IMG/VR virus record: IMGVR_UViG_3300043449_000416
Coordinates: 1 to 60,451 of that record
Source: a virus
Strand: one strand, 5' to 3'
DNA length: 60,451 bases
Numbering within the stretch: position 1 is the first letter of the stretch; each line of letters opens with the position of its first letter. The translations under genes and the position numbers were made by a program. Shown one piece after another: positions 1 through 60,451 of this stretch. The notes below the pieces were generated by a model. It did not search any database. It was not told the DNA's origin and worked only from the letters and a program-made list of their open reading frames with translations.

Positions 1-126
1 TTACTTCTGGACGCACAGTGTTTGTATTTGCGGAACGCGCTATCGTATCCTGCAATAGGACATCATTTAGTGGAGAGCTGTTCGCCCGACGTACTCGTTC
101 TTGGAGATTAGGTAGCCCTTCGCGCC
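1..126. repeat. Terminal redundancy: nt 1-126 are identical to nt 60326-60451 (circular/permuted genome or assembly overlap)
   Basis: Direct comparison of the first and last lines of the window; an ORF reads in frame through the repeat. Confidence 0.85.
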
Positions 127-817
127 CCGATAGTTCGAAGCTAGGCGTAGTCATTTCAGTGAACGACGGAAGTTGGGCCGCGTCCACCCTCTCTCCAAAA
201 GACGGCAACCCTTCGCGCCCTGCGTAACGCTCGAACACAGGAGGTAAATTATATGGCTGCGTATCGGGCGGGAATACCGACGCGGTCGGTTCTCTATAGG
301 AAGGGTTTACGGCGGTGATACTATCGCCAACAGGCTCCATACCCATCATGCGACTACGCTCAGCACGCTGCTCCACATTGGCTATGACGCGAGCCGCCCC
401 TTCTTCCCCAAGGGATTCGAGGTACTCATCCACACTCATACCCAGCTTGTTGGCATAGGCAATCACAGCGGGGTCAGTCTTAACCTTGTCTCCCTTAGCC
501 ATCTTCTTGACCGGCCCGCCAGCGTACATAGCCTGCACGCCTGTGTTCTGCGCCATGTCAGTGCTCGGGGCTAGGGCTCGCGCCATATCAGCGATACCAC
601 CCTGCGGGACTCCTGCAGCTGCGATAGCCTCTTGGGCCACCGTACCTTGGTCGCCTTTGGCATTCTGCGCGGTGAAGTCGTCCTTCATGCGCTTGCGGCG
701 CATGATTTCCCCAAGAACAAGAAACTGCGGGGCGCTACCCGAAGGTGTCTGCATTTCCCGCACGAGCTGGTCTTGCGAGAAGTTTTTCAACTGATCTTGG
801 AGTTGGACGATGTTCAT
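1..817 (-). CDS. 5' part of a virion protein gene split by the window junction (ATG at 817-815, continues past nt 1 into 60379..59282; about 619 aa in total)
   Basis: Manual minus-strand translation from the ATG at 817 is open to nt 1 (MNIVQLQDQLKNF...GGPVKKMAKGDKVKT...) and runs in frame into ...LQDTIARSANTNTVRPEV, the N-terminus of ORF 59282..60379. TAATG overlap with the stop of the upstream 412-aa ORF. Confidence 0.55.
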   Translation of the reverse strand, partial: MNIVQLQDQLKNFSQDQLVREMQTPSGSAPQFLVLGEIMRRKRMKDDFTAQNAKGDQGTVAQEAIAAAGVPQGGIADMARALAPSTDMAQNTGVQAMYAGGPVKKMAKGDKVKTDPAVIAYANKLGMSVDEYLESLGEEGAARVIANVEQRAERSRMMGMEPVGDSITAVNPSYREPTASVFPPDTQPYNLPPVFERYAGREGLPSFGERVDAAQLPSFTEMTTPSFELSGREGLPNLQERVRRANSSPLNDVLLQDTIARSANTNTVRPEV

Positions 818-2055
818 TAGCCATACGCCTTATAGAGAGAAAGTCCTGTGAGTCCTGCGCCGAGAGCCTGTTGCGCCGGGTTGGTGTAGACCGATCCAGT
901 TGTGGTCGAGGTTCCAGCATTTGCTACAGGCAGGCCGCGCAGGATGTCTGAGTAGAAGCCCAGCTGATCTTCTGGATAACCTTGCTCACGTAGGTAGTCC
1001 TGATAGCCGATATCCAATCCAGCCTGCTGTTCGGCCATTTGGTCTTTACCAATGCTCTCGAGCAACTGGGCATTTTGGATTTCAGTCTCGCGCTCTTTTT
1101 CGCCGAGGCCTGCCAGCTGCTGCCCCGCCCGACCTGCTGCATCCAGTGCCGCCAGACCTTGGCTTGCGCCGAACTGACGTGATGCTTCCGTATCGGTCTG
1201 GACGCGTGCGAGCTCCGCTGCTTGTGCTGCCTGAATACGTGCGGCCTCTGAAACGCTGATGCCCTGCACTCGGGCCATTTCTTCGGCTCTGGCTCTCTGT
1301 ACCCGAGCCGCCTCGGCAGCTGTAGCGCCTTGGTACCGGCCAGCCTCGCCAGCCTGTGCTGTTTCTGTCGCCATCCGAGCCGCGCGGTCAGCCTCGAACA
1401 TTCTTTGGGCATCCCCGTATGCGGAAGACAGCCCCTGAGCTTGAAGTTCCCCTTGACGCCGCAACAAGTCGCGCTCGGCTAGACCCTCTTGAACACCTTG
1501 GCGCGATCCACCGTAAGCACCTGCGGCCACTGCGCGAGAACTGCGGCCTTGCCGCGCGATGTCATAATCCTCTTGTGCCTGATCTTTCTGGAATTTGACC
1601 ACGTTCTGCATGTACGGGTCCATGTACTGGGATATTGCGTCACCAGTGAACTGGCCAGCAGGGCCAAACTGAAATTCTTTGAACCCAGCCTCTGAGAAAC
1701 CAGAAAACGGCGAAGCCTCGGTAGCCTTGAAGCCACCGTACTGCGAAAAATCCCCTGTATTGTATTGGCCGAGCTGCCGAGCCAAGTCGATATTCCCGCG
1801 CGCTACACCTTGGGCTTCGCCCAGACCTGCGATTCCCGATCCAGCGATGTTACGAGTAAGATCACGGGCTGCTCCAATGTCGGCGTAGTCTGCCGAGTCT
1901 GCAAGCCGCTGGCCACCGTAGGCCTGATATGGCTGTAGAGACTGCTCTTCGACGCGGCCCATAAGCCGTTCGAAGTATGGCATGAACTCCTCGGGGATGT
2001 TCGTCTGCGTAACCGTCTGTTCGGTTGGAGTCGCGCTGCTTCCGCCGGTGCTCAT
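817..2055 (-). CDS. Hypothetical virion/internal protein (412 aa, Ala/Gln/Arg-rich with repeated ARVQ motifs)
   Basis: Long ORF in the late operon; coiled-coil-like repeats (ARVQRARAEEMARVQ...AELARVQ); ATG at 2053-2055. Confidence 0.5.
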   Translation of the reverse strand: MSTGGSSATPTEQTVTQTNIPEEFMPYFERLMGRVEEQSLQPYQAYGGQRLADSADYADIGAARDLTRNIAGSGIAGLGEAQGVARGNIDLARQLGQYNTGDFSQYGGFKATEASPFSGFSEAGFKEFQFGPAGQFTGDAISQYMDPYMQNVVKFQKDQAQEDYDIARQGRSSRAVAAGAYGGSRQGVQEGLAERDLLRRQGELQAQGLSSAYGDAQRMFEADRAARMATETAQAGEAGRYQGATAAEAARVQRARAEEMARVQGISVSEAARIQAAQAAELARVQTDTEASRQFGASQGLAALDAAGRAGQQLAGLGEKERETEIQNAQLLESIGKDQMAEQQAGLDIGYQDYLREQGYPEDQLGFYSDILRGLPVANAGTSTTTGSVYTNPAQQALGAGLTGLSLYKAYG

Positions 2056-2525
2056 GGTAGATTTTCCCTGTACTGTTCGAGGGTCTCATGGTGCGTAAAG
2101 AAGCCCCGGACTTCCATGCTAACCGACTGCATGTAGTCCCGCCCCTTACATATATAGATAACATATGCAATGATCTCTGCATACCAGTCGCGAAGGACGT
2201 AGGAGAACACTCGGTCGTTTGCCGAGCCCTTCTCCAGCTTGTTGGCATCGAGCCAAGCGTTGATCCCTGTCACGATGATTGGAATCAGCTGGTGCTTGTA
2301 CTTATCAAAGAACGGGTTGAGAGGCAGCTCGGTCAGAGCGACAAAAAGCGTGCGGGCAATGTCTGCGTCGGTGACGGGCTTGTCCTTGTCGATGAGGTCG
2401 TCGAAAACCTCGCAGATGTCGCCAAACTGACGGATGAACCAGATGGCGTTCATATCGCCGGTCCACTCTACGAGCTTAGCGTCGCGTAGCTTCCGCCACT
2501 CTTCGGTGTCAAACTCAGGAGTCAT
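2052..2525 (-). CDS. Hypothetical protein (157 aa)
   Basis: ORF with 4-nt start/stop overlaps to both neighbours in the late operon. Confidence 0.5.
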   Translation of the reverse strand: MTPEFDTEEWRKLRDAKLVEWTGDMNAIWFIRQFGDICEVFDDLIDKDKPVTDADIARTLFVALTELPLNPFFDKYKHQLIPIIVTGINAWLDANKLEKGSANDRVFSYVLRDWYAEIIAYVIYICKGRDYMQSVSMEVRGFFTHHETLEQYRENLP

Positions 2526-3598
2526 GCGGCCACCCGTTTACGCAGTTCAGCCGGTGCCTTTGGTCCGGCCCCGTTCACAGCGGATAAGAATCCACCCCCG
2601 AACTTCCTCTCAAGTGCATCAGTAGCATCTTTGCGAAGCACAAACTCGCCATCAGCTAGGAGCACATCTTGTTCCCCGTCAATCGTAGCAGGCACCTTGT
2701 CATCTACACCAGAACCGTCGCCGGGACCGCGGACCATGCCGTTTTCGCCGTTGGCAAAGCGCTCGCGGGTATCATCGAATTCGCCAGACTTCACGGAGTT
2801 TACCAGATCGCGCAGGGCAGACTTGCCGTACTTGGCCAAGAACTTACCGAGGGCAATTTCAGGCTGCGGATGCTGCCCCTTGATGGCAGCGATAGCCTCG
2901 ACGATTTCGGTCTTCTCGTTTGGCTTTTTGACGTCCCCGCCTTTGGCATAGGGGAGCGCGCCTGTATCTCGGTAGGCTAGAATGTCTTCGTATGAATACG
3001 GTCGTCCGATGCCATAATTAAACTCAGGATCGATGCCGGGACGATACCCCAGCGGAGGAGTTAGCTGGACGCGCGGAATAGGTTTCATCTCTATGTCGGC
3101 AGCGATGGGCTTGGCGGCGGTAGGTTTTATTGTTGGGGTTGGAGTAGCCAATGCACCTCCGATCTGTGACCCAATACCCTGCGCAGAGCTCATAAAGTTC
3201 ATACCGTTACGGATTCCACTGCCTAGTGCTCCACTGCCAAAGAACCCCGAATTAGCTGCAGGTTGCGGGGGCATAAGGGAGCTAATACCGCCCGCCGAGC
3301 TAAGCGGGGTGCCTGTCGTCATCGCATTTGCCCCGGTACCAATAGCGCTTTGCCCGGGCATCGGTTGCTGTAGTGCGCCACCCGCAGTGCTGCCCATAAG
3401 CCCGCCGAGAAGCTTGCCACCTAAGAAGGAGCCCAGTCCTGCCTTGAGTCCCGCACCGAGGTCTCGTTGCTCGATGGCTGTCCCAAGGCCTTGACCAACA
3501 GCCCCCGCAATCAGCGGAGTTAGTGAAGCAAGGCCCAGCGCGCTGCCAATGGCGGGGGCGAAGGCGGACCCGAGAAAGCCCAAAATCATAGGAAGCAT
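2522..3598 (-). CDS. Putative internal virion / ejection protein (Gly-rich, hydrophobic N-terminus)
   Basis: 358-aa ORF; N-terminal hydrophobic Gly/Ala-rich segment (MLPMILGFLGSAFAPAIGSALGLASL...), extended Gly-rich low-complexity region; sits in the structural arm. Confidence 0.45.
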   Translation of the reverse strand: MLPMILGFLGSAFAPAIGSALGLASLTPLIAGAVGQGLGTAIEQRDLGAGLKAGLGSFLGGKLLGGLMGSTAGGALQQPMPGQSAIGTGANAMTTGTPLSSAGGISSLMPPQPAANSGFFGSGALGSGIRNGMNFMSSAQGIGSQIGGALATPTPTIKPTAAKPIAADIEMKPIPRVQLTPPLGYRPGIDPEFNYGIGRPYSYEDILAYRDTGALPYAKGGDVKKPNEKTEIVEAIAAIKGQHPQPEIALGKFLAKYGKSALRDLVNSVKSGEFDDTRERFANGENGMVRGPGDGSGVDDKVPATIDGEQDVLLADGEFVLRKDATDALERKFGGGFLSAVNGAGPKAPAELRKRVAA

Positions 3599-3661
3599 GG
3601 CAGTTCCTCTAGCAAGTTTTACACAATTTAGCAGATGCCGCGCTATACGACAATCCGAAGC

Positions 3662-4762
3662 TCATAGCTGTTGCTGCGTTACGGTTACGATTATGGCAGG
3701 CCCTGCCGGATGGAAGGCGGTTGCCGCGAAGGCGTCAAGGCTAACGTTCGTGTCATCAGCCGCCCACATAACTCGGACATATTGGTTGGCCTCTAACGAC
3801 ACATCGTATGTCGCGGAGAACGGAAAATAGGTACCGGTCCCAGTGAGACTGATAGCCCGCGTGGTATCCGGCAGATTTGTGCCGTTCTTCTCCAGCCAGA
3901 TGTACACGCTCTTCGAGCTGGCATTAGTGGATGCGAGCTGAGCAGAGATATCGACGTGGTAGTACCCCGCCTGTGACGCCACAATCCTAGAGGCTGGAGT
4001 GCCGAGCGTAACCCCGTTCGAGATTTCGGTAGCCGTATAGGTCACCGCAGTGGCCGTATTTATAGCTGACAGAGTTTGGTCGGTGCTTGAGATGAATGTG
4101 CCGTAATCCAACCCAATCGGTATGGTCGGCCTAACCATAATTTCTCCGACGGTGGAGCTTACGGTTAGAACTGCAGCGACAGAGACCACCACATCCGGGG
4201 CCGTCGGACGGACCTTGGTAAACCGCCCAGCCGTCGTTGCGGAGGCGTATAGGATATCCCCTGCGACCCAAGTCTGGCTTACTGTGGAGCCCGTGGTATT
4301 TAGACCTCGGACTTTTCCGTAGACTGTGACCGCGCCGACGGCCTGATCGACCATCTCAAAGGTGGTGACGCCGACGAAGTACAGCTCCGGGATAGAGCCG
4401 TTGGCAATGTAGGGAGAGACATTGATCTCGCCGTTTACCCCGGCAAAGCCGACAACGGAGCCGTTCGGGATGGTAGACCCCGTATTGTTCCGGCACCGCA
4501 TGAAGGTCTCAAAGCCGATCTGCTGAGTGACGTCGTTCAGGTGCGTAAGGTTGAACGTGTCCTCGGCGGCGTTGTATGACAACTCCCCAGCATCGATTTT
4601 TTCACCAGACGGGTTTAACGTGACTGTCGTGAAGATCGCATCGCCCGGGTTATTGACCTGCTGCACAAATACCGAGAACGCACGGATGAGCTGGGCCATG
4701 TATTGACGGTTGTAGTTCTCCGGCGGCGTTGGAAAGAAGGGTGCTGGTGCATTACTCGGCAT
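3662..4762 (-). CDS. Putative tail fibre / receptor-binding protein
   Basis: 366-aa ORF rich in Thr/Ser/Gly/Asn/Val, typical of fibre proteins; follows a large tail protein gene. Confidence 0.45.
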   Translation of the reverse strand: MPSNAPAPFFPTPPENYNRQYMAQLIRAFSVFVQQVNNPGDAIFTTVTLNPSGEKIDAGELSYNAAEDTFNLTHLNDVTQQIGFETFMRCRNNTGSTIPNGSVVGFAGVNGEINVSPYIANGSIPELYFVGVTTFEMVDQAVGAVTVYGKVRGLNTTGSTVSQTWVAGDILYASATTAGRFTKVRPTAPDVVVSVAAVLTVSSTVGEIMVRPTIPIGLDYGTFISSTDQTLSAINTATAVTYTATEISNGVTLGTPASRIVASQAGYYHVDISAQLASTNASSKSVYIWLEKNGTNLPDTTRAISLTGTGTYFPFSATYDVSLEANQYVRVMWAADDTNVSLDAFAATAFHPAGPAIIVTVTQQQL

Positions 4763-6624
4763 TACTTCCTCCCGTCCGTTCTGAGATCAAGCCTCGGATC
4801 ACCAAGCCGCCAAGCCGTATTTATCTGACTGGAATCAATACGCAGGGATATTGACCGCCCGCGTAGCCGTGTAAAAATCTGGTTGGTGAACTGTTCCACC
4901 GGAAGGCTTGAGGTCTTGGTGACTGGGTCCGCATCCGTCGCAAAGTAGGCCCCCCCGGGGAAGTTCCGGGCCTTTAGAGTGATAGTTACCGTGGGCGCGT
5001 CGTTCGTTGAGTTTCGGAATGTGAGATCGGGGATGAGCCTAGTGGCGAACATAAAGTTGTCACCGTCCCCCATGTCTATCACACTCGACTCGACATAAGC
5101 AGTTATGGGGGCCGGAGGGTTCACGCTTCCATCATTCAGGCCGTTCTCTTGGTAGTACACATACCCATCCGGCGAGATAGCCAGCGGGTACTGTAGGACG
5201 TTACGATCCAACCAAGCCGTGCGAGAGAGCGTTCCGTAGTACCATACGCGCTGTTCATAGTTATAGACGACGTACTTATCGTTCTCGCTGCTGGCAGCAG
5301 ATGGATAGAACCACCACACCTCAGAAAATGAACTGCAATGACCTGCGTAAATCTTAAGCTGTTGCGAAACGTTCAGATCAGAGAAAACGTATTCCTTCAC
5401 GTCGCATGGAATCTGCACCGCGGCACCGTCATAGATATAGAACTCGTTGCTACCCATCCAGTAAACAGAGTCTCCAACGGCTACGGAAGCATTGGGCGCG
5501 GCAATAGATATAGAGGATGAGACTTCTTGAATTCCGAATGTGTAGGGGGGCCCGATATATTGCATTGCGTGAATGGACACATCGGTGAAGACGAGAATCT
5601 GTTGCTTGGTCTGCACAGCTGATATGATCTCAGACCCGGTACCAATACGCAGTTCACCCGCAGTTGTTGTCGGCAGGGTGCGCCATTCAGCAAGGTTCTC
5701 TTGGTCAGAGAAGCGAATCGTCAGTGGGTCCTGAACACCGGGAGTGCCCTCTGGGTCACAACCAAACGCAATAACGTGCCGATCACGCTCCGATATCATA
5801 ACTAGGCGGGCAACCGTCGGCACTGCCTGAGCGCCGGGGAGCGTCTGCAGTTCAACTCCGCGTGTTGAGAGGCCCGCGCTCTTGTCCCAGTAATAAATAC
5901 GTCCGTTCTGCAGACAGAAGATCAAGTCCTCTCCAAAACTATCCTGCGACCAGATAGGAAGCTGTGCGCTAGGTAGTGTTGTACGCGTCCCTGAACCCCA
6001 AGTCCCGCGAGACCAAGTGCCAGAGCCCCAACCACTGCCTGCGATAGCCGTATCTAGGGCGACGTTGATCTGGTAAGCACCAACGACAGACGCACCGCCG
6101 GTTCCGGTATCCGAGGAATTAGCCGTAGCCGTTGCGGTTATCTGGTATACACCCCCGCTTACGACGTTAGTAACCTGATACTCTCGGTTTAGTACAGAAG
6201 CCGTGATGTTACCGCCGAGGCTAACCGCGCCAGAGAAGGTCACAAAGTCTCCCGTGAGAGCGCCGTGCAGGGTGTCATTCACGTTGATGATATTGGAACC
6301 CGTGGTAGCGGAAAACGTTACGCCGCCGGGCGCTGTCGTGGCGCGAAGGGGGGTGATATCGTTTACCGATCCACCGCTCAGGATGTAGTACTTTAGGTTG
6401 GTGCCACACCCGGTGTACACAGAGCCGTCGAGCGCAGTCCATGTAAGCAGAGACCGCCCAGTGCCAAGCAGCGGATCACGCGTATAGCGGGTCCAGCCCC
6501 CGATAGTTTCAGGTTTACCTGCCCGAAAACGCACAAGGTTCCCATCCCACCATCCGCCCTCATTGGCATAGGCAGTGGTCTCACGGTTAATACCGGGCCG
6601 GAATACGAGTTTTGTGAGTGCCAT
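4762..6624 (-). CDS. Putative tail protein (about 620 aa; likely start at internal Met MALTKLVFRPG)
   Basis: ORF 4762..6720 in the track; the upstream extension overlaps the spanin candidates, so the internal ATG near 6624 is the more plausible start. Gly/Thr/Ser-rich beta-type composition. Confidence 0.45.
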   Translation of the reverse strand: MALTKLVFRPGINRETTAYANEGGWWDGNLVRFRAGKPETIGGWTRYTRDPLLGTGRSLLTWTALDGSVYTGCGTNLKYYILSGGSVNDITPLRATTAPGGVTFSATTGSNIINVNDTLHGALTGDFVTFSGAVSLGGNITASVLNREYQVTNVVSGGVYQITATATANSSDTGTGGASVVGAYQINVALDTAIAGSGWGSGTWSRGTWGSGTRTTLPSAQLPIWSQDSFGEDLIFCLQNGRIYYWDKSAGLSTRGVELQTLPGAQAVPTVARLVMISERDRHVIAFGCDPEGTPGVQDPLTIRFSDQENLAEWRTLPTTTAGELRIGTGSEIISAVQTKQQILVFTDVSIHAMQYIGPPYTFGIQEVSSSISIAAPNASVAVGDSVYWMGSNEFYIYDGAAVQIPCDVKEYVFSDLNVSQQLKIYAGHCSSFSEVWWFYPSAASSENDKYVVYNYEQRVWYYGTLSRTAWLDRNVLQYPLAISPDGYVYYQENGLNDGSVNPPAPITAYVESSVIDMGDGDNFMFATRLIPDLTFRNSTNDAPTVTITLKARNFPGGAYFATDADPVTKTSSLPVEQFTNQIFTRLRGRSISLRIDSSQINTAWRLGDPRLDLRTDGRK

Positions 6625-6691
6625 AGCAATCTCCTGTCCGTAAGATACTACACCACTCGAGAAGTTTAGCCAACATCTCGATCTGGCGAGT

Positions 6692-6919
6692 TTAGGCTCG
6701 CCTGCCGCAGCCCGCGTCAAGTAGTCGGATCAGGTACGCACCGGAAACAGTCGAAAGCGGCCCCCCGTCGTCAGCCAAAGCCCGTGCATGTTCGCTGCTC
6801 GCCGTTTCGGTACCTACGCAGACCGCATCAGTGTTTGCCGCGCTCACGCAACCAATCGTGGGCAGCGTCAGCATCAGACATGCGACCCACTTCGTCCATC
6901 CGTCTCCGTGTTTCAGCAT
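6692..6919 (-). CDS. Candidate o-spanin (lipoprotein-like), overlapping the i-spanin candidate in another frame
   Basis: Alternative-frame ORF with n-region / hydrophobic stretch / Cys (MLKHGDGWTKWVACLMLTLPTIGC...) immediately downstream of the endolysin. The lipobox is imperfect. Confidence 0.25.
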   Translation of the reverse strand: MLKHGDGWTKWVACLMLTLPTIGCVSAANTDAVCVGTETASSEHARALADDGGPLSTVSGAYLIRLLDAGCGRRA

Positions 6920-7064
6920 AATCTTCAAACTCCTCTTGTTTGGCGTCAGCCTGAGCCGCTTTTCTGCCACCAAGCCAGCTAGCTGCTAGCGCGGCAAGGA
7001 CAAGACCAATACCTATAGCCCAGAGTTTTAGACGCACAAAGATCAACGGTCGCCCTCTGCCCAC
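6828..7064 (-). CDS. Candidate i-spanin / small membrane protein with charged C-terminal tail
   Basis: 78 aa; N-terminal TM helix (LWAIGIGLVLAALAASWL) followed by a charged helical tail; adjacent to the endolysin. Confidence 0.35.
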   Translation of the reverse strand: MGRGRPLIFVRLKLWAIGIGLVLAALAASWLGGRKAAQADAKQEEFEDYAETRRRMDEVGRMSDADAAHDWLRERGKH

Positions 7065-7708
7065 TTTTTGATGCGCTCCCGCATAACCCAGAGCGCGGCA
7101 AGGACGACAATCCCGGCAAATACCAATGCGACAATCTGAGCCGTGCCATCTAACGCGCCGACGGCGGCAACACCAGCGCCCGCACCCGAAGCAATCTGTA
7201 TGGTGGAGGCCTGCACGGTGGTGGATTGCGCGACACTTGTGCGCCCCTCAAACTCACCGCCCATAGGGGTCAGAAACAACTTGCGTTCAGCATCGCGGCG
7301 ACGGGTTAAGCCTTTTAGAACCTTGCCGCCAGCCTTGTTCCAAAGCAGAATCGCTTTTGCCGCGCCTTCTTTGTCGCCCGCGTTGAACGAACGAAGGGCG
7401 GATGACTTCTTGAATGCACCGGGACCGATGTTGTAGGCCAGCGACACAAACGCCCCAAATTCGTTTTCGTTAGCTGGCGCGGTGATCGACGGGATGATCT
7501 GAGCGGCAAACTTGGCTAGCGCAGCGTGCAGATATTTTTCCGCGTCGCTCCGGCTGATGGTCATACCTTCACTGGGCGTGATGCCAACGCCCGCCGCTGC
7601 CGTAGTGCCGTAGCCAATGGTCCAAATGCCAGCGGGGCACTTATAGGCCTTCGCACTAAAGCCCTCAAATTCCTTGACCAGATCAACGGTCGCTTGGTTA
7701 ATGTTCAT
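7043..7708 (-). CDS. Endolysin, glycoside hydrolase family 24 (phage lysozyme) with C-terminal hydrophobic segment
   Basis: N-terminal motif VDLVKEFEGFSAKAYKCPAGIWTIGYGTT is the classic GH24 catalytic-Glu / TIGYG signature; C-terminus has Gly/Ala-rich hydrophobic helices (VALVFAGIVVLAALWVM). Confidence 0.8.
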   Translation of the reverse strand: MNINQATVDLVKEFEGFSAKAYKCPAGIWTIGYGTTAAAGVGITPSEGMTISRSDAEKYLHAALAKFAAQIIPSITAPANENEFGAFVSLAYNIGPGAFKKSSALRSFNAGDKEGAAKAILLWNKAGGKVLKGLTRRRDAERKLFLTPMGGEFEGRTSVAQSTTVQASTIQIASGAGAGVAAVGALDGTAQIVALVFAGIVVLAALWVMRERIKKWAEGDR

Positions 7709-7938
7709 TTGCTCCCCACCTTCGCAATGAGTGACTTTATGTCATCGCGGATTTCGCCCAGCATCCTGTTGGTCTCCTCGCGAGACTGCCGGGTCATTTC
7801 CAAATCCTCTTTCCGCTGATACCAAAGCCGTTTGATCTCTCTACCATTTTCAACGCTGCGCGCTTCGAGGCGAATAAGCCAAACAATGGTCGCCACGAAT
7901 GCAGCGGCAACCGGCCAGAAGGTGCGTATAAATTCCAT
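7705..7938 (-). CDS. Putative holin / small membrane protein
   Basis: 77 aa; N-terminal TM segment (FWPVAAAFVATIVWLI) then a charged C-terminal region; immediately upstream of the endolysin. Confidence 0.4.
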   Translation of the reverse strand: MEFIRTFWPVAAAFVATIVWLIRLEARSVENGREIKRLWYQRKEDLEMTRQSREETNRMLGEIRDDIKSLIAKVGSK

Positions 7939-7960
7939 CTCTATGTTACCTTCCTCAGAC

Positions 7961-8302
7961 TTATTCTACGGGGTAGGGGTAGCGCGCTTTGATCTCAGCG
8001 ATCTTCGCGAGCCATTCGGTCTCGGTAGCCTCACCACGCTGCGACATAAAGAAGAGCGGGTCGGCTTCGAGGCTGTAAGCGGCCCGGCGGTTTGCCTCTT
8101 GCTGCTCACGGGTTGGTAGAGGTGGTGAAACAGCTATCCAGCTGCCGCCCGACCACTCATGACCCCGCCCCGGCATAAGAGGAACCTCTACCGTACCTTC
8201 CGGGTACGTTGCTAGAACCTCAACGCTTGGCTCCGAAAGTGTTTGCCAATATCCACGATCAGGGTGAAAAAATCCGCGCTCCATTATCTCAGCTCCGACC
8301 AA
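7961..8302 (-). CDS. Hypothetical protein (113 aa)
   Basis: ORF between tail fibre and lysis genes. Confidence 0.4.
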   Translation of the reverse strand: MVGAEIMERGFFHPDRGYWQTLSEPSVEVLATYPEGTVEVPLMPGRGHEWSGGSWIAVSPPLPTREQQEANRRAAYSLEADPLFFMSQRGEATETEWLAKIAEIKARYPYPVE

Positions 8303-9654
8303 TTTAGGATAGTTGCGGTCCCATTAACGCGATAATAGTGGTTGATGGGGACAATGATGTAAGTATAAGGCCAATAAGATGAGTAGGAAGTCCCTATGTC
8401 AACCCAAGTAGTGTTGTTGGTGGATACCTGAACTGACCGATCAGTCGAATTGCTGAGACGAATGGCAAGTTGGATCGGGCGGCTCGTGGTGTTTTGGTAG
8501 CTCGTGCTAACAGCGCGCGATGCCTCTACATCTTGCCAAGTCTGGCCAGAGCCAACTGCGTTTGTAGCGGTGGTGGCTGTCGCTGCGTTTCCACTAATGC
8601 TGATGCCCCAAGTGCCAGTCGCACCGCTGCCCGCGTTAGAGGGTTTCCCATTGAGCTGGGTCTGGATCGAAGATGTTACCCCATCAACGAAGTTCAGTTC
8701 CGTCACAGTAGCCGTTAGGCCTGTAATCGATGAGGCGCTAGTCGCAGTCGTGGCTGTCGTAGCAGTCGTAGCCGTCGTAGCATTGCCCGTCAGGGCCCCT
8801 ACAAACGTGCCCGCAGTGACGGTGTTCGTCGACGGGTTATAGGTGAAGGTCTGGGTACTATCTTGCAGCAGCCCGTAGTAGCCCGTGTTCGATTGGGTAG
8901 TGTCCGCAAATGGGATCTTAAAGGCTAAAGATCTTGTGTCTGACGTCACCTTAACGGTGTCCGCCTGCGGCGACGTTGAGCTTACCGTGGTAAAGCTAAG
9001 AGTGCCGGTACCGTTGGTGCTCAGAACCTGACCAACTGTTCCATCTGCCGATGGAAAGTTAATGACATCGAGAAACGCCTGCAGGTTGGCATCATATGCC
9101 AGCACGTTCGTCCCAATGACGAGGCCTAAATTAGTACGAGCATCTACAGCGCTAGAGGCTCCGGTCCCGCCGTCGGCAACAGCCAGATCGGTGATACCCG
9201 TAATAGTACCCCCGGTGATCTTGACAGAGTTCATGGCAAAGTTGTCAGTCAGGTTTACAACACCTGCTGCGCCCCCGCCGCCATTAGAGTAAATCACCCC
9301 GCTGTCACCATTGGCGATGGTCACTGTTGTGCCGGAACCCTGCGTGAAGATGACCGACTGACCAGACAGGTTGTAGACGTAATAGATCTTCTGGGCGTAG
9401 TTAGGCGCGATGGTGATCGTATGGGTGGCGCTCGGCGTGCCACCAAGAACCAGAGCCTTGTACTGGCCGCTAGATAAAGTGCCGTCGGATGTCGTGAGCG
9501 TTGACGCGGTACCACTCAGAGGTAGCAAAACCGTGCCATTGATGGCCCGATCAAGGATGTTCATGTTATCGTTGACAACTTCACCCCAGACACCATCGAG
9601 TTCGCCGTCGGCTGGGAGTTCAACCCCGAGGTTATTAGTGTATGTACTGGGCAT
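8284..9654 (-). CDS. Putative tail fibre / tailspike protein
   Basis: 456 aa, Thr/Ser/Gly/Asn-rich; contains the motif ...GGTITGITDLAVADGGTGASSAVDARTNLG that I recognise from phage fibre proteins. Confidence 0.5.
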   Translation of the reverse strand: MPSTYTNNLGVELPADGELDGVWGEVVNDNMNILDRAINGTVLLPLSGTASTLTTSDGTLSSGQYKALVLGGTPSATHTITIAPNYAQKIYYVYNLSGQSVIFTQGSGTTVTIANGDSGVIYSNGGGGAAGVVNLTDNFAMNSVKITGGTITGITDLAVADGGTGASSAVDARTNLGLVIGTNVLAYDANLQAFLDVINFPSADGTVGQVLSTNGTGTLSFTTVSSTSPQADTVKVTSDTRSLAFKIPFADTTQSNTGYYGLLQDSTQTFTYNPSTNTVTAGTFVGALTGNATTATTATTATTATSASSITGLTATVTELNFVDGVTSSIQTQLNGKPSNAGSGATGTWGISISGNAATATTATNAVGSGQTWQDVEASRAVSTSYQNTTSRPIQLAIRLSNSTDRSVQVSTNNTTWVDIGTSYSSYWPYTYIIVPINHYYRVNGTATILNWSELR

Positions 9655-9663
9655 AGGTCATCC

Positions 9664-10482
9664 TCACGCCGCGATGGTTGTCCAAATGGTCGGTGGAGTC
9701 GGCCCCACCGCTGTCCATGAATTTATAGCATCTGGATTGACTTCCGTCCATGTCGAACCGGGATTTGGCACGATACTGCCCCAAACTGTCGCCTGACCAA
9801 TACGGCCAGTGGCACTAACACCGAGCGGAATGACGTTAGCAGAGCCTGTGGCACCAAGGGTGCCGATTGCGCCAGTGGCAGAAACACTAGTAACTGCGGC
9901 GTTAACGTCGATAACTACAAGCACATTTCCGACTGCGTTAGTAGCAGAAACACCGACTAAAGTTAGGTTCGCATCGGCAGACACTGTAGCGTCGCCAACT
10001 TGACCTGTACCGCTTACGCCGGACACAAGGGCGTTAGCAGAGACCGTTACGGTAACGGTACCCACAAAACCACTTGCCACGACACCTTCAATGTCTGGGA
10101 ATACGGCGCTACCAAGCTGCCCGGTCGCTACCACTCCCGTAGGTGAAACGACGGCGGACCCAGAAACAGTAGGCGTTCCTGTCTGACCTGTCGCGGATAC
10201 ACCAACAAGAGAAGCTGTGACTGCTGCGCTTACAGCTACGGAGCCTACGGCACCTGTAGCCGCGACACCTGTGGGTGTGGTAACAGCACTGCCTGTTAGT
10301 GTAACGGAGCCTACGGCACCTGTAGCCGCGACACCCGTGGGTGTGATAACAGCGTTACCCGTTGCCGTAATGGAGCCTATAGAACCTGTAGCCGCAACAC
10401 CCGTAACAAGAACGGTGACGTTAACCGCCACTACCCCTATGTCGGCGAGGGGGGAAGATGCAAGTGGCGTAAAGCCTAGCAT
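9664..10482 (-). CDS. Repeat-containing fibre-like protein
   Basis: 272 aa with tandemly repeated peptide units (VAATGAVGSVTLTGSAVTTPTG...), mirrored by tandem nucleotide repeats. Confidence 0.45.
   Translation of the reverse strand: MLGFTPLASSPLADIGVVAVNVTVLVTGVAATGSIGSITATGNAVITPTGVAATGAVGSVTLTGSAVTTPTGVAATGAVGSVAVSAAVTASLVGVSATGQTGTPTVSGSAVVSPTGVVATGQLGSAVFPDIEGVVASGFVGTVTVTVSANALVSGVSGTGQVGDATVSADANLTLVGVSATNAVGNVLVVIDVNAAVTSVSATGAIGTLGATGSANVIPLGVSATGRIGQATVWGSIVPNPGSTWTEVNPDAINSWTAVGPTPPTIWTTIAA
10234..10347. repeat. Tandem roughly 57-bp direct repeat inside the fibre-like gene
   Basis: Unit gagcctacggcacctgtagccgcgacacc(t/c)gtgggtgtg(g/a)taacagc occurs twice in succession, with partial flanking copies. 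Confidence 0.6.
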
Positions 10483-10490
10483 GGCTTACC

Positions 10491-10967
10491 TCATGGTTTT
10501 ACAGGCCACGTCACGCTGAGCGGGAACCCTTCTTGTAGAGGTATACCACGAAGTGCCCTACGATACGATAACCATTTGGCTGGTACTGGGACGCCAATCT
10601 CCATGGATTTAACAATAACCCAATCCGTCTCAAGAAGTAGTCGGTCCCGTTCGATGCGGACAGATGAGGACTGTGATGCTTCGCTCTGCTGTAGTTCCTC
10701 TGCCGTTAGGTCGCGGACGGTGTGGACAGTTTCCCAGCGGCCCAGCGTCGCATTGAAAACGCAGCTCGTAATAGTGGCTTCCTGAGTATGCGTATCATAC
10801 TGAACCTCTACCTCGTAGACAGGAAATACGCCATACGACGTCAAGGTCTGCTCCGTTGGATGAAGCGGAAAACTCGTGTCCGGGTTATCTTGAAACAGTT
10901 GCCGTACAGAGTAAGGGAACTGCACGACGGAGCCGTCTTTGGTTAGAACGTGCATATTCATCTCCAT
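10491..10967 (-). CDS. Hypothetical protein (158 aa)
   Basis: ORF in the tail-fibre region. Confidence 0.45.
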   Translation of the reverse strand: MEMNMHVLTKDGSVVQFPYSVRQLFQDNPDTSFPLHPTEQTLTSYGVFPVYEVEVQYDTHTQEATITSCVFNATLGRWETVHTVRDLTAEELQQSEASQSSSVRIERDRLLLETDWVIVKSMEIGVPVPAKWLSYRRALRGIPLQEGFPLSVTWPVKP

Positions 10968-11629
10968 GAGACTGCCGCAATGGATATAGTACCCGATGTA
11001 CTGGTCGTCGCAGTCTCGACAAAGCTCGCAGTGTCATTTAGCGGTAGGATATTCGCAACTGCCATTGTCGCTCTTGCGTCTGGGCTGCCATCATAATTCT
11101 CGGTAGCACTGGACCATGTAGTTGTCCGGCCTGAGCCGGTTGGTCCAACAACAAAAAGTGTCGCTCCCCGAGCGCTTAGGTTAATTGTGGCGGTACGGGT
11201 CGTCACGGATGTCACGGTCGTCGCAGAAAAAGTGCTCGTGGGTGTCGAGCTTTTCCATGCCGTCAAGGTATAAACAGCTAGGTTACACGCATCCACCTGA
11301 GCAGACCAAGTAATGACAATATCTGCCGTTGTTCCAGATGTTACCAAGCGCGATGCGATACCGCACTGGATTGTGGCAGCGCCGCTAACTACGCTTGGTG
11401 AAGCCGCATGAACAGTAGCTGCAGTGCCCCCGATGGTCACGGACGATAGGGTATTCTCCGCACTGCTCCGCCCCGCCGCACAGGCAATGACAACGAGACG
11501 GTCATCGCTGGCAGTTCCAATAGATACCCCGGTAAAGGTATAAGTTGTCAGCTTCGAGAGGCTTGAAGTCTGGGTTATATAGGTCAACCGTGCCGCGACG
11601 GGGACAGACCGGAGCTTGTCGGACAGCAT
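10958..11629 (-). CDS. Hypothetical structural protein (start at internal Met MLSDKL)
   Basis: ORF 10958..11761; its 5' extension overlaps the upstream gene, and the internal Met at 11629 gives a 1-nt stop/start overlap. Thr/Ser-rich. Confidence 0.4.
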   Translation of the reverse strand: MLSDKLRSVPVAARLTYITQTSSLSKLTTYTFTGVSIGTASDDRLVVIACAAGRSSAENTLSSVTIGGTAATVHAASPSVVSGAATIQCGIASRLVTSGTTADIVITWSAQVDACNLAVYTLTAWKSSTPTSTFSATTVTSVTTRTATINLSARGATLFVVGPTGSGRTTTWSSATENYDGSPDARATMAVANILPLNDTASFVETATTSTSGTISIAAVSWR

Positions 11630-12291
11630 TAGGTTACCTGCCCGGTCAGGACGCCATAGATAGTCGTACCGACCTTCCAAAGGACAATAACAGTATTTCC
11701 GCTGGCAGGGGCCAACGTGGGCGCAGTTCCGCCAACCCACGTCACGGGTACAGATGTCCATGTGATTGTAAAAGACGACGCACTGTCATTGATCATAAAG
11801 GTAATGGACTGACCAGCAGCCCAAGTTCCCGCTGTGGGTGTCGAGTTGGCACTGAGCGTCCACGTCTGGATAGAACCATTGGTAGGCGACAGTGCGGGTG
11901 TCGTGCCAGTGACGGCAAAGATTTCTTCTGTGTAGCCGTCATTCAGGACAGCGCCAGTCAGCGTCTTATTGCTCAGGGTCTGCGTATTGTCTGGAGACAC
12001 AAGGTCCGCCGCCGCCGCTGTGACGAAGACCGTCGCAGTGCCGGAGAGGTTTAGCAGTGATCCGGTCGAAGACTGCACCAAAGATCGAGTAAGGGTCGTA
12101 CCGGACGATGTGTACGTACCGGTCCCGATTTCCCAAGCAGTTCCGTCTTCGATAACGTAGCTCACGCTGTCTGCGTTGGCGACGCCCGCTGCGGTAAAGG
12201 TCTGGTAGCCAGTTGAAGCGGAGCCAAGCGTAATAGTTCCAGTGCCAGTCGTGGCAGTGGTCATCTTTGCCCGGTTTACGAACTTCGGCAT
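11629..12291 (-). CDS. Tail-fibre-like protein
   Basis: 220 aa; Thr/Gly/Ser-rich with [17 protein letters not shown]...EIGTGTY-type motifs. Confidence 0.45.
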
Positions 12292-12314
12292 ATCAGCCCT
12301 CCACCTCGGCTAGG

Positions 12315-12758
12315 TTACGCGATGCGGATGATGGCGTTGGAAGCGTCAGCTGTAGGAAACTGGATGGTAAACGTACCAGAAGTTGACGTTTTGTCAGCCC
12401 CGAAGTCCAACACTGCCACCGAAGGGTTGGTGTAGGTATGCGTCGGAGTCGTGTTGTAGATCAACGCACCGCGAGCAGTGATCGTGGCCGACGTAAATGA
12501 GATATCGGCGAAGTCAGTGAACGCTGTGGTGCCCGACGTCGTTGGCGAGATGTTGGTCAAGGTGCCCCCACCCGCAGCGTAAGTGCCGGAGTTTGCGACC
12601 TCGTTGGTCGAACTGTACGCAGTGGTGGTTGCATCCAAAGTAGCCGCACTCGAGTAGAGAGCGATCTTAAATGTGTCCCCGCCCGTGGTGCGAAAATCGT
12701 GCGCGGCTTCAAGAAGCTGACTCTTGAACGAGGTGCACATTGCTTGTGTGATGGCCAA
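12315..12758 (-). CDS. Hypothetical structural protein (147 aa)
   Basis: Thr/Ser/Ala-rich ORF in the structural arm. Confidence 0.45.
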   Translation of the reverse strand: MAITQAMCTSFKSQLLEAAHDFRTTGGDTFKIALYSSAATLDATTTAYSSTNEVANSGTYAAGGGTLTNISPTTSGTTAFTDFADISFTSATITARGALIYNTTPTHTYTNPSVAVLDFGADKTSTSGTFTIQFPTADASNAIIRIA

Positions 12759-12767
12759 GATAGCCTC

Positions 12768-13055
12768 CTATAGCTTGCGAATGGCGTCAGCGAGTTGTAG
12801 ATGGCCCGCCTGTACGAGCGCATTATACACAGTTACACGGTCGTTGGTAACTGCCTCTTTCATGTAGTGGGTAAGCACATGGGTGATGGCTGCGCGATAG
12901 GCTTTTGCCTGCTCACGAATAGCCGGATGAGCGTCTTCTGAGACGTTAATAATCTTGGTTGCGCAGAGTTCTGCGAGCTCCTCGGGTGTATGTCCCCGAC
13001 CCTCGGTAGTCGACACCGATACGATGCCGGGCAAAGCGGACCCCATAAACATCAA
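12768..13055 (-). CDS. Hypothetical protein (95 aa)
   Basis: ORF with coupled overlap to the downstream gene. Confidence 0.4.
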   Translation of the reverse strand: MMFMGSALPGIVSVSTTEGRGHTPEELAELCATKIINVSEDAHPAIREQAKAYRAAITHVLTHYMKEAVTNDRVTVYNALVQAGHLQLADAIRKL

Positions 13056-13702
13056 CCAACTCCAGACATCTGCCCGTCGCGGTAGTCGTCCCGCTTGGAG
13101 CGTAAATCAATGCCAAAGAGCTGCGCCATGGCTTCCATATACCGGTTTGTGTAGAGCTGTAGCATATCAGCATCCCCCTTTAGATAGGTATACGCTTCAA
13201 CGAGCGAACCATACAAGAGGGCAGTCTCGGCGTTAGTTCCGAGCCACGAGGTGCCTGTATCCACGATAGACGGTGGATCGTAATAGTAATGCAGCTCAAC
13301 GGTATAGGCCGCGTTCGGCGTAGGGCCAAGAATGAAGTTGCCCTCGGTCACCCCAGTTTGATCACCGTCAAACTGCGCGTAATACTTTGGCAATCCCTGC
13401 GTCGTCGGGCCCGGGTAGGCCTCGCGGATGAAGTTCACATCCTTATCGTAGAGGTAGCTGTAGTTCCCAGAACCATCAACAACGGCCATAGAGAACACTG
13501 ACAAGAAATCAGAAGGCCGGGCAAGATATTGATTGCCCAGCGTCGTAGCAGCGGTAGCGTTCTTACGCAGTTCTGGGATCTGCACTGAGCGGTAGATGCG
13601 CTCCTCAGCCTGCCGAACAAACGTAGGGATGTTAGAAACAAAGGAGGTTTCCTGAGTCTCGAGATAATCCTGTAGTGCGGCGGTGAGTTGCGTATAGTTC
13701 AT
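13052..13702 (-). CDS. Hypothetical structural protein (216 aa; possible head-tail adaptor)
   Basis: ORF in the head-tail joining region; no diagnostic motif recognised. Confidence 0.4.
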   Translation of the reverse strand: MNYTQLTAALQDYLETQETSFVSNIPTFVRQAEERIYRSVQIPELRKNATAATTLGNQYLARPSDFLSVFSMAVVDGSGNYSYLYDKDVNFIREAYPGPTTQGLPKYYAQFDGDQTGVTEGNFILGPTPNAAYTVELHYYYDPPSIVDTGTSWLGTNAETALLYGSLVEAYTYLKGDADMLQLYTNRYMEAMAQLFGIDLRSKRDDYRDGQMSGVG

Positions 13703-13705
13703 CTA

Positions 13706-14059
13706 TCAGCCGTTCTTGCTAAAGTTACCGCCCTTGGTGGCTGCGCCCATACCGCGAGCCTTACCGCCCATAGCCATGCGAGCTTCTTTTTTCTCCATGG
13801 GCATGGATTCCTTGCCCTCGTGCTTCATCATTGCGGCCTTGGACTTGTACATCTCCTTGCCGCCGTACTCAGAGATTTTACCACCCATAGCCATCTTACC
13901 AACCCCATCGGCAGCAAAGGCTGGGACTTTCTTGCCGCCTTTTTTAACCATTTTAAGCTTTCCGCCAGCAGCCATGCCGTGAGCCTTGCCCTTCATCATG
14001 GTGCCATCAGGCATCTTGTGCACTGCGCCGCCCTTGGCTTTAGTCATGCAGTTCGCCAT
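13706..14059 (-). CDS. Lys/Gly/Met-rich low-complexity basic protein (117 aa)
   Basis: Repeated KxxGGK / MAMGGK motifs (HGMAAGGKLKMVKKGGKK...ARMAMGGKARGMG). Confidence 0.45.
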   Translation of the reverse strand: MANCMTKAKGGAVHKMPDGTMMKGKAHGMAAGGKLKMVKKGGKKVPAFAADGVGKMAMGGKISEYGGKEMYKSKAAMMKHEGKESMPMEKKEARMAMGGKARGMGAATKGGNFSKNG

Positions 14060-14069
14060 CTCGATCTCC

Positions 14070-14381
14070 TTACGATGTGACCACAGTCACGGTTCCAACA
14101 GACCCTACCATATCCTGAATAGGGTTCCAAACAGGATTCCAACCAAAGAGCCCGTCCCCCGGGGAGTAGTCTGGGCGTGGGTTCTGCAGAGCCTGCGGAT
14201 CATTGATCTTCACACGCCCCAAGAAGTTCTGGGGTTGGTCAGGGTCAACAATATCGCGGCCCACTCGAAAGCCCGTCTTAACGCCGTTTTGATACTCCCA
14301 GACGAGGTCTGAGAGTTTATAGGTACGCCCACTGCGGTCGCAGATGCCGAGGGCTTTACTTCCCCGTGCGTATGCGGGCAT
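14070..14381 (-). CDS. Hypothetical protein (103 aa)
   Basis: ORF with coupled overlap to the upstream gene. Confidence 0.45.
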   Translation of the reverse strand: MPAYARGSKALGICDRSGRTYKLSDLVWEYQNGVKTGFRVGRDIVDPDQPQNFLGRVKINDPQALQNPRPDYSPGDGLFGWNPVWNPIQDMVGSVGTVTVVTS

Positions 14382-15067
14382 CAGAAACCCCCAATCATCA
14401 TCGTATTGAACGGCACAAAACTAACCGATGAGCGGTCACGATCTTCGCTTGCGGCCAGTTCAAACTGCTCTTCATAGACCTGCTTCAATGGCAGAATACG
14501 GGCAGCTGCATCGGGCTTCTTCATGGCAATGTAATAGGCCAGACCTGCGACAAGCGCGGGGACAAACCGCGGAGGGATATTAGTGGTATCCGCGCCGATG
14601 CCCGAGGCCAATCCATCAATGCCTTTCAGGCGGTAGTAGAATAGGGTGTAGCTTTGAGAGCTGTCGGGTGTAGGCCACAGCGTAACTGTCGTGCTCGTCG
14701 CTAGCCGCTGCACAAAAATCTGAGTCGGGCGACCCGTGATCTGCTTGTTAGTCTGCTGGGCATAGGTCGACACGGAAATGCGCTCAAGTGCGGTGTCCGC
14801 CTGCGCAGTGCCGGTTCCAGTACGCATCTGATGCTCGATAATATCAATCGTGCCCGTCGGCAGAGTATAGGTCGCAGTTCCTGCTACCAAGGCAAGCGTG
14901 CCCGCCTCAATGGTAAACAAGTTCAAGCCTCGGTTAGCCCACTCGAGTGTCATAAGATTCAGAGACCGGCGAGCCGTCTTTAGGTCATACCCCGAACGCA
15001 TCTCCAGCCCAGCCCGCTCAAAGGCCTCTTCAAAGAGTTCCGGTAGATCGGGTACGATGACGGCCAT
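14381..15067 (-). CDS. Hypothetical structural protein (228 aa)
   Basis: ORF in the structural arm. Confidence 0.5.
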   Translation of the reverse strand: MAVIVPDLPELFEEAFERAGLEMRSGYDLKTARRSLNLMTLEWANRGLNLFTIEAGTLALVAGTATYTLPTGTIDIIEHQMRTGTGTAQADTALERISVSTYAQQTNKQITGRPTQIFVQRLATSTTVTLWPTPDSSQSYTLFYYRLKGIDGLASGIGADTTNIPPRFVPALVAGLAYYIAMKKPDAAARILPLKQVYEEQFELAASEDRDRSSVSFVPFNTMMIGGF

Positions 15068-15070
15068 GAT

Positions 15071-15451
15071 TTAGTCCCTGAATTTTGCGGTCTTCTTCGC
15101 AATGCGTTTCGGCTGGGCCACGAACTGCTTGCCCTTGGCAGTGCCCTCGCGCTTGGCTCGAGTAGTAGCAGCATACTCCGCAGGGCTCAGCGCGTCACGT
15201 GCCTTTTTCGGGAGGTAGCGCTCGCCTGTCTTTCCAGAGGGCTTGCCGCTCTTTGTCCCCCAGTCCTCTTTTCCCCACTTACTTAGGGATTTCTGAGCGG
15301 CGGTCTTCTCACCTGAATACCCGCCGCCCTTTTCTTTGTAGATTTTCCCAGCGAGTTGCATGGCCCGGGCGGAATGTTTCCCGCCCATCTTGGCCTTGGC
15401 TTGCACCTTGGACTGTTCCCATAGCTTCTCGTTGGTACGACCCATGATCAC
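15071..15451 (-). CDS. Basic Lys-rich protein (126 aa)
   Basis: Lys/Gly-rich (KMGGKHS...KEKGGGYSGEKT...SGKPSGKTG...); part of the small-basic-protein cluster. Confidence 0.45.
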   Translation of the reverse strand: MIMGRTNEKLWEQSKVQAKAKMGGKHSARAMQLAGKIYKEKGGGYSGEKTAAQKSLSKWGKEDWGTKSGKPSGKTGERYLPKKARDALSPAEYAATTRAKREGTAKGKQFVAQPKRIAKKTAKFRD

Positions 15452-15453
15452 TT

Positions 15454-15590
15454 AAAGCCCTTTGAGCACTTCGCTGCGCGGGCGCAGTCAGCCGGATATC
15501 CGCACTGATTGCAGGGTGTAAACTGAGGAGCCTGCTCCACAGTTTCTGCTTTTGGCGGAGTTTCCATCTTTGTGGGCTTCTTGGCCATCA
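15454..15590 (-). CDS. Small Cys-containing protein (about 46 aa), possible zinc ribbon
   Basis: Manual translation MAKKPTKMETPPKAETVEQAPQFTPCNQCGYPADCARAAKCSKGFK; not in the ORF track (below its size cutoff). Confidence 0.3.
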
Positions 15591-16142
15591 GTACATCTTC
15601 CCTTTGGTGTTGCCCTTCATGCAGCAGCCGTCGCCGCGGGTCATGCCGCCCTTAGCCATTTTCTTGACAACGCCACCCTTTTTCATGGGCATAGCTCGCT
15701 GCATTGTCTCGGGCGCGCTACCCATCATGCGTGTAGGTGTAGCCTGAGCTGCTTGAGCTGCTTGCATTGCCATAGCTGCCCGTAGGTCTGACTGCATTGG
15801 TGGCATCGGAGCCATCACGCCAGAGAGGGCCGGTCTGGGCCCCGCAGTACCTTGTATGCCTCCGGGTTGTGATACTAGGGCACGGTCCGGCATTCCGCCG
15901 CGCTCCATTTGGCGCATACCGCGCTCTTGTTGGCGCTCCATTCGGCGCATGTCGCCCTGACTAAGACCGTTAGGACCGCCCATAGGGCCATTAGGACCGC
16001 CCATAGGACGACCACCCGGCATAGGAGCACCGGGGCCACCCGGCATAGCTGATGCCATGCCGCCAAACATCATTTTCTTGACCTTCTTTGGCTTCGACTT
16101 CGGGGCAGTGGCGATCTGCTTCCCCATATTTCCACGGTTCAT
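15588..16142 (-). CDS. Met/Gly/Pro-rich low-complexity protein (184 aa)
   Basis: Repeats PMGGPNGPMGGPNG and MRRMERQQERGMRQMERGGM; C-terminus KKGGVVKKMAKGGMTRG. Confidence 0.45.
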   Translation of the reverse strand: MNRGNMGKQIATAPKSKPKKVKKMMFGGMASAMPGGPGAPMPGGRPMGGPNGPMGGPNGLSQGDMRRMERQQERGMRQMERGGMPDRALVSQPGGIQGTAGPRPALSGVMAPMPPMQSDLRAAMAMQAAQAAQATPTRMMGSAPETMQRAMPMKKGGVVKKMAKGGMTRGDGCCMKGNTKGKMY

Positions 16143-16279
16143 TTCTTTTTCCCTTTCTTGGCTACGCCCTTGATAGAGCCTTTGTTCTCAGCGGCGTAGA
16201 AGACGCGGTCACCGCGCTCTTTGCCATACTGCTTTTCCATAGCCGCCTTAATCTTTTTGCCTTTAGCAGTCAGTGGCAT
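16139..16279 (-). CDS. Small basic protein (about 46 aa)
   Basis: Manual translation MPLTAKGKKIKAAMEKQYGKERGDRVFYAAENKGSIKGVAKKGKKK; ATGA overlap with the downstream gene. Confidence 0.3.
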   Translation of the reverse strand: MPLTAKGKKIKAAMEKQYGKERGDRVFYAAENKGSIKGVAKKGKKK

Positions 16280-16288
16280 GTCAGTACC

Positions 16289-16540
16289 TCAGCAATTCCA
16301 AGCGCGCAGCGAGAGCGCCTTGCGTGTGGGTTTACCTTTTTCATCCTTCATCGGACCGGGCATGCCACTCATGCGGGCGCAGAACGACTTGCGCCGCGCT
16401 GCGTCTTTCGGGGTTTTTGGGTTCGGCGCTGGCGGCTTGAGGTTCATACCCTGAGCCTTGGCGGACGCCCGCCCTTTTGCATTTAGGCCCCCCTTCGGGT
16501 CTTTGCCTTCTTTGCGAGTCCACGCGGGCGTCTTTGCCAT
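16289..16540 (-). CDS. Small basic protein (about 83 aa; start at internal Met MAKTPAWTRK)
   Basis: Lys/Pro/Gly-rich; the 5' extension of the track ORF overlaps the neighbouring gene. Confidence 0.35.
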   Translation of the reverse strand: MAKTPAWTRKEGKDPKGGLNAKGRASAKAQGMNLKPPAPNPKTPKDAARRKSFCARMSGMPGPMKDEKGKPTRKALSLRAWNC

Positions 16541-16544
16541 GGTA

Positions 16545-16820
16545 TTACGACCAGAACAGGGTCTGTGCGGTGACGTTAGTGGCGGTTGCCACGAACGGAT
16601 CAGCCTCAAAAAGAACACCCGTGCCGGGGATAAAGATGTCGTAAGTACCGGCGGCACCAAAATCCATGTCGATCTTAGTAGTTCCGCCACTTCCACTCGT
16701 GAGAGTGACACGCCCAGCACCGCTAAGCGTGACAACAACCATCCTGATCCTTGCGCGACCGATACCTACAGCACCTGTTGCGGTTACCCGTTTGGAACTT
16801 ACGTCATATTCATCGGCCAT
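16545..16820 (-). CDS. Hypothetical protein (91 aa)
   Basis: ORF in the structural arm. Confidence 0.4.
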   Translation of the reverse strand: MADEYDVSSKRVTATGAVGIGRARIRMVVVTLSGAGRVTLTSGSGGTTKIDMDFGAAGTYDIFIPGTGVLFEADPFVATATNVTAQTLFWS

Positions 16821-16832
16821 GTGGGCCTCCTA

Positions 16833-17102
16833 TTAGCTAAGAGCTGCGCCAACAGCAGTGACCCATGCGGAGCCTGTCGAAACAACAAGGCAGTACTCGT
16901 TGTTAGCCACACCGTTGTCGTTGATGAGACGGACCTGACCGGCGTTGCCCGCGGCAGCCGTCGGCAGTGAGGCGGTTGCGATAGCGGTGAGCTTGACGAA
17001 GCTGGTGACGGTCACGTCACCAGAGACAGCGCCGATGAAGCCGTTCTCAGACGTTACCGGTCCCGAGAAAGTTGTAGAAGCCATGGAAATACCCCTTTGC
17101 AC
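16833..17102 (-). CDS. Hypothetical small structural protein (89 aa)
   Basis: ORF downstream of the HNH and capsid genes. Confidence 0.4.
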   Translation of the reverse strand: MQRGISMASTTFSGPVTSENGFIGAVSGDVTVTSFVKLTAIATASLPTAAAGNAGQVRLINDNGVANNEYCLVVSTGSAWVTAVGAALS

Positions 17103-17201
17103 AAGGATTCGCCGCGCAGTCTGTGCAACGTCAGGTCGGGCGTCCTGTCTGCGTGGCTGATGTTACCCTGTGGGGATTGTACACTACTATCGCCAACCGC
17201 G

Positions 17202-17771
17202 CTAGAGCCTGTTACTTTTGGAGCTGTTTTCTATGTGCGTGAGAATCTGTAAGTTCCACGGAACGTGAAGACCGCAAACGACTTCGGAGCGGAGTGGTAT
17301 AATGTGGTCGACGACATGCTTGATTCCGGTGTCGCGGGTAAGCCTGCGTGCCGCGAGATACATCTCACGAATTTGTAGCTTGTGCTCCGCGGTCAACCAC
17401 GGGGGCGAAGCGTTTCTAAGTCGCCGACGCCTGACGTTAACACCCAGCTGGACGTAGTCTGGGTTTCTAGCCTTCCACGCCCGCTTGTATTCACGGGTAG
17501 CTTCGGCAGACTGACTGGTGGCGCGGGCTAAAACTAACTCGCGATTGCGCTCATAATACCGACGACCCGCTGCCTTGGCAGCGTCGGATTTAGGCTGAGA
17601 TTTCCGACGCTCGTTATCTGTGGCCCAGTCCTCTTTCATGCACTCCACACAGGCACCCTTGGTTTTGCGTGGGGCTACGTGCCCACGCACGCAGGGCTCG
17701 CCGGTGAAGTAGTGTGTTGCGCCAAGAGCTTTGGCTTCTTTGCGGGTCTTTGGATATTCCATTTGCGCCAC
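17202..17771 (-). CDS. HNH endonuclease (free-standing, with N-terminal Cys-rich motif)
   Basis: C-terminal HVDHIIPLRSEVVCGLHVPWNLQILTHIENSSKSN is an HNH signature; N-terminus has a CxxxH...CxxC cluster. Confidence 0.75.
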   Translation of the reverse strand: MAQMEYPKTRKEAKALGATHYFTGEPCVRGHVAPRKTKGACVECMKEDWATDNERRKSQPKSDAAKAAGRRYYERNRELVLARATSQSAEATREYKRAWKARNPDYVQLGVNVRRRRLRNASPPWLTAEHKLQIREMYLAARRLTRDTGIKHVVDHIIPLRSEVVCGLHVPWNLQILTHIENSSKSNRL

Positions 17772-17878
17772 CTGTGGTTTTTGACACGGGTAACGTAAAC
17801 GGCGTAATGGCCGCGGTCAAGCGCAAAAGAAAAGGCCCGCCGAAGCGGGCCTTAACTCTGCTAAGTGCTTGATTTTCC

Positions 17879-18784
17879 TCAAGCGCCGGGAGAAGCGTAC
17901 ATCGCCAGCGGGTCGGAAACGCCGAAACTGTAGCGCTCCCTTGCTTTGTACCTCACGTTGCCAGTGTCAAAATCCCCGTCCATTGAAGTCGACATAGCGA
18001 CGCGAACGAAGTGCTTCATACCATTCGGGATGTCGGTGGTGAGGTACCACGCGTCATTGTCCGTCAGGTAGTGGTTGACGCGATACCCCTCGGGGATGGA
18101 CCCGTTGTTGTTAAGCGCGTTGATGTCGTTATCGGCGGTGCCGACACGCAGCTCGGTCTGCAGCAGACGAGTTGCAACAAACATCAGGCTCGGCGGAACA
18201 ATCAGCTTGCGCGGACGGGCAGCGATCAACAGACCACGTTCGTCTTTGTAAGCAGCGATGTCGATAACCGCTTGTTCCAGCGAGGTCTCGTTGAGGTCGG
18301 TGTCAACCGAAGGACGGTTGGCGTTAGTGCCGCCCGCAACGGTAGGGTGCGCGTTGTTGAACAAAGTTACGCCGTCACCCGAGGTGAAGGTCGTAAAGCC
18401 CGTATTCAGCAGCGAAGCAGCCTTGACCTGCTTGGTGTACGCCATGGCGCGAGCGAGCGCCTTGGTGTAGCGAGCCGAGAGCGAGTCGTACAGGTTGTCT
18501 TCCATAGCTTCTTCGGTGATCGAGAAGCCCATGGCCACCGTCTCGTGATTGTAACGAGCGGTGAACGATTCCTGTGCGTTGTCATACGAGATGGCAGAGC
18601 CTTCCGGTTTCACCGGAGCTGCGCCGAACCCGCTGAGCTTAACTTCCTCTTCAAAGCTACGCTCCGAAGTCTCGGTCTCATAAAACTCAGCATGCTCGTT
18701 TTCGTATTTGCCGTATTCAAGACCGAACAGGGCGTTAAGGCCCGGAAGCAGTTCTTTAAGGGCCTGTGCGCGTGAAATAGCCAT
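17879..18784 (-). CDS. Putative major capsid protein
   Basis: 301-aa ORF directly downstream of the scaffold-like gene; composition and position are consistent with an HK97-fold capsid protein. Confidence 0.5.
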   Translation of the reverse strand: MAISRAQALKELLPGLNALFGLEYGKYENEHAEFYETETSERSFEEEVKLSGFGAAPVKPEGSAISYDNAQESFTARYNHETVAMGFSITEEAMEDNLYDSLSARYTKALARAMAYTKQVKAASLLNTGFTTFTSGDGVTLFNNAHPTVAGGTNANRPSVDTDLNETSLEQAVIDIAAYKDERGLLIAARPRKLIVPPSLMFVATRLLQTELRVGTADNDINALNNNGSIPEGYRVNHYLTDNDAWYLTTDIPNGMKHFVRVAMSTSMDGDFDTGNVRYKARERYSFGVSDPLAMYASPGA

Positions 18785-18797
18785 GTGTCAGCCCTCC

Positions 18798-19397
18798 TTA
18801 CACGCCAACCGCAGCGGTCAGCTGCGTGTAGTTAAGTTTTACGACCAGCAGCGGGTACGTGGTACCAGCTTCGCCACCACGAGGGCCACCGACGTAGTCG
18901 ATGATTCGCAGAGGGAGGTTGGCGTCGGTGCTGAGAGTGGTCGCGTCGAGTGCAACGCGCGAGGCCTTGAACGTGGTGTTCACAGCGCCTTGGACAATAG
19001 CGGCGTTCTTGCCGTAGATGTCCAGCGAGTTGGTGATGGCCGCAGATGCCTGCACGACGTACAGCGCCTGCGGGTCGTCAACTACGAATGCCAGAGCATC
19101 CGAAGCGACAGTGCCGGTCGGCCACATGTTCGAGAACGTGATTTGGCCGGTCGACGGGTCAGTATACGAGCAGCCGACAAACACACCGAGCATAGCAATA
19201 TCGGTCGACGTGTCGCCCGTACCGGTCTGCTTGGTGATCGTTGTCGAAGTGCCGTTGTCAACGAGGTTGACGATATCTCCGGCGGCAATGTTGACAGCAA
19301 GGCCCGAAGCGATGGGATACTGGCGGAAAACCTCCAGCGAACCATTGTCGAGACGGCCAGTCACACGCAGACCGAAGGGAGCGTTAAGGGAACCCAT
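18798..19397 (-). CDS. Hypothetical capsid-associated protein (199 aa)
   Basis: ORF between scaffold and capsid genes. Confidence 0.4.
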   Translation of the reverse strand: MGSLNAPFGLRVTGRLDNGSLEVFRQYPIASGLAVNIAAGDIVNLVDNGTSTTITKQTGTGDTSTDIAMLGVFVGCSYTDPSTGQITFSNMWPTGTVASDALAFVVDDPQALYVVQASAAITNSLDIYGKNAAIVQGAVNTTFKASRVALDATTLSTDANLPLRIIDYVGGPRGGEAGTTYPLLVVKLNYTQLTAAVGV

Positions 19398-19435
19398 GGG
19401 TTCTCTCCTTCATCTACAGTTTCAGTTCACGGCAA

Positions 19436-19882
19436 TCACTTGCCGAACGAGGTCTTGGTTGAACGCTCGGGCCGAAGCACCGGCATTCGCGGGTCGTTTT
19501 CACGCATAAAGTTCCGGTCGACAGCGTCGATCTGATTCTGCGCGATCTCGAGTTGGCCCTCTACACGTGCCTGTACGTCCTCAGCGGGCGCAGCACAGAG
19601 TAGGAGACCTCCGACTTCGACATTGCCTTTAAAGCGGGAGTCGACATCGGACATAATTTGCAGCTCGGGATAGTCAGCGGCCATCACTGGCGCATAACCT
19701 TCTCGGAACCGTGCGGAGACATTCGTCATGTCTGCGTTACCCAGTGTAGAGGTGCGAATCCATCGGAACTTCAAGCCGTCCCGAGGCTCGGGGGTAGGCA
19801 GCATGGATTGCCGCTTCCACGTTTTTTTGCGAGGACTCGTGTTTTCACGAGTTTCGAGAGTACGTGGGGTCCGGTCAGCCAT
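19436..19882 (-). CDS. Hypothetical protein (148 aa)
   Basis: ORF in the head-morphogenesis block. Confidence 0.4.
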   Translation of the reverse strand: MADRTPRTLETRENTSPRKKTWKRQSMLPTPEPRDGLKFRWIRTSTLGNADMTNVSARFREGYAPVMAADYPELQIMSDVDSRFKGNVEVGGLLLCAAPAEDVQARVEGQLEIAQNQIDAVDRNFMRENDPRMPVLRPERSTKTSFGK

Positions 19883-20795
19883 TTTGCATATCCTTTAGCT
19901 TCTGCGCCGCGAATATTTTAAGCGGTACCCCAAGACGCTTGGCGAGAGCGGCCTCAGAGGAGGTTAGCACAACCTTGCGCGGTGCTTTCGTGCTGCGAGC
20001 AGCCGGGGCGACCACGGTACCAGCCTGACGTCGGGGTGCTTTTTCCTCAATGAGCCCGTCGTCAAACCTGTCTGGAAACGTGCGGCGAACCGCGTCGTCT
20101 ATCTTAGAATAATACAAATCGCTCTGCGGATCAATTCCCTGTGCTACGAGGTCCTCATGGACGCCCATAGCGAAGCCGGTCATCGATTTGTCCTTCATGA
20201 ACCAAGAGTTCTTATCGGCCCATTGCATCGCCCGATCATCAGGCTTTGCCACTTTAGGAGCGGCCTGCTGTTGGGTCTGCGGCACAGGAGCGGTGGCCTG
20301 CGCGGCGCGCGGTCTGTAGTTCTGCACTCGGTCGGCCTCGACCTGCAGCTTGAGCAGTTTCTCTTGCGCAGCGAGAACAGCGTCAGCGTCGCCGCTCTCG
20401 TAAGCCGACTTATACGCGGTCCGCGCGGATGAGAGTTCGCTCTCAAGGCGGGCCTTGGTCTGTCCGACAAAAGCAGTCTCGCCATCAGCGTAAGCCTTAC
20501 GAAGCTCCTCGTTCTCCCTACGAATCTTTTCGGCGTAGGAGATGGCCTCCTCACGGAGACGGACAGCTTCTTCCTTGGCGCGACGCTCAGCGTGCTGATC
20601 GAACTTGAGCTTGTTGATGCGTTTTTTGACGCTATCAGAGTAACCCTCTAGGTCGTCATCATCGGCACCTTTGGTCTCAACCTCAGAAGCTTTCGGTTTG
20701 CCTCGGTCTTGCTCAGGGGTATCATCCTGAACCTCAATTTCGAGCTCGTCATCGTTCTCGATGTCAACTTCGATGTCATCATTCTTGTCGCTCAT
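19875..20795 (-). CDS. Putative scaffolding protein
   Basis: 306 aa; highly acidic N-terminus (DDIEVDIENDDELEIEVQDD), predicted helical charged core; lies between portal and capsid. Confidence 0.5.
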   Translation of the reverse strand: MSDKNDDIEVDIENDDELEIEVQDDTPEQDRGKPKASEVETKGADDDDLEGYSDSVKKRINKLKFDQHAERRAKEEAVRLREEAISYAEKIRRENEELRKAYADGETAFVGQTKARLESELSSARTAYKSAYESGDADAVLAAQEKLLKLQVEADRVQNYRPRAAQATAPVPQTQQQAAPKVAKPDDRAMQWADKNSWFMKDKSMTGFAMGVHEDLVAQGIDPQSDLYYSKIDDAVRRTFPDRFDDGLIEEKAPRRQAGTVVAPAARSTKAPRKVVLTSSEAALAKRLGVPLKIFAAQKLKDMQNG

Positions 20796-21160
20796 GCTCG
20801 GCTGTACCCCCGTGGGTCTTCGACAACCGCCTCAACGGTGTCATCATTAATGAGACGGAACTCTTTGCCCAGAACTTTGAATCTGGTTCCTGAGTAGGAG
20901 CGGAAGATGACGAAGTCGCCCTCTTTGCACCAAGGTCCGTTTGGGAATTTGTTGAGATCGGCGTATGCGTCAGGTCCCACCTTGACCACAAATCCAACGA
21001 TGGACGCCGTTTCCTCAGCTTTTTTAAGCTGGTCCGGCATGTAGATTCCGCCTTCGGTTTTCTCGCTGACCTCTGGGACGGCGATCAGTAGCCTATAGCC
21101 CGATGGTTCCGGCAGCTTAGCCTTTAGCTGCTCGTCTTCGACTTTATTAGCCGTATACAT
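20792..21160 (-). CDS. GroES/Cpn10-like co-chaperonin
   Basis: Pattern GYRLLIAVPEVSEKTEGGIYMPDQ...IVGFVVKVGP...GDFVIFRSYSG...FRLINDDTVEAVV follows the GroES beta-barrel signature (ektxGGI, VxAVGxG, GDxVxF). Confidence 0.55.
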   Translation of the reverse strand: MYTANKVEDEQLKAKLPEPSGYRLLIAVPEVSEKTEGGIYMPDQLKKAEETASIVGFVVKVGPDAYADLNKFPNGPWCKEGDFVIFRSYSGTRFKVLGKEFRLINDDTVEAVVEDPRGYSRA

Positions 21161-21239
21161 AGTGCCTCCTGCAGTGATTAAGGCTCACAGCGCCTTGCGC
21201 GGGACATCCGCGTAACTCAAAGAAATATAGCGGATAGTA

Positions 21240-21431
21240 TCAGTCCGCAATAAATCTTTTCTCTAGGTCCTTTACGTCATCGTACATGCGCTGGAGCGCC
21301 GTATATTCCCCGACGCTCCGGCAATAATCCTCATAGCTCTTGGCACCGCCCGTTGCGAGGTGGTGCTCAATGGCTGACTTCTGCTCGTTCAGACCGCGAA
21401 TCATAAAGGCAAAGATGGTATCTTCCATCAC
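21240..21431 (-). CDS. Hypothetical small protein (63 aa)
   Basis: ORF with 4-nt overlap to the portal stop. Confidence 0.35.
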   Translation of the reverse strand: MMEDTIFAFMIRGLNEQKSAIEHHLATGGAKSYEDYCRSVGEYTALQRMYDDVKDLEKRFIAD

Positions 21432-23917
21432 TGGCCCCCAGCGTTAGGCGATTTGCGCGCTTGGAGCAGCCGTGCCGCCTCGATGGCGAGGCGCGTGCCA
21501 TCCATCTGAGCTTTGACATTCTCTTTCGCAGCGTCAGTGGCAAGCTTTGCCATGGTGTTTGCCGCGGATCGGTCGTTCTCGCTCTCGACACGCTCCTGCT
21601 GGATGTAGAGGTTTCCAGCGCTGGTGGCGGCGCTGACCTGCAGTTTCTTGTTGTCGAAGTCGATCTTGTGCTGCAGTTCTTTCTCTTTGATGTCCAACTC
21701 GCGCATCTGGATGATAGTGAGCGGGTCCTGTGCCTGCTGCTCTGCCGTAGCGGCCTGCTGCTCTGCCTGATTCTTGTTGAACAGCTTGGCTGCGGCCTGA
21801 GCAACCATACGGGACAGCTGCACCTCGACTTCCTCGGGCAGCGGCTCGCCCTCGGGCGGCAGCGGAACACCGAGGTTCATCTCGATCTCTTTGCGATACT
21901 GATAGGCAACGTGCTCGGTAATATGCGCCATGGCAGCCCCTTGAATAGCCTGCGCGAAGGGCGACTGGCCGACCATCTGAGCAATCTTCGGGTCCTGCAT
22001 CGCGGCCATGTGGGCAGCAATATGTGCTTCGTGGTCTTGGTAGAGGAACGCTTTGACAGGGGACTGCTGCAACAGCGCCATATTCTCGGCCACTGGGTCC
22101 ATGGGCTTCATATCTGCCGGAGACTTAATGATGTCCTTAGCGTCTTGGATGCCCAGCACCTCGAGCATCTGTGAGTGCAGCTTGCCCATATCGTACAGCT
22201 GCGGAGCCTGCTGTGATAACTGCAGCGCGGCCTGATACTGCATGATCCGCTGCGCCATGGTGGCGGCGTTAGGATCAGATACCGGGATTATATCCACGCG
22301 CCCATCAAAGTCCTCGATGCGGTTGAAGTCACCGTCCATCTCGTAGGCATACTGCTCTGGCATGTAGTCATGCACGATCCGCGCGAGGATGCGTAGTTCC
22401 TGCTTCATAGCTGCGTGCAGGCGGGCTTGAACACCCGACATAACCTTCAAACTGCGCTCGAGCAGGGCGAGCGTGGTACCCACCGGTGCGTTTGCACTCA
22501 TGTCACCCACTTGGATGTCAGCCACGGAGCCGATGCGACGGCCTTCCTCAACCACGTTACCCAGCAGGGTATACAGGACGCTCGATGGCTCTTTGTACGG
22601 CATCGGGAACAGGCTCTCGCGGAGCGTACCTCCCGTCACGTCAGCGTCTCTCCACTCACCGGGCATCAGCGGGGTGTTGTCACCCTTGATGCGCAGGCTC
22701 CGGGCCTTGAGGCCCGCTGGGAGGTTAGACAGGGTGCCCGCATCGATGAGCTGCCGCAGGATTGACGTCGCAGACTTAGCCAGACCGCCGATCAGATGAA
22801 TTAGTCCCGTACCGTAGAACCCCATACCCGGCAGGTAGGGGTAGTGGGTGAAGTGCATCAGCTTGCGCTTCTTCGCGTCATCTTCCTTCCAGTTACGGCG
22901 GATAGCGAGAACAGTCCGAGAGGTCTTGTCGATTGTGATGACGTAAGGCCGTGCCACGCCATCCTCATCCTCGAACGGCTCCGGCAGGTCGATGTCCACG
23001 TGCATTTCCAAGAGTGTACGGCGCGGATCATCCTCGAATGTCTGCTCCTCCCCCGCCAGCTCGGCGTATTTCTCCTCGATGTCGGTGAGGTCTTTCTCCG
23101 CATCAGGCAGCTCGACATCGCGGTAGAAGCCAACAACCTGCAGCTCACGGACCTCATTGTCGGTCTTCTTCATCACATGTGTGAACCGTGGGCAGACGCG
23201 CAGGTTAGACGCGCCGTAGGAGACCACGAGGTCCTCAGCAGGAACAAAAATGGATGAGGGGAGCTCTGTGATGGGATCGTAGTATGTCTTCTTGAACGCT
23301 GACCCGGCCAGCGGGAGGCGGAACAGCATCAGCTCCATCTCGTCGCGGTAGTCCGGCATCTCCTCAGTGATGAGGTAGTTCATCTCATTCTGGACGCGGT
23401 TAGCTTGGTCAGCCTTCTCGGGGGTAAGTTTACCCATGATCTTTGTCCGTACCGGCCCCGAGGCGGGCATCAGCTCGCTCATTGCCTGCGCTTGGAACCG
23501 CACCACGGCCTCGGTCAGCATCGGGTGATAGACACCGGAGGCACCGGCCCAAGGCTGCGTGCGGTCCTCGATCTTCATCCCCAGCAAGTCCAAGCCGGTA
23601 ATATAGGCCGACGCCCAGTCCTTGCGGCTCTCACGATCAGAGAGAAAAGATCCAACCAGCTCACTGGCGATACTCTCAAGCTCCCCATCGTCAATGATTT
23701 CGGCGAGGTTGGTGTCGTGGGCGGTCATGTCCGCGCCCGTATCGTCCTCACCATCGCCGAAGTCGACTAGGACCTCACCGGTATCCGCATCGATTTGGAT
23801 TGATGGGTCTTCTTCCGTCGCGATGGATACTTCAATCTCGGTATCGTCCTGCGGCCCGAACTCGAACGGCGTCATCGGCTTCTCGATTGCCATGGCATAT
23901 CCCCTGTAGGTCTCCAC
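21428..23917 (-). CDS. Putative portal protein
   Basis: 829-aa ORF immediately downstream of the terminase gene; size and position are typical of portals. Confidence 0.55.
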   Translation of the reverse strand: METYRGYAMAIEKPMTPFEFGPQDDTEIEVSIATEEDPSIQIDADTGEVLVDFGDGEDDTGADMTAHDTNLAEIIDDGELESIASELVGSFLSDRESRKDWASAYITGLDLLGMKIEDRTQPWAGASGVYHPMLTEAVVRFQAQAMSELMPASGPVRTKIMGKLTPEKADQANRVQNEMNYLITEEMPDYRDEMELMLFRLPLAGSAFKKTYYDPITELPSSIFVPAEDLVVSYGASNLRVCPRFTHVMKKTDNEVRELQVVGFYRDVELPDAEKDLTDIEEKYAELAGEEQTFEDDPRRTLLEMHVDIDLPEPFEDEDGVARPYVITIDKTSRTVLAIRRNWKEDDAKKRKLMHFTHYPYLPGMGFYGTGLIHLIGGLAKSATSILRQLIDAGTLSNLPAGLKARSLRIKGDNTPLMPGEWRDADVTGGTLRESLFPMPYKEPSSVLYTLLGNVVEEGRRIGSVADIQVGDMSANAPVGTTLALLERSLKVMSGVQARLHAAMKQELRILARIVHDYMPEQYAYEMDGDFNRIEDFDGRVDIIPVSDPNAATMAQRIMQYQAALQLSQQAPQLYDMGKLHSQMLEVLGIQDAKDIIKSPADMKPMDPVAENMALLQQSPVKAFLYQDHEAHIAAHMAAMQDPKIAQMVGQSPFAQAIQGAAMAHITEHVAYQYRKEIEMNLGVPLPPEGEPLPEEVEVQLSRMVAQAAAKLFNKNQAEQQAATAEQQAQDPLTIIQMRELDIKEKELQHKIDFDNKKLQVSAATSAGNLYIQQERVESENDRSAANTMAKLATDAAKENVKAQMDGTRLAIEAARLLQARKSPNAGGQ

Positions 23918-24201
23918 GAGACCTTAGCACGAGGTGTTAAAGCTCGCAATGTAGTTGCGAGGGGCGCTAGATTTCTATTGATGAGCCGTAGCGCAGTCTA
24001 ATCAATTTCGACCAAAGATACCGTTCCGCTTTTTTGATGCAGTTGTGTATATGCGCCCCCGCAGTCCTTCGTACCGCTATGCTACGATGAATACAATACT
24101 CTTCAATAAAAAAACCCGGCGGGAGAGGACCGCCGGGCTAGTTCCAAGGAGCCAACGCATAAGGAGGAGAAAACGTTGACGCGAATAGTGTAGCACGGGC
24201 T

Positions 24202-26688
24202 CTAGTAGTAATCAACTTTTCTTCTGTATGGCAGCTCTTCATCCAGCTCATCTGTCGGCAGGCGGATGAACCCCCCTTGGCGGAACCGCATCAGGGCCAT
24301 TATTGTCGTGTCGCAGTTGTGGACCAGCACACCGTTAGCGTAGTAGCAGTGAGTGTCAGCTACCGTCAGGTTGTATACTGGCTTTTTCTCTTCTCCTACG
24401 TTTATACTGTCTACTTGCGCACGTGTTGCCGCAAAGTTCGGCCCGGCCAGAAGACGATAGAAACTGCGTACTGCACTCCTTACAGGTACGGATAACCGGG
24501 TTTTCAGCCTGCTCTTTGAGCTTTTTCTCTCTAGCCTCACGGGCGGCCCCACCAAGTTTAAGGTACTTAGCTGTGCGATCTCTGTGCCAAGCTCTACCTT
24601 CCTCTGAACGGTGCCACTCGCTCGCCTTGCCACGAACCCTGTTAAGCAGGGCAAGTTGCTCGGGGCTTCTCGCTCTAATGCTGCGCTCTTCGGAGTGGCG
24701 TCTGCAGTGCTCTTCGCGAGATACGCACTCAAGGTTAGTGACGCCGTTGTTATCCCAATTTCCGTCCTTGTGGTGAACCTCCCAGCCGTCTGGAATAGGC
24801 CCATTGTGGAACTCCCACACAGCGCGGTGCAAGTTGAACCCTCCGGCTCGCTGAAAATACTTCCGAAGAGACGCTCTCGGAGAGTTCGGATAGCGGTTGT
24901 AAGTGTAGCCGTTGAACACAACAGACTCCGTGTGAACTTCTGGTTTAGTCGGCCACGGCATTTGCGCCCCCATTGCTTGGTCACCTTTACTGTATCAGTC
25001 ACAGTAATAGTGTCAAGACGCTTCCACCCGCACGTTGTGGCGATTGGGTGGTTCCCGGTGCCTTCCAGAGTGTGGCCTCCAGCGCGCAGAATAAATGTAT
25101 TTCGCACCCCTGTGCAACCTGCGGCCTGTACCACTTTCGCCCCCGCTGGCGTTTTAACGACGTCCCCGATCTTTATTGTTTCAATAGGTTGCTCTATTCC
25201 ATCAGCCATCAGAACTTGCGTTCCGGCTACAAAACAGTGGTCGTCGTTTTCAGCGAACGGGAATCCTGCAACTTCCTCGACCAGCTCCTCTGCCCACCGT
25301 TTAGGCGGCACCCAGACCAGCCCCGAGGAGATGATATCAGACACAGAGTTCAGACGCGCCATCTTGCTATTCGGGTTGTTTACCGAGCCCCTGACAGGGG
25401 TGTACTCCTGCACCATGAGCCCCGAGCGGCGCATCTCCTGATACAACGGCGTCCCCGAACTCTTTTTCTCGACGATGAACACGTCGGGTTCCCACTGCTG
25501 ATACTCCTCCAGAGCCAACGCTTTGAGCTCTGGAAACTCCATGCGCCGCTTGATGGCATTGAGCAGGATGATCTGGTGCATGTTCTCCTCGTCATTGAAG
25601 AACACTCCCCACGTTGTCAGAGACGTGAAGTCAGCCCGGTTGTGGGCTTCTGCAGCGGCGTCGAGAGACATGATGATATACTCTACAGCCGGTGGGTCGT
25701 CGTCTGGCCACAGCCGCCACCAATCTCTCTTGATTATGGCAGCTTCTTCGCCCGTCGGATTCTGCTGATACTGCGCGTTCCACTGGAACACCGGCATGGA
25801 GGCCTTGGTCCGCAGCAGTGCTTGTAGATCAAAAAACTCAGGCCAGAGGGCTCTTTGAATTATATTTTCTTCACCAGTGACGTTGTCTTTCTGGACTACG
25901 TCTAAAATAGCCGGAAACTCCACCACCTCATATTGGTCGGAGTTCTCGTTGTTGGCCATATCTTGAATAAGGCGTCCTGTTAGATCTTTTTTATGCCATC
26001 TTGTATGGACCACGGCCACGCGCCCCCCGGGCATCAGACGCGTCCGGGCCCCGAAGGCGAACCATTCGTAAGCTTTGTCGAATGCCGTGAAGTTTCCGTT
26101 CAAGATATCCTGCTCGGAGTGCGGGTCGTCGACGAGCAGCAGGTCAGCGCCGCGGCCCGCGAGGGCCGATCCCACGCCCGTGGCGTAAAACTCGCATCCT
26201 GTGGTCGTGTTCCAGCGCCCAGCCGACTTGCTGTCAGAGGACAGCGCGAGGTTCGGGAAGACCTGCTGGTAGGGCTCAGAGTCGATGATATTCCGCACCT
26301 TCCGACCGAAATCGACGGCTAGGTCCGTCGTATGCGAGACCAACATGACCTTTTTCCCGGGGTTTCGACCGATGAACCATGCAGGATAGTAGGTTGAGAC
26401 GAGCTGAGACTTGCCGTGGCGGGGTGGGATGTTGACGCAGACCCTGTCTTTGTCCCCCCGCTCGATGTCCATGAGCTCATCCGCTAGAATTCTATGGTGT
26501 CGGCCCACCTTATAGGTACGGTCCATATACTTACAGAAGGCAATCAGGTCATCCTTGGCACCCTGCAGCGTGGCGCGCTTGTCCAACTCCTCGAGCATTT
26601 TCTCGATCTCGAGCAGTTCCTGCTCGTCGAGCATATCCACGCTCTTGAGGAGCGTTTCGAGCTCTGCTCGATTGAAGTCGGAGCTCAT
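24202..26688 (-). CDS. terL: Terminase large subunit, interrupted by an intein
   Basis: Walker A (IPPRHGKSQ), Walker B (ADLLLVDDPH) and a C-terminal nuclease region; intein blocks CFVAGTQVLMADG... (A), TGNHP (B) and ...YYANGVLVHN/CDTTI (F/G). Confidence 0.85.
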   Translation of the reverse strand: MSSDFNRAELETLLKSVDMLDEQELLEIEKMLEELDKRATLQGAKDDLIAFCKYMDRTYKVGRHHRILADELMDIERGDKDRVCVNIPPRHGKSQLVSTYYPAWFIGRNPGKKVMLVSHTTDLAVDFGRKVRNIIDSEPYQQVFPNLALSSDSKSAGRWNTTTGCEFYATGVGSALAGRGADLLLVDDPHSEQDILNGNFTAFDKAYEWFAFGARTRLMPGGRVAVVHTRWHKKDLTGRLIQDMANNENSDQYEVVEFPAILDVVQKDNVTGEENIIQRALWPEFFDLQALLRTKASMPVFQWNAQYQQNPTGEEAAIIKRDWWRLWPDDDPPAVEYIIMSLDAAAEAHNRADFTSLTTWGVFFNDEENMHQIILLNAIKRRMEFPELKALALEEYQQWEPDVFIVEKKSSGTPLYQEMRRSGLMVQEYTPVRGSVNNPNSKMARLNSVSDIISSGLVWVPPKRWAEELVEEVAGFPFAENDDHCFVAGTQVLMADGIEQPIETIKIGDVVKTPAGAKVVQAAGCTGVRNTFILRAGGHTLEGTGNHPIATTCGWKRLDTITVTDTVKVTKQWGRKCRGRLNQKFTRSLLCSTATLTTAIRTLRERLFGSIFSEPEGSTCTALCGSSTMGLFQTAGRFTTRTEIGITTASLTLSAYLAKSTADATPKSAALEREAPSNLPCLTGFVARRASGTVQRKVELGTEIAQLSTLNLVGPPVRLERKSSKSRLKTRLSVPVRSAVRSFYRLLAGPNFAATRAQVDSINVGEEKKPVYNLTVADTHCYYANGVLVHNCDTTIMALMRFRQGGFIRLPTDELDEELPYRRKVDYY
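24316..25236 (-). other. Intein within terL (aa 485-791 of the precursor)
   Basis: N-terminal Cys after ...FAENDDH, C-terminal HN followed by +1 Cys; boundaries computed from the ORF. Confidence 0.75.
24356..24973 (-). CDS. HNH endonuclease ORF nested inside the terL intein, in a different reading frame
   Basis: HRAVWEFHNGPIPDGWEVHHKDGNWDNNGVTNLECVSREEHCRRH is an unambiguous HNH motif; the ORF exactly fills the gap between the intein N- and C-terminal splicing blocks and has a GGTGA-like RBS upstream of its ATG. Confidence 0.7.
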   Translation of the reverse strand: MGAQMPWPTKPEVHTESVVFNGYTYNRYPNSPRASLRKYFQRAGGFNLHRAVWEFHNGPIPDGWEVHHKDGNWDNNGVTNLECVSREEHCRRHSEERSIRARSPEQLALLNRVRGKASEWHRSEEGRAWHRDRTAKYLKLGGAAREAREKKLKEQAENPVIRTCKECSTQFLSSSGRAELCGNTCASRQYKRRRREKASIQPDGS

Positions 26689-27263
26689 CTTTCGCCCTCT
26701 TCGCCCTCTTCGTGGTCGTCGTAGGACACTTCCGCGTCCTCTACGCTATCTGGCGTCACATCGATCATCTTCTCCAGCTTTCTGCGCAGGCGTTCCCGCA
26801 GATCATCGCTCGTCTGGTGCATGATCGTGATCTCTTGCTTCTCAGTGAAGAGCCCGACGTCAGAGACCTTTCCTAAAAGTTCCAACGCCTTCACCCGGAT
26901 ACGTGCATCGGGGTTCTCCGTCTCCTGAATGAGCTTGTTGACCACCATATGACGCACCTGAGCCGCCTCTTCGACGATCTTGTGGCCGTAATCCTTGAGA
27001 ATCTTCTCTGTAAGAAGGAGGGCGGCGGGTGTTTTGCGGGTGATTGCCTTTACCGCAGAGCGGGTCTGCAGCGCAGATGGGTTTCTTGCCGCCTGTCTGG
27101 CCGTCGTCGCAGCGTCGTCGAGGTCTTCATCGCCGAATTCGATGTCTAATCCTGCAGCTTCGAGAAGCCGGGCCGTACTTGCAGCGGCGGATAAGGTGGA
27201 CATGAACCCGTCGGGGGTACCCTCGTCAGAGAGGGGCATATCTAAGTCAATTTTTAGTTCCAT
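26685..27263 (-). CDS. Putative terminase small subunit / DNA-packaging protein
   Basis: 192-aa ORF immediately upstream of terL with ATGA overlap; acidic termini; first gene of the minus-strand arm. Confidence 0.35.
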   Translation of the reverse strand: MELKIDLDMPLSDEGTPDGFMSTLSAAASTARLLEAAGLDIEFGDEDLDDAATTARQAARNPSALQTRSAVKAITRKTPAALLLTEKILKDYGHKIVEEAAQVRHMVVNKLIQETENPDARIRVKALELLGKVSDVGLFTEKQEITIMHQTSDDLRERLRRKLEKMIDVTPDSVEDAEVSYDDHEEGEEGER

Positions 27264-27719
27264 GGGTGCACCCTTTAGGGAGATTTTGCACAGTATAGGG
27301 TGGATTTTTAGTTTTTGGGAGTCCCTTTCCTACGAAGGGGGGCTCGCCTTTTGCAGAGTTGTGACTCAGCGGCGAAAATGAAGGGGGAGGGGGTATATTT
27401 TGTTATAATCTGACGCTATCTAGTGTATTTCGTTGTGTTTAGTTGTGTTTTGCTATGTTTTAGTGTATTGTACTGAAATAGCGCTGTATTTATGTGGAAT
27501 AGTATTACTATACAGCATACACGCCGCCGCCCGCCCAAGGGGGGTGCCCCCCGGTGGGGGTCGGGATATGCCAGAAAAGCGCGTTAGTCGCCGGACTAAT
27601 ACTAGTAAACTGTACTAGGCGCGCCCAAAAGCTACACTTAGCTATCAAATAATGCAATAAAGGTTTTGTCGAAGGGCAATAACGCCACGACATTCAATCT
27701 AATCGGAAAGAATCTAATC

Positions 27720-28334
27720 ATGTCGAAAACAATCGAACCTACCCTTAAAAACCTGATCGATTTCGGACGCAAGGCGGTCGACACCACGGACCGCGCTGAA
27801 ATCAGCCGCGCGGCCTTCATCGACAGTCTTGTTGCGGCGGGATACACCGCTTCAAATACCGCGTCTTATAAGGCGAGCGATCTGAAAGCGGGTGTCGTCA
27901 CGAACGCGAACGTGATGCACCGGGCGAACCTGCTTTACATCGCCGCCGCGTCTATCAAGATTAAGGGCAAGCGGCTTTCAGAGACCGATCTGGCCAAGTT
28001 TGCAGATGAAGCGGTATCGAACAAGGTTCTGCTATCTGGTACGGCCAAGGGCAACTTGTCCGGCACCGTGACATGGCTGGGCAATGCCACGTCGTGGTTG
28101 GGCAAGGTTCGCAAGGACCTTGAGGCGCGGGAAGCGCAAGGGCAAGACGTGGCCGGGACGCCGCGGACACCTTCGACTGACGCTGATATCATCCTTGGAT
28201 ATCTCCAGAAGGCGTACACTAAAACCTTTAAGGATGACGTGAACCTGAAATGCGACCTTGCCGATCTGCAAAAAGAATTGCGGCACGTGGCCAAGTCGCT
28301 GGGCGCGGACCTGAAAGCTCCGGTAAAAAAGTAA
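27720..28334 (+). CDS. Hypothetical early protein (204 aa)
   Basis: First ORF of the plus-strand arm; start taken at the first ATG (MSKTIEP...); followed by an intrinsic terminator. Confidence 0.45.
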   Translation: MSKTIEPTLKNLIDFGRKAVDTTDRAEISRAAFIDSLVAAGYTASNTASYKASDLKAGVVTNANVMHRANLLYIAAASIKIKGKRLSETDLAKFADEAVSNKVLLSGTAKGNLSGTVTWLGNATSWLGKVRKDLEAREAQGQDVAGTPRTPSTDADIILGYLQKAYTKTFKDDVNLKCDLADLQKELRHVAKSLGADLKAPVKK

Positions 28335-28341
28335 GACCATC

Positions 28342-28370
28342 GGGCGATGCGAAAGCATCGCCCTTTTTTT
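28342..28370 (+). terminator. Rho-independent terminator
   Basis: GGGCGATGC-GAAA-GCATCGCCC stem-loop followed by TTTTTTT, directly after the stop at 28334. Confidence 0.65.
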
Positions 28371-28441
28371 GTGTCCAAAATCCTGCGCCACCAAACGCGC
28401 GGGGCCCCCGAGACCAGTTCTCAAGGCCGCATCGAGCAGCT

Positions 28442-28459
28442 GTTAGGGGTCGGACTAAC
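28442..28459. repeat. GTTAG-N-CTAAC hairpin family member
   Basis: gttaggggtcggactaac; preceded by the gcatcgagcagc motif shared with the copy at 28665. Confidence 0.5.
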
Positions 28460-28664
28460 GATGTTCTGGGGGTCGGGGGTTTTCGGGGCCGCGTAATTTT
28501 ATTACGTTTGGCGGCTCCTCTGCTAGTCAGCGACTATCCCCTCGGGATCGTCATGACGACGCTTAGGAGTCTACCAAGTAATTTTATTTCGTCAAGGGTT
28601 TTTACGCCTCTAAGTCAAAAATAGTTGGAAACCAGTTTTTAGGACAGCATCGAGCAGCGCAGGC

Positions 28665-28682
28665 GTTAGGCCCTCGACTAAC
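28665..28682. repeat. GTTAG-N-CTAAC hairpin family member
   Basis: gttaggccctcgactaac, preceded by gcatcgagcagc. Confidence 0.5.
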
Positions 28683-28699
28683 AATTCACTAGATGTTGT

Positions 28700-29170
28700 T
28701 TTTTAGACCCCTCAAACACAAGATGTGGGGTCGATCAACATTTAGTATTTTGGACCCCTCCAACACAAGACAAAAAACGCTTGTGTTTATGTGTAGGTAT
28801 TGTTCTATCAAATGATGTAATGTTACCAATTTTTATCGTCTAAGTCATTGAAAACAAACAATGTTCCGTCTTTTTTGTAATGTTACCGATTGGTGGTCCG
28901 TAAGCCATTGAAAACAAACAATGTTCCTAATGTTCCGTCCAAAATAGACACACCCGACCTTTGCGTTCGGGAGGCAGGGGACTCCCTAAAACCACCCCGC
29001 CAACTCCTCGGTCTCGCATCTCTAATTTTGCCGGACTTTGGTAACATTTAGAACATTGCAGTCTTTTCAAGGGCTTATATATATATTATTAGTAACATTA
29101 CATATAACATTAGGACATTACACCGCCTACCACTAAAGTGAACCAGATAGCACTATTTTGTACCATTTAC
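28700..29170. repeat. AT-rich noncoding region with direct repeats / iteron-like AACATT-AATGTT motifs
   Basis: Two copies of gacccctc(a/c)aacacaag; two copies of gtaatgttacc(a/g)att...agtcattgaaaacaaacaatgttcc; multiple taacatt/aatgttcc units; no credible ORF. Confidence 0.55.
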
Positions 29171-29198
29171 TTGACTTAGCCAGCCAATGTGGTATTAT
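29171..29198 (+). promoter_or_regulatory. Sigma70-like promoter (TTGACT-N16-TGgTATTAT)
   Basis: -35 TTGACT at 29171-29176; extended -10 tgg-TATTAT at 29190-29198; about 80 nt upstream of the first gene of the early operon. Confidence 0.45.
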
Positions 29199-29278
29199 GG
29201 TATTAGTTGTTATGTATCCTGAGTCCCCCTGCCCCCGCGGCCTGTGCCGCTAGTCCGCCGCCTAACAAGGAGCCAAGT

Positions 29279-29533
29279 ATGACCAAAGACCAACTGCGCA
29301 CCCTGCTTTCTATCCTTGTCCCCGCTGCCACGGCGCGTGGCGACATCTACCATTTCACCCGCGTAGGGTCGGGCAATGCCCCCGGCAAGATGGAGACCAT
29401 CAACGGTGTTAGTCTGGCGACTAACGAGCAACCCCAAGTGCGTCCCGCGCGCCCACGTCGCATCTACCAGCGCCAAGGCGTCTACGGTGCAGGGTTCGAG
29501 ATTCCTACGTACAAGCCCCACCAAAAAACCTGA
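29279..29533 (+). CDS. Hypothetical protein (84 aa)
   Basis: ATG preceded by AAGGAG; start refined from track ORF 29207..29533. Confidence 0.5.
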   Translation: MTKDQLRTLLSILVPAATARGDIYHFTRVGSGNAPGKMETINGVSLATNEQPQVRPARPRRIYQRQGVYGAGFEIPTYKPHQKT

Positions 29534-29536
29534 CCT

Positions 29537-29554
29537 GTTAGTCCACCGACTAAC
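29537..29554. repeat. GTTAG-N-CTAAC hairpin family member
   Basis: gttagtccaccgactaac, about 28 nt upstream of the next ATG and followed by an AAGGAG RBS. Confidence 0.55.
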
Positions 29555-29581
29555 ACCAACCCCAGAACAAGGAGAAATCAA

Positions 29582-29884
29582 ATGCAGACAGAACGCACCA
29601 TCAATTTTCGCATCGACGCCGACACCATCATCAACATCGCGGAGATTGCGGGCAACGCCGAATTCTTCCGTGCCATAGGCTACCTTGCACAATGGAACCC
29701 AAGTCATGCCATCTGCGAAATCATCGGCGGCGTGTACGACGGCAACCCCGAGATCATTGCAACCTATCGCCGCGAAGAACGAGGCCCCATCACCTACCAG
29801 ATCGGTGCCGTGTGGCACGAAGGGAAATCTATCGACGGGCTGACGGGCGAACCCCTGCCCGGACACTTCGGCTTCCACTCCTAA
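29582..29884 (+). CDS. Hypothetical protein (100 aa)
   Basis: ORF with RBS caaggagaaatcaaATG. Confidence 0.5.
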   Translation: MQTERTINFRIDADTIINIAEIAGNAEFFRAIGYLAQWNPSHAICEIIGGVYDGNPEIIATYRREERGPITYQIGAVWHEGKSIDGLTGEPLPGHFGFHS

Positions 29885-29910
29885 CGCCAACCGTTAGGCC
29901 GCGCCCTAAC
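29881..29910. repeat. Two overlapping GTTAG/CTAAC palindromes
   Basis: ctaacgccaaccgttag overlapping gttaggccgcgccctaac, in the intergenic region upstream of 29939. Confidence 0.55.
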
Positions 29911-29938
29911 AGGCTAAACAAAACAAGGATCAAATGAA

Positions 29939-30220
29939 ATGCAGACCCAACAGACCCAACGCTTCGAATCCCTCACACTCTCGCTGCCCGCACACTGGAT
30001 CGTGCCCGTGCTTTATGGTGACCTGTCCCCTCTTGACGAGGCTGAGGCTGTCGCCTTTGATCGCTGGCTGGCGGATACAATCCGCGAAGTCGGACATGGG
30101 AAAACCCCACTCATCGGCACGATCCACGATCAGGCCTACTTCGCCCGTTACCACGACGCTGCCGAATACGGCGTGCTGGCGTGTGACTGCTACGACGTTG
30201 AACTTCTGGTGGAAGAATAA
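29939..30220 (+). CDS. Hypothetical protein (93 aa)
   Basis: ORF with RBS. Confidence 0.5.
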   Translation: MQTQQTQRFESLTLSLPAHWIVPVLYGDLSPLDEAEAVAFDRWLADTIREVGHGKTPLIGTIHDQAYFARYHDAAEYGVLACDCYDVELLVEE

Positions 30221-30232
30221 GGGAGGCATGAG

Positions 30233-30574
30233 ATGACCAGCCGCTCAAAGATTGTTAGTCCGCTTCCTAACGCTGCGCTCCACACGGTGCTTATCATCCC
30301 CTTTGATCACATCTGTGCCTCAACGGCTCAGCTGCTGGAGGAAGAGGCAGATGAAAGGTCTCACAAGCTACTGCTGACCATCGCAAGCTGGGGCACCTAC
30401 GGATGGTTCATGTGGGTGCCGGAAGACCCGGGCGAGCAGCTCAATGCCGAACACTCCATGCCCGCCGACCTCTACCACATCTTTGTCTACGCTAAACAAG
30501 CAGGCGCAGATTACCTGCTGATCGATACCGACGCCGAACGTAACCCAGACCTACCCGTATACCCGGAGGAATAA
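30233..30574 (+). CDS. Hypothetical protein (113 aa)
   Basis: ORF with RBS gggaggcatgagATG; carries a hairpin-family copy at 30245-30262 inside its 5' coding region. Confidence 0.5.
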   Translation: MTSRSKIVSPLPNAALHTVLIIPFDHICASTAQLLEEEADERSHKLLLTIASWGTYGWFMWVPEDPGEQLNAEHSMPADLYHIFVYAKQAGADYLLIDTDAERNPDLPVYPEE

Positions 30575-30575
30575 A

Positions 30576-30668
30576 ATGAGAGAGATCATCGAGGACTTGC
30601 TTGGCGTGGCTGCTATATTTGCCATTGGTTACGGTGCCTTGTTCATCGGCCATGGATTTGGATTTTAA
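30576..30668 (+). CDS. Possible small hydrophobic peptide (30 aa)
   Basis: Manual translation MREIIEDLLGVAAIFAIGYGALFIGHGFGF with RBS ggaggaataaaATG; too short to be in the track. Confidence 0.3.
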   Translation: MREIIEDLLGVAAIFAIGYGALFIGHGFGF

Positions 30669-30670
30669 GT

Positions 30671-30688
30671 GTTAGGCCAGAGCCTAAC
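30671..30688. repeat. GTTAG-N-CTAAC hairpin family member (perfect palindrome)
   Basis: gttaggccagagcctaac followed by acaaggagaaatgatATG. Confidence 0.6.
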
Positions 30689-30704
30689 AACAAGGAGAAA
30701 TGAT

Positions 30705-30947
30705 ATGGAACCAAAGAAACACCAACACTACACCCGCACCACCTTCGGTAAGATGCCTATAGGCACGAGGTTCCGCAGCACGCCGACAGCGACGGCCTAT
30801 GAGTGGCTTAAGGTCAGCACGCGCACCGCGCGGATCAACGGTAACGGTGCAGCATATTACTTCCGCATGGACGACCCGCTCTACGTCAACATTGGACACT
30901 GGGCAGAGATGTTAGGCAACAGCCTAACGGGGGACGACGATGCTTGA
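30705..30947 (+). CDS. Hypothetical protein (80 aa)
   Basis: ATG with AAGGAG RBS; carries hairpin copy gttaggcaacagcctaac at 30912-30929 in its 3' coding region. Confidence 0.5.
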   Translation: MEPKKHQHYTRTTFGKMPIGTRFRSTPTATAYEWLKVSTRTARINGNGAAYYFRMDDPLYVNIGHWAEMLGNSLTGDDDA

Positions 30948-31311
30948 ACCGAGAAAACATAGCCACTGGGCCGCTAGGCCGCGGCTAAAATTCCTCGGGG
31001 GCGTAGCCGAATTTGACCTGTGGTGGAGGGACGACCAGTCAGCGCCGGGTATCCCGAGCGGCGACATCCTGCCGTATTTGCGCTTGGTGACTATAGATAT
31101 GCCATCCGTAGACGACTGGGACGAGCTCCGCGTACCGCTGCATCTGAACGAGGAGACGAACTCAAGTATGGAGCCCGCGATGCGCAGACTCAAGGGCAGG
31201 TGGGGCTGTATAAATCTGACCCTAGCGCAGCTGGCCGAGATACGCACATACCTGCAATGCTTCGCCCCGTGGGTGTTAGGAGGAAGGCTAACAGATGGTC
31301 AACAAACATAA
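30940..31311 (+). CDS. Hypothetical protein (123 aa), paralog of 33211..33516
   Basis: Shares EPR...WAAR...FLGG...FDLW(W/F) and L..L...YL..FAPWV motifs with the 33211 ORF. Confidence 0.5.
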   Translation: MLEPRKHSHWAARPRLKFLGGVAEFDLWWRDDQSAPGIPSGDILPYLRLVTIDMPSVDDWDELRVPLHLNEETNSSMEPAMRRLKGRWGCINLTLAQLAEIRTYLQCFAPWVLGGRLTDGQQT

Positions 31312-31564
31312 CGGCAGCGGCAGCGGCTACGGCAGCGGCAGCGGCACCGGCAGCGGCACCGGCTACGGCAACGGCAGCGGCTACGGCAGCGGCAGCGGCA
31401 CCGGCTACGGCAACGGCAGCGGCTACGGCTACGGCACCGGCACCGGCTACGGCAGCGGCAACGGCAACGGCTACGGCGACGGCAGCGGCAACGGCTACGG
31501 CAGCGGCAACGGCAACGGCTACGGCGACGGCAGCGGCAACGGCTACGGCGACGGTAAGGGTTAG
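31295..31564 (+). CDS. Gly/Ser/Tyr/Asn-rich low-complexity repeat protein (89 aa)
   Basis: Translation is almost entirely (GSG/GNG/GYG)n, encoded by tandem ggcagcggc/tacggc/aacggc units; AGGAGG RBS upstream. Confidence 0.5.
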   Translation: MVNKHNGSGSGYGSGSGTGSGTGYGNGSGYGSGSGTGYGNGSGYGYGTGTGYGSGNGNGYGDGSGNGYGSGNGNGYGDGSGNGYGDGKG

Positions 31565-31604
31565 CGGATGGTCAATTCTAAAACTTGAAACTTAACAAAG
31601 GGTG

Positions 31605-31916
31605 ATGACAATGAAAGACGTAGTACTAAACAAAAAAGTCCTCGTGCGTAGCGACGCGAGCGGGGTGCACTTCGGAACATTGGTGGAATGGGATCACGAC
31701 ACCGTACACCTGCGTGATTCGCGGAGACTATGGGCATGGGATACCGGCGGAACAGGCATATCCCTGTCCGAGATCGCCATCTGTGGGGTCAAGCATGAGA
31801 CAAGCAAGATCACCATGCCTCTGCCTGATATCATTATTGTTGGCGTGTGCGAGATCATACCGTGCCACGGCATGGCCATAGCTACCATCGAGACCGCAGA
31901 AATGGCCAAGCCTTAG
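31605..31916 (+). CDS. Hypothetical protein (about 103 aa)
   Basis: ORF with upstream aaagggtg RBS-like sequence. Confidence 0.5.
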   Translation: MTMKDVVLNKKVLVRSDASGVHFGTLVEWDHDTVHLRDSRRLWAWDTGGTGISLSEIAICGVKHETSKITMPLPDIIIVGVCEIIPCHGMAIATIETAEMAKP

Positions 31917-31942
31917 TCGAGGGCCTAACAAGGAGAAATGAA

Positions 31943-32152
31943 ATGACGATACCCGAGTGCACCGACTGTGGGGCCGCGTTCTCCGAACGCCGAGCCGTGT
32001 TAGGTTACCGCCTATGTCTCACCTGCGGTGAGCAGGCGGCACGTGAAGTCAGGGCAGGTTGGTGTATTGCGCCAGTCGCCCATAAGCAGGGATCGACTCT
32101 CGTTACACAGCGCGAACAGCTGCGCGGGCTGAACAAAGTAGTGCCAACGTGA
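31943..32152 (+). CDS. Small Cys-rich protein (69 aa), zinc-ribbon-like
   Basis: CTDCG...CLTCG (two CxxC pairs); RBS acaaggagaaatgaaATG. Confidence 0.5.
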   Translation: MTIPECTDCGAAFSERRAVLGYRLCLTCGEQAAREVRAGWCIAPVAHKQGSTLVTQREQLRGLNKVVPT

Positions 32153-32172
32153 GGTAAATATCTCACATCTAT

Positions 32173-32201
32173 TGACATAGAGTGTCGTATAGTGTAGTAT
32201 A
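32173..32201 (+). promoter_or_regulatory. Sigma70-like promoter (TTGACA-N17-TAGTAT)
   Basis: -35 TTGACA at 32173-32178, -10 TAGTAT at 32196-32201, in the 148-bp intergenic gap upstream of 32301; flanked by tagtgta / gtgttg repeats. Confidence 0.45.
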
Positions 32202-32265
32202 GTGATATGTGTTGTTAGATTGTGTTGTGAATGTAGCGGGCCAAGCCCTTCAAATCAAATCAACT

Positions 32266-32283
32266 GTTAGGCCGGAGCCTAAC
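32266..32283. repeat. GTTAG-N-CTAAC hairpin family member (perfect palindrome)
   Basis: gttaggccggagcctaac followed by accaaggagaaactaaaATG. Confidence 0.6.
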
Positions 32284-32300
32284 ACCAAGGAGAAACTAAA

Positions 32301-33209
32301 ATGAACAACGTCACACAAATGGAACTGAACTTCGCACCTGTGGTGCAGTCAATCTCATCGTCGTCCATGCTGGTCGAGCTGGGCATCGGCGTATGGACCG
32401 GGCGGCGCATGGACAAGCGCGCATCCGAGGAAGTCGTCGCTGCCAACCATGCCGATAAGGGCGTGGCGCGGGTGACCAAGAGCCTACTGGGGGCCTGTGA
32501 TGAACTGGACGCGCTCGTGAAGTTCGCAGCAAACGTGCGGAACATCCACTACAACAGCACCCTGCCTTGGTCGGACATGGGCCCGCGTCTGCTCCCCACC
32601 CCGCGCTACTTCGCATACCACAAGAACATGAGCGCCTTGCAGACAGAGTTCTTCCGCATGGTGGACGCGTTCGTCGCTGCTTACGATCTTGAGGTGGCTG
32701 CGGCACAGGCCAAGCTGGGTGACCTGTTCGATGTTAGAGAGTACCCTAACGCCTCCGAGTTGCGTCAGAAGTTCTCGTTCAAGTTCAACTACATCCCCCT
32801 GCCTGACGCTGGCGACTGGCGGCTCGACATCAACAACGAAGCACTAACATCACTTCGGGACCAATACGCCACGCACTACACGGGACAGCTGACCGCGGCC
32901 ATGAACGACATCTGGAAACGCCTCTACGAAACGCTGACCACGCTGTCGCGCCAGCTATCCGACAAGACCGAGGATGGTAAAACGCCGCGCATCTTCGCCT
33001 CTGTGTTCGACCGCATGCAGGAGGTACTGGACCTGATGGAGACGTGCAACATGACGGGCGACATGACCATGCAGTTGATGCAGCGCAAGCTGGCAGCGGC
33101 CTTCAATGGGGTCAGCGCCGAGGCTGTCAAAGACGATGCCTACTTACGCCGTAACACAAAGCAGGCTATCGACGTGGCCATCAAGTCCCTGCCTAGCTTG
33201 GGCTGGTAA
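32301..33209 (+). CDS. Hypothetical protein (302 aa)
   Basis: Well-formed ORF with RBS; first gene after the internal promoter; precedes the MoxR/VWA block. Confidence 0.55.
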   Translation: MNNVTQMELNFAPVVQSISSSSMLVELGIGVWTGRRMDKRASEEVVAANHADKGVARVTKSLLGACDELDALVKFAANVRNIHYNSTLPWSDMGPRLLPTPRYFAYHKNMSALQTEFFRMVDAFVAAYDLEVAAAQAKLGDLFDVREYPNASELRQKFSFKFNYIPLPDAGDWRLDINNEALTSLRDQYATHYTGQLTAAMNDIWKRLYETLTTLSRQLSDKTEDGKTPRIFASVFDRMQEVLDLMETCNMTGDMTMQLMQRKLAAAFNGVSAEAVKDDAYLRRNTKQAIDVAIKSLPSLGW

Positions 33210-33210
33210 C

Positions 33211-33516
33211 ATGGAGCCGCGCTGGTACCGCGCGGCGTGGGCCCGCGAAGATCACACCTTCCTCGGGGGGACGAACGCATTCGACCTGTGGTTCGACGAA
33301 ACTCTGGACGTGCGGGTGGCGATGGGCGCTACGCCAGATAAATGGGACTGGTTCTACTGGTCCCGAGCACGTCAGAAGTATGAGTGGGGGACAGACGATA
33401 TGAGCCATGTCGACCACGACAAGGTGTTAGTCGAAGCCCTAACTTACCTGCGTATCTTTGCACCGTGGGTAGAAGAAGAAATGACCAAAGGAACGAAAGA
33501 ATATCACAGCGAATAG
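33211..33516 (+). CDS. Hypothetical protein (101 aa), paralog of 30940..31311
   Basis: MEPRWYRAAWARED..FLGG..FDLWF...LTYLRIFAPWV; carries a hairpin copy (33426-33443) at the same relative position as its paralog. Confidence 0.5.
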   Translation: MEPRWYRAAWAREDHTFLGGTNAFDLWFDETLDVRVAMGATPDKWDWFYWSRARQKYEWGTDDMSHVDHDKVLVEALTYLRIFAPWVEEEMTKGTKEYHSE

Positions 33517-33527
33517 GAGAAGAAAGA

Positions 33528-34133
33528 ATGACTAGAGTAACCAACGAGCTACGCCGCACTCTGCAGACCGCCATCATGAAAGACCTGCCAAGCCGGGATT
33601 ATACTAAGGAGATACACGCGCTGGTGCAGGGTGTCATCGCCGAGCACATGCCACCCAAGGTTAGATCCCTCTACGACAATACGGAGCTGCGCAGTTATTT
33701 GCGCTTAGATAATATCGAGGTGGTTAAAGGTAACGCTAGGGTTCCCCTGCATAGCACTGACTCTGCCTATGTGTATGGATTGACTAAATTTATGACCATC
33801 CGCATGGACGACGCCGAGAATGCTGTGAGGCTACCCGAGGGTTCACTCTACAGGTCAGTCGTGATCAAACTGCACGAGGCGGGCTCTGTCGCTGCCTACT
33901 TCGCACAGGAAGAACTTCGGGTAAGCGTGCGTAACCGTGTACGTGCTAACCTTGCAGCGGCAAGGACGTTCAAGCAACTCTATGCAAACCTCGAGCCCGA
34001 GCTGCACCACTACATCCCCAAGGATGAGGTCAAGGCACAGGTGCCTGCCTGTGTTGCGCCCGTGGTGGACGACCTGCGTAAGCTGGGCGCTGTTCTGCCG
34101 GAAACGCCGAAAGCTACGGGAGAGAAGCCATGA
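33528..34133 (+). CDS. Hypothetical protein (201 aa)
   Basis: ATG with RBS ataggagaagaaagaATG. Confidence 0.5.
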   Translation: MTRVTNELRRTLQTAIMKDLPSRDYTKEIHALVQGVIAEHMPPKVRSLYDNTELRSYLRLDNIEVVKGNARVPLHSTDSAYVYGLTKFMTIRMDDAENAVRLPEGSLYRSVVIKLHEAGSVAAYFAQEELRVSVRNRVRANLAAARTFKQLYANLEPELHHYIPKDEVKAQVPACVAPVVDDLRKLGAVLPETPKATGEKP

Positions 34134-34336
34134 CCTTCTGGTACGTCCTCATCATATCCTTCTCCGCCCCCTTTGAGGGCCTGTCCACCGTCGTGCCGTA
34201 TGCCGATCCGCAAGCCTGCGGGGAAGCTATCTTGGCTATTGAGGCAGCACTGTCTCATTCGGCGGGGATCAATGCAATTCAGTGCAAGGAGACGTCGGTC
34301 GCGATGTCATCGATCAGACCAAAGCGTCGGCCCTGA
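34130..34336 (+). CDS. Hypothetical small protein (68 aa), hydrophobic N-terminus
   Basis: ATGA-coupled to the upstream ORF; MTFWYVLIISFSAPF... Confidence 0.4.
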   Translation: MTFWYVLIISFSAPFEGLSTVVPYADPQACGEAILAIEAALSHSAGINAIQCKETSVAMSSIRPKRRP

Positions 34337-34372
34337 TATTAGTACTACGTGTAACTTGTATACCAACAACAA

Positions 34373-34390
34373 GTTAGGGCATCCCCTAAC
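34373..34390. repeat. GTTAG-N-CTAAC hairpin family member
   Basis: gttagggcatcccctaac, about 25 nt upstream of the MoxR-like gene. Confidence 0.6.
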
Positions 34391-34414
34391 GCCATCATCT
34401 AATGGAGAACTAGA

Positions 34415-35512
34415 ATGTCTAACCAAGCTGTAAACATGTACGCTGTCGGTCTTGATCAGATCGCCGCACTCATCAAGGCCACGGGCCACAAGCGCACCAC
34501 TCTGGTGCAGGGTCACATGGGCACCGGGAAATCCTCGCTGCTCCGCGCACTGTCGGCGGCACTGCCGACCCACACGCCGTGCTACTTTGACTGCACGACC
34601 AAAGACTTGGGTGACATCACCCTGCCGCGCATCGCCGAGGCTACCAAAGACGCCGCCTATGTTAGTTACGCGACTAACGAAGAACTTGGCGCGCATCACG
34701 GCGGGCCGATCATCCTGATGGTTGACGAGTATGGTAAGGCTAACCCATCCGTGAAGAACGCGCTGCTGCGTCTCATGCTCGAGCGTAAGATCGGCAGCTA
34801 CACCCTGCACCCTGACAGCATCATCTTTGCCACCACTAACCTTGGTGCCGAGGGCGTCGGTGACTTGTTGCCGCCCCATGCCCGTAACCGCATCACTGTC
34901 GTCACTGCCCGCAAGCCAAGCAACATGGAGTGGATCGAGTGGGGCATCAACGCTGGCGTGGATCACACCCTGCTTGGCTGGTGCAAAGACAATCCGCAGC
35001 TGTTCCACAGCTTCGACGACTACAAGAACCCCGACGACAACCCCTACATCTTCCACCCCAAGCAACAGCGCGCGGCCTTCGTTACGCCTCGCTCACTGGA
35101 AGCGGCATCGGATATCTTGAAGGAGCGGCTGCACTTCGACGACCAGACCACCACGGCTGCTCTCATGGGCACTATCGGTGAGCGCGGTGCGATGGACCTG
35201 ATGGCCTTCGTCAAGCTGGCGGATCAGCTGCCCTCGCTCGAGAGTATCAAGACTTCGCCCCAGACAGCCAAAGTGCCAACGTCTGCCGCCGCTGTGTGCA
35301 TGGTTGTGTATCGCACGCTGGCCACCATCGAGAAGGAGTGGATCGACAACTGGATGATCTACATGGACCGTCTCGATACCGAGGCGCAGGGTATGTTCGC
35401 CAACGGCGTGCGTGCACCGAAGTATGGCCGTCAGGCGTTGGTCATGACCAACAAGAACTTCACCCAGTGGGCTATGAGTAACAGCTACCTTTTCGCCGCT
35501 GATAAACGGTGA
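34415..35512 (+). CDS. MoxR-like AAA+ ATPase (CbbQ/NorQ/CobS-type)
   Basis: Walker A GHMGTGKSSL, Walker B IILMVDEYGKANPSVKNALLRLMLER, overall AAA_5-like layout; a hairpin copy lies inside at 34661-34678. Confidence 0.7.
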   Translation: MSNQAVNMYAVGLDQIAALIKATGHKRTTLVQGHMGTGKSSLLRALSAALPTHTPCYFDCTTKDLGDITLPRIAEATKDAAYVSYATNEELGAHHGGPIILMVDEYGKANPSVKNALLRLMLERKIGSYTLHPDSIIFATTNLGAEGVGDLLPPHARNRITVVTARKPSNMEWIEWGINAGVDHTLLGWCKDNPQLFHSFDDYKNPDDNPYIFHPKQQRAAFVTPRSLEAASDILKERLHFDDQTTTAALMGTIGERGAMDLMAFVKLADQLPSLESIKTSPQTAKVPTSAAAVCMVVYRTLATIEKEWIDNWMIYMDRLDTEAQGMFANGVRAPKYGRQALVMTNKNFTQWAMSNSYLFAADKR

Positions 35513-35516
35513 AGAC

Positions 35517-35720
35517 ATGGCAAAAAATAGTGGAAAGAAATGGAGCTCCGCGGAGCTGACCAAACTGTTCTTCTATTGGAAAGAAGGCGAAACCTTTGAG
35601 ACGATAGCAAAACGGTTGGGCCGCACTAAGGGCGCGGTCCAGCAAAAACTATACGAATACGACATACACACAGACGAGCGTATCCGTGAGAGCGCCGCAG
35701 ATGGAGACGACGATGTTTAA
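35517..35720 (+). CDS. Small helix-turn-helix DNA-binding protein (67 aa)
   Basis: WSSAELTKLFFYWKEGETFETIAKRLGRTKGAVQQKL resembles an HTH; acidic tail. Confidence 0.45.
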   Translation: MAKNSGKKWSSAELTKLFFYWKEGETFETIAKRLGRTKGAVQQKLYEYDIHTDERIRESAADGDDDV

Positions 35721-36972
35721 TATAGGTAAACCACTCAGCGCCGAACAGCGCCTGCAGAAGGCCGTGATCGACATCATGGCCAACAACAAATACATCGCCC
35801 TTGCGGGCATCCTGATGATCGGCAATCGCAGCGTCGAGGATGATGTTAGGCAATGCCCTACCGCCTACACCAACGGGCGGGACGAGGTCTATGGTCGTGA
35901 CTTCGTCGATAAACTCAACGACGCCGAGCTACGCTTCCTAGTGCTGCACGAGTGCTATCACAAACTCTATCGGCACCTGACCACGTGGCGCTGGATGTAT
36001 GAAGAGAACGCTCAGCTGGCCAACCAAGCCTGTGACTTCGTCATTAACATCAAGCTGGTCGATGACAACAAGACCGACAACTTTGCCACCATGACAGGCG
36101 TGCTCAAGATCGGCTGTCTCGACGAGAAGTACCGTGCATGGGACAGCGCACAGGTGTTCCATGACCTCAAGAAGGGTGGCGGTAAGGGTCAGGGTCAGGG
36201 TCAGGGTCAGGGTCAGGGTCAGGGTCAGGGTCAGGGTCAGGGTCAGGGTCAGGGTGGCGAGGGCACTGGTTTCGATGAGCACGGCTGGGACGACGCCAAG
36301 GATATGACCGCGCAGGAGCGGGATGAGTTGGCCCGTGAGATTGACGAAGCGATCCGTCAGGGCGCGCTGATGGCTGGCAAGATGGGCTCTGGCGGTGACC
36401 GGGACTTGGTCGAGTTGCTCCAACCGCAGGTGGATTGGCGCGAGGTGCTACGTGACTTCATCACCAGCACATGTGCGGGGTCTGACTACTCCACGTGGCG
36501 TAAACCCAATCGACGTTACATCGGCGCTGGCGTGTATATGCCGAGTGGTATCTCCGAGCAGATCGGCGAGATCGTGGTGGCTATCGACACGTCCGGCTCT
36601 ATCGGAGGGCCCCAGCTATCCGCCTTCTTGTCCGAGGTGGGCAGCATCGCCGAAACCGTTAACCCCGAGGCTATCCGCCTCCTCTACTGGGACACGCGGG
36701 TCTGCGGCGACGAGACTTACAAGGGAGAGGAAGTGGCCAACCTCACCAAGTCGACCAAGCCCAAGGGCGGCGGCGGCACCACAGTGGAGTGCGTGCCACA
36801 GTATCTGCAGGACCAGCAGATCAAGGCTCAGTGCGTCATCGTGCTGACTGATGGCTATCTGGGTGGATCGTGGGGCGAGTGGCACCACCCGCTCCTGTGG
36901 GTCATCCTCGACAACAAGAACGCCGTGCCTAGCGTGGGCACAGCTGTGCACATCAAGCAGCGGGAGATGTAG
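35701..36972 (+). CDS. VWA-domain protein with N-terminal HExxH metallopeptidase-like motif (partner of the MoxR-like ATPase)
   Basis: HECYH (HExxH) near the N-terminus; MIDAS-type VAIDTSGSIGG; (GQ)n linker; the MoxR plus VWA pairing is a known two-gene module. Confidence 0.65.
   Translation: METTMFNIGKPLSAEQRLQKAVIDIMANNKYIALAGILMIGNRSVEDDVRQCPTAYTNGRDEVYGRDFVDKLNDAELRFLVLHECYHKLYRHLTTWRWMYEENAQLANQACDFVINIKLVDDNKTDNFATMTGVLKIGCLDEKYRAWDSAQVFHDLKKGGGKGQGQGQGQGQGQGQGQGQGQGQGGEGTGFDEHGWDDAKDMTAQERDELAREIDEAIRQGALMAGKMGSGGDRDLVELLQPQVDWREVLRDFITSTCAGSDYSTWRKPNRRYIGAGVYMPSGISEQIGEIVVAIDTSGSIGGPQLSAFLSEVGSIAETVNPEAIRLLYWDTRVCGDETYKGEEVANLTKSTKPKGGGGTTVECVPQYLQDQQIKAQCVIVLTDGYLGGSWGEWHHPLLWVILDNKNAVPSVGTAVHIKQREM
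36181..36258 (+). repeat. (GGTCAG)n hexanucleotide microsatellite encoding a poly-Gly-Gln linker
   Basis: About 11 perfect tandem GGTCAG units from 36187 to 36252, in frame within the VWA gene. Confidence 0.85.
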
Positions 36973-36974
36973 GT

Positions 36975-37424
36975 ATGGGGTATCGGAGCGACATAGCAAT
37001 AGTCTTCATATTCAAGAAGAAGGAGCAGATTGACGAGGTGCTGGCCGTCTATCAGATGCACCCGTTTGTGCAGGCGAATGACCTTACCAAAGAGTGGAAA
37101 GTCCACGACTGGGGTAACATGTGGGGTATGACCTACTACGCCGACGGCGTCAAATGGTATGATAATTATGAGGATGTGCAGAGTTTCGAGTACATGGAAA
37201 AATTGGTGAAGACCTTCGCCGATGAGCGCGGGGTGGATGTTGTGGAGACTCACGCAGACGGCACACAATCGTTGGCGTACATGTTCCCCTACGCCTACCG
37301 TAAGATCAGAATAGGAGAAGAGGACGACGACAATGAAACCGACGGCCATTACAACGACGTGGTGCTCACTGATGAACTCTACGAGCGCGTGAGTATGCGC
37401 CGTGAACTAATAACCAACTTCTAG
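36975..37424 (+). CDS. Hypothetical protein (149 aa)
   Basis: ORF immediately downstream of the VWA gene. Confidence 0.5.
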   Translation: MGYRSDIAIVFIFKKKEQIDEVLAVYQMHPFVQANDLTKEWKVHDWGNMWGMTYYADGVKWYDNYEDVQSFEYMEKLVKTFADERGVDVVETHADGTQSLAYMFPYAYRKIRIGEEDDDNETDGHYNDVVLTDELYERVSMRRELITNF

Positions 37425-37441
37425 GGAAAGGAATAAATCCA

Positions 37442-38524
37442 ATGGTCTACATCAACAAACTAGACAGTTTCGCCGACGCCGAGAAGCGTTACACCGATAC
37501 CACCCCCGTGCACAGTAAGCACCATACCTTAGAGCAGGACGTGCGCCCTGTCGGTAAGCGTTCCCGCAAGTGGGAGCGGATCATCAAGGTGGACGACAAT
37601 ACCTATGTGCTAAGCTGTGGTGGATTTTTTGACTCCGTATTCGGCGGGGGGCCGGGCGACGAGACGTTCCGTAGGCAATACCCTATCACGACCAAGGAGA
37701 CTGTTAGGCTCGCGCCTATCGTATGGCGCAAGCATATGGACGGTACCGAGACCATCACTATACGCAACGGAGCGGGCGATTGGAACCACAACGCTGTGTA
37801 CTCGTTTGTCTCTCGTGCGCTACCCCGTGAACTTTGGTTTCGTCAGACCCGTGAGGGTAAGCAGTTTATCTACAACCGCAGCCAAGGGCAGACGGTGCAC
37901 CTGCCAAAGACCACCAGCGCGCCGCGCCATGTGATCGAGTACTACAAAGATCAGATACGAAAAATAGCCCCTAAGAGAAACAACTGGGCTGAGAAGTACG
38001 CCAAGTCATACACAACTGGGGACGACGGGCTTAGCGTTACCTTCAAGCGCGAGGCCAACGGTACCTTTACTCTGGTTGGCGAGGCGCACAAGGTCATGGT
38101 GGACCGTACCCGCATCAACAAGACAATGAAGTCCGACTTCAAGGCCGACATTGCGGGTTTGTTCGAGAGTGCAACAGCCCTGTACCCACTGATGCGGACC
38201 CAGATGACGTGGACCCTGCAGCGGGACACTTCCGATGAGATGCGACGTATTACCGAGGCGCTCGAGATTGAGGGTTATACATATTCCCATGGCCCGTTGT
38301 TTAAGTACTGCGATACCACACTCGTTCGGGACATCTTGAAGAACCCAGAACACCCAATGCGCCATGGCCTGAACATCGCGGCCATGTATGAGATTCACGA
38401 CGCGATACGCCGCTTAGGTGGAGATGAACAAAACGACGCACGCAATAGGGCTGTTCGCGCCTGCTTTAACAGATGGCTTAACAAGCTAGGCGGGTTCACT
38501 GTGACCACCCGCGAGGAGAAATAA
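37442..38524 (+). CDS. Hypothetical protein (360 aa)
   Basis: Long ORF with RBS; no motif recognised. Confidence 0.55.
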   Translation: MVYINKLDSFADAEKRYTDTTPVHSKHHTLEQDVRPVGKRSRKWERIIKVDDNTYVLSCGGFFDSVFGGGPGDETFRRQYPITTKETVRLAPIVWRKHMDGTETITIRNGAGDWNHNAVYSFVSRALPRELWFRQTREGKQFIYNRSQGQTVHLPKTTSAPRHVIEYYKDQIRKIAPKRNNWAEKYAKSYTTGDDGLSVTFKREANGTFTLVGEAHKVMVDRTRINKTMKSDFKADIAGLFESATALYPLMRTQMTWTLQRDTSDEMRRITEALEIEGYTYSHGPLFKYCDTTLVRDILKNPEHPMRHGLNIAAMYEIHDAIRRLGGDEQNDARNRAVRACFNRWLNKLGGFTVTTREEK

Positions 38525-38525
38525 A

Positions 38526-39425
38526 ATGGCATCTAACTATCAACACGCGCTTGTCTCATATTGCACGACCCCGGCAGCTAAGGAGACGCATGAGCACTAC
38601 GGGGAGGCGTCCTACCGCGGCGATGAAATAAAGGCCTTCATCAAGGCTACGTGCGTGGCTATGGGCGCTGTTCACCATAACACCGGCCACGACTCTGCTA
38701 CGATCTACCGTCCGGGTGACACGCATGTTATGGGCGATATCGGTTATAAAGATGTTCGGGTAAAGAGCAGAGGCGCGTCAGAGACAATGCGGCAGTACTT
38801 TGTTCGCACATCGACTATCAGAAACGAAAAGTATCGCGACACGCTATGGCAGCATAACATCATTGCCACCAAGTCTATGAAGAACGCGGTTGCCCACGCT
38901 GTGGACTGGTTAAAGCCCATACACGCTGCAGATTCTATACGGCTAACGTCTGTCGCAGCACGCACTATTATTGATAAATCGGTGCACGAGCATGCCGAAA
39001 AAGTAAAGGGTCTATTCAAGCAACTGTTCGGGGAGTCTACCTACGGTAACAAGTTCGATCTGCCGATCTATAATGAACTAAGGTATATCACTTTTGCATC
39101 GCCGGAGTTGAATAAGCTACTTACCGAGTTCAACGAGAACCTTAATGGGTGGCGCGACGCCAAGAGCATTGCCCAGCGCGGCATCCACTATGTGGGGCTG
39201 ACTGATAACTACGGGCAGCTAGTAGCCGATGTGGCCCGCTGCGAGGCGCTGGGACACAGCACGAAGATCAGCGATATTATGCGGTTTCCGGCTATGGGCC
39301 TTCCCGAATGGGTGCAGGGCCGCGTGGCTGTGTTGCAGATGATGTCGCCTCAGACGTATGTTCCGGGTGTTGGCTTACGAGTAGACGATAAAATATTCTA
39401 TGTCATGGAGGACGAGGTGGAATGA
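38526..39425 (+). CDS. Hypothetical protein (299 aa); C-terminal domain shared with the next ORF
   Basis: C-terminus ...LPEWVQGRVAVLQMMSPQTYVPGVGLRVDDKIFYVME aligns with the C-terminus of 39422..39811. Confidence 0.5.
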   Translation: MASNYQHALVSYCTTPAAKETHEHYGEASYRGDEIKAFIKATCVAMGAVHHNTGHDSATIYRPGDTHVMGDIGYKDVRVKSRGASETMRQYFVRTSTIRNEKYRDTLWQHNIIATKSMKNAVAHAVDWLKPIHAADSIRLTSVAARTIIDKSVHEHAEKVKGLFKQLFGESTYGNKFDLPIYNELRYITFASPELNKLLTEFNENLNGWRDAKSIAQRGIHYVGLTDNYGQLVADVARCEALGHSTKISDIMRFPAMGLPEWVQGRVAVLQMMSPQTYVPGVGLRVDDKIFYVMEDEVE

Positions 39426-39811
39426 AGGGGAGAGTGCACGATATGATGCTAAGGGATCGCCTTGTACGGGCTGATCTATCCCGCGCAGCCGCCGGTACGG
39501 ACTCGCCACGTGTAACGCAGATTAAAGGTAGGGACAAAGACGTATCAGCCCTACGCGCCCAGTGGACGGGCGATATAGAGAATGTTTACCGGGTACTAGT
39601 CGGTCCGACTATCGAGGTTGTGTGCCTTGGCATCGACAGCGTAGACAAAGAGGTCGAAGGTACTTACGCTGATATGTCCGAGCTACCTGCGTGGATGCAG
39701 GAGCGTGTTGCCGTGCTGTCCATGATGAAGGTGGACCCGCCACAGACTAAGATCGAGGGTATCGGCATGCGTGTTGATGAGAGCGTGTATTGGGTGATTA
39801 AGGGCGAGTGA
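39422..39811 (+). CDS. Hypothetical protein (129 aa); C-terminal domain paralogous to the upstream ORF
   Basis: ...LPAWMQERVAVLSMMKVDPPQTKIEGIGMRVDESVYWVIK. Confidence 0.5.
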   Translation: MKGRVHDMMLRDRLVRADLSRAAAGTDSPRVTQIKGRDKDVSALRAQWTGDIENVYRVLVGPTIEVVCLGIDSVDKEVEGTYADMSELPAWMQERVAVLSMMKVDPPQTKIEGIGMRVDESVYWVIKGE

Positions 39812-39853
39812 CCTAGAAGCGGCTAACAACAATGGATATAAACAAGAGAAGGA

Positions 39854-40129
39854 ATGCCAATTTTGATACGAGAACCTGAAAATATGACGCAAGAGGCGCT
39901 TGATGGTATCATAGCAGCATTGCCAAAAGAGCTGTCAGAGGCAGAGATTTCCGCGCTAACAGTGACGTTATACAACTCTTACGGGGTTGACGCAGTTGAC
40001 GCTATAACCTCACTCATCGTTGTGATCTATATCATCGGCGAAACAAACGGTCTCGCAAAGTCGTTTATCTCCGCGGGGCTACGTAGGGCCGCAGACCGCG
40101 AGGAAGCCCATGTTCGGGCAACGCACTGA
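39854..40129 (+). CDS. Hypothetical protein (91 aa)
   Basis: ORF with coupled overlap to the next gene. Confidence 0.45.
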   Translation: MPILIREPENMTQEALDGIIAALPKELSEAEISALTVTLYNSYGVDAVDAITSLIVVIYIIGETNGLAKSFISAGLRRAADREEAHVRATH

Positions 40130-40422
40130 TGGCAGCTACTCCTGAGAAGAAAGTCAAAGACAAGGTGGTCGCCCAGCTTAAAGCGCTGGGGGCCTACTAC
40201 TTCTACCCGGTAACGAGCGGGTTCGGTGCATCGGGTGTGCCTGACATCATCGTCTGTTATAAGGGTCGGTTCTTCGGGCTCGAGTGCAAGGCCAACGGCA
40301 ACAAACCTACGGCACTGCAACAGATGAACATCGATAAGATCAACGGCGCGGGCGGCATCGCCATCGTCATCGACGAAGACAACATGAATGAAGTTAAAAC
40401 AATCTTGGAGAAAGAGCGCTGA
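40129..40422 (+). CDS. VRR-NUC domain nuclease-like protein
   Basis: GVPDIIVCYKGRFFGLECKANGNKPTALQQ...GGIAIVI matches the VRR-NUC (PD-(D/E)XK) signature. Confidence 0.6.
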   Translation: MAATPEKKVKDKVVAQLKALGAYYFYPVTSGFGASGVPDIIVCYKGRFFGLECKANGNKPTALQQMNIDKINGAGGIAIVIDEDNMNEVKTILEKER

Positions 40423-40730
40423 TGGCACCGCGACGCAAAACCATAACTAGGGATATGATGGAAGCCGCGTTGGCTAAGAATTGGAACGCCACCCAAGCGG
40501 CGGCGCATTATGGTTTCCAAGACAAGTCAATCGAATCTGCCTGTGAGCGGTTTGGAATTACGCTGCCAATGATGAGCTTCCGCAGGCCGCTCCCTTTGAA
40601 AAAACGCGAATGGGTAGATACGATAAAGACCGACGCGCCTGATCGGATTGACCAGTCTGACAAGAAGGTGAAGCTATCAGCAAGCAGGGATGCCATTGAA
40701 CGGGCCCTGCGAAAAATCGCTGGTAAATAA
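40422..40730 (+). CDS. Hypothetical protein with putative HTH (102 aa)
   Basis: TITRDMMEAALAKNWNATQAAAHYGF...ACERFGI resembles an HTH segment. Confidence 0.4.
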   Translation: MAPRRKTITRDMMEAALAKNWNATQAAAHYGFQDKSIESACERFGITLPMMSFRRPLPLKKREWVDTIKTDAPDRIDQSDKKVKLSASRDAIERALRKIAGK

Positions 40731-40768
40731 CACTAAAAAATACTAAACAACGCTAACGCGTGTATAAA

Positions 40769-41287
40769 ATGGAGTCAACAATGGCTAAATCTTCTAAGGA
40801 AGAAAAGAGGGTCTGGGAATACCTACTACAAAACCGCACTGCCGAAGCTGCCGACGTAGTCCTAGCCTGTGGAGTATCACTAGGAGTCGCGCAGACCTGC
40901 ATCGACCGTATCGGAACACCGCGTGAGGTATTTGCACGAGAGGCGTTGACCGGACAGGTTAAGGAGGGCCGCAAGGACGATGGTGGCAAAGTGCCGTATC
41001 ACCTTCTTGCCCCCGAGTTTCTGGATGCTACTGCGCAGGTTCTCAAGTTCGGGGCGAATAAATATTCAGAGCGCAACTGGGAGCTAGGTATGGACTGGAG
41101 CCGCCCATTCTCTGCCTTGATGCGGCACATGTGGGCGTGGTGGCGTGGAGAACAAATCGATCCAGAAACAGGCATGAGCCACCTATGGCACGCTTGTGCA
41201 TGTATAATGTTTTTGATAGCATATGAGCAAAGAGGAGTTGGTACAGATGACCGGGCAAAAACTACGTCACGCGCTTTGCTGCCCTGA
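40769..41287 (+). CDS. Putative all-alpha nucleotide pyrophosphohydrolase-like protein (MazG / dATP-dGTP diphosphohydrolase-like)
   Basis: Motif GANKYSERNWELGMDWSRPFSALMRHMWAWWRGEQIDPETGMSHLWHACACIMFLIAY resembles phage dNTP pyrophosphohydrolase families; assignment is tentative. Confidence 0.4.
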   Translation: MESTMAKSSKEEKRVWEYLLQNRTAEAADVVLACGVSLGVAQTCIDRIGTPREVFAREALTGQVKEGRKDDGGKVPYHLLAPEFLDATAQVLKFGANKYSERNWELGMDWSRPFSALMRHMWAWWRGEQIDPETGMSHLWHACACIMFLIAYEQRGVGTDDRAKTTSRALLP

Positions 41288-41768
41288 TGCACCGCATTTA
41301 GCGTTAGGATTATGCTCTACACACTACCAAAAGCGTAAGGCATGGAAAAACGGAGTGCGCCCCAGTGCCCCGCAGGAGTGTGATTGGCTAGACGCCCTAG
41401 TCGAACAAGCTAGGGGGGAGAAGAAACAGCGAGCCGTAACCTCCGCGGTAACTCGCCGCGCAGATGCAAACGCTAAGCGTACAGTAGATAAGGGGCATCG
41501 TAAGTACACAACTAAGTACAGGTACGGAGTTACACAGGAGTATATAGAGCGTTTACGGGATAAACAGGGCGGCAAGTGCGCGATATGCGGGAAAGAAGGG
41601 CCGCTATACATAGACCACTGCCACACAACTAATGTTGTTCGGGGGCTTCTATGCCCCGGGTGCAATACAATGCTTGGGGTTATCGAAACTCGGGGCCACT
41701 TACTGCCTATGGCGAAAGAATATATCGAGGCCCGGAACACGGGCAAGGACGACCGACCCAATACTTAA
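41223..41768 (+). CDS. Recombination endonuclease VII-like protein
   Basis: KCAICGKEGPLYIDHCHTTNVVRGLLCPGCNTMLG is the Endo VII / His-Me finger signature. Confidence 0.75.
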   Translation: MSKEELVQMTGQKLRHALCCPDAPHLALGLCSTHYQKRKAWKNGVRPSAPQECDWLDALVEQARGEKKQRAVTSAVTRRADANAKRTVDKGHRKYTTKYRYGVTQEYIERLRDKQGGKCAICGKEGPLYIDHCHTTNVVRGLLCPGCNTMLGVIETRGHLLPMAKEYIEARNTGKDDRPNT

Positions 41769-41785
41769 TCAAAGGAAACGAAAGA

Positions 41786-42403
41786 ATGAGCATGAACTAT
41801 TTCACACCCGCAGACTTAAAACAGCTTGATGCCACTTATAATTACACGGCTCGCGCAGGCTTGGGCTTTGCCATCACCCCCGACAACGAGCAGGTTTTTG
41901 TCCCCGCCCGGGACGTGGAGCGTCTTAACCTTGGGGTTGGCGACACCATCCGCATCTGGGCAACAGACAACTATGCCTCTCCACATACGGCGCACTACCC
42001 GTCACGCTGGCGTGCAGTAAGAGTCGAGATCACATCTCGAGTGACTGACCTTGTTAGGGCAGAGCCTAACGTCGCCCCAGCGCCCATGGGGCTTCCTGCC
42101 CCAGCTAAGCCGCACGTCACTGATTTTGTCGCTGTGATGGCAGGGCTTATGGATGAACGGCGTCCGTGGTCGGTCAACGAGTTGACCCACGCCATTGCCA
42201 AGATCAGTGCTCCACTGGCAGGCACGCCCGACTTGATCCAGAAGGTCGGTGGACGACTGCATACCCTGCACAAGAACGGTGATATCGCTGCGCTCAAGGT
42301 CTACGCGAAGGGCGACCAACAAAACGCCAGCGCGGTCTACTACGCTAAGGGTGTGGACGTATTCTACGACCACCTCGATGCACCTCTCGGTGATGAGGAG
42401 TAA
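41786..42403 (+). CDS. Hypothetical protein (205 aa)
   Basis: ATG with RBS aaaggaaacgaaagaATG; contains hairpin copy 42053-42070. Confidence 0.5.
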   Translation: MSMNYFTPADLKQLDATYNYTARAGLGFAITPDNEQVFVPARDVERLNLGVGDTIRIWATDNYASPHTAHYPSRWRAVRVEITSRVTDLVRAEPNVAPAPMGLPAPAKPHVTDFVAVMAGLMDERRPWSVNELTHAIAKISAPLAGTPDLIQKVGGRLHTLHKNGDIAALKVYAKGDQQNASAVYYAKGVDVFYDHLDAPLGDEE

Positions 42404-42406
42404 GAC

Positions 42407-44245
42407 GTGGACATAATAACTATAGACATGGAGACCTACTACGACAAAGACTACTCGCTGTCTAAGATCACCACGGAAGAATATGTCCGTGACCCCCGCT
42501 TCCAAGTCATTGGGGTGGGGGTGAAGGTCAACGACGATAAGACCGAGTGGTTCAGTGGAACACACGGCAAGATCAAGGAGTTCTTGGCTCAGTATGACTG
42601 GGCTAACTCCGCGGTGTTGGTACACAATATGATGTTCGATGGCTCGATCCTGTCGTGGCGATTTGGTATTCGTCCGAAGGCGCTGTTCGACACACTGTGC
42701 ATGGCCCGTGCGATCCACGGTGTCGAGAAAAGCGCCAGCCTAAAGGCCCTCGCCGAGAACTATGCGGTAGGGGAGAAGGGCACCGAGGTGCTGGACGCCA
42801 AGGGTAAACGTCGCGGAGACTTCACACCGGAGGAGCTATCGGCCTACGGGCGTTACTGTATCAATGACGTAGACCTGACCTACGATATCTTCAACATCAT
42901 GATGTCCCGTGGGTTCCCGAAGTCTGAACTCAAGTTGATCGACCTAACCCTGCGTATGTTCACTGAGCCTACGATAGGGCTGGATCGGGAGCGTCTCGAG
43001 AAGCATCTCGTGAAGACGCAGACTATGAAGGAAGACCTGCTCAAGTCTGCTGGCGTCGAGGATAAAGCCGACCTCATGTCGAACCCGAAGTTTGCCGCAC
43101 TGTTAGGGACGCTCGGTGTCCCGTGCCCTATGAAGATCAGCCCTACCACGGGTAAAATGACCTACGCGCTGGCTAAGACTGATCAGGGTATGAAAGACCT
43201 GCTGGAGCATGATGATCCACAGGTGCAGGCGCTGGCCGCTGCGCGCCTCGGGGTGAAGTCTACGCTCGAGGAGACCCGCACACAGCGGTTTATCGACATC
43301 GCTGGGCGGGGCCTGCTGCCTGTCCCGGTGCGCTACTACGCGGCTCATACAGGGCGCTGGGGTGGTGACGACAAGATCAACCTGCAGAATCTGCCTAGTC
43401 GGGGGCCTAATGCCAAGGCGCTTAAGAAGTGCATAGTGGCACCAGAAGGCCATAGCATCGTCGAAGCCGACTCGTCACAGATCGAAGCGCGCATGCTGGC
43501 ATGGCTGGCTGGGCAAGACGACGTGGTGCAGACCTTCGCGTCTAAGGGTGACGTCTATAAGAAGATGGCCTCAGCGATCTACAACGTGGACGAGGCTGAC
43601 GTGACCAAGGATCAACGGTTTGTAGGTAAAACAACAGTTTTGGGCGCGGGGTATGGCATGGGTGGCGAGAAGTTCCAGCTGGCTCTTAAGAATTCCGGGG
43701 TGGACATCACCAAAAACGAGGCGGCTAAGATCATCGGCATCTACCGAGAAACCAACAACATGATCTCGAACATGTGGAAGCAGGCCGGAACCATGCTGCG
43801 TTATATGGTGCGTGGTGACGCTATGCCATTCGGTAAGGATGGGGTTCTTGGTGTGGATACCTATGCTCCCGGTATCAAGCTGCCCAATGGCCTTCTGATC
43901 CGCTACGATGGACTGCTAGAGAGCGAGAACGAGAAGGGTGGCACCGAGTATTCTTACAAGACCCGCATGGGCCCCACTCGCATCTACGGCGGTAAGGTGG
44001 TCGAGAATGTCACGCAAGCACTCGCCAGACTTATCATCGGCGAACAAATGCTGCGAATTAGTAAGAAGTACAGAGTTGTGTTGACTGTTCATGACAGTAT
44101 CGTATGCTGTGTACCTGACCAAGAAGCCGAAGCCTGCAAAGCCTACGTCGAGCAGTGTATGCGCTGGGTTCCCGCTTGGGCCGAGGGCTTACCCGTGGAC
44201 TGCGAGGCCGGGGTCGGCAAGAATTATGGAGAGTGCGATGCTTGA
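42407..44245 (+). CDS. DNA polymerase (family A-like) with N-terminal 3'-5' exonuclease
   Basis: Exo motifs IITIDMETYYD, HNMMFDGSIL, YCINDVDLTYDIF; polymerase motifs VEADSSQIEARMLAWLAG, KDQRFVGKTTVLGAGYG, VHDSIVCCV. Confidence 0.8.
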   Translation: MDIITIDMETYYDKDYSLSKITTEEYVRDPRFQVIGVGVKVNDDKTEWFSGTHGKIKEFLAQYDWANSAVLVHNMMFDGSILSWRFGIRPKALFDTLCMARAIHGVEKSASLKALAENYAVGEKGTEVLDAKGKRRGDFTPEELSAYGRYCINDVDLTYDIFNIMMSRGFPKSELKLIDLTLRMFTEPTIGLDRERLEKHLVKTQTMKEDLLKSAGVEDKADLMSNPKFAALLGTLGVPCPMKISPTTGKMTYALAKTDQGMKDLLEHDDPQVQALAAARLGVKSTLEETRTQRFIDIAGRGLLPVPVRYYAAHTGRWGGDDKINLQNLPSRGPNAKALKKCIVAPEGHSIVEADSSQIEARMLAWLAGQDDVVQTFASKGDVYKKMASAIYNVDEADVTKDQRFVGKTTVLGAGYGMGGEKFQLALKNSGVDITKNEAAKIIGIYRETNNMISNMWKQAGTMLRYMVRGDAMPFGKDGVLGVDTYAPGIKLPNGLLIRYDGLLESENEKGGTEYSYKTRMGPTRIYGGKVVENVTQALARLIIGEQMLRISKKYRVVLTVHDSIVCCVPDQEAEACKAYVEQCMRWVPAWAEGLPVDCEAGVGKNYGECDA

Positions 44246-44696
44246 GCTGGAGTGGCGGGCCATACCGGGATACGCCTACGAGGTATCTTCGGCGGGCGAT
44301 GTTCGTAACGCCATAACCCGTAAGGTGCTAACCCCAATGCGCACTGGCTGGAGAGCCGTGGTTAGGTTGTCTACCAATCCGCGGGTAGACTTTCCTGTAT
44401 CTCACTTGGTGCTATCCGCGTTTAGTGGGGCTCGACCGCTGGGCGGAGTAGCTATGCACATGGATGATGACCCGCATAACAACCATGCAAACAATCTGCG
44501 GTGGGGCACCATGCAAGATAATGCTAGAGATATGGCACAAAAGTGTCGGGGAGGTAAGCAGGTGCTAACCGCTGAGGTGGTTACTGAAATCCGTGCGCGG
44601 AGGGCATCCGGGGAACGGGGTCGAGAATTGGCTGTAGCGTATGGTATATCCGAACAGCGTGTATGTGACATACATAAAGGGCGTACTACACTATGA
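44226..44696 (+). CDS. HNH homing-endonuclease-like protein, overlapping the 3' end of the DNA polymerase gene
   Basis: WRAIPGYAYEVSSAGDVRN... N-terminal module and MHMDDDPHNNHANNLRWGTMQDNARD HNH-type motif; first ATG lies inside the last codons of the polymerase gene. Confidence 0.65.
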   Translation: MESAMLELEWRAIPGYAYEVSSAGDVRNAITRKVLTPMRTGWRAVVRLSTNPRVDFPVSHLVLSAFSGARPLGGVAMHMDDDPHNNHANNLRWGTMQDNARDMAQKCRGGKQVLTAEVVTEIRARRASGERGRELAVAYGISEQRVCDIHKGRTTL

Positions 44697-45358
44697 GCAG
44701 CGCGGGTGCATGGTCTTTTAGTCGGATGAAGGCGTTTGAGACGTGCCCGAAGCAGTACTATCACGTGAACGTCCTAAAGCAGTTTTCGTTCCAAGAGACC
44801 GAGGCGACCAGATACGGCACCGAATTCCACAAGGCCTGTGAAGAGTACATCCGTGACGGTAAGCCAATGTCGCCGCAGTTCTCATTCATGCAGCCCGCTA
44901 TGGAAAAGCTTGCGGCCATGCCGGGGGAGAAGCACTGCGAACTCAAGATGGGGCTCACAGCTGATCTCGAGGCGTGCGGGTTCTTCGATAAGGGTGTGTG
45001 GTTCCGCGGCATCGTGGACCTGCTGATTATAGACGGAGACGGGGCCCGTGTCGTAGACTACAAGACGGGCAAGAGCGCGAAGTATGCCGACGTCGGACAG
45101 CTGCAGTTGATGGCACTGTCGGTGTTCAAACACTTCCCGCAGGTCAAGAAGGTGAAGGGCGCGTTGCTCTTCACCATCGCCAACGACATCGTGAAGCAGG
45201 ACTACTCGGTGACTGACGAGGGCGTGCTGTGGAAGCCGTGGGTGATGAAATACGCCGCCTTGGAGAAGGCCCACGAGACAAACGTGTGGAATCCTCGACC
45301 TTCTGGGCTATGCCGAAAGTACTGCCCTGTGGTAGAATGTGCCCATAACGGGGGTTGA
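44693..45358 (+). CDS. PD-(D/E)XK nuclease (Cas4/RecB-like exonuclease)
   Basis: GIVDLLIIDGDGARVVDYKTGK (D...DYK), QLQLMAL, N-terminal Cys and C-terminal CRKYCPVVEC Cys cluster as in Cas4-like nucleases. Confidence 0.7.
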   Translation: MSSAGAWSFSRMKAFETCPKQYYHVNVLKQFSFQETEATRYGTEFHKACEEYIRDGKPMSPQFSFMQPAMEKLAAMPGEKHCELKMGLTADLEACGFFDKGVWFRGIVDLLIIDGDGARVVDYKTGKSAKYADVGQLQLMALSVFKHFPQVKKVKGALLFTIANDIVKQDYSVTDEGVLWKPWVMKYAALEKAHETNVWNPRPSGLCRKYCPVVECAHNGG

Positions 45359-45621
45359 TTGCCATGCCATACACGAAGTCGCCGCGTCCTTATAAGGCCG
45401 AATACCAGAAACAAATAGAACGTGGTGAGCACCCGGACCGCATGGAGCGGCAGCGTGCTCGGCGTGCCTTGGACAAGAAGGGCGTTGACCGCACAGGCAA
45501 GGACGTGAGCCACAAGAAAGCGTTGGCCAAGGGGGGCAGCAACGCTGACGGCTATAAGCTAGAGAGCCCCTCGAAGAACCGTAGCCGGAACGGCCATAAA
45601 CCCGGTGAGAAAAAAGGTTAG
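45355..45621 (+). CDS. Small basic hypothetical protein (88 aa)
   Basis: Arg/Lys-rich ORF ATGA-coupled to the upstream gene. Confidence 0.4.
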   Translation: MIAMPYTKSPRPYKAEYQKQIERGEHPDRMERQRARRALDKKGVDRTGKDVSHKKALAKGGSNADGYKLESPSKNRSRNGHKPGEKKG

Positions 45622-45634
45622 GGAAAACCCTAAC
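45617..45634. repeat. GTTAG-N-CTAAC hairpin family member (perfect palindrome)
   Basis: gttagggaaaaccctaac, immediately upstream of the helicase start. Confidence 0.6.
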
Positions 45635-45649
45635 GTCTCGGAGAACGAT

Positions 45650-48064
45650 ATGCAGATCATTGATAATAAGGCGTTGCTTCTCAAGCTACGCAATCCAAAA
45701 CAAGTCACTACGATCATCCCTAAGAGTCGCGCTATCAGCGAGCACGAGGTCATTGTAAACTGGGGCGTACAGGAAACGCACACTCTACGTGGGCTGAACA
45801 TCAAGGTGCCGTCACCCATCGAAGGTCGCTATAACTGGACGGGCAAGTTCGCCCCAATGGCGCACCAGCGCACGACAGCATCTTTCCTGACCATGTACCA
45901 GAGAGCGTTTTGCTTCAACGAAGCCGGGACTGGTAAGACGGCTAGTGCGATCTGGGCTGCAGACTTCCTCATGAAGCAGGGTATCATCAAGCGTGCCTTG
46001 GTCATATGTCCGCTCTCGATCATGGACAGCGCGTGGCGCGCGGACTTGTTTACGTTTGCCATGCACCGGACTGTAGACATCGCCCATGGTACCGCAGACA
46101 AACGTAAGAAAATCATCGCTCGGAAACCTGATTTCCTCATCATCAACTACGACGGTGTTGAGATTGTCAAAGAAGACATCGCGGCGGCGGGCTACGACCT
46201 CATTATCGTTGACGAATGCTTTGTTGCTGGCACCCCCGTGCACACCCCGAACGGTATAACGGCGATTGAGAAGCTCAAAGTAGGAGATGCGGTGTTTACA
46301 AGTGATGGGGTACGTAATATAAAAACGGTATCCAAGCGAAAACCAAACAGTCTTGTGGAGGTAAAATTTGATACCGGGGAAATACTTACATGCACACCAG
46401 AGCATCCTTTCTTCACTGACTGGGGTTGGGTGCCCGCCAGAGCTCTTGGGGGTAGACGCATCGTGTCTTTATCTGCGCTGTCCGATCTGCGGAAACCACT
46501 ACAAAGTGGCCCAGAGCAAATGGCGCTTTCACCGGAAGACAAAAACACACACTGGGATGACCTGTGCTCGATCCTGCGGTCGGAAGAGGTGGCATCTCCT
46601 GCACCCGGGTCAGTCAGCGCTAAAGTTTCTGACTGTGGAGCAGAGGGCGAAGGGGGTTCGGTCTGGGTTTCACCGTACACCAGAGCAGCGCGAGCACTTA
46701 TCGAAGGTGGCGATATCGAAAGGGATTCGTCCGATGGTTCGTGGCGGCAACGGTACGGGCATGACTGGGGCGGAGACGTTGCTAGCGGCGCAGCTTCCGG
46801 CTGGTTGGCGATGGAACTTCCAAATAGCGTTGGGCAAGAGGCTTCCCGGCTATCCTACGAATTACAAACTCGACTTCGCGTGGCCGGAGAAGAAACTTGG
46901 GTTGGAAGTGGATGGAGGCAGCCATCGCACGACGAAGGCTCAGGAGAGGGACAGGAAGAAAACGGAAAAGCTTTCGGAATTAGGGTGGGAAGTGTTACGT
47001 ATAGAGAACCGGGATGCGACGAATACGTCTACAACCTCGAAGTTGATGGAACTCCTAACTACTTTGTTGGGGGACAACGAGCACTAGTACACAACTGCAG
47101 CCACTACAAGAATGCTCAGAGCAAGCGCTGGAAGGTGCTGAACTCGCTGGTTAAGCCCGAGACGTGGCTCTGGATGATGACGGGTACCCCGGCGGCACAA
47201 GGGCCCGAGGATGCTTTCGGCTTAGCGAAGCTGGTAAACCCGACGGGTGTGCCTAAGTTCTTCAACGCTTGGAAGGACATGGTGATGTACAAGGTATCTC
47301 AGTACCGCTGGAAACCCAAGGAACACTCTGAGCATACCGTGCATCGGGCCCTGCAGCCCGCAATTCGCTACACCAAGGAAGAATGCTTAGACCTACCAGA
47401 TATGCTCTACGTTAAACGAGACGTGGCGCTGACCAAGCAGCAGGAGCTCTACTACAATCGCCTCAAGAAGCAGATGGTCATGGAAGTGGCTGGGGCGCAG
47501 ATCACGGCGGTAAACGCTGCGGTGATGATGGGCAAACTCCTGCAAATCTCGGCGGGCGCAAGCTACACCGAATCCGGCGACACAGTGCAGTTCGATATCA
47601 ACAATCGCTACAGCGTCCTCAAAGAGGTCATCGCTGAGAGCACTCACAAGGTGCTGGTCTTTGTGCCTTTCAAACACGTGATAGAGATGTTGACCGCGCA
47701 GCTGACCAAGGATGGCATTACAAACGCTGTCATCAGCGGCGACGTAAAGGCTGGGGACCGAACTGACATCTTTAGGCAGTTCCAAAACCAACCTGACCCT
47801 AGAGTGCTGGTCATCCAACCGCAGGCTGCCGCACATGGCGTGACGCTCACTGCGGCGAATACAGTTGTCTGGTGGGCACCGACGTCATCGCTCGAAACCT
47901 ACGCACAGGCTAACGCCCGGGTGCACCGCAAAGGGCAATCCAACAAGTGCACCGTAGTTCAGCTGCAGGGGTCGGGCGTAGAGCGCAGGGTCTACAAGAT
48001 GCTCGACGAGAAGATTGACGTGCATACTAAGGTTGTCGATCTTTATAAAGAATTGCTTGACTAG
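45650..48064 (+). CDS. SNF2-family (DExH) helicase interrupted by an intein in motif II
   Basis: Motif I NEAGTGKT, motif II LIIVDE|C...HN|CSH (intein inserted), motif III MMTGTP, motif VI QANARVHRKGQ; start refined to the ATG at 45650. Confidence 0.8.
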   Translation: MQIIDNKALLLKLRNPKQVTTIIPKSRAISEHEVIVNWGVQETHTLRGLNIKVPSPIEGRYNWTGKFAPMAHQRTTASFLTMYQRAFCFNEAGTGKTASAIWAADFLMKQGIIKRALVICPLSIMDSAWRADLFTFAMHRTVDIAHGTADKRKKIIARKPDFLIINYDGVEIVKEDIAAAGYDLIIVDECFVAGTPVHTPNGITAIEKLKVGDAVFTSDGVRNIKTVSKRKPNSLVEVKFDTGEILTCTPEHPFFTDWGWVPARALGGRRIVSLSALSDLRKPLQSGPEQMALSPEDKNTHWDDLCSILRSEEVASPAPGSVSAKVSDCGAEGEGGSVWVSPYTRAARALIEGGDIERDSSDGSWRQRYGHDWGGDVASGAASGWLAMELPNSVGQEASRLSYELQTRLRVAGEETWVGSGWRQPSHDEGSGEGQEENGKAFGIRVGSVTYREPGCDEYVYNLEVDGTPNYFVGGQRALVHNCSHYKNAQSKRWKVLNSLVKPETWLWMMTGTPAAQGPEDAFGLAKLVNPTGVPKFFNAWKDMVMYKVSQYRWKPKEHSEHTVHRALQPAIRYTKEECLDLPDMLYVKRDVALTKQQELYYNRLKKQMVMEVAGAQITAVNAAVMMGKLLQISAGASYTESGDTVQFDINNRYSVLKEVIAESTHKVLVFVPFKHVIEMLTAQLTKDGITNAVISGDVKAGDRTDIFRQFQNQPDPRVLVIQPQAAAHGVTLTAANTVVWWAPTSSLETYAQANARVHRKGQSNKCTVVQLQGSGVERRVYKMLDEKIDVHTKVVDLYKELLD
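46217..47095 (+). other. Intein within the SNF2 helicase gene (aa 205-497 of the track ORF)
   Basis: N-terminal CFVAGTPVHTPNG...TCTPEHPFFT (blocks A/B); C-terminal EYVYNLEVDGTPNYFVGGQRALVHN followed by Cys. Confidence 0.75.
46368..47087 (+). CDS. Vsr-like (DUF559-type PD-(D/E)XK) endonuclease ORF nested in the helicase intein, in a different frame
   Basis: C-terminal YKLDFAWPEKKLGLEVDGGSH...ERDRKKTEKLSELGWEVLRI matches the Vsr/DUF559 nuclease signature; upstream CPICG zinc motif and a NUMOD-like segment (GFHRTPEQREHLSKVAISKGI). Confidence 0.6.
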   Translation: MIPGKYLHAHQSILSSLTGVGCPPELLGVDASCLYLRCPICGNHYKVAQSKWRFHRKTKTHTGMTCARSCGRKRWHLLHPGQSALKFLTVEQRAKGVRSGFHRTPEQREHLSKVAISKGIRPMVRGGNGTGMTGAETLLAAQLPAGWRWNFQIALGKRLPGYPTNYKLDFAWPEKKLGLEVDGGSHRTTKAQERDRKKTEKLSELGWEVLRIENRDATNTSTTSKLMELLTTLLGDNEH

Positions 48065-48114
48065 TGTAACAGATACCATTAGATATCAATTTCTGATAGT
48101 GAAGGAGAACCACT

Positions 48115-48528
48115 ATGACTGATGATACCGTGGGCGAAACCGCCCTAACTCCCGACACGATGACCAAAATCTACATCAAAATCCGCGACAAGCGGGCCGA
48201 ACTCAAAGCAGAGTTTGAGCAACAAGACGAGATTCTGGAGATGCAGATCAACGCTATCAAGTCGGAACTGCTCGACTACTGCAAGACGCAGGGTATCGAA
48301 AGCGTTCGCACCCCATCGGGAGTGTTTTACCGGACGATGAAAACGCGCTATTGGACCAACGACTGGGACTCGATGAACAGGTTCATCTTGGAAAATGAGG
48401 TCCCGCAGTTCTACGAGAAGCGTCTCAATCAGACTGTCGTAAAGCAATTCCTTGAAGAAAACCCTGACGTGCTACCGCCCGGCCTAAACGCCGATAGCGA
48501 GTACGTCATCACCGTGAGGAAGAAGTAA
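48115..48528 (+). CDS. Hypothetical protein (137 aa)
   Basis: ORF with RBS gaaggagaaccactATG. Confidence 0.5.
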   Translation: MTDDTVGETALTPDTMTKIYIKIRDKRAELKAEFEQQDEILEMQINAIKSELLDYCKTQGIESVRTPSGVFYRTMKTRYWTNDWDSMNRFILENEVPQFYEKRLNQTVVKQFLEENPDVLPPGLNADSEYVITVRKK

Positions 48529-48755
48529 TGACCGAAACCCCATTCGCCACCATCGAGGAAGTAGCAAAGTACTTCGTCGTCTCGGTTGCGACCGTGCGTA
48601 CATGGCTGCGTAACGGCACCATCCCGAAGCATACCTACCTCAAGGTAGGCAACACCTATAGGTTCAACCTGCCCGACGTGGCGACGGCCCTCGTAAGCGC
48701 ACCGAAGGCTCCGGTGCAGTTAGAAATGAACTTCGATAACGACAACGATAACTAA
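48528..48755 (+). CDS. Small HTH DNA-binding protein (75 aa)
   Basis: ATIEEVAKYFVVSVATVRTWLRNGTIP is a typical excisionase/MerR-type HTH. Confidence 0.5.
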   Translation: MTETPFATIEEVAKYFVVSVATVRTWLRNGTIPKHTYLKVGNTYRFNLPDVATALVSAPKAPVQLEMNFDNDNDN

Positions 48756-48765
48756 GGAGAACGAC

Positions 48766-49671
48766 ATGAGTGAAATGACCCTTTTCGGCGCGGGCAACCC
48801 GCTGGTTAACAGCGACCTATTCAAATCGCTGCGTGACATGAACAAGACCCTCGCTGGCGGTGGCGCTGGTGGCGGTAAGCGTATCTCGATCAAAGGTAAT
48901 AAATTCCGCCTCTTTATCGATGGTGAGCAGGTCTCCGTGTCCAAGGAAGACTATCTGAACGTCGTGGTAGTTAACGCCGCTGCGATCTCGCGTACCTACT
49001 ATGAGGGCACCTACGATTCAAACAACGCTTCGGCCCCAACCTGCTGGTCCACCGATACCCGAACCCCTGCGGCAGAAGTCCCTGCGGATCAAAAGAAAGC
49101 CTCACGCTGCGCCGACTGCCCAATGAACGTCAAGGGCTCGGGACAGGGCGACAGCCGTGCCTGCCGCTACAATCAGCGTCTGGCCATCACGCTCGAGGGT
49201 AAGCCGGATGAGGTCTACCAGTTGCAGCTGCCCGCCACCTCACTGTTCGGTGATGGCAAGAACGGTAAGATGCCCATGCAGGCATATGCCAAATTCCTTG
49301 ACGCACACAACACGCCGATCATCGCAGTCATGACCAAGATGTCGCTGGACGAAAACTCGGAGACCCCGAGGCTATTCTTTAGCCCTGTGCGTCCGCTGAC
49401 CGAGGAAGAACTACATGCGGCTGTTGCAGTTAAGGACGGCGAGGATGCTATCAAAGCTATCACGTTGACTGTCGCACAGACTGATGGTGTCAAGAAGAAG
49501 GACTCCGCAGCGGGGACCAAGAGTTACAACCCCGCCAAAGAAAAGATCATCGTTGATGATGAAGATGAGGTGGAAGAACCCAAGAAGGTCGCCGCCAAAA
49601 AGACCGCCACGGTATCTACTGATCCCAAGGCAAACATCTCGGCTCTTGTCGCGCAGTGGGACGACGAGTAA
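48766..49671 (+). CDS. Hypothetical protein with acidic C-terminal tail (possible ssDNA-binding / recombination protein)
   Basis: 301 aa; Cys cluster (CWSTD...CADCP...C) and an acidic C-terminus ending ...AQWDDE, reminiscent of phage SSB tails; lies directly upstream of the primase-helicase. Confidence 0.35.
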   Translation: MSEMTLFGAGNPLVNSDLFKSLRDMNKTLAGGGAGGGKRISIKGNKFRLFIDGEQVSVSKEDYLNVVVVNAAAISRTYYEGTYDSNNASAPTCWSTDTRTPAAEVPADQKKASRCADCPMNVKGSGQGDSRACRYNQRLAITLEGKPDEVYQLQLPATSLFGDGKNGKMPMQAYAKFLDAHNTPIIAVMTKMSLDENSETPRLFFSPVRPLTEEELHAAVAVKDGEDAIKAITLTVAQTDGVKKKDSAAGTKSYNPAKEKIIVDDEDEVEEPKKVAAKKTATVSTDPKANISALVAQWDDE

Positions 49672-49749
49672 TCCTTAACAGGCTCACCGCGACGGGGGAT
49701 AAAAATAACCTCACCTCGTCGCGGCACCCCAACAGGAAGAGTGGCGGCA

Positions 49750-52608
49750 ATGGATACAACGACGTTTTTGCGGTCCGTTCTTGGGACTGCGGGCTCCTAC
49801 TGCGTTCTTGCGCTCAGCGAGGGCAGACGCATCCAGAAGTTCTACGATACCATCGAGCAGCTTGAGCACGCTGCGCTGAACTTCGATGAAAATGGTTTCG
49901 ATGCCTACTACGCCCTTGGTACGTTCGAGGAAGCAGGGTCACGTGAAGCCGATAACGTCAAGCAGATGCGCGCGTTCTTTATGGACCTCGACTGTGGCGT
50001 TAACCTCAAGACGGGCAAGGACAAGGAATTCTCTGACCAGCATACTGCTATCTTGGCGCTCAGGGAGTTCGTTAAGACTACCGGGCTGCCCCGCCCGTTC
50101 TTAGTCAACTCCGGCTACGGTGTGCACGTTTACTGGCCACTGACCGCGCCCGTAGACTTTATGACGTGGCTCCCGGTTGCGGAGAAGCTAAAGGCGCTGG
50201 CCAAGGCCAAAGGCTTTAAGGCCGATGAGGCTGTGACTGCTGACGCCGCTCGGGTGCTACGAGTGCCGGGGACGCATAACCACAAGGGCGACGATCCTAA
50301 ACCCGTCAGCTTTTTCGGCATTGCGGAGCCTACCCCCGTCGAGTTCTTTGACTTTGCTGCACGGCTAGAGACTGTTGCTGGTAGTCTGCCGACTAACCTT
50401 CCTACCAGACGCTACTCACCTGCGGTGACAAACAGTGCAATGATGGACGCGCTGATTGGTAAGCGTGAAGCGTCGTTTAAAGCTATCATGCAGAAGACTA
50501 TGGCGGGTAAGGGCTGCGCCCAGCTGGCCTACTGCATCGAGAACCGCGCTGATTTGGATGAACCTATGTGGCGCGCGGCGCTCTCTATTGCCAAGCACTG
50601 CACCGATATGGCTAAGGCCGTGAAGGCTGTATCGCAGGGTCACGCCGGATACGACGAAGATGAAGCGATGTGGAAGGCAGACCGCATTAAGGGGCCCTAT
50701 CTCTGTACGCGCTTCGAGGAGTACAACCCGGGTGGGTGCCAAGGCTGCCCCAACTGGAACAAGATCAAGTCACCCATCGTCCTTGGTCAGCAGTTCACTG
50801 AGGCTACGCCCGAGGATAACACCATCGTCGTAGCTGACCCGCAAGCGCCCGAGGCACCACCGAGGGTCTATGAAATCCCGGCCTATCCAAGCCCCTACTT
50901 CCGCGGCAAGGACGGCGGGGTGTTTATCCGTATAATTGACGACGAGGGTGAAGTCAGTGAGCGGATTGTCTGGCACCACGATCTATACGTCGTGCGCCGT
51001 TTGTATGACCCAGAGCAGGGTGAAATTATCGAGATGCGGCACCACCTACCCAGAGACGGGGTTAGGTCTTTCGTGGTGCCCCTCTACGTCGTTACGTCGA
51101 AGGAAGAGTTTCGAAAAGTCCTCGCCACCAATGGCGTCATAGCGATCAACAAGGAAGTGGACGCAATTATGAGCTTTACGCAAAGCATGGTTAAAGACCT
51201 GCAGATTACCACGCAGGCAGACAACGCGCACCGCCAGTTCGGCTGGCTGCCCGACTTCAAGGGGTTCGTTCTTGGGGATAAGGTGATCTACGAAGACCGT
51301 GTCGATTTCAACGCACCGTCAGCCGCAACACGCGGGATGATTGAGTTCTTTGAACCCGAAGGCACTCTCGATGGATGGCGCTCTGCGGTTAATTTCTATA
51401 ACCGCCCCGGCTTCGAGCTGCATCAGTTCATCACCTGCGTCGGTTTCGGCTCGGTGCTGATGAAGTTTCTTCCGATCAACGCCGCGCTCCTGCATATCTG
51501 GTCGAAGGACTCCGGTTTCGGTAAGACGCACGCCCAGTATGCGGCGCTATCGATATGGGGTGATCCTCGTAAGCTACTACTCCAAGAGCGCGATACCCAT
51601 AACTCCCGCATGAACCGCGCCGATGTGATGCACAGTCTGCCGGTCTGCATGGACGAGATCACCAACATCAAGCCCCAAGACGCTTCCGACATGATCTATC
51701 AAATCACCGGGGGTCAGCAGCGCAATCGCATGTCTTCAACAGGCAATACAGAGCGTTATCGCGGTGATCCTTGGAACCTACTATTCGTGACGTCGGCAAA
51801 CTGCAGTCTGATCGATAAGGTATCTATGGCCAAGGCAATGCCGAAAGCGGAAGCCCAGAGGGTTCTGGAGATCGAGACGAGTAAGCTCTTTACCGAGAAG
51901 GCTGACAAGCGCCAGACCGATGAGTTCAGTGCCAAGGTCCAGAGCAACTACGGCCACGCGGGCATCCTGTTTGTGCAGTACGTGATGTCCAACCTTGCGG
52001 AGACGAAGCTCCTCGTCGAAACACTGCAACGTAAAATCGATGAGGCCGCAGACCTTGGCCCGGAGAACCGTTTCTGGTCGGCAGCTGTTGCCACCTCTCT
52101 CGCCGCTGCGGTGATCTGCAAGCACCTAGAGCTCTTGGACTATGACATACCCACACTGCGCGACTACATCATCAAGAACATCCTCAAGGCCAACAAGATA
52201 GTCAGCGCTGAGATGTCCCTTGACCCGATGGACCTCGTGACAGCCTACACCTACCAGAACTTGGGCCGTATTCTGCAGATCAAGTCCACTATCGACCGTC
52301 GCAGCAAGGAGAACGGCAACGGCATAGATGATCTAGTTGTGCCGGACCAGCAGCCCAAGACTGCCGACATAATCGGGCGCTACGAGACCGATCTGCACGT
52401 GTTGTACCTTCTGCCGTCCCCGTTCAAGGTCTGGTTGGCCGAGCAGCAGGTCAACTACAACTCAGTTATTGCCGAGCTCAAGGTCAAGTATAATGCCAAG
52501 AAGTCCAAGGTGCGGCTGACGAAAGGCACCAAGATGCAGATGCCCGTGGCCGATACCATCGAGATACCGATTGTTCTGGGCGACGTTAATGGCGAAGAAA
52601 GTAAATGA
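49750..52608 (+). CDS. Primase-polymerase (PrimPol) fused to an SF3 (D5-like) helicase
   Basis: FMDLDCGV and RVPGTHNHKG primase-polymerase motifs in the N-terminus; Walker A SKDSGFGKT and SF3-type downstream motifs in the C-terminus; start taken at the first ATG. Confidence 0.75.
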   Translation: MDTTTFLRSVLGTAGSYCVLALSEGRRIQKFYDTIEQLEHAALNFDENGFDAYYALGTFEEAGSREADNVKQMRAFFMDLDCGVNLKTGKDKEFSDQHTAILALREFVKTTGLPRPFLVNSGYGVHVYWPLTAPVDFMTWLPVAEKLKALAKAKGFKADEAVTADAARVLRVPGTHNHKGDDPKPVSFFGIAEPTPVEFFDFAARLETVAGSLPTNLPTRRYSPAVTNSAMMDALIGKREASFKAIMQKTMAGKGCAQLAYCIENRADLDEPMWRAALSIAKHCTDMAKAVKAVSQGHAGYDEDEAMWKADRIKGPYLCTRFEEYNPGGCQGCPNWNKIKSPIVLGQQFTEATPEDNTIVVADPQAPEAPPRVYEIPAYPSPYFRGKDGGVFIRIIDDEGEVSERIVWHHDLYVVRRLYDPEQGEIIEMRHHLPRDGVRSFVVPLYVVTSKEEFRKVLATNGVIAINKEVDAIMSFTQSMVKDLQITTQADNAHRQFGWLPDFKGFVLGDKVIYEDRVDFNAPSAATRGMIEFFEPEGTLDGWRSAVNFYNRPGFELHQFITCVGFGSVLMKFLPINAALLHIWSKDSGFGKTHAQYAALSIWGDPRKLLLQERDTHNSRMNRADVMHSLPVCMDEITNIKPQDASDMIYQITGGQQRNRMSSTGNTERYRGDPWNLLFVTSANCSLIDKVSMAKAMPKAEAQRVLEIETSKLFTEKADKRQTDEFSAKVQSNYGHAGILFVQYVMSNLAETKLLVETLQRKIDEAADLGPENRFWSAAVATSLAAAVICKHLELLDYDIPTLRDYIIKNILKANKIVSAEMSLDPMDLVTAYTYQNLGRILQIKSTIDRRSKENGNGIDDLVVPDQQPKTADIIGRYETDLHVLYLLPSPFKVWLAEQQVNYNSVIAELKVKYNAKKSKVRLTKGTKMQMPVADTIEIPIVLGDVNGEESK

Positions 52609-52807
52609 GTTAGACCCCGACGGTGTACGTATCATCGTGCCGTGGCAAGAACTGCATGTGGGGGGCTCCTTCTTTGTCCCCTGCATCAACATCGAGACCT
52701 GTGAGAAGCAGGTTCAAAGTGTGGCAGAAAGGTTAGGGATCAGCCTAACATGCAGGCAGCGGATTGAAGCCCAGCGCTTGGGGTTGCGGATATGGAGAAC
52801 CACATGA
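52589..52807 (+). CDS. Hypothetical protein (about 72 aa), last gene of the plus-strand arm
   Basis: ORF overlapping the primase 3' end; contains hairpin copy 52732-52749. Confidence 0.4.
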   Translation: MAKKVNELDPDGVRIIVPWQELHVGGSFFVPCINIETCEKQVQSVAERLGISLTCRQRIEAQRLGLRIWRTT

Positions 52808-52867
52808 TATTGTGTGCCTGACAGAACAGCTCGCCGCCCGCTTGCCTACTGTCGGTTCTCCCAACTG

Positions 52868-52895
52868 GCCCCGGCTTCGTGCCGGGGCTTTTTTC
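52868..52895. terminator. Intrinsic terminator between the convergent arms
   Basis: GGCCCCGGC-TTCG-TGCCGGGGC stem-loop followed by TTTTTTC on the plus strand; located between the plus-strand stop (52807) and the minus-strand stop (52896). Confidence 0.6.
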
Positions 52896-55800
52896 TTAGA
52901 AGAGCTGGAACCCTTGGTTGTACATCCCCTCCAGATCGATCAGGGCTTCCCGTACTATCGGGTTGATCGACACACCACTCGACATTTCCTTAGACGTGCG
53001 TTGGTGGCTCTTAAGCGAGTCTTTGAGGAACTCCCCATCAATAACTGCTTCGGGAAACCGGTCTTTGATCTCCGCATTGAACGCACGGATATCAGCCATA
53101 GCTTCTTGTGCGCCCTCGATGTCGCCCTGACGTAGTGCGATGTAGTAGAGTTTTGACAGTTCCGAGCGCTTCTTGGAGACCTCGTTGCTGATCCTAACCT
53201 TGAGTTGGTTAATGTCCTGCTGCAGCGTGGCCTTCGTTGGCGTAAAGCCAAGCATCTGTCCTAGCAAATCACTGGAACCAAGATCGCCAGTGATGACGTC
53301 CTTACGCCGCGTCTCGATGGAAGCGCCATCGGCCAGATAACGCCCCGCTTTGATGAAGTTACGGACTGCCGCTGGTACCATGTTCTCAATGCCACGCACC
53401 ATGTCGCCTTCCCCGCCAGTCATGGCCGTATAGAACTCCGAGATACCACGACCGAACTGCGTTGCAGTAGACCATGCAGGGCCTCCGATAGCCGCCACAA
53501 GGGTTTCTTCTGCCGACGCATCGGTGTTGTAGCGGTTTTCACGGAGCAAGAGCCCGGTAAGCCCGATACGGGACGAGATGTCGAACCCAGATATGTCCGA
53601 CAGGAAGCCTTTATAAATTCCTTCACCGAGATAGCGACGTGTCAGCATGTCTGCATCTTCCTCGTCATCGCCGAGGAACGCGTTTGCTACCGTGGACACA
53701 AGCCCATAGAGGGGCACACCTGCGATACCGGCAAAGGCAAAAGACGATAGCTGCAGACCAACAAGCTGCTTAAAAGCTACCCGCCGATCTTCTGGTGTGA
53801 AGTCAGGATCATTACTACCTAGCGTCAACTGCTTTATAAGCTTCATCTGCATGTAAAACAGCGAAAGCCCGAAGTTTTTGTACATGAGAGCTACGCGCCC
53901 GATACCCTTCTGGGCCCAGCGCGGTGCGGTAGCGAGAGTAGAACCACCACCCGTTTCAGTTGCCTGATATACAGCGCGCTCGGCAGCGCGGGTGCGTCGT
54001 TGGTCTTCGGTGAGCCCACGCTCAGCTTCGGTTGGCTTGTTCCGCAGACGGGCGAGTTCGAGATTATAGGCCGCGACGAGAGTAACCTGACGGTTGGCGC
54101 GTTCAACTTGGTGAAACAAGGCACCGGATATGGCAGAGAAACGATCACCGAAGCTCCGCGCGCGTCCAACATCCTCGGCACCGATGCTATCGTAATAAAT
54201 CGAGCGGTTCAGCTGCCCGTTCTTAGACGCAACATCCACAAGAGGGGCGAGTTCCTGCAGCATCGGGCGAAGTTCCGGTGCGATGTCGTCGCGCAGGACG
54301 TACTCGTTATTACTATTCAAGACGAAGTAGTTGTCTATGGACGGCATAGCCCGAACCTTGGTTGTCTTCTGCCCTTCAAACTGCGCAGGGAGTTCGATCT
54401 CACGGCTAAGGCCACTGTTCAGGAATAGCTTATAGGCACTGCCGATTGCAGCGGCAGATGATCGGCTGCCATAACGCCCAGCTAAGTACGGGTAGAGCAC
54501 AACGGGGACTGACGACAAGTTCACCAGCGCCGAGGACACGTTCAAGCCAATAGTAAACGTAAAGGCCCCACGGTTAACTGTCTGCACCATGCGCTCGAGC
54601 ATATCGGCAGGGGGGTTAGTGGCAAAGTTGGCACGGGCAACGAGCTCCTCGACTACCGCTACCTTGTTCTGGTCATTGGTATTTCTTGCCTGATCCTGAA
54701 TGGCATCCGACACGGCTCTGATCTTGTTGCTGTAGGCGTAGCGGACACCCTGTCGTCCAAGGCTGTAACCCTTAACGCGAAGTGCCTCCAACGAGTCCTC
54801 CATGTAGCCACGCGTATTCTTACGCCGCTGCAAAGACTTAGCAAACGATGTTTCCGGTAGCGCATCTACAAAGAGTTTGGTGATCTCCTGCTGAATGCTC
54901 GAGGCTGTAGCTGCATCCACCCCGGTGTTGGCGAGATTGGACCGGATAATAGACAGCGTGTCACGCACAAATAGAGAGTCCGGTGTACGCCCCTGCCGCA
55001 CCACGTCGAGCGTGGAGTAGTAGTTAAAGATTGGTTTCCCATCTGGGCCCTTGGTAACTTCCGACATAGCCTCGAGTTCTTTGGCGGCGCGGTCACGCGC
55101 ACGGGGGCTTTCGTAAGCCTCCTTTACAGGCTCAGTGGTGTTGGTCTCGGGGTCAAAGGCGGAATATTCTAACCAGTAGTCGCCCTTACGAGCCAGCGGG
55201 AAGTACGGCTCGATGCGGTTCATGTCGAAGAACTTTGTGTAGATGCTCTGCTTTACCTCAGCGGCTAGCGTGGGGTTGGATGAGAGAATAAAGTCAATTT
55301 TGCCCGAGAGAGCCTCGCGCAGGCGCTCGTACTGCTTGCGGTACAGCTGGCGCATGTTGTTATAGAGATCATGCCCATCCCTACCAATAGCGGCCCAGTC
55401 CTTCTGCAGTGCGTCATACATACGCATTTTGTCGGAGTCGGCACCGTACTTCTTTAGGGCCTTCTCGCGGGTCAGAGACGGATCGACTTGGTTGACTGTG
55501 GAGCGCGTGACGACGCGGTCGAACAGCGGCTTGAGGTTGGGGTTGTTCTTCACCCACTTCTGGGCGATCTGCAGAACGCCATCTACCTCTTGGTCAGACT
55601 TGACAGCAGCTGCATCCATCTGCTGGACGCCGTCCTGTAGATCATAGGCACCGTCAATCTTGTAGTGTGCGGCCACGTCGGCCAAAGGCTGCATCCCCAT
55701 AAACCCGAGAACGGTGCGCTTCGCGCCCCAAGATGCGCCAGACAAAACACTAGAGGCGTCGTCGCCGAACTGTTGAGCAAACTCCTTGGTACGGCCCGGG

Positions 55801-58800
55801 AAGGAGCCGTCGATCTGCGCTACGCGATTAAGGATCGTTGCGCCCTCTTCCGGCGTGGAGATGTCGGTCACGCTGATTGGGAAATCGAGTATCTGCATGA
55901 CCATCTGGTCGGTAATGTCGAGAGCGCTACGCAGCTGCCTTGGCTGCAAACCGATAAGTCTACGGACAAGGTTAATGATCTCGTTTGTGAACCGCTGTAC
56001 CGCAGATATAGGTTTACCATCAGGGTACAGTTGGGACAGTTCGCGTTGAAACTGCGGGTCAGAGAAAGCATCAGCGACAAACTCGAACAGATTTTTCTGT
56101 CCATTTAGTTGACCCAGTTTCGGTGCCACATCAGCAAATATTTGCTCCATGCGTTTGCGCATAGGGGAGGCTTCGTTGAGCAGCTCTCGTGCCGTAGCAG
56201 CGTGCGTCATCTCGTGCAGCAGTGTCGCGACGTCCATACCATAGACAGAATCCAACAAAAGCTCGCTCGTCTGGCGGCGATTAGTTAGACGATACTGTCC
56301 GCTTATTTCAGCCCCGTTGCGGTCGTCGCGTAGATCATCCACGATTCGCACCGAGGTGCCCGTCGCGTAGGGAGCCAGCGCACGGACAATACGCTTGATA
56401 CGGTCATTAGGCGCGTACATCTGCAGGGCGCGAAGCGCTAGCTCGAGATTACCACGGCGTAGCTGATTGACCACTGCCGGGTGCAGGGGGGAGCCAAGGT
56501 CCAGAACGTCTTGTGGGCGGTTAAACCGTAGCCCAAGGATTTGATCAGTAACGAAGTCGATCTGGTCTTCTGCCGTCATCTTCCGCATGCCCGCGGCACG
56601 TTTCTGCGGGGGCACCTTAGTCTCTTGGACTGCGCCCAATAGGGCATCGAGTCCCTTTCCACCAAGAGATACGAGACGCTGCCCCTCTGCTTTTTGTGCG
56701 GCCTTGGTCTTAGCTTGAGCAGTCAGTTCCTGCTCGAGCGCGGCTCTTTCCTCGGTGTTGGCCGCGCGTCCACCGATAGCGGTAGAACTAGGCAAAGATG
56801 ATACAGCCCGCATTGGCACCTTGGCCTCTTGGGCTTTGCGGTACTTTCGTTGCAGGTCACGTACTTTGACCTGCGCCTGCGGGGACATGTTAGCCTCTAC
56901 CCACGCGAGAGCTTGCTTAGCGCGCTCTTGGGTCATACCCGAGAAGAACTCGCGCTCCGCAGGGCTGATTGTCTCGTCACCTGCAGGCAACGCGCCGGTT
57001 TCAGTTTCGAGCGCTTTCTGATTTTTGAACCGCTGGTTCTTTAGCGTGGCGTCGGCAACGATGAACTCGAGAGCATCGATGGGGCGTTTGAACTGCGAGA
57101 AGTACATCTGCGCGTTCTCGGCAGGGGCCATACCCTTCTTGCCCTTCTTGATAGCACCGGGCTGGAGCAGCCCGAGCACTCTACGCTTATCTTCCGACGT
57201 CGTCGGATCATCCAGAACAAGTGCGTCGGGGGTCGAATATTCGTCGATGAGCGAAGCCAGTTCCGGTTTATCTGCCATGCGTGCGGTCCACGCAGCCTCG
57301 AGTTCGCTCTGCGCAGCCGAGTTGGATGCAACCTCACGGACGTCGCGCATAGGTGCCAGCTGACGCTGAGCATCACGGACCTGTAGTTCAGTCGGAGAAC
57401 CCGTAAACGCGGGGGCAGTCAGTGCAGGGCGCTCTGTTCCCGCTGCTGTATCAGCAGCCACAGGCACCGACATATCTCCTCCCAGTCCTCCGCCCGTAGG
57501 TGTTTCAGTCCCGGTGGAGCCTGTAGCGATGCTATCGACCCCTCCGCTTCCTTCCACGCTTGGTCCACCACTCGGAACGCCAACTCCCACTTCTTCTGGT
57601 TTAACCGCTGCAGCCTCGGGGACATTTGGGGCCTCCTGCTTGGGGGCAATAGCCGGTGCTTCCGGTGCGGGCTGTCCAGTGATAAGCCGCGCGACGAGCG
57701 CTTTGTTCGCGGCGGTAGCCTTATCATTTTGCGCCCAGCGGTTGAGCGTCCTAACAACAGCGCTGTCTGTTAGGGGTTTCCCTACCATCTTACGCAACGG
57801 CGCTGATTTAGCCGTGCCAACGCCGAGCTGCGTCACAAGATCATCGGTCAAAACTGGCACAGTTGATTCGGCGGATACGATACCCGGCACTGTCTCCGCT
57901 GGGAGGACTTCGGATTTTGCAACGGCCTCATTCGTGACAGGAACTGCCGCTTTTGGCACCGCAGTCGCCGTAGCTTTCGGCACGGTGGTGGGTTTTTTCT
58001 TGAGTGTTGGTTCGACTGGAACTTCTGCCGGGACAGCGGCGGCTTCGAGGCCAAGAGAGAGCTGTTCTTCTTCGGGTGTAGGCTGCAGTTCCAACTTAGC
58101 TGGCAGCACTGAGCCTCCTACCTCGGGGGCAGTGGGGAGGAACAACTCACCTTGCTCCTGTCCGGTCACAAACCCCGGACGCGTAGACGGCGTTAGGGGT
58201 AACTCCATCTGAGTTTGTAGATCGGCGGGATTAATAGTAGCCGTAGCAGCTCCCGGCGCTTCTCTAAGGCGAGGGCCACCGACTGCGCCGCCGATACCAC
58301 CAGCAGCGACACCGAGGACACCGCCAGCCACACCGGCGTCGATATATTCTTGGATAGCATCGGGGCTGTCAACTGGCAGACCCGCCTGATAGCGCTCTAA
58401 TATCTGCTGGCCAACTTCATTTAGGGATTCCGTTGTGCCGCCAACCGCTGCGCCAGACAGGGCCCGGGTAAACAGTTTGGCACCGGGGCGAACAAAGACA
58501 CCTGCACCTGCCAACGCATTAGTTACAGCGGTAATCCCAGCCTGCCCAACTGTGGAGCCGAGGGCGTCGGTTAGATCAACAGCGTCTCTACGGCCCGCTG
58601 CAACTTCTTCCTCTTGGCGCTGCACGTTAGCACCGAACAGCATCGGGGCCTCAGTAAGACCAGAGCCGATACCGAAACCAGCCAAAGCCCCCGCTGGGCC
58701 TCCGAAGCTACCAACAGCAGCGCCAACAGCGCCACCCGCCAGACTCGTACCGAGCTGAGGCAACTGCTCGCCTGCCAATTCACCAGCGTATGTAAGCCCC

Positions 58801-59213
58801 GCGCCAATAGTTGGGAAGAAACCTTCGGCAGCAACAACATCTTGACGCGTAGTCGGTGCAGGCTGCAGAAGGCTTAGCTCAAACTGGCGCTGCGCAGCTG
58901 CGTCTTCCATACCCCGGCCATATTCGGCGATGCTGGGCAGTCCAACCTGCTGACCGATAGTCTCTATAGTAGTGCCAAAGAGGGACTTTGCGCTGGCCTT
59001 GCCGCGCTCAAGACCGCGACCAAGAGCTGTACCATCGTCCGGTTGCGCTAAAGGTTTGCCGAGCGTCGCTTCGTATTCCGTAGCAAACGCACGTTCTTGC
59101 TCGTCCAAATATGCACGGATGCGCGCCTGCTCTGTCTCAGAGGGAGTATCACCCTTGATATTAACGCTGTAGGTCTTCCCGCTTAGACGGCCCGGAACCT
59201 GAATAATACCCAT
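52896..59213 (-). CDS. Giant virion-associated protein (2105 aa) with internal HExxH motif
   Basis: Single uninterrupted ORF; Gly/Ala-rich N-terminal third; HEMTH (HExxH) at ...LLDSVYGMDVATLLHEMTHAAT...; last gene of the late operon. Confidence 0.6.
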   Translation of the reverse strand: MGIIQVPGRLSGKTYSVNIKGDTPSETEQARIRAYLDEQERAFATEYEATLGKPLAQPDDGTALGRGLERGKASAKSLFGTTIETIGQQVGLPSIAEYGRGMEDAAAQRQFELSLLQPAPTTRQDVVAAEGFFPTIGAGLTYAGELAGEQLPQLGTSLAGGAVGAAVGSFGGPAGALAGFGIGSGLTEAPMLFGANVQRQEEEVAAGRRDAVDLTDALGSTVGQAGITAVTNALAGAGVFVRPGAKLFTRALSGAAVGGTTESLNEVGQQILERYQAGLPVDSPDAIQEYIDAGVAGGVLGVAAGGIGGAVGGPRLREAPGAATATINPADLQTQMELPLTPSTRPGFVTGQEQGELFLPTAPEVGGSVLPAKLELQPTPEEEQLSLGLEAAAVPAEVPVEPTLKKKPTTVPKATATAVPKAAVPVTNEAVAKSEVLPAETVPGIVSAESTVPVLTDDLVTQLGVGTAKSAPLRKMVGKPLTDSAVVRTLNRWAQNDKATAANKALVARLITGQPAPEAPAIAPKQEAPNVPEAAAVKPEEVGVGVPSGGPSVEGSGGVDSIATGSTGTETPTGGGLGGDMSVPVAADTAAGTERPALTAPAFTGSPTELQVRDAQRQLAPMRDVREVASNSAAQSELEAAWTARMADKPELASLIDEYSTPDALVLDDPTTSEDKRRVLGLLQPGAIKKGKKGMAPAENAQMYFSQFKRPIDALEFIVADATLKNQRFKNQKALETETGALPAGDETISPAEREFFSGMTQERAKQALAWVEANMSPQAQVKVRDLQRKYRKAQEAKVPMRAVSSLPSSTAIGGRAANTEERAALEQELTAQAKTKAAQKAEGQRLVSLGGKGLDALLGAVQETKVPPQKRAAGMRKMTAEDQIDFVTDQILGLRFNRPQDVLDLGSPLHPAVVNQLRRGNLELALRALQMYAPNDRIKRIVRALAPYATGTSVRIVDDLRDDRNGAEISGQYRLTNRRQTSELLLDSVYGMDVATLLHEMTHAATARELLNEASPMRKRMEQIFADVAPKLGQLNGQKNLFEFVADAFSDPQFQRELSQLYPDGKPISAVQRFTNEIINLVRRLIGLQPRQLRSALDITDQMVMQILDFPISVTDISTPEEGATILNRVAQIDGSFPGRTKEFAQQFGDDASSVLSGASWGAKRTVLGFMGMQPLADVAAHYKIDGAYDLQDGVQQMDAAAVKSDQEVDGVLQIAQKWVKNNPNLKPLFDRVVTRSTVNQVDPSLTREKALKKYGADSDKMRMYDALQKDWAAIGRDGHDLYNNMRQLYRKQYERLREALSGKIDFILSSNPTLAAEVKQSIYTKFFDMNRIEPYFPLARKGDYWLEYSAFDPETNTTEPVKEAYESPRARDRAAKELEAMSEVTKGPDGKPIFNYYSTLDVVRQGRTPDSLFVRDTLSIIRSNLANTGVDAATASSIQQEITKLFVDALPETSFAKSLQRRKNTRGYMEDSLEALRVKGYSLGRQGVRYAYSNKIRAVSDAIQDQARNTNDQNKVAVVEELVARANFATNPPADMLERMVQTVNRGAFTFTIGLNVSSALVNLSSVPVVLYPYLAGRYGSRSSAAAIGSAYKLFLNSGLSREIELPAQFEGQKTTKVRAMPSIDNYFVLNSNNEYVLRDDIAPELRPMLQELAPLVDVASKNGQLNRSIYYDSIGAEDVGRARSFGDRFSAISGALFHQVERANRQVTLVAAYNLELARLRNKPTEAERGLTEDQRRTRAAERAVYQATETGGGSTLATAPRWAQKGIGRVALMYKNFGLSLFYMQMKLIKQLTLGSNDPDFTPEDRRVAFKQLVGLQLSSFAFAGIAGVPLYGLVSTVANAFLGDDEEDADMLTRRYLGEGIYKGFLSDISGFDISSRIGLTGLLLRENRYNTDASAEETLVAAIGGPAWSTATQFGRGISEFYTAMTGGEGDMVRGIENMVPAAVRNFIKAGRYLADGASIETRRKDVITGDLGSSDLLGQMLGFTPTKATLQQDINQLKVRISNEVSKKRSELSKLYYIALRQGDIEGAQEAMADIRAFNAEIKDRFPEAVIDGEFLKDSLKSHQRTSKEMSSGVSINPIVREALIDLEGMYNQGFQLF

Positions 59214-59281
59214 GCGAAGACTCCTTTACTTAGCCAGAGTATACGTAAAGGTGCCGCTCTAGGCTAGTCTGGTTATTGGTC

Positions 59282-60379
59282 TTATTCGTCAGCGAAGTTT
59301 GGGACTTCGTCGGCTCCGCCATCCGTAGCTGTAGACCCGTAGAGGATAGTATCCCGAAGCGCCAGTTTGTTATTTAGCTCTTGCTGTACTGCGGCAAGCT
59401 GCATTTCCGCTTCCGGTGTAGTCGGTGGCATGACTGCTGAGTTAGCAATCAACCCATCTAGGCGCTCGATATCTGAATTTATCTGCGTAAGGAGACGCCC
59501 TGTCCCTGCAGATAGACCGAAACCACCGCTATTACTACCTCCGCCACTACCGCCACCAGATGCTGCTTTAGCCCGCGCTGCACGAGACTGCGCAATGGCA
59601 CCTGTGAGCTCGAGTTTTTCTTTGTCGTACTGGTCCCGTGCACTGCGCGCAGCTTCGATACCTTTGAGTCCGGCTTCGCCAAGAGCGCCCCCAAGCGTTG
59701 GCTGTCTGGACGACATAAGGTTCAAGCCTACCTGCGCCAGCGCCAGCCACTTGTCCTGCTCGGCTGCCTTCTCGCGCTTTGACAGTGTATCCATGAGCGC
59801 CTGTTCGTAGGACGATACGCCACCGGCCCCACCGCTAGTTCCACCGCTGGTTCCACCTTGCGACGCGGCAGCGGTTTGTGCTCCACCTTGCGGCGCGGCA
59901 GCTGGCTGTGCTCCAAGCAACGCAGCGCTTTGTGCTGCGAGTAACCCCTGTGGCGCAGCTGCTCCGGGCACTGCAGTAGTCGTAGGCAGCGGTTGAAGCT
60001 TTGGCACTTCGGGTGTGGTACGTCTCGCCTGTTCTGCGGCAATCGCAGCTTGGTCTTCGACAGTACGCCCTCCCATAGCTCCCAAAATAGCGTCAACGTA
60101 AGACCCAGAAGAGCTTAGAGGATCGTATGTAGGCATAACAGGGGCCCCAGAACGACTGACGGCTCTTGGTCCTTGTTGAGATTCCATTGCTGTAGGCAAC
60201 CCTGTCTGCGGTGCTGCGCGTCCCATTTGAGCGGAATACGCCAGTTCTTCACGGTTCTGTCTGGACTGATCCATACCCGGAAGAGCTGCCAGAAGTTCGC
60301 TGATGGACGGTTCCGCGCCAGAAATTACTTCTGGACGCACAGTGTTTGTATTTGCGGAACGCGCTATCGTATCCTGCAA
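59282..60379 (-). CDS. 3' part of the junction-spanning virion protein gene (continuation of 1..817)
   Basis: Track ORF (365 aa) starts on a non-ATG codon inside the terminal repeat; the frame is open upstream and continuous with the ATG at 817; Gly/Ser/Ala-rich low-complexity stretches. Confidence 0.55.
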   Translation of the reverse strand: MQDTIARSANTNTVRPEVISGAEPSISELLAALPGMDQSRQNREELAYSAQMGRAAPQTGLPTAMESQQGPRAVSRSGAPVMPTYDPLSSSGSYVDAILGAMGGRTVEDQAAIAAEQARRTTPEVPKLQPLPTTTAVPGAAAPQGLLAAQSAALLGAQPAAAPQGGAQTAAASQGGTSGGTSGGAGGVSSYEQALMDTLSKREKAAEQDKWLALAQVGLNLMSSRQPTLGGALGEAGLKGIEAARSARDQYDKEKLELTGAIAQSRAARAKAASGGGSGGGSNSGGFGLSAGTGRLLTQINSDIERLDGLIANSAVMPPTTPEAEMQLAAVQQELNNKLALRDTILYGSTATDGGADEVPNFADE

Positions 60380-60451
60380 TAGGACATCATTTAGTGGAGA
60401 GCTGTTCGCCCGACGTACTCGTTCTTGGAGATTAGGTAGCCCTTCGCGCCC
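60326..60451. repeat. Terminal redundancy (copy of nt 1-126)
   Basis: Identical to the first 126 nt of the window. Confidence 0.85.

What the first reader, a model, noticed from the sequence alone, without database searches (positions are those of the whole stretch)
17202..17771. Free-standing HNH endonuclease inside the capsid gene block
An HNH with an N-terminal Cys-rich motif sits between the capsid gene and the small structural genes. In some phages such HNH proteins cooperate with terminase in packaging; alternatively it is a mobile homing endonuclease. Counting the two intein-nested nucleases and the HNH at the polymerase 3' end, the genome carries at least four endonuclease genes of homing type.
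Basis: partly seen in the sequence, partly recalled or inferred. Interest (0 to 1): 0.45.

Follow-up and report, generated by a model that had tools for sequence, protein, structure and literature searches.

The report
Mobile HNH nuclease gene beside capsid gene
A small nuclease gene just after this phage's capsid gene is most likely an optional, selfish "homing" element, not part of the DNA-packaging machinery: most close relatives lack it, and some carry an unrelated homing nuclease gene at the same spot.

Summary
The ORF is real. It lies on the minus strand at 17202..17762 (186 aa).

The protein has three parts: an N-terminal Cys-His-Cys-Cys knuckle, a helical middle, and a C-terminal D-H...N...N HNH-type core. 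These residues are invariant in 41-62 homologues. No Pfam or NCBIfam model matches, and structural matches to solved HNH nucleases are weak.

The window is a complete HTVC023P-type podovirus genome. The gene sits between the capsid-gene terminator and the promoter and leader of the next structural gene, and it has its own promoter-like element.

It is optional:
- All 7 cultured relatives lack it at this locus.
- Of 68 metagenomic loci with 78-95% identical capsid protein and enough downstream sequence, 3 carry it, 7 carry GIY-YIG endonuclease genes in the same slot, 2 carry other candidate nucleases, and 56 carry none of these.
- One HNH-positive and one empty locus are 95% identical in DNA up to the junction.

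HNH and capsid protein identities are partly discordant, and dN/dS is 0.05-0.17. The best reading is a free-standing homing endonuclease in an insertion hot spot, a known kind of element. A packaging role is not supported. Cleavage and homing are untested.

The parts
17202..17762 (-).
   Evidence: dN/dS 0.05-0.17 against orthologues
17628..17762 (-). N-terminal module (residues 1-45): YFTGxPCxxGH...CxxC, a Cys-His-Cys-Cys knuckle. Presumed zinc-binding DNA-recognition module (inferred).
   Evidence: C24/H28/C38/C41 invariant. The module also matches PHROG families whose profiles are only 67-75 positions long (phrog_1081, phrog_23777). It occurs in 1-4 tandem copies in longer homologues.
17328..17627 (-). 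Helical middle region (residues 46-145)
   Evidence: AlphaFold2 model, helices 39-55, 60-72, 74-82, 86-99, 101-115, 125-145; mean pLDDT 88
17205..17327 (-). C-terminal beta-beta-alpha catalytic core (residues 146-186): D152-H153, H166, N170, N179, K182
   Evidence: Invariant residues. Strands 149-153 and 171-175, then helix 176-181. Weak matches to McrA, Gme, Cas9 and GVE2 HNH structures.
17792..17820 (-). The cassette's own sigma-70-like promoter: -35 TTGACC (17815-17820), 17-nt spacer, -10 TACGTT (17792-17797)
   Evidence: Both hexamers are conserved and the spacer is not in 8 of 10 HNH-positive loci; the other two have extended -10 boxes. It did not pass the simple consensus scan. Function inferred.
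17768..17773 (-). Shine-Dalgarno sequence AGGTGG, 5 nt before the ATG
17825..17853 (-). Intrinsic terminator after the capsid gene (stem-loop 17832-17853, T tract 17825-17833). This is the left boundary of the insertion slot.
   Evidence: The identical terminator precedes the HNH cassette in L008 and L016 and the GIY-YIG cassette in L015.
17176..17181 (-). -10-like box TACAAT for the next gene. This is the right boundary of the slot and is present in both empty and occupied loci.
   Evidence: Aligned with TATAAT, TATTAT and TACACT in L017, L016, L015 and L008
17092..17168 (-). Conserved structured leader of the next structural gene. Not part of the cassette, but it defines the slot's right flank and is a candidate recognition region.
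17879..18784 (-). Major capsid protein gene, the left neighbour. In the L016/L017 pair its last ~90 nt hold a block of synonymous differences between the HNH-positive and empty alleles.
16833..17084 (-). Right neighbour: small cement/decoration-like gene, 83 aa from ATG 17084, with the conserved N-terminus MASTTFSGPVTSENGF
   Evidence: The gene in the matching position of phage DSL-LC04 is annotated 'cement protein'.

Best explanation
This is a free-standing homing endonuclease gene. It forms a self-contained cassette (own promoter, ribosome-binding site, 186-aa ORF) lodged in the intergenic slot between the capsid-gene terminator and the promoter and leader of the next structural gene.

Inferred mechanism:
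1. The N-terminal Cys-His-Cys-Cys knuckle and the helical region recognise a specific DNA sequence.
2. The C-terminal beta-beta-alpha-metal core (D152/H153, N170, N179) nicks or cuts DNA.
3. When this phage and a relative lacking the gene infect the same cell, the enzyme cuts the empty allele near the capsid 3' end or the intergenic region.
4. Recombinational repair then uses the occupied genome as template. This copies the cassette and some flanking sequence into the recipient.
5. The carrier genome is protected by sequence differences at the target.

Shown here: the ORF and its conserved residues, the cassette anatomy, its optional and patchy distribution, the sharing of the slot with other endonuclease families, and purifying selection.

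Inferred, not shown: metal and DNA binding, cleavage, the target site, and homing itself.
For: 1. The gene is optional at a fixed site.
- Gene order from GroES through the capsid gene to the adaptor gene is conserved in 7 cultured relatives, and none has the HNH gene there.
- Among 68 IMG/VR loci chosen only by capsid similarity (78-95% aa) and with at least 700 nt downstream, only L016, L052 and L082 carry it.

2. There is a clean presence/absence pair. L016 and L017 are 95% identical over 2.9 kb up to 8 nt past the capsid stop. L016 then has 693 bp containing the HNH gene where L017 has 95 bp. Homology resumes at 88%.

3. Other endonucleases use the same slot.
- GIY-YIG genes, four of them with NUMOD3 motifs, occupy it in L015 (capsid 95% identical to the window), L046, L066, L071 and L074 (Pfam).
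- L053 and L063 carry homologues of these.
- L073 has a weak GIY-YIG-like match and L044 a DUF723 protein.
- In L015 the GIY-YIG cassette replaces window 17187-17824 almost exactly.

4. The nearest capsid neighbours of occupied loci are often empty: L016-L017 95% nt, L063-L062 95%, L073-L068 90%.

5. HNH and capsid histories disagree. L052 and L082 have capsids 91% identical but HNH proteins 51% identical. L052 and the window have capsids 80% identical but HNH proteins 62% identical.

6. The HNH clade is tied to this site. Six homologues at 52-95% identity all lie directly after the capsid gene. More distant members (34-41%) sit in unrelated contexts in Shewanella, Klebsiella and Pseudomonas phages, and some genomes hold up to 4 copies.

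7. The gene is intact and constrained. dN/dS is 0.05-0.17, and the catalytic and knuckle residues are invariant.

8. The cassette has its own promoter behind a terminator, with conserved hexamers and an unconserved spacer.

9. There are precedents. Free-standing endonuclease genes of T4 sit in intergenic regions between conserved genes, including segD between genes 23 and 24 (gene 23 encodes T4's major capsid protein, from my own knowledge). One endonuclease gene can replace another at the same site (PMC2988022). Such genes cluster near capsid and other essential genes (PMC10448857).
Against: - No cleavage, target site or homing has been demonstrated.
- Within the nearest group (window, L008, L010, L016, L012) HNH divergence tracks capsid divergence. 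Pearson r is 0.68 over all pairs. Much of the inheritance is therefore vertical, and repeated loss from an ancestral state could explain part of the patchiness.
- G+C content equals that of the genome, 0.558 against 0.556, so this is not a recent import from a distant source.
- Strong purifying selection and long-term fidelity to one site would also fit a gene that benefits the phage.
- No nucleotide signature distinguishes all HNH-positive from all empty alleles.
Confidence: 0.8

Rival explanations
1. Packaging accessory nuclease of the HK97 gp74 type. An HNH protein that works with the terminase and portal to cut concatemers at cos sites.
For: It is an HNH-type protein encoded in the late structural module on the same strand as the terminase, portal and capsid genes. 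Phage HNH proteins next to terminase genes are described as packaging components (PMC5304195; Kala et al. 2014, from my own knowledge, paper not held).
Against: - It is not adjacent to the terminase. The large terminase gene is at 24202..26688, 6.4 kb away, with the capsid, scaffold-region, GroES and portal genes between.
- It is not conserved. It is absent from all 7 cultured relatives at this locus and from 65 of 68 close metagenomic relatives, including a phage 95% identical in flanking DNA. These relatives have homologous capsid genes and, where sampled, the same capsid-module gene order.
- The slot is filled by GIY-YIG genes in others.
- It is separated from upstream late transcription by a terminator and has its own promoter.
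Confidence: 0.03
2. A nuclease kept because it benefits the phage, not for homing as such. Examples: excluding co-infecting relatives (marker exclusion, interference competition), degrading host or satellite DNA, or countering a defence system.
For: - Strong purifying selection, dN/dS 0.05-0.17.
- A whole HNH clade (49-95% identity) stays at one site.
- Composition is fully ameliorated.
- Homing endonucleases are reported to cause marker exclusion and to take part in phage-satellite conflicts (PMC2988022; PMC12724721; PMC10448857).
Against: Most close relatives do without it, so any benefit is conditional. Exclusion of competitors is the same molecular act as homing, so this reading overlaps with the best explanation more than it replaces it. 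No defence or anti-defence context was seen around the gene.
Confidence: 0.12
3. Holliday-junction resolvase, or an Endo VII-motif (DHHRN, F-CphI-type) enzyme, as the PHROG label 'endonuclease VII' suggests.
For: Full-length match to phrog_1035, annotated endonuclease VII (E 1.4e-17). Some GenBank records name homologues endonuclease VII. F-CphI also has its catalytic motif at the C-terminus (PMC6083498).
Against: - The defining pattern is a central DHDH flanked by CX2-4C and CX2C. It is absent: the sequence reads DHII and has no flanking cysteine pairs.
- A resolvase would be expected in every relative, and this gene is sporadic.
Confidence: 0.02
4. A catalytically inactive DNA-binding protein derived from an endonuclease. 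For example, a repressor acting on the neighbouring promoter and leader of the cement gene.
For: The gene sits directly upstream of a conserved promoter and structured leader. Endonucleases such as I-TevI also act as repressors, and endonuclease DNA-binding domains have been co-opted as capsid-gene repressors (PMC10448857).
Against: All residues expected for catalysis (D152, H153, N170, N179) are invariant across homologues down to 35% identity. This argues that nuclease activity is retained. Most relatives regulate the same leader without this protein.
Confidence: 0.03

Closest known systems
Free-standing homing endonuclease genes of T4-like phages (mob HNH genes and seg GIY-YIG genes; for example segD between genes 23 and 24, and SegH/Hef replacing mobC/mobE)
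   Same: It is an optional gene in an intergenic region between conserved essential genes, here next to the capsid gene. It has its own expression signals. Different endonuclease families alternate at one site. Distribution among close relatives is patchy (PMC2988022; here).
   Different: The phage lineage is different (HTVC023P-type podoviruses). [quoted passage not shown] Activity is untested.
Cas9-type / HNH_4 (PF13395) and McrA-type HNH nuclease domains
   Different: No significant Pfam match for the query; only 3 of 41 family members reach E 0.03-0.05. The context and N-terminal architecture are entirely different.
HK97 gp74-type packaging HNH proteins
   Same: A small phage HNH-type protein encoded in the late region.
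   Different: It is not next to the terminase genes, it is not conserved among relatives, and it carries an extra N-terminal knuckle and a long helical region.
F-CphI / DHHRN (Endo VII-motif) homing endonucleases of cyanophages
   Same: A free-standing phage endonuclease with a C-terminal catalytic motif, often annotated 'endonuclease VII' (PMC6083498).
   Different: It lacks the DHDH motif and the flanking cysteine pairs that define that family.
Zinc-finger 'beads on a string' DNA-binding modules of T5orf172 homing endonucleases (CapR-like, DUF723)
   Same: A short Cys/His module repeated 1-4 times ahead of the nuclease in homologues, as described for other phage homing endonucleases (PMC10448857).
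   Different: The module sequence is different (YFTGxPCxxGH...CxxC, no Pfam model) and the nuclease class is different.

Membership tests
Free-standing homing endonuclease gene (functional class) | Lies in an intergenic region between genes conserved among related genomes | tested here: met
   It lies between the capsid terminator (17832-17853) and the promoter and leader of the next structural gene. The flanking genes are syntenic in 7 cultured and about 90 metagenomic loci.
Free-standing homing endonuclease gene (functional class) | Optional: present or absent among closely related genomes | tested here: met
   Present in 3 of 68 capsid-selected loci and 0 of 7 cultured relatives. L016 (present) and L017 (absent) are 95% identical in flanking DNA.
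Free-standing homing endonuclease gene (functional class) | Intact nuclease catalytic residues under purifying selection | tested here: met
   D152, H153, N170 and N179 are invariant. dN/dS is 0.05-0.17.
Free-standing homing endonuclease gene (functional class) | History incongruent with that of the host genome (horizontal spread) | tested here: inconclusive
   There are clear discordant pairs (L052-L082: capsid 91%, HNH 51%). Overall, though, the correlation is positive, r = 0.68, from only 10 loci.
Free-standing homing endonuclease gene (functional class) | Site-specific cleavage of the allele that lacks the gene | not testable with these tools
   Needs purified protein and empty-site DNA. 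The only hint is a block of about 20 synonymous differences in the last 30-90 nt of the capsid gene between L016 and L017.
Free-standing homing endonuclease gene (functional class) | Preferential inheritance with co-conversion of flanks in mixed infection | not testable with these tools
   No cultured host or phage is available. The mosaic flanks are compatible with this but are not proof.
HNH / His-Me finger superfamily | Beta-beta-alpha-metal topology, with the catalytic His at the end of strand 1 and Asn/His ligands in strand 2 and the helix | tested here: met
   AlphaFold2 gives strands 149-153 and 171-175 and helix 176-181. D152/H153, N170 and N179 are placed accordingly. pLDDT is 88 for the whole protein and 84 for the domain. 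This is a prediction, not a solved structure.
HNH / His-Me finger superfamily | Significant match to curated HNH sequence models | tested here: not met
   Pfam and NCBIfam give no hit for the query at E<=1 and E<=0.1. Only 3 of 41 homologues touch HNH or HNH_4, at E 0.03-0.05. PHROG HNH families match at E 0.014-0.056. Source pipelines do name homologues McrA/HNHc.
HNH / His-Me finger superfamily | Structural similarity to solved HNH nucleases | tested here: inconclusive
Packaging HNH (HK97 gp74 type) | Gene adjacent to the terminase or portal genes | tested here: not met
   The large terminase gene is at 24202..26688 and the portal gene at 21428..23917. The HNH gene is 6.4 kb from the terminase gene.
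Packaging HNH (HK97 gp74 type) | Position and presence conserved among related phages | tested here: not met
   Absent from most relatives.
Packaging HNH (HK97 gp74 type) | Required for or stimulates terminase cleavage of concatemers | not testable with these tools
   Needs genetics or biochemistry.
DHHRN / Endo VII-motif endonucleases (F-CphI, T4 gp49) | Central DHDH flanked by CX2-4C and CX2C zinc ligands, with a conserved Arg and Asn | tested here: not met
   The sequence is DHII with no flanking cysteine pairs. hhalign to T4 Endo VII gives probability 4%. Definition taken from PMC6083498.
I-HmuI / T4 Mob-type HNH homing endonucleases | N-terminal HNH domain followed by C-terminal DNA-binding modules | tested here: not met
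   The order is reversed here: knuckle and helices first, HNH core last. The T4 Mob architecture is as described in PMC2988022.

The most novel reading that the evidence does not exclude
The short slot between the capsid-gene terminator and the promoter and structured leader of the cement gene may be a shared landing pad in a very abundant group of aquatic podoviruses. At least two, and possibly four, unrelated endonuclease families contest it: this HNH clade, GIY-YIG/NUMOD3, a DUF723 protein, and a divergent GIY-YIG-like gene.

If so, these enzymes may have converged on the same invariant target. Candidates are the nucleotide-conserved leader and the invariant capsid C-terminal coding block.

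The HNH clade would then be a large family without a Pfam model (about 29,000 cluster representatives), whose repeatable YFTGxPCxxGH...CxxC knuckle is a new modular DNA-recognition unit.
Probability: 0.3. Interest if true: 0.5.

Novelty: new member of a known kind. Interest (0 to 1): 0.3.

Why it matters
On its own this is an ordinary selfish element. Free-standing HNH and GIY-YIG endonuclease genes next to essential phage genes are well documented.

It has three modest points of value:
- It corrects the annotation. It is not a packaging component, not endonuclease VII and not McrA.
- It identifies a reproducible insertion hot spot that marks recombination boundaries in HTVC023P-type phages, a group that is abundant in marine and fresh waters.
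- It flags a very large HNH family with a repeatable zinc-knuckle module that Pfam and NCBIfam do not cover.

The conserved structured leader next to it may be the more interesting object.

Tried and rejected
- Pfam (E<=1) and NCBIfam on the query found nothing. Pfam on 41 family members gave only marginal HNH/HNH_4 hits.
- The PDB sequence search with the single protein gave only chance hits to leukocidins. With the family profile it gave Cas9 HNH at E 0.05.
- Foldseek against the PDB with the full model found nothing significant.
- Megablast of 10 kb around the gene against 50,697 phage records found no match.
- A search for a paralogue in the window found none.
- Rfam on 16700-18000 found only terminator-like noise.
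- I looked for a nucleotide signature in the capsid 3' end that separates all HNH-positive from all empty alleles and found none. The AGY serine codon shared by the five closest HNH-positive loci also occurs in roughly a third of the empty ones.
- No remnants of HNH or GIY-YIG genes were found within about 5 kb of the capsid gene in the 7 cultured relatives.
- The Endo VII/DHHRN reading was rejected on motif and hhalign.
- The consensus promoter scan did not report the cassette promoter, whose -10 matches only 3 of 6 positions. I keep the promoter only because of comparative conservation.
- Kala et al. 2014 could not be read.
Full report
**The object**

The window has a 127-nt terminal overlap and is the whole 60,451-nt contig, so it is a complete, circularly closed phage genome.

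On the minus strand an ORF runs from 17771 (GTG) to 17202. The real start is almost certainly ATG 17760-17762:
- It follows the Shine-Dalgarno sequence AGGTGG (17768-17773) by 5 nt, and the GTG lies inside that sequence.
- The identical metagenome protein P0001 and all close homologues are called from this Met (MEYPKT.../MDYPKT...).

The product is 186 aa.

**What the protein is**

Pfam and NCBIfam have no model for it. PHROGs match it at several levels:
- phrog_26577, unknown function, E 2e-23, covering the C-terminus.
- phrog_1035, labelled 'endonuclease VII', E 1e-17, full length.
- Two HNH families, weakly, at E 0.014-0.056.

The family is very large. There are 28,965 cluster representatives at E<=1e-3 among 1.84 billion proteins.

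In alignments of 41 and 62 homologues reaching down to about 35% identity, two sets of residues are invariant:
- C24, H28, C38 and C41, in the motif YFTGxPCxxGH...CxxC.
- D152, H153, G164, L165, N170, N179 and K182, in the motif VDHIxPL...CGLHVPWNLqxlT..eN..K.N.

AlphaFold2 (pLDDT 88, pTM 0.56) predicts a short N-terminal knuckle and six helices. It ends in strand 149-153, a loop, strand 171-175 and helix 176-181. This is the beta-beta-alpha-metal arrangement, with D-H at the end of the first strand and the two Asn residues in the expected places.

Support from solved structures is weak but consistent:
- The family profile matches Cas9 HNH domains at E 0.05, in register.
- Source pipelines call homologues McrA (COG) or HNHc.

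I accept 'HNH-type nuclease' as the best reading, while noting that no curated model reaches significance.

It is not an Endo VII/DHHRN enzyme. The DHDH motif and the two flanking cysteine pairs that define that family are absent (PMC6083498).

The N-terminal knuckle module occurs once here. Longer homologues carry up to four tandem copies. The same module also matches PHROG families whose profiles are only 67-75 positions long, so it may exist as a small stand-alone protein. This resembles the repeated zinc-finger DNA-binding modules described for other phage homing endonucleases (PMC10448857). A role in DNA recognition is inferred, not shown.

**The genomic setting**

The phage is an HTVC023P-type podovirus. 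Its capsid protein (17879..18784) has the following identities to cultured phages:
- 73% to Planktothrix phage Pag-Yong1 and Synechococcus phage MinM2.
- About 65% to Pelagibacter phages HTVC023P and HTVC027P and to phage DSL-LC04.
- 55-56% to Roseobacter phages CRP-901 and CRP-902.

The order of the structural genes is conserved: terminase, portal, GroES, scaffold-region genes, capsid, cement-like gene, adaptor.

Downstream of the capsid stop codon (17879-17881) the elements follow in this order:
- An intrinsic terminator (stem-loop 17832-17853, T tract to 17825).
- A sigma-70-like promoter: TTGACC at 17815-17820, a 17-nt spacer, and TACGTT at 17792-17797.
- The Shine-Dalgarno sequence and the HNH ORF.

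After the HNH stop (17202-17204) come a -10-like TACAAT box (17176-17181), a conserved leader of about 75 nt (17092-17168), and the ATG (17084) of a small cement-like gene.

In ten HNH-positive loci the two promoter hexamers are conserved while the spacer sequence is not. Eight show this pattern and two have extended -10 boxes. That is the pattern expected of a real promoter, although the simple consensus scan did not report it.

**Distribution**

This is the decisive evidence.

None of the 7 cultured relatives has the gene within about 5 kb of the capsid gene. In them the capsid gene is followed directly by the cement-like gene.

A capsid-based scan of IMG/VR returned 80 loci with 78-95% capsid identity, and 68 of these have at least 700 nt downstream. 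Their content in the slot is:
- This HNH gene in 3 loci: L016, L052 and L082.
- GIY-YIG endonuclease genes, always 56-200 nt after the capsid stop, in 7 loci. Pfam confirms L015, L046, L066, L071 and L074, four of them with NUMOD3 motifs. L053 and L063 are assigned by 53-58% identity to the L066 protein.
- A weak GIY-YIG-like gene in 1 locus, L073.
- A 526-aa DUF723 protein in 1 locus, L044.
- None of these in 56 loci.

Among the unbiased loci with at least 90% capsid identity to the window, 1 has the HNH gene, 1 has a GIY-YIG gene and 6 are empty.

In L015 (capsid 95% identical) homology to the window runs through the terminator to 17825 and resumes at 17186. The GIY-YIG cassette therefore replaces the HNH cassette almost base for base.

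L016 (HNH) and L017 (empty) are 95% identical over 2,884 nt up to 8 nt past the capsid stop. L016 then has 693 bp where L017 has 95 bp, and homology resumes at 88%.

The nearest capsid neighbours of occupied loci are often empty.

Conversely, six HNH homologues at 52-95% identity, found through the protein itself, all lie directly after the capsid gene of this phage type. A whole HNH clade is thus tied to this site.

More distant members (34-41%) lie in unrelated places:
- The structural module of Shewanella phage SppYZU01, where the gene is largely unannotated.
- The early region of T7-like Klebsiella phages.
- The queuosine cluster of Pseudomonas phage PaMx25, after an annotated terminator.

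Some of these genomes hold up to four copies.

**Evolutionary signals**

The gene is under purifying selection. dN/dS is 0.05, 0.06 and 0.17 against L008, L010 and L016, similar to the capsid gene. Its G+C content equals the genome's, so it is a functional, long-resident gene rather than a decaying or freshly imported one.

HNH and capsid identities are positively correlated overall (r = 0.68) but clearly discordant in places. L052 and L082 share 91% capsid identity but only 51% HNH identity. The HNH of L052 is closer to the window's (62%), even though its capsid is only 80% identical to the window's.

Between L016 and L017, identity is 96-100% in the 500 nt before the junction (90-100% over the whole 2.9 kb) and drops to 80% in the last 84-nt stretch. 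The cause is a block of about 20 substitutions, all synonymous, 30-90 nt before the capsid stop. The block lies inside the invariant peptide NVRYKARERYSFGVSDPLA.

Such a block is what a recoded (immune) target site or a co-conversion patch would look like. I could not find a signature shared by all HNH-positive alleles, so the target remains unknown.

**Mechanism proposed**

The cassette is shielded from strong late transcription by the capsid terminator and is expressed from its own promoter. The next gene's promoter and leader are left intact, so the insertion is neutral to its neighbours.

In a mixed infection with a relative lacking the gene, the protein would bind a conserved sequence near the slot through the knuckle and helical region. 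It would nick or cut that sequence with the HNH core. Recombinational repair would then copy the cassette and nearby flanks into the recipient.

This is the 'intronless homing' described for T4 seg and mob genes. Those genes also sit between conserved genes, including segD between genes 23 and 24 (gene 23 is T4's capsid gene, from my own knowledge). They also replace one another at the same site (PMC2988022).

Only the anatomy, distribution and selection are shown here. Binding, cleavage, target and homing are inferred.

**Rivals**

- Packaging. HK97 gp74-type HNH genes lie next to terminase genes and are conserved (PMC5304195, and my own knowledge of Kala et al. 2014). This gene is 6.4 kb from the terminase gene, and most close relatives lack it. 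I give this 3%.
- A conditionally beneficial nuclease, for example excluding competitors. This cannot be separated from homing with these data (12%).
- Resolvase or Endo VII, and an inactive regulator derived from an endonuclease. Both are unlikely, for the reasons given above.

An ORF at 44091..44696 carries HNH_3 and NUMOD4 domains, directly after a complete family A DNA polymerase gene. This part of the count is confirmed.

The large terminase (residues about 485-795) and an SNF2 helicase (about 206-497) contain inteins. Their central 150-200 residues match no nuclease model. 'Intein-nested nucleases' is therefore unverified.

**Verdict**

This is a new member of a known kind of element, and its interest is low to moderate. 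The points of some value are the insertion hot spot shared by several endonuclease families, the lack of a Pfam model for a very large family, and the neighbouring structured leader.

Noticed in passing
window 17092-17168 (- strand), with -10-like box 17176-17181: The leader of about 75 nt before the cement-like gene is conserved at 80-98% nucleotide identity in 15 loci, although the downstream protein is only 35-76% identical. Two interleaved helices (GCCACGCAG/CTGCGCGGC and TTGCACA/TGTGCAA) suggest a pseudoknot. 92.6% of cells are paired, against 29-43% when the pairing is slid, and 5 pairs show compensatory changes. There is no Rfam match. It may be a translational operator or other cis-regulatory RNA.
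   Followed up: partly
window 1-127 and 60325-60451: The first 127 nt are repeated exactly at the end, and the window is the whole contig on which P0001 was called. This looks like a complete, circularly closed genome of about 60.3 kb.
   Followed up: partly
window 24202-26688 (-) and 45605-48064 (+): The large terminase (about residues 485-795) and an SNF2-type helicase (about residues 206-497) each contain an intein of roughly 300 aa. Only Hint/splicing models match. The central regions match no known nuclease domain and may be degenerate or novel.
   Followed up: partly
window 44091-44696 (+): A second free-standing endonuclease candidate (HNH_3 plus NUMOD4) starts at about the stop codon of the family A DNA polymerase gene (42407..44245), which itself looks complete. 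The likely start is around 44226 (MESAMLELEWRAIPGY...). A PD-(D/E)XK nuclease gene follows at 44693..45358.
   Followed up: partly
L015 4635-5411; L046 4966-5931; L071 5035-5889; L074 2012-2833; L066 4962-5648; L053, L063; L073 5104-5862; L044 4982-6562: The slot right after the capsid gene holds GIY-YIG (mostly with NUMOD3) endonuclease genes in seven relatives. One relative has a weak GIY-YIG-like gene and one has a 526-aa DUF723 protein. The site is an insertion hot spot for several endonuclease families.
   Followed up: yes
window 16833-17084 (-): The cement/decoration-like gene after the HNH gene is only 83 aa here. In relatives it is 150-295 aa and shares only the N-terminus (M-A-x-T-T-F-S-G-P-V-R-S-x-N-G-F). 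The C-terminal part is highly variable between phages.
   Followed up: no
L095 3001-3504 (Shewanella phage SppYZU01, KY622015.1 13206-13709): The best cultured-phage homologue (41.5% identity, 97% coverage) lies mostly in a stretch with no annotated CDS, between a structural gene and a tail gene. Two other records (Achromobacter phage 2-1, Klebsiella phage KPV811) also show no annotation under the match. Other records label homologues 'tail protein', 'baseplate hub' or 'glycolate dehydrogenase'.
   Followed up: no
window 20792-21160 (-): A GroES-like co-chaperonin gene (phrog_3188; Cpn10 in relatives) sits inside the head module between the portal and scaffold-region genes. It is conserved in all relatives examined.
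   Followed up: no
protein P0127 (597 aa): One family member has two knuckle modules and the HNH core followed by a C-terminal extension of about 330 aa. I did not characterise the extension.
   Followed up: no

What the first reader, a model, noticed from the sequence alone, without database searches (positions are those of the whole stretch)
20792..21160. GroES-like co-chaperonin encoded between portal and scaffold genes
The 122-aa product follows the GroES/Cpn10 signature (ekTxGGIxxP...VVxVGP...GDxVxF...), suggesting a phage-encoded co-chaperonin assisting capsid protein folding, analogous to T4 gp31. No GroEL-like partner is encoded, so it would use the host GroEL.
Basis: partly seen in the sequence, partly recalled or inferred. 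Interest (0 to 1): 0.5.

Follow-up and report, generated by a model that had tools for sequence, protein, structure and literature searches.

The report
Phage GroES co-chaperonin in head operon
This uncultured phage carries its own copy of the small chaperone lid GroES among its head-building genes, presumably to use the host's GroEL to fold head proteins; this gene family has already been described in aquatic phages, so the finding is correct but ordinary.

Summary
The ORF is real: window 20792..21160, minus strand, 122 aa, with an AGGAGG ribosome-binding site. Its stop overlaps the start of the next gene (ATGA).

- **Family and fold.** It matches Pfam Cpn10 over the whole profile (E 1.5e-13, 51 bits against a cut-off of 21.1) and PHROG 'co-chaperonin GroES'. 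An AlphaFold2 model (pLDDT 82) matches only GroES/Cpn10 and T4 gp31 structures in the PDB.
- **GroEL-binding loop.** The motif G37-G38-I39-Y40-M41-P42 aligns exactly with E. coli G23-G24-I25-V26-L27 and lies in a low-confidence, flexible loop.
- **No GroEL.** The contig is complete (127-nt terminal repeat) and encodes no GroEL.
- **Context.** The gene sits in a terminator-flanked block: portal, 62-aa ORF, GroES, scaffold-like, 148 aa, 199 aa, major capsid protein. The order recurs in phages reported on Planktothrix/Synechococcus, SAR11, Roseobacter and Caulobacter, and in 55 of 55 testable IMG/VR relatives.
- **Selection.** dN/dS is about 0.02-0.04.
- **Prior work.** Marine et al. 2017 described this GroES > 'kinesin-like' > head-protein arrangement. 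It is a core gene of HTVC023P-type pelagiphages. The identical protein is already annotated as GroES.

GroEL binding, heptamer formation and capsid clients remain untested. Verdict: interpretation supported; a new member of a known kind; low interest.

The parts
20792..21160 (-). GroES/Cpn10-family gene, 122 aa, 13.6 kDa, pI 5.1
   Evidence: ORF. Pfam PF00166 E 1.5e-13, covering profile positions 4-93 of 93. PHROG 3188. AF2 model with GroES fold. It is the only Cpn10-like ORF in the window.
21165..21170 (-). Shine-Dalgarno-like AGGAGG, 4 nt upstream of the ATG
   Evidence: Read directly from the sequence.
21110..21160 (-). N-terminal extension (residues 1-17) absent from cellular GroES; predicted helix at residues 3-15
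   Evidence: Alignment to E. coli GroES. DSSP on the model. The extension varies in length (about 10-60 aa) and is poorly conserved across the viral family.
20999..21073 (-). Mobile-loop equivalent (about residues 30-54), 4 residues longer than in E. coli or T. thermophilus GroES
   Evidence: HMMER alignments to solved GroES. Lowest pLDDT of the model, 52-54 for residues 31-50. Alignment A5.
21038..21046 (-). Hydrophobic tripeptide I39-Y40-M41, preceded by G37-G38, aligned to the GroEL-binding I25-V26-L27 of E. coli GroES
   Evidence: Among 120 close relatives G37, G38 and P42 never vary, and positions 39-41 vary only among V/I/L, F/Y/I and M/V (R in 5).
20921..20974 (-). Roof-hairpin-equivalent segment (residues 63-80, PDAYADLNKFPNGPWCKE), carrying the family-specific conserved residues Y66, F72, P73, W77 and C78
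   Evidence: Conservation across 127 representatives clustered at 50% identity. pLDDT about 97 but no regular strand in the model.
20792..20795 (-). ATGA overlap: the GroES stop (TGA) overlaps the start (ATG) of the scaffold-like gene
   Evidence: Sequence and ORF coordinates. The same 4-nt overlap occurs in relatives L007-L010. Translational coupling is inferred.
19875..20795 (-). Scaffold-like protein, 306 aa: acidic N-terminus, long helices, basic C-terminal helix-turn-helix (the 'kinesin-like protein' of database annotations)
   Evidence: PHROG 28737, unknown function. No Pfam or PDB match. Charge profile. Single-sequence AF2 model with helices 49-134, 137-158, 279-288 and 292-305. Conserved C-terminus.
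21240..21428 (-). Conserved 62-aa ORF between portal and GroES; its ATG overlaps the portal stop by 1 nt (TGATG)
   Evidence: It is called as a 62-aa gene in relatives. It is weakly conserved in seven related loci: six phage records (five cultured phages and one metagenome-assembled genome) and one MAG contig.
21428..23917 (-). Portal protein (829 aa from the GTG; 821 aa from the ATG that relatives use)
   Evidence: PHROG 1216 portal, E 5.8e-38. Relatives.
19436..19882 (-). Conserved 148-aa basic protein of the head block, function unknown
   Evidence: PHROG 36003. Synteny. No PDB match.
18798..19397 (-). Conserved 199-aa protein of the head block, function unknown
   Evidence: PHROG 37556. 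Synteny. No meaningful PDB match.
17879..18784 (-). Major capsid protein, 301 aa, 33 kDa (Mu gpT-like / Phage_capsid_4); candidate GroEL client
   Evidence: Pfam PF25209 E 8e-15 and PF10124 E 2e-10. PHROG 371. Its role as a client is inferred only.
24113..24139 (-). Terminator-like hairpin upstream of the portal gene (start of the head block)
   Evidence: 10-bp stem with 8 GC pairs plus a T-run. This is a consensus match only.
17832..17853 (-). Terminator-like hairpin just after the capsid gene (end of the head block)
   Evidence: 9-bp stem with 7 GC pairs plus a T-rich tail. This is a consensus match only.

Best explanation
The gene encodes a divergent, virus-lineage member of the Cpn10/GroES family. 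It is made from the late head-morphogenesis block (portal, 62-aa ORF, GroES, scaffold-like, 148 aa, 199 aa, capsid) and is probably translationally coupled to the scaffold-like protein. By analogy with GroES it should form a heptameric dome whose flexible loops dock their G-G-I-Y-M-P segment onto the apical domains of ATP-bound host GroEL. That would close the folding chamber for phage head proteins; the 33-kDa capsid protein is small enough for a normal cage. The phage thereby supplies or retunes the lid while borrowing the host's GroEL. Shown here: family membership, fold, retention of the GroEL-binding motif, absence of a phage GroEL, obligatory linkage to the head module, and strong purifying selection. 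Inferred: heptamer formation, GroEL binding, and capsid proteins as clients.
For: - Pfam Cpn10 E 1.5e-13, 51 bits against a gathering score of 21.1, full profile coverage. PHROG 'co-chaperonin GroES' E 8.9e-16.
- All ten PDB sequence matches are Cpn10, GroES or Cpn20/23.
- AF2 model with pLDDT 82 and pTM 0.75, with a disordered loop at residues 31-50. The 34 best Foldseek PDB matches are GroES/Cpn10 chains (TM up to 0.77 on the target), followed by T4 gp31. BFVD top hits are 'Co-chaperonin GroES [uncultured virus]'.
- The residues invariant between seven phage-type homologues (the window gene plus six from GenBank phage records) and E. coli GroES are the classic GroES ones: P19, K34, G37, G38, V58, G62, G81, D82 and G91. 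I39-Y40-M41 aligns with I25-V26-L27. In 120 close relatives these positions change only among hydrophobic residues, apart from R at position 41 in 5.
- dN/dS is about 0.02-0.04.
- No GroEL: Pfam scans of every ORF of at least 400 aa, tblastn with E. coli GroEL finding nothing below E=5, and a complete genome (127-nt terminal repeat).
- The gene order is conserved in six GenBank phage records, five with reported hosts in different bacterial groups, and in 55 of 55 IMG/VR loci.
- ATGA overlap with the scaffold-like gene. Terminator-like sites bracket the block.
- Literature: the same arrangement and the same inference appear in PMC5649160. It is a core gene of HTVC023P-type pelagiphages (PMC9599517).
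Against: - There is no experimental evidence for any member of this viral family, so function rests on homology.
- Scores are far below the NCBIfam GroES cut-offs (best 46.6 bits against 96), so it is not an equivalog of cellular GroES.
- The best-conserved residues of the viral family lie outside the mobile loop: Y66, C78, R102, D106 and D107, with F72 and W77 also strongly conserved. This hints at a family-specific constraint.
- About 30% of family representatives have Lys at the third position of the tripeptide (also noted in PMC5649160). This gene does not.
- A 33-kDa capsid protein does not need an enlarged cage, so the T4 gp31 rationale does not transfer, and why the host GroES would not suffice is unexplained.
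- The predicted roof segment shows no regular hairpin.
Confidence: 0.65

Rival explanations
1. The protein is a GroEL co-chaperonin, but not a capsid-specific one. It acts as a general takeover or auxiliary factor: it raises lid supply or out-competes host GroES so that host GroEL capacity goes to the bulk of late phage proteins, or it keeps the chaperonin working while host chaperone expression falls during infection.
For: Same family, fold and loop evidence as the main explanation. The capsid protein is only 33 kDa and fits an ordinary cage, so no special lid geometry is needed. Host chaperone and folding-catalyst genes are down-regulated during HTVC027P infection of SAR11 (PMC12753301). PMC5649160 raises a global folding role.
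Against: An accessory metabolic-type gene would be expected to be sporadic and to move around the genome. Instead it is fixed next to the scaffold-like gene in 55 of 55 loci and in phage records with very different reported hosts. In this clade it also overlaps that gene's start codon.
Confidence: 0.17
2. The protein has a GroES fold but works independently of GroEL. It would be a dedicated head-assembly factor that binds the scaffold-like or capsid protein. Alternatively, its loops cap a different seven-fold ring of the host, as the chloroplast Cpn11/20/23 co-chaperonin does on ClpP.
For: The strongest conservation in the viral family lies outside the mobile loop (Y66, C78, R102, D106, D107). 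About 30% of representatives have Lys in the tripeptide. Linkage to the scaffold-like gene is strict and includes the ATGA overlap. The best PDB sequence match is Chlamydomonas Cpn23, from an entry described as a ClpP complex (7ekq). That co-chaperonins cap ClpP there is my own recollection of that study, not something tested here.
Against: The canonical GroES residues and the G-G-hydrophobic tripeptide-P motif are retained and kept hydrophobic among close relatives. The loop is predicted to be flexible as in GroES. No evidence places the protein in virions or procapsids.
Confidence: 0.1
3. The ORF is a decaying or recently captured host groES copy with no role in the phage, or is not a real gene.
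For: Nothing positive. It was considered only because E. coli GroES does not find it by tblastn.
Against: dN/dS is about 0.02-0.04. There are 6572 homologues, and the best 120 are all 122 aa and at least 87% identical. There are 2773 clusters at 50% identity. The nearest relatives are viral long forms, not cellular GroES. The gene has a strong ribosome-binding site and conserved synteny.
Confidence: 0.01

Closest known systems
Virioplankton 'GroES-only' co-chaperonins (Marine et al. 2017, PMC5649160), including the GroES of HTVC023P-type pelagiphages, roseophages CRP-901/902, Planktothrix phage Pag-Yong1 and Caulobacter phage RW
   Same: Same protein family (57% identity to Pag-Yong1, 41% to HTVC027P, 33% to CRP-902 and RW). 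Same long form with an N-terminal extension. Same gene order, GroES then 'kinesin-like' about 300 aa and then the head protein. No GroEL in the genome. It is a core gene in HTVC023P-type phages.
   Different: This is a separate, uncultured lineage with 55-57% G+C, and no DNA-level match to any GenBank phage. The hydrophobic tripeptide is fully canonical (I-Y-M), unlike the roughly 23-30% of viral sequences with a polar third residue. In this clade the GroES stop overlaps the next gene's start.
Cellular GroES / Cpn10 (Pfam PF00166; E. coli GroES, T. thermophilus Cpn10 4v4o, M. tuberculosis Cpn10 1p3h)
   Same: Profile match over the whole domain. Beta-barrel fold. Conserved P, K, GG, G, GD and G residues and an aligned GroEL-binding tripeptide. 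Roof-hairpin segment of similar length.
   Different: Only about 25-32% identity. It falls below all NCBIfam GroES cut-offs. It has a 17-aa N-terminal and an 8-aa C-terminal extension, and the mobile loop is 4 residues longer. Family-specific residues Y66, F72, W77, C78, R102, D106 and D107 are conserved. It is not in a groES-groEL operon and sits among phage head genes.
Bacteriophage T4 gp31 (PDB 1g31, 2cgt) and RB49 CocO
   Same: A phage-encoded lid for the host GroEL, with no phage GroEL, linked to head morphogenesis, and a GroES-like fold (Foldseek E 3e-3).
   Different: gp31 has no detectable sequence similarity to GroES, lacks the roof hairpin and has a longer loop that enlarges the cage for the 56-kDa gp23 (established knowledge). 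The window protein is a sequence-level Cpn10 member, keeps the roof segment, and has a capsid protein of only 33 kDa. It shares 15% identity with gp31 over the structural alignment.
Viral GroES-GroEL operons and phage GroEL (Pseudomonas phage EL gp146, Cellulophaga phages)
   Same: Phage-encoded group I chaperonin components (PMC5649160).
   Different: Those phages carry the large subunit. This complete genome has none.

Membership tests
Cpn10 / GroES (Pfam PF00166) | Sequence matches the family profile above the curated gathering score over the whole domain | tested here: met
   51 bits against 21.1, E 1.5e-13, profile positions 4-93 of 93. PHROG 3188 E 8.9e-16.
Cpn10 / GroES (Pfam PF00166) | GroES beta-barrel fold | tested here: met
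   AF2 pLDDT 82, pTM 0.75. The 34 best Foldseek PDB matches are GroES/Cpn10 chains, followed by T4 gp31; probability 1.00, target TM 0.6-0.77.
Cpn10 / GroES (Pfam PF00166) | Flexible mobile loop carrying Gly-Gly followed by a hydrophobic tripeptide that binds GroEL | tested here: met
   G37-G38-I39-Y40-M41 aligns to G23-G24-I25-V26-L27. pLDDT is 52-54 in the loop. Substitutions among 120 relatives stay hydrophobic, apart from R at position 41 in 5. Met at sequence and prediction level only.
Cpn10 / GroES (Pfam PF00166) | Roof beta-hairpin closing the dome | tested here: inconclusive
   A segment of similar length is present and is modelled with pLDDT about 97, but DSSP shows no strands there. 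Its sequence is unlike cellular roofs and is highly conserved within the viral family.
Cpn10 / GroES (Pfam PF00166) | Homo-heptameric ring | not testable with these tools
   Only single-chain prediction is available. The N- and C-terminal strands that form the GroES subunit interface are conserved (G21, L25, V109-V113), but this is indirect.
Cpn10 / GroES (Pfam PF00166) | Nucleotide-dependent binding to GroEL and assistance of folding; complementation of groES | not testable with these tools
   Needs biochemistry or genetics. The papers retrieved here that mention this viral family report no functional test of it.
Cellular GroES equivalog (NCBIfam PRK00364 models) | Score above the curated equivalog or subfamily cut-off | tested here: not met
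   Best score is 46.6 bits against a cut-off of 96 (NF001531). All 15 GroES models are hit below their cut-offs. It is therefore a divergent family member, not an equivalog of the cellular protein.
Cellular GroES equivalog (NCBIfam PRK00364 models) | Encoded in a groES-groEL operon | tested here: not met
   No Cpn60 domain in any ORF of at least 400 aa. tblastn with E. coli GroEL gives nothing below E=5. The genome is complete.
Virioplankton GroES-only family (Marine et al. 2017; HTVC023P-type core gene) | Cpn10 gene without GroEL, followed by a 'kinesin-like' coiled-coil protein of about 300 aa and a phage head protein | tested here: met
   Window gene order. The same order occurs in six GenBank phage records and in L007-L010. 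55 of 55 IMG/VR loci. Description in PMC5649160.
T4 gp31 family | No GroES sequence similarity; roof hairpin absent; extended mobile loop; required for a large (56 kDa) capsid protein | tested here: not met
   The window protein is a Cpn10 sequence member, keeps the roof segment, and has a 33-kDa capsid protein. The structural match to 1g31 is weak (E 3e-3, 15% identity). It may work like gp31 but is not a member.

The most novel reading that the evidence does not exclude
The long-form viral GroES may be more than a spare lid for GroEL. It could be a head-module protein with its own binding surface, formed by the family-specific residues Y66, F72, W77, C78, R102, D106 and D107. That surface might couple the scaffold-like or capsid protein to a host ring, either delivering clients to GroEL or capping another seven-fold machine such as ClpP. 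This would make it an obligatory assembly factor that co-evolves with this capsid type across many host phyla.
Probability: 0.1. Interest if true: 0.55.

Novelty: new member of a known kind. Interest (0 to 1): 0.2.

Why it matters
It matters little for discovery. The gene family, its lack of a GroEL partner and its position next to head genes were described in 2017 and are routinely annotated; the identical protein is already labelled GroES by JGI. What this analysis adds is modest. The gene is a fixed part of one capsid module (55 of 55 relatives) in phage records with very different reported hosts, is under strong purifying selection, and in this clade overlaps the start of the scaffold-like gene. 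The open question is why so many abundant aquatic podoviruses need their own GroES for an ordinary 33-kDa capsid protein. No member of the family appears to have been tested. Cultured relatives on tractable hosts, such as the Caulobacter phages, would make that test straightforward.

Tried and rejected
- GroEL gave nothing, which is informative. GroES did not find the gene either, so BLAST-level search is too weak for this family and profile methods were needed.
- **megablast of the 10-kb head region against GenBank phages.** No match.
- **PDB sequence searches with the scaffold-like, 148-aa, 199-aa and capsid proteins.** Nothing usable, so their roles stay positional.
- **Promoter scan.** Five sites against 2.9 +/- 1.8 expected, which is not meaningful. 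Only the two strong terminator-like hairpins were used.
- **Literature search for Pag-Yong1, MinM2, Pra-JY27 and DSL-LC04.** The held library says nothing about GroES in those phages.
- **Concatenated 7-copy sequence as a surrogate heptamer, prepared.** Not submitted.
- **Prohead protease in disguise.** The gene sits where one often lies, but the full-length Cpn10 match and GroES fold rule this out.
- **Assembly frameshifts as the cause of the out-of-frame nuclease ORFs in the inteins.** Rejected.
Full report
**Observation**

It lies on the minus strand, starts with ATG and encodes 122 residues. An AGGAGG sits 4 nt upstream of the start. Its TGA stop overlaps the ATG of the next gene in an ATGA (20792-20795). 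The quoted motifs are all present: EKTEGGIYMP, VVKVGP and GDFVIF.

Upstream lies the portal gene (21428..23917; PHROG 1216, E 5.8e-38).

Downstream lie four genes:
- a 306-aa acidic, helical protein (19875..20795);
- a 148-aa ORF;
- a 199-aa ORF;
- a 301-aa Mu-gpT-like major capsid protein (17879..18784; Pfam PF25209 and PF10124).

Two strong terminator-like hairpins bracket this block, at 24139-24113 and 17853-17832, with no comparably strong one inside it.

**What the gene is**

- The protein matches Pfam Cpn10 (PF00166) with E 1.5e-13. The score is 51 bits against a gathering score of 21.1, and the match covers profile positions 4-93 of 93.
- It matches PHROG 3188, 'co-chaperonin GroES', with E 8.9e-16.
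- All ten significant sequence matches among solved structures are Cpn10, GroES or chloroplast Cpn20/23.
- An AlphaFold2 model built on 111 diverse family members has mean pLDDT 82 and pTM 0.75. Confidence drops to 52-54 at residues 31-50, where the GroES mobile loop lies.
- In the Foldseek search of the PDB, the 34 best matches are GroES/Cpn10 chains and ranks 35-36 are T4 gp31. Unrelated folds appear only at E > 0.3.
- In the viral structure library the best matches are 'Co-chaperonin GroES [uncultured virus]'.

**Anatomy relative to cellular GroES**

The invariant residues are the classic GroES ones: P19, K34, G37, G38, V58, G62, G81, D82 and G91. I39-Y40-M41 aligns with the GroEL-binding I25-V26-L27.

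Among the 120 closest database relatives (87-100% identical, all 122 aa), G37, G38 and P42 never change. Positions 39-41 vary only among V/I/L, F/Y/I and M/V, with R in 5 sequences.

The differences from cellular GroES are:
- a 17-residue N-terminal extension, predicted helical and poorly conserved in the wider family;
- a mobile loop 4 residues longer;
- an 8-residue C-terminal tail;
- a roof-hairpin segment of normal length but with a family-specific, highly conserved sequence (Y66, F72, P73, W77, C78);
- further strongly conserved residues R102, D106 and D107.

Scores against NCBI's cellular GroES models are significant but far below their cut-offs (best 46.6 against 96 bits). This is a divergent family member, not an equivalog of the cellular protein.

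**No phage GroEL**

Positions 1-127 repeat exactly at 60325-60451. The contig is therefore a complete, circularly closing genome of 60,324 bp. No ORF of at least 400 aa has a Cpn60 domain. tblastn with E. coli GroEL finds nothing below E=5. Only one Cpn10-like ORF exists in the window. Any chaperonin partner must come from the host.

**Selection and distribution**

- The word-indexed search found 6572 homologues.
- The exhaustive search found 2773 clusters at 50% identity with E <= 1e-3, and 647 with E <= 1e-10. Full-length members are 112-175 aa, longer than the roughly 95-100 aa of cellular GroES.
- dN/dS against relatives 89-90% identical is about 0.02-0.04, although dS is saturated.
- tblastn against GenBank phages finds annotated GroES genes in Planktothrix/Synechococcus phages Pag-Yong1, MinM2 and Pra-JY27 (57% identity), in DSL-LC04, in pelagiphages HTVC027P and HTVC023P, in roseophages CRP-901 and CRP-902, and in Caulobacter phages RW, KcrB, RLK and GB2A.
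- In all six phage records inspected, the order small ORF, GroES, about 300 aa, about 150 aa, about 190 aa, capsid protein is kept. The same holds in the closer contigs L007-L010.
- Using the capsid protein as bait in IMG/VR, at least 599 loci encode a relative. Among the best 80, 55 had at least 3 kb of upstream sequence, and all 55 carried the GroES-like gene directly upstream of the scaffold-like gene.

The gene is thus a fixed component of this head module, not a sporadic accessory gene.

**The 'scaffold'**

The 306-aa protein has no Pfam or PDB match, and its PHROG has no assigned function. It has:
- a very acidic first 50 residues (net charge -17);
- a basic last 56 residues (net +9);
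- a conserved C-terminus.

In a single-sequence AF2 model (pLDDT 69.5) it shows a disordered N-terminus, helices 49-134 and 137-158, and a terminal helix-turn-helix at 279-305. This resembles scaffolding proteins such as P22 gp8; that comparison rests on my own knowledge. The label is reasonable but inferred. Databases often call this protein 'kinesin-like'.

**Mechanism**

The best-supported reading is a phage-made GroES that caps the host GroEL. It would be expressed with, and in this clade probably translationally coupled to, the head-assembly proteins, to fold head components.

The steps shown here are:
- family membership;
- fold;
- loop motif;
- lack of a phage GroEL;
- linkage to the head module;
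- purifying selection.

The steps inferred are:
- heptamer formation;
- GroEL binding;
- the identity of the clients.

The T4 gp31 rationale, an enlarged cage for a 56-kDa capsid protein, does not transfer, because the capsid protein here is 33 kDa and the roof segment is retained. Why the host lid would not suffice remains unexplained.

The rivals are:
- a general rather than capsid-specific use of GroEL, supported by the down-regulation of host chaperone genes during HTVC027P infection;
- a GroEL-independent role, suggested by the strongest conservation lying outside the loop and by Lys at the third tripeptide position in about 30% of family representatives (PMC5649160);
- a non-functional ORF, which the conservation data exclude.

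**Comparison with the literature**

Marine et al. 2017 (PMC5649160) reported that GroES-only contigs dominate viral chaperonin genes. Of 976 such contigs, 53.6% have a kinesin-like gene downstream, followed by a head protein. They also noted that mobile-loop residues are usually conserved, and they proposed that the head protein relies on host GroEL as in T4.

The HTVC023P/027P GroES genes were tied to those clusters (bioRxiv 10.1101/2019.12.14.876532). GroES is one of 13 core genes of 82 HTVC023P-type genomes (PMC9599517). The identical protein is already annotated 'co-chaperonin GroES (HSP10)' by JGI.

The finding is therefore a correct recognition of a known kind in a new, uncultured lineage, with no DNA-level match in GenBank phages.

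**Side observation**

Both inteins of this genome carry a nuclease ORF in a different frame of the same strand, inside the intein, while the host-protein frame stays open across it.
- The large terminase (24202..26688, 828 aa against 517 aa in relatives) holds ORF 24356..24973, which matches HNH_3 with E 3e-16.
- The SNF2 helicase (45605..48064) holds ORF 46368..47087, which matches DUF559/Vsr-like with E 8e-9.

The architecture is kept in 73 of 80 related loci for the HNH ORF and 9 of 9 for the DUF559 ORF, at identities down to about 30%. In ordinary genes of this genome, none of 1166 alternative-frame windows of 615 nt stays open. So these are not assembly errors.

Out-of-frame homing endonucleases in inteins were described in 2025-2026. 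The two preprints read here call them rare (10.1101/2025.01.02.630785 and 10.64898/2026.09.14.751524). A third paper, PMC11855218, was seen only as a search listing. The present data suggest they are common in environmental phages.

**Verdict**

Function is plausible but untested. Novelty: a new member of a known kind. Interest is low (0.2).

Noticed in passing
window 24202-26688 (-) with nested ORF 24356-24973 (-); window 45605-48064 (+) with nested ORF 46368-47087 (+): Both inteins of the genome (in the large terminase and in an SNF2 helicase) carry a nuclease gene in a different reading frame of the same strand: HNH_3 (E 3e-16) and DUF559/Vsr-like (E 8e-9). The host-protein frame stays open across each. 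The architecture is kept in 73 of 80 and 9 of 9 related IMG/VR loci, at identities down to about 30%, against 0 of 1166 open control windows. Out-of-frame homing endonucleases in inteins were called rare in two 2025-26 preprints. Here they look common in environmental phages.
   Followed up: yes
window 1-127 and 60325-60451: An exact 127-nt direct repeat at the two ends of the contig is the usual signature of a circularly closing, complete assembly. The unit length is 60,324 bp.
   Followed up: partly
GenBank OQ594354.1, OL906435.1, PP438419.1 (locus L001 for one of them): Three phage records are attributed to different cyanobacterial hosts (Synechococcus phage MinM2, Planktothrix phages Pag-Yong1 and Pra-JY27). 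All are 65,014 bp and give identical GroES hits: 56.9% identity, the same E-value, at different start coordinates. They may be one phage, possibly of a co-cultured heterotroph, deposited three times.
   Followed up: no
viral GroES family (alignment of 127 representatives, query position 41): About 30% of family representatives have Lys at the third position of the GroEL-binding tripeptide, in line with Marine et al. 2017. The best-conserved residues of the family (Y66, C78, R102, D106, D107) lie outside the mobile loop. No explanation was found.
   Followed up: partly
window 17202-17771 (-): A 189-aa ORF sits just downstream of the capsid-gene terminator. It has an HNH-like look (…VDHIIPL…NLQILTHIEN…) but no Pfam match at E <= 0.01. 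Relatives have a 512-aa DUF723 protein after the capsid gene instead. It may be another mobile nuclease insertion.
   Followed up: no
window 31269-31610 and 36161-36261: There are runs of 12/18-nt and 6/12-nt G-rich tandem repeats inside ORFs. These give Gly-rich repeats in ORF 31020-31595 and a (GQ)n tract in the DUF2201 metallopeptidase/VWA protein 35686-36972.
   Followed up: no
window 10238-10369: A 66-nt tandem duplication (86% identity) lies inside ORF 9664-10482 (-).
   Followed up: no
window 52896-59213 (-): A 2105-aa ORF whose only Pfam match is the 'large polyvalent protein associated domain 39' (LPD39, E 1.7e-14). It is probably a giant virion or injected protein.
   Followed up: no
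locus L007 (NCBI GCA_041903705.1, contig JBBWVB010000072.1): A 17.7-kb contig made of this phage's head and packaging genes is binned in a genome assembly whose GroES protein NCBI labels Thiocapsa sp. N5-Cardenillas; that protein is 89% identical to the window's. This is either a host clue or a binning artefact.
   Followed up: no

What the first reader, a model, noticed from the sequence alone, without database searches (positions are those of the whole stretch)
24316..25236. terL intein carries its HNH endonuclease in a different reading frame from the splicing domains
The intein N-terminal (blocks A/B) and C-terminal (blocks F/G) splicing blocks are in the terL frame, but the roughly 190 codons between them read as non-protein-like sequence in that frame while still being stop-free. 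A clear HNH endonuclease (HRAVWEFHNG...HHKDGNWDNNGVTNLE...H) is encoded in another frame (24356..24973), exactly filling the gap where an in-frame homing-endonuclease domain normally sits, with its own ATG and a GGTGA-like RBS. Canonical inteins have the endonuclease domain in frame. This looks like either an endonuclease gene translated independently from within a mini-intein-like element, or a frameshift-dependent arrangement.
Basis: partly seen in the sequence, partly recalled or inferred. Interest (0 to 1): 0.85.

Follow-up and report, generated by a model that had tools for sequence, protein, structure and literature searches.

The report
Intein with overlapping out-of-frame HNH gene
The phage's terminase gene carries a self-splicing intein whose homing endonuclease is a separate gene written over the intein's middle in the -1 reading frame; the layout is real and found across many phages, and its general type was first described in 1998.

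Summary
terL (24202..26688, minus strand) contains a 307-codon class-1 intein (24316..25236). A 205-codon ORF (24356..24973) in the -1/+2 frame is an HNH_3 endonuclease (Pfam E=3e-16, AF2 pLDDT 93, closest solved structure I-HmuI). The same DNA read in the terL frame is stop-free, but residues 89-267 are predicted unstructured (pLDDT about 32).

It is not a sequencing artefact. A 91%-identical relative from another metagenome has the same layout with no indels. So do 74 further viral loci, four of them GenBank phages, and 33 bacterial or archaeal genome contigs. In all 108 loci the frame offset is the same, and I found no in-frame version.

Substitutions in nine close pairs show purifying selection on the HNH frame (333 synonymous / 226 non-synonymous) and not on the terL frame (105/453). 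Most nested ORFs have their own start codon, many with a Shine-Dalgarno-like motif just upstream, directly after an HNH-frame stop, and slippery heptamers are not conserved. Independent initiation is therefore favoured over frameshifting.

Free-standing relatives sit next to intein-less terL genes, and a related phage has a mini-intein at the same site.

Out-of-frame intein endonucleases were already described (Gorbalenya 1998; Gosselin 2025; Phillips 2026), but I found no report of this nuclease type, site or breadth.

The parts
24202..26688 (-). terL precursor gene (828 codons plus stop), a single uninterrupted ORF
   Evidence: Pfam Terminase_6N/6C and PHROG terminase large subunit.
25237..26688 (-). 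N-extein (TerL residues 1-484: ATPase and most of the RNaseH-like nuclease domain), ending ...FAENDDH
   Evidence: The spliced TerL is 43-44% identical to intein-less TerL of Pelagibacter phages HTVC027P and HTVC023P.
24316..25236 (-). Intein, 307 codons, in the terL frame (C1 ... HN, followed by a +1 Cys)
   Evidence: Pfam Intein_splicing 36.5 bits against a cut-off of 35.8 for the excised intein.
24973..25236 (-). N-terminal splicing domain (intein residues 1-88; block A C1, block B TGNH)
   Evidence: AF2 pLDDT 76-94. Invariant columns in alignment A3.
24436..24972 (-). Intein linker read in the terL frame (residues 89-267): stop-free but not protein-like
   Evidence: AF2 pLDDT about 30-45. 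Most substitutions against L006 fall on terL codon position 2. Pooled terL-frame counts are 105 synonymous / 453 non-synonymous.
24316..24435 (-). C-terminal splicing domain (residues 268-307; blocks F and G, VYNLTV...NGVLVHN)
   Evidence: AF2 pLDDT about 90. Invariant columns in A3.
24356..24973 (-). Nested HNH endonuclease ORF in the -1/+2 frame. It has an I-HmuI-like HNH_3 core, an EWHRSEEGRxWH helix region and a CxxC...CxxxC zinc ribbon. The stop codon TGA at 24358..24356 lies inside block F.
24959..24961 (-). Probable true start codon of the HNH gene (second ATG, giving MPWPTKPEV...), preceded by GGGGG at 24971..24967
   Evidence: L006 has ACG at the first ATG. Homologues start M-x-[FW]-x-x-K about 42 codons before the LHR motif.
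24981..24987 (-). AAGGTGA Shine-Dalgarno-like motif, 7 nt before the first ATG (24973) (6 to the end of the GGTGA core)
   Evidence: Sequence. Comparable SD-like motifs occur in many nested relatives, strong ones (AGGAGG/GGAGG/AGGAG) in a subset.
24205..24315 (-). C-extein (CDTTIMALMRF...VDYY), followed by the stop at 24202..24204
24113..24139 (-). Intrinsic-terminator-like hairpin plus T run downstream of terL

Best explanation
This is a non-canonical intein. A mini-intein-type Hint splicing domain sits at the conserved catalytic Asp motif near the end of the TerL nuclease domain. Its homing endonuclease is not an in-frame domain. It is a complete I-HmuI-like HNH gene overlapping the intein's central linker in the -1 frame.

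Inferred mechanism:
1. Ribosomes reading terL straight through make a precursor in which about 180 residues of unselected, disordered sequence join the two splicing halves.
2. The Hint domain splices itself out and releases active TerL. This must happen, because terL is essential.
3. A minority of ribosomes initiate internally at the HNH gene's own Shine-Dalgarno-like motif and ATG on the same late mRNA. They make a free 201-205 aa endonuclease.
4. That endonuclease nicks or cuts intein-less terL alleles in co-infecting phages, and repair copies the intein plus HNH into them (homing).

Selection keeps the HNH frame functional and merely keeps the terL frame free of stop codons.

The likely origin is a terL-targeting free-standing HNH gene that entered a mini-intein once. 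All known copies share one frame offset.

Shown here: the anatomy, conservation, selection pattern, fold predictions and translation signals. Inferred only: splicing, internal initiation, nuclease activity and homing.
For: - Anatomy and domain calls.
- Same layout and same offset in 4 GenBank phages, 70 further IMG/VR loci and 33 bacterial or archaeal genome contigs. No locus has the other offset and none is in frame.
- L006, an independent metagenome contig, has a 921-nt intein with 65 substitutions and no indels.
- Stop avoidance: 75 of 75 nested loci have 0 host-frame stops and 3-36 in the third frame. Most free-standing relatives have 3-15 in the equivalent frame (one, L023, has none).
- Selection in 9 independent close pairs (559 differences): 337 fall on HNH codon position 3, against 138 and 84 on positions 1 and 2. 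HNH frame 333 synonymous / 226 non-synonymous; terL frame 105/453.
- Fold: HNH ORF pLDDT 93.4. Intein pLDDT about 90 in residues 1-88 and 268-307, and below 50 in residues 89-267.
- Closest structure: I-HmuI is the top match by Foldseek (probability 0.98) and by sequence profile (E=7e-4).
- Translation signals: start codons, many with SD-like motifs (AGGAGG, GGAGG, GAGG) 4-8 nt upstream, and an HNH-frame stop 0-10 codons upstream.
- Other states: mini-inteins at the same site, e.g. P0112, whose TerL is 62% identical to the window's extein. Free-standing relatives lie directly downstream of intein-less terL.
- Host TerLs belong to different Pfam terminase families, always with the intein at the end of the RNaseH-like domain.
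Against: - There is no expression, splicing or cleavage data.
- The window's own SD-like motifs are modest (AAGGTGA, GGGGG), and about a quarter to a third of relatives show no obvious SD-like motif.
- Evidence for active homing is only distributional. I made no extein/intein tree reconciliation.
- Foldseek E for I-HmuI is weak (0.03) and covers only the catalytic core.
- The single-origin idea rests on the constant offset, while free-standing and nested HNHs are interspersed by nearest-neighbour identity. The direction of those transitions is unresolved.
Confidence: 0.8

Rival explanations
1. The HNH is made by programmed -1 ribosomal frameshifting from the terL frame. The product would be an N-extein/N-intein/HNH fusion that terminates in block F, not an independently initiated protein.
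For: The offset is -1 in all 108 loci. The same offset is seen in the unrelated Affeca terL intein. A GGGGG run lies near the junction in the window.
Against: An HNH-frame stop lies 0-10 codons upstream of the start in nearly all loci, often the TGA created by the intein's GD codons. Several loci leave 0-1 codon of room. Only 9 of 75 loci have a canonical X_XXY_YYZ heptamer there, and the window has none. The RNA around the junction folds no better than shuffles, z = 0.5. Start codons, often with SD-like motifs, are conserved instead. Free-standing relatives begin at the same N-terminus.
Confidence: 0.04
2. It is a sequencing or assembly artefact. Two compensating indels would have shifted an ordinary in-frame HNH domain out of frame.
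Against: The same arrangement occurs in an independent 91% relative without indels, in isolate phage genomes and in more than 100 other loci. The HNH frame is closed by stops on both sides, 7 codons before the ATG and inside block F. No TerL-length in-frame relative appears among 107 database homologues or among the best 150 of 1,463 strong representatives.
Confidence: 0.005
3. The nested HNH is not, or not only, a selfish homing endonuclease. It could be a terminase-associated HNH that assists DNA packaging, like the HNH proteins encoded next to terminase genes in cos phages. Nesting it in terL would secure co-expression.
For: Free-standing relatives are always adjacent to terminase genes, between terL and portal or upstream of terS. 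The protein has zinc ribbons like the terminase-adjacent HNH nicking enzymes of PMC3592412 (abstract seen).
Against: The closest structural and sequence match is the homing endonuclease I-HmuI. Relatives of the window phage lack the HNH: L088 has a mini-intein with terL followed by portal after a 20-nt gap, and the Pelagibacter phages have intein-less TerL. The occurrence is patchy across unrelated terminase families, as expected of a mobile element. Adjacency to its target gene is also typical of free-standing homing endonucleases.
Confidence: 0.08
4. The nested ORF is a decaying relic. The intein persists vertically as an effective mini-intein, and the HNH is no longer expressed or active.
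For: Expression is unproven. Mini-intein alleles exist. The window's SD-like motif is weak.
Against: The ORF is intact in 108 loci, with invariant catalytic residues H67, H68, N76, N80 and H89 and zinc cysteines. There is a clear purifying-selection signature in the HNH frame and a pLDDT of 93. A relic would accumulate stops quickly, because only the terL frame needs to stay open.
Confidence: 0.05

Closest known systems
[quoted passage not shown] Gordonia phage Affeca gene 2
   Same: A same-strand HEN ORF nested between the splicing blocks in 'frame 3' (+2 offset, verified). The host frame is stop-free and unstructured. The host gene is terL. The proposed origin is invasion of an intein by a free-standing HEN.
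   Different: The nuclease family differs: Endonuclease VII-like there, I-HmuI-like HNH_3 with a zinc ribbon here. The insertion site differs: ATPase domain VLVM|C...SHN|TRWH in Affeca, against the end of the nuclease domain DDH|C...HN|CD here. That report is limited to PhagesDB actinophages and calls the type rare. This family spans phages of Proteobacteria, Firmicutes and Actinobacteria, CPR bacteria and archaeal contigs.
Cyanobacterial DnaX intein with an out-of-frame LAGLIDADG HE (Gorbalenya 1998 'Non-canonical inteins', as cited; Phillips et al., bioRxiv 10.64898/2026.09.14.751524)
   Same: An overlapping HE ORF inside an intein. The HE frame is under purifying selection while the host frame is relaxed. 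Mini-intein alleles coexist. A secondary invasion is proposed.
   Different: The nuclease is LAGLIDADG, not HNH. The host is a cellular dnaX gene, not phage terL. It is restricted to one phylum.
'Hidden' out-of-frame HNH in the ShiLan insertion of mycobacteriophage DNA methylases (Arsenault et al. 2025, PMC11855218)
   Same: An HNH endonuclease ORF overlaps a stop-free in-frame insertion in a phage gene. The question of how it is translated is the same.
   Different: ShiLan has no splicing domain and stays in the protein as a loop. No RBS was found there and leaderless initiation was proposed. Here a bona fide intein removes the insert, and SD-like motifs occur in many relatives.
Fractured genes / split inteins with a free-standing HEG between the halves (Dassa et al. 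2009, PMC2677866)
   Same: An independently translated endonuclease gene with its own control elements sits at the endonuclease slot of an intein. Their model has a HEG invading a mini-intein.
   Different: There the host gene is broken into two ORFs and spliced in trans. Here the host frame stays open through the HEG, so the intein is contiguous and cis-splicing.
I-HmuI (PDB 1U3E), intron-encoded HNH nicking homing endonuclease of Bacillus phage SPO1
   Same: It is the best structural and profile match to the HNH core, with the motif HR..-G.ipeG..VhHkDgn..NN...NL.
   Different: I-HmuI is intron-encoded and has a different C-terminal DNA-binding region. The window protein has the EWHRSEEGRxWH helices and zinc ribbon(s). 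The match is weak outside about 70-100 residues.

Membership tests
Class 1 intein (Hint fold) | N-terminal Cys/Ser nucleophile (block A) and block B TxxH | tested here: met
   C1 (CFVAGTQ) and T60-G-N-H63. T60 and H63 are invariant and C1 is nearly invariant (>=90%) in A3.
Class 1 intein (Hint fold) | C-terminal His-Asn followed by a +1 Cys/Ser/Thr (blocks F and G) | tested here: met
   ...VYNLTVADTHCYYANGVLVHN|C. The same junction is found in about 73 of 75 nested loci.
Class 1 intein (Hint fold) | Significant match to intein/Hint profiles and a Hint fold | tested here: met
   Pfam Intein_splicing scores 36.5 bits (cut-off 35.8) on the excised intein, with Vint, Hint_2 and Hom_end_hint below their cut-offs. 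AF2 gives pLDDT about 90 and all-beta structure for residues 1-88 and 268-307. I did not run a fold search on this model.
Class 1 intein (Hint fold) | Protein splicing activity | not testable with these tools
   Inferred from the essentiality of TerL and the intact catalytic residues.
Canonical bifunctional intein | Homing endonuclease domain encoded in frame between blocks B and F | tested here: not met
   The in-frame residues 89-267 have no Pfam hit and pLDDT below 50. The HNH is at offset +2.
Non-canonical intein with an overlapping out-of-frame HEN (Gorbalenya 1998; Gosselin 2025) | A complete HEN ORF nested between the splicing blocks in another frame, with the host frame stop-free | tested here: met
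Non-canonical intein with an overlapping out-of-frame HEN (Gorbalenya 1998; Gosselin 2025) | HEN frame under purifying selection, host frame relaxed in the overlap | tested here: met
Non-canonical intein with an overlapping out-of-frame HEN (Gorbalenya 1998; Gosselin 2025) | Evidence of mobility (patchy distribution, presence in divergent exteins) | tested here: inconclusive
   The element occurs in Terminase_3, Terminase_6 and T7-type TerLs across phyla, and relatives with intein-less or mini-intein alleles exist. No phylogenetic incongruence test was done.
HNH_3 / I-HmuI-like His-Me finger endonuclease | Profile match above the curated threshold | tested here: met
   PF13392: 59.1 bits against a cut-off of 24.8, E=3.3e-16. 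PHROG HNH families.
HNH_3 / I-HmuI-like His-Me finger endonuclease | Conserved beta-beta-alpha-metal catalytic residues (HH...N...N...H) | tested here: met
   H67, H68, N76, N80 and H89 are invariant in 73 sequences. They align with the I-HmuI core. The model is confident.
HNH_3 / I-HmuI-like His-Me finger endonuclease | Site-specific DNA nicking or cleavage at the homing site | not testable with these tools
   -
Fractured gene / split intein (Dassa 2009) | Host gene split into two separately translated ORFs flanking the HEG | tested here: not met
   terL is one 828-codon ORF. The host frame is open in all 75 nested viral loci.
Programmed -1 ribosomal frameshift | Conserved slippery heptamer in the zero frame with a downstream stimulatory structure, and an open -1 frame upstream of the shift site | tested here: not met
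   The window has no heptamer and only 9 of 75 loci have one. Fold z-score is 0.5. A -1 frame stop lies immediately upstream.

The most novel reading that the evidence does not exclude
The -1 frame nested HNH in the terL nuclease-site intein could be a stable, ancient, cross-domain third architecture of inteins, not a transient evolutionary accident. It would then sit beside in-frame bifunctional inteins and split or fractured inteins, with a single origin. The overlap itself could be adaptive. It would tie endonuclease synthesis to late terL mRNA and throttle it through competition with terL-frame ribosomes. It would also make the HEG undeletable without precise excision. The family could also shuttle repeatedly between nested and free-standing (terL-adjacent) states, giving a natural series for testing how inteins acquire endonucleases.
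Probability: 0.3. Interest if true: 0.7.

Novelty: new member of a known kind. Interest (0 to 1): 0.5.

Why it matters
- **Annotation.** It shows that the "junk" middle of many annotated phage terminase inteins is really a second, overlapping gene that standard gene callers miss. The GenBank records of Highwayman, TJE1, phiCDHM19 and LS06-2018-MD07 annotate only terL.
- **Family size.** With 108 loci here, it is much larger than the out-of-frame intein endonuclease families in the papers found, which their authors call rare.
- **Origin of intein-endonuclease partnerships.** The same HNH family also occurs free-standing next to intein-less terL, and mini-inteins occupy the same site. The three states of the "free-standing HEG invades a mini-intein" model are therefore all available for experiment, the nested and mini-intein states within related phages.
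- **Overlapping genes.** It is a clean natural case of dual coding in which one frame is selected for protein function and the other only for the absence of stops.

Tried and rejected
- **Near-identical GenBank phages.** Megablast of terL against GenBank phages found nothing. The phage is only distantly related to isolates; the best TerL match is 43-44%, to Pelagibacter phages.
- **Paired-indel artefact.** Rejected.
- **-1 frameshifting.** Rejected as the general mechanism.
- **Antisense gene.** The long plus-strand ORFs 24611..25441 and 24973..25827 have no Pfam hits and are ordinary for a 55.6% GC genome.
- **Internal promoter.** A sigma-70-like TTGACA-16-TACAGT sits just upstream of the HNH start (25016..24989). 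It is the only hit in 3.6 kb against 1.7 expected, and it overlaps conserved intein codons, so I do not count it as evidence.
- **Same family as the published actinophage case.** No. Affeca has an Endonuclease VII-like nuclease at a different terL site.
- **In-frame relatives.** None among 107 homologues (144-338 aa) or among the best 150 of 1,463 strong representatives. The 290-310 aa hits are tandem HNH-module duplications or upstream wrong-frame extensions, not Hint fusions.
- **Literature.** Searches for TJE1 plus intein, and for overlapping HNH in large-terminase inteins, returned no description of this family. The library is incomplete, so absence there is not proof.
Full report

Yes.
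- The minus strand carries one 828-codon ORF, 24202..26688. It has Terminase_6N/6C domains and intein/Hint matches, and it hits PHROG terminase large subunit.
- The intein runs from CFVAGTQ to NGVLVHN and is followed by a Cys. That is 307 codons, exactly window 25236..24316.
- Inside it, at offset +2 (= -1) from terL, lies a 205-codon ORF at 24973..24356. It matches Pfam HNH_3 at E=3.3e-16, 59.1 bits against a cut-off of 24.8, and several PHROG HNH endonuclease families.
- The terL frame has no stop across the ORF. The third same-strand frame has 18 stops.
- Long antisense ORFs have no domain hits.

**2. Is it an artefact or chance?**

No.
- tblastn of the HNH ORF against GenBank phages landed inside the annotated terL genes of four phages: Acinetobacter phage Highwayman, Tetrasphaera phage TJE1, Clostridium phage phiCDHM19 (and a hit in phiCD119 annotated only as a hypothetical protein, not examined further) and a Rhodobacteraceae phage. 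In all four the HNH is at the same +2 offset, and terL reads through without a stop, even at 31% GC.
- A scan of IMG/VR found at least 572 relatives. Of the best 80 loci, 70 have the HNH nested in a long host-frame ORF (mostly 700-1200 codons where the contig is complete), always at that offset.
- A scan of bacterial and archaeal genome contigs added 33 nested cases, again only at that offset. They include CPR bacteria, Bacteroidota, Nostoc, Corynebacterium, a Thermoplasmatales chromosome, and Thor- and Woesearchaeota bins.
- The closest relative, L006, comes from another metagenome and is 91% identical in the HNH. Its intein is the same 921 nt, with 65 substitutions and no indels.
- Synonymous-codon shuffles give the window a 1.7% chance of zero host-frame stops, even using its own already adapted codon usage. 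All 75 nested loci have zero, and most free-standing relatives carry 3-15.

**3. Which frame is the protein?**

In the overlap, the HNH frame.
- Against L006, 22 of 42 differences fall on terL codon position 2, which is HNH position 3.
- Nine independent close pairs were pooled, giving 559 differences. By HNH codon position they split 138 / 84 / 337.
  - HNH frame: 333 synonymous, 226 non-synonymous.
  - terL frame: 105 synonymous, 453 non-synonymous.
- AlphaFold2 gives the HNH ORF a mean pLDDT of 93.4.
- The intein read in the terL frame scores about 90 for residues 1-88 and 268-307, but about 32 for residues 89-267.
- The best solved-structure match of the HNH model is the homing endonuclease I-HmuI. 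Foldseek gives probability 0.98 at E=0.03, and a profile search of PDB sequences gives E=7e-4.
- The catalytic residues H67, H68, N76, N80 and H89 and four zinc-ribbon cysteines are invariant in 73 homologues.

**4. How is the HNH made?**

Most likely by independent initiation.
- Most nested ORFs have an ATG, occasionally GTG or TTG, about 38-48 codons before the LHR motif.
- Many have a Shine-Dalgarno-like motif (AGGAGG, GGAGG, GAGG) 4-8 nt upstream; about a quarter to a third of them show none.
- In most loci an HNH-frame stop lies only 0-10 codons upstream. It is often the TGA produced by the intein's GD codons.
- Free-standing relatives start at the homologous N-terminus.
- In the window, the homologous start is the second ATG (24961, giving MPWPTKPEV), preceded by GGGGG. 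L006 has ACG at the first ATG.
- Canonical slippery heptamers occur in only 9 of 75 loci, and not in the window.
- The junction RNA is not unusually structured, z = 0.5.
- The HNH stop lies 31-85 nt (median 55, window 40) before the intein's end, inside block F. The ORF is therefore wholly nested.

**5. Context and origin**

- Host TerLs belong to Terminase_3/3C, Terminase_6N/6C and T7-type families. The intein always sits at the end of the RNaseH-like nuclease domain, D-[DH]-x|C ... [HS]N|C-D.
- Free-standing relatives of the HNH lie directly downstream of intein-less terL and before portal (L009, L010, L017, L018, L023, L038, L057, L082, L085), or upstream of terS (phage BP10).
- Free-standing and nested HNHs are interspersed by nearest-neighbour identity.
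- Mini-inteins occupy the same site in P0112, P0113 and P0114. P0112's phage is related to the window phage: TerL extein 62% and portal 51% identical. Its terL is followed by portal after only 20 nt.
- The window's spliced TerL is 43-44% identical to intein-less TerLs of Pelagibacter phages HTVC027P and HTVC023P.
- These states fit the model in which a terL-targeting free-standing HEG entered a mini-intein (Dassa 2009; Gosselin 2025). The invariant offset suggests this happened once.
- No in-frame version was found among 107 homologues or among the best 150 of 1,463 strong representatives.

**6. What is known**

- Inteins whose endonuclease is encoded in another frame or strand were described by Gorbalenya (1998, as cited).
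- They were revisited for the cyanobacterial DnaX intein, which has an out-of-frame LAGLIDADG.
- Gosselin et al. (2025) reported "frame 3" endonuclease VII-like HENs in actinophage terL inteins and called them rare.
- I checked their example, Gordonia phage Affeca. It has the same offset, but a different nuclease family and a different terL site.
- A hidden out-of-frame HNH without an intein exists in mycobacteriophage methylases.
- I found no description of the present HNH_3 / terL nuclease-site family.

**7. Verdict**

The frameshift alternative and the artefact explanation are rejected.

It is a new member of a known kind, with a new nuclease type and a new insertion site, and it turns out to be unexpectedly widespread. 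I score interest as moderate at 0.5. The principle is published, but the family's size, its strict frame conservation, and the coexistence of free-standing, mini-intein and nested states make it a useful model.

Noticed in passing
window 24113..24139 (-): A GC-rich hairpin followed by TTTTTTT lies directly downstream of the terL stop, in the 284-nt gap before portal (21428..23917). It looks like an intrinsic terminator between terL and portal.
   Followed up: no
window 24989..25016 (-): A sigma-70-like TTGACA-16 nt-(TG)TACAGT lies inside the intein, ending 16 nt before the first HNH ATG. It was the only hit in 3.6 kb against 1.7 expected, and it overlaps conserved intein codons (W-x-R-L-D-T). 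It could be an internal promoter or a coincidence.
   Followed up: partly
L009, L010, L017, L018, L023, L038, L057, L082, L085; L003 (phage BP10): Free-standing members of the same HNH family sit immediately downstream of intein-less terL and before portal. In BP10 the gene is upstream of terS. The nuclease family is tied to terminase genes even when it is not nested.
   Followed up: partly
L016 (602..3745), L056 (2..3625); also L089, L111, L127, L149/L150: Some host TerL ORFs are 1000-1330 codons. L016 carries a second intein in the ATPase domain, and L056 has a LAGLIDADG_3 hit far upstream of this intein that may mark a second one, in addition to the nuclease-site intein with the nested HNH.
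   Followed up: partly
L008, L020, L021: These nested-HNH inteins end ...LVQN|T instead of ...LVHN|C. They have Gln in place of the penultimate His and a +1 Thr, a non-standard C-terminal junction.
   Followed up: no
L094 (CP070724.1, Thermoplasmatales chromosome), L102 (Thorarchaeota), L106 and L130 (Woesearchaeota), L127: The nested arrangement also occurs on contigs assigned to archaea. If the binning is right, the element crosses domains through archaeal viruses or proviruses.
   Followed up: no
P0120 (1662 aa), P0125 (1134 aa): Two very long proteins match the C-terminal zinc-ribbon part of the HNH profile 19-22 times in tandem. I could not explain these repeat proteins.
   Followed up: no
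P0123, P0126, P0127, P0132, P0124: Some free-standing relatives carry two tandem copies of the N-terminal HNH module.
   Followed up: no
L086 (Gordonia phage Affeca, 514..2901): [quoted passage not shown] With only two independent cases this may be coincidence.
   Followed up: partly
L001, L002, L004, L005 (GenBank records OZ038341, HQ225832, LK985322, OP947163): The public annotations list only a long terminase large subunit CDS. The nested HNH gene is not annotated in any of them.
   Followed up: yes
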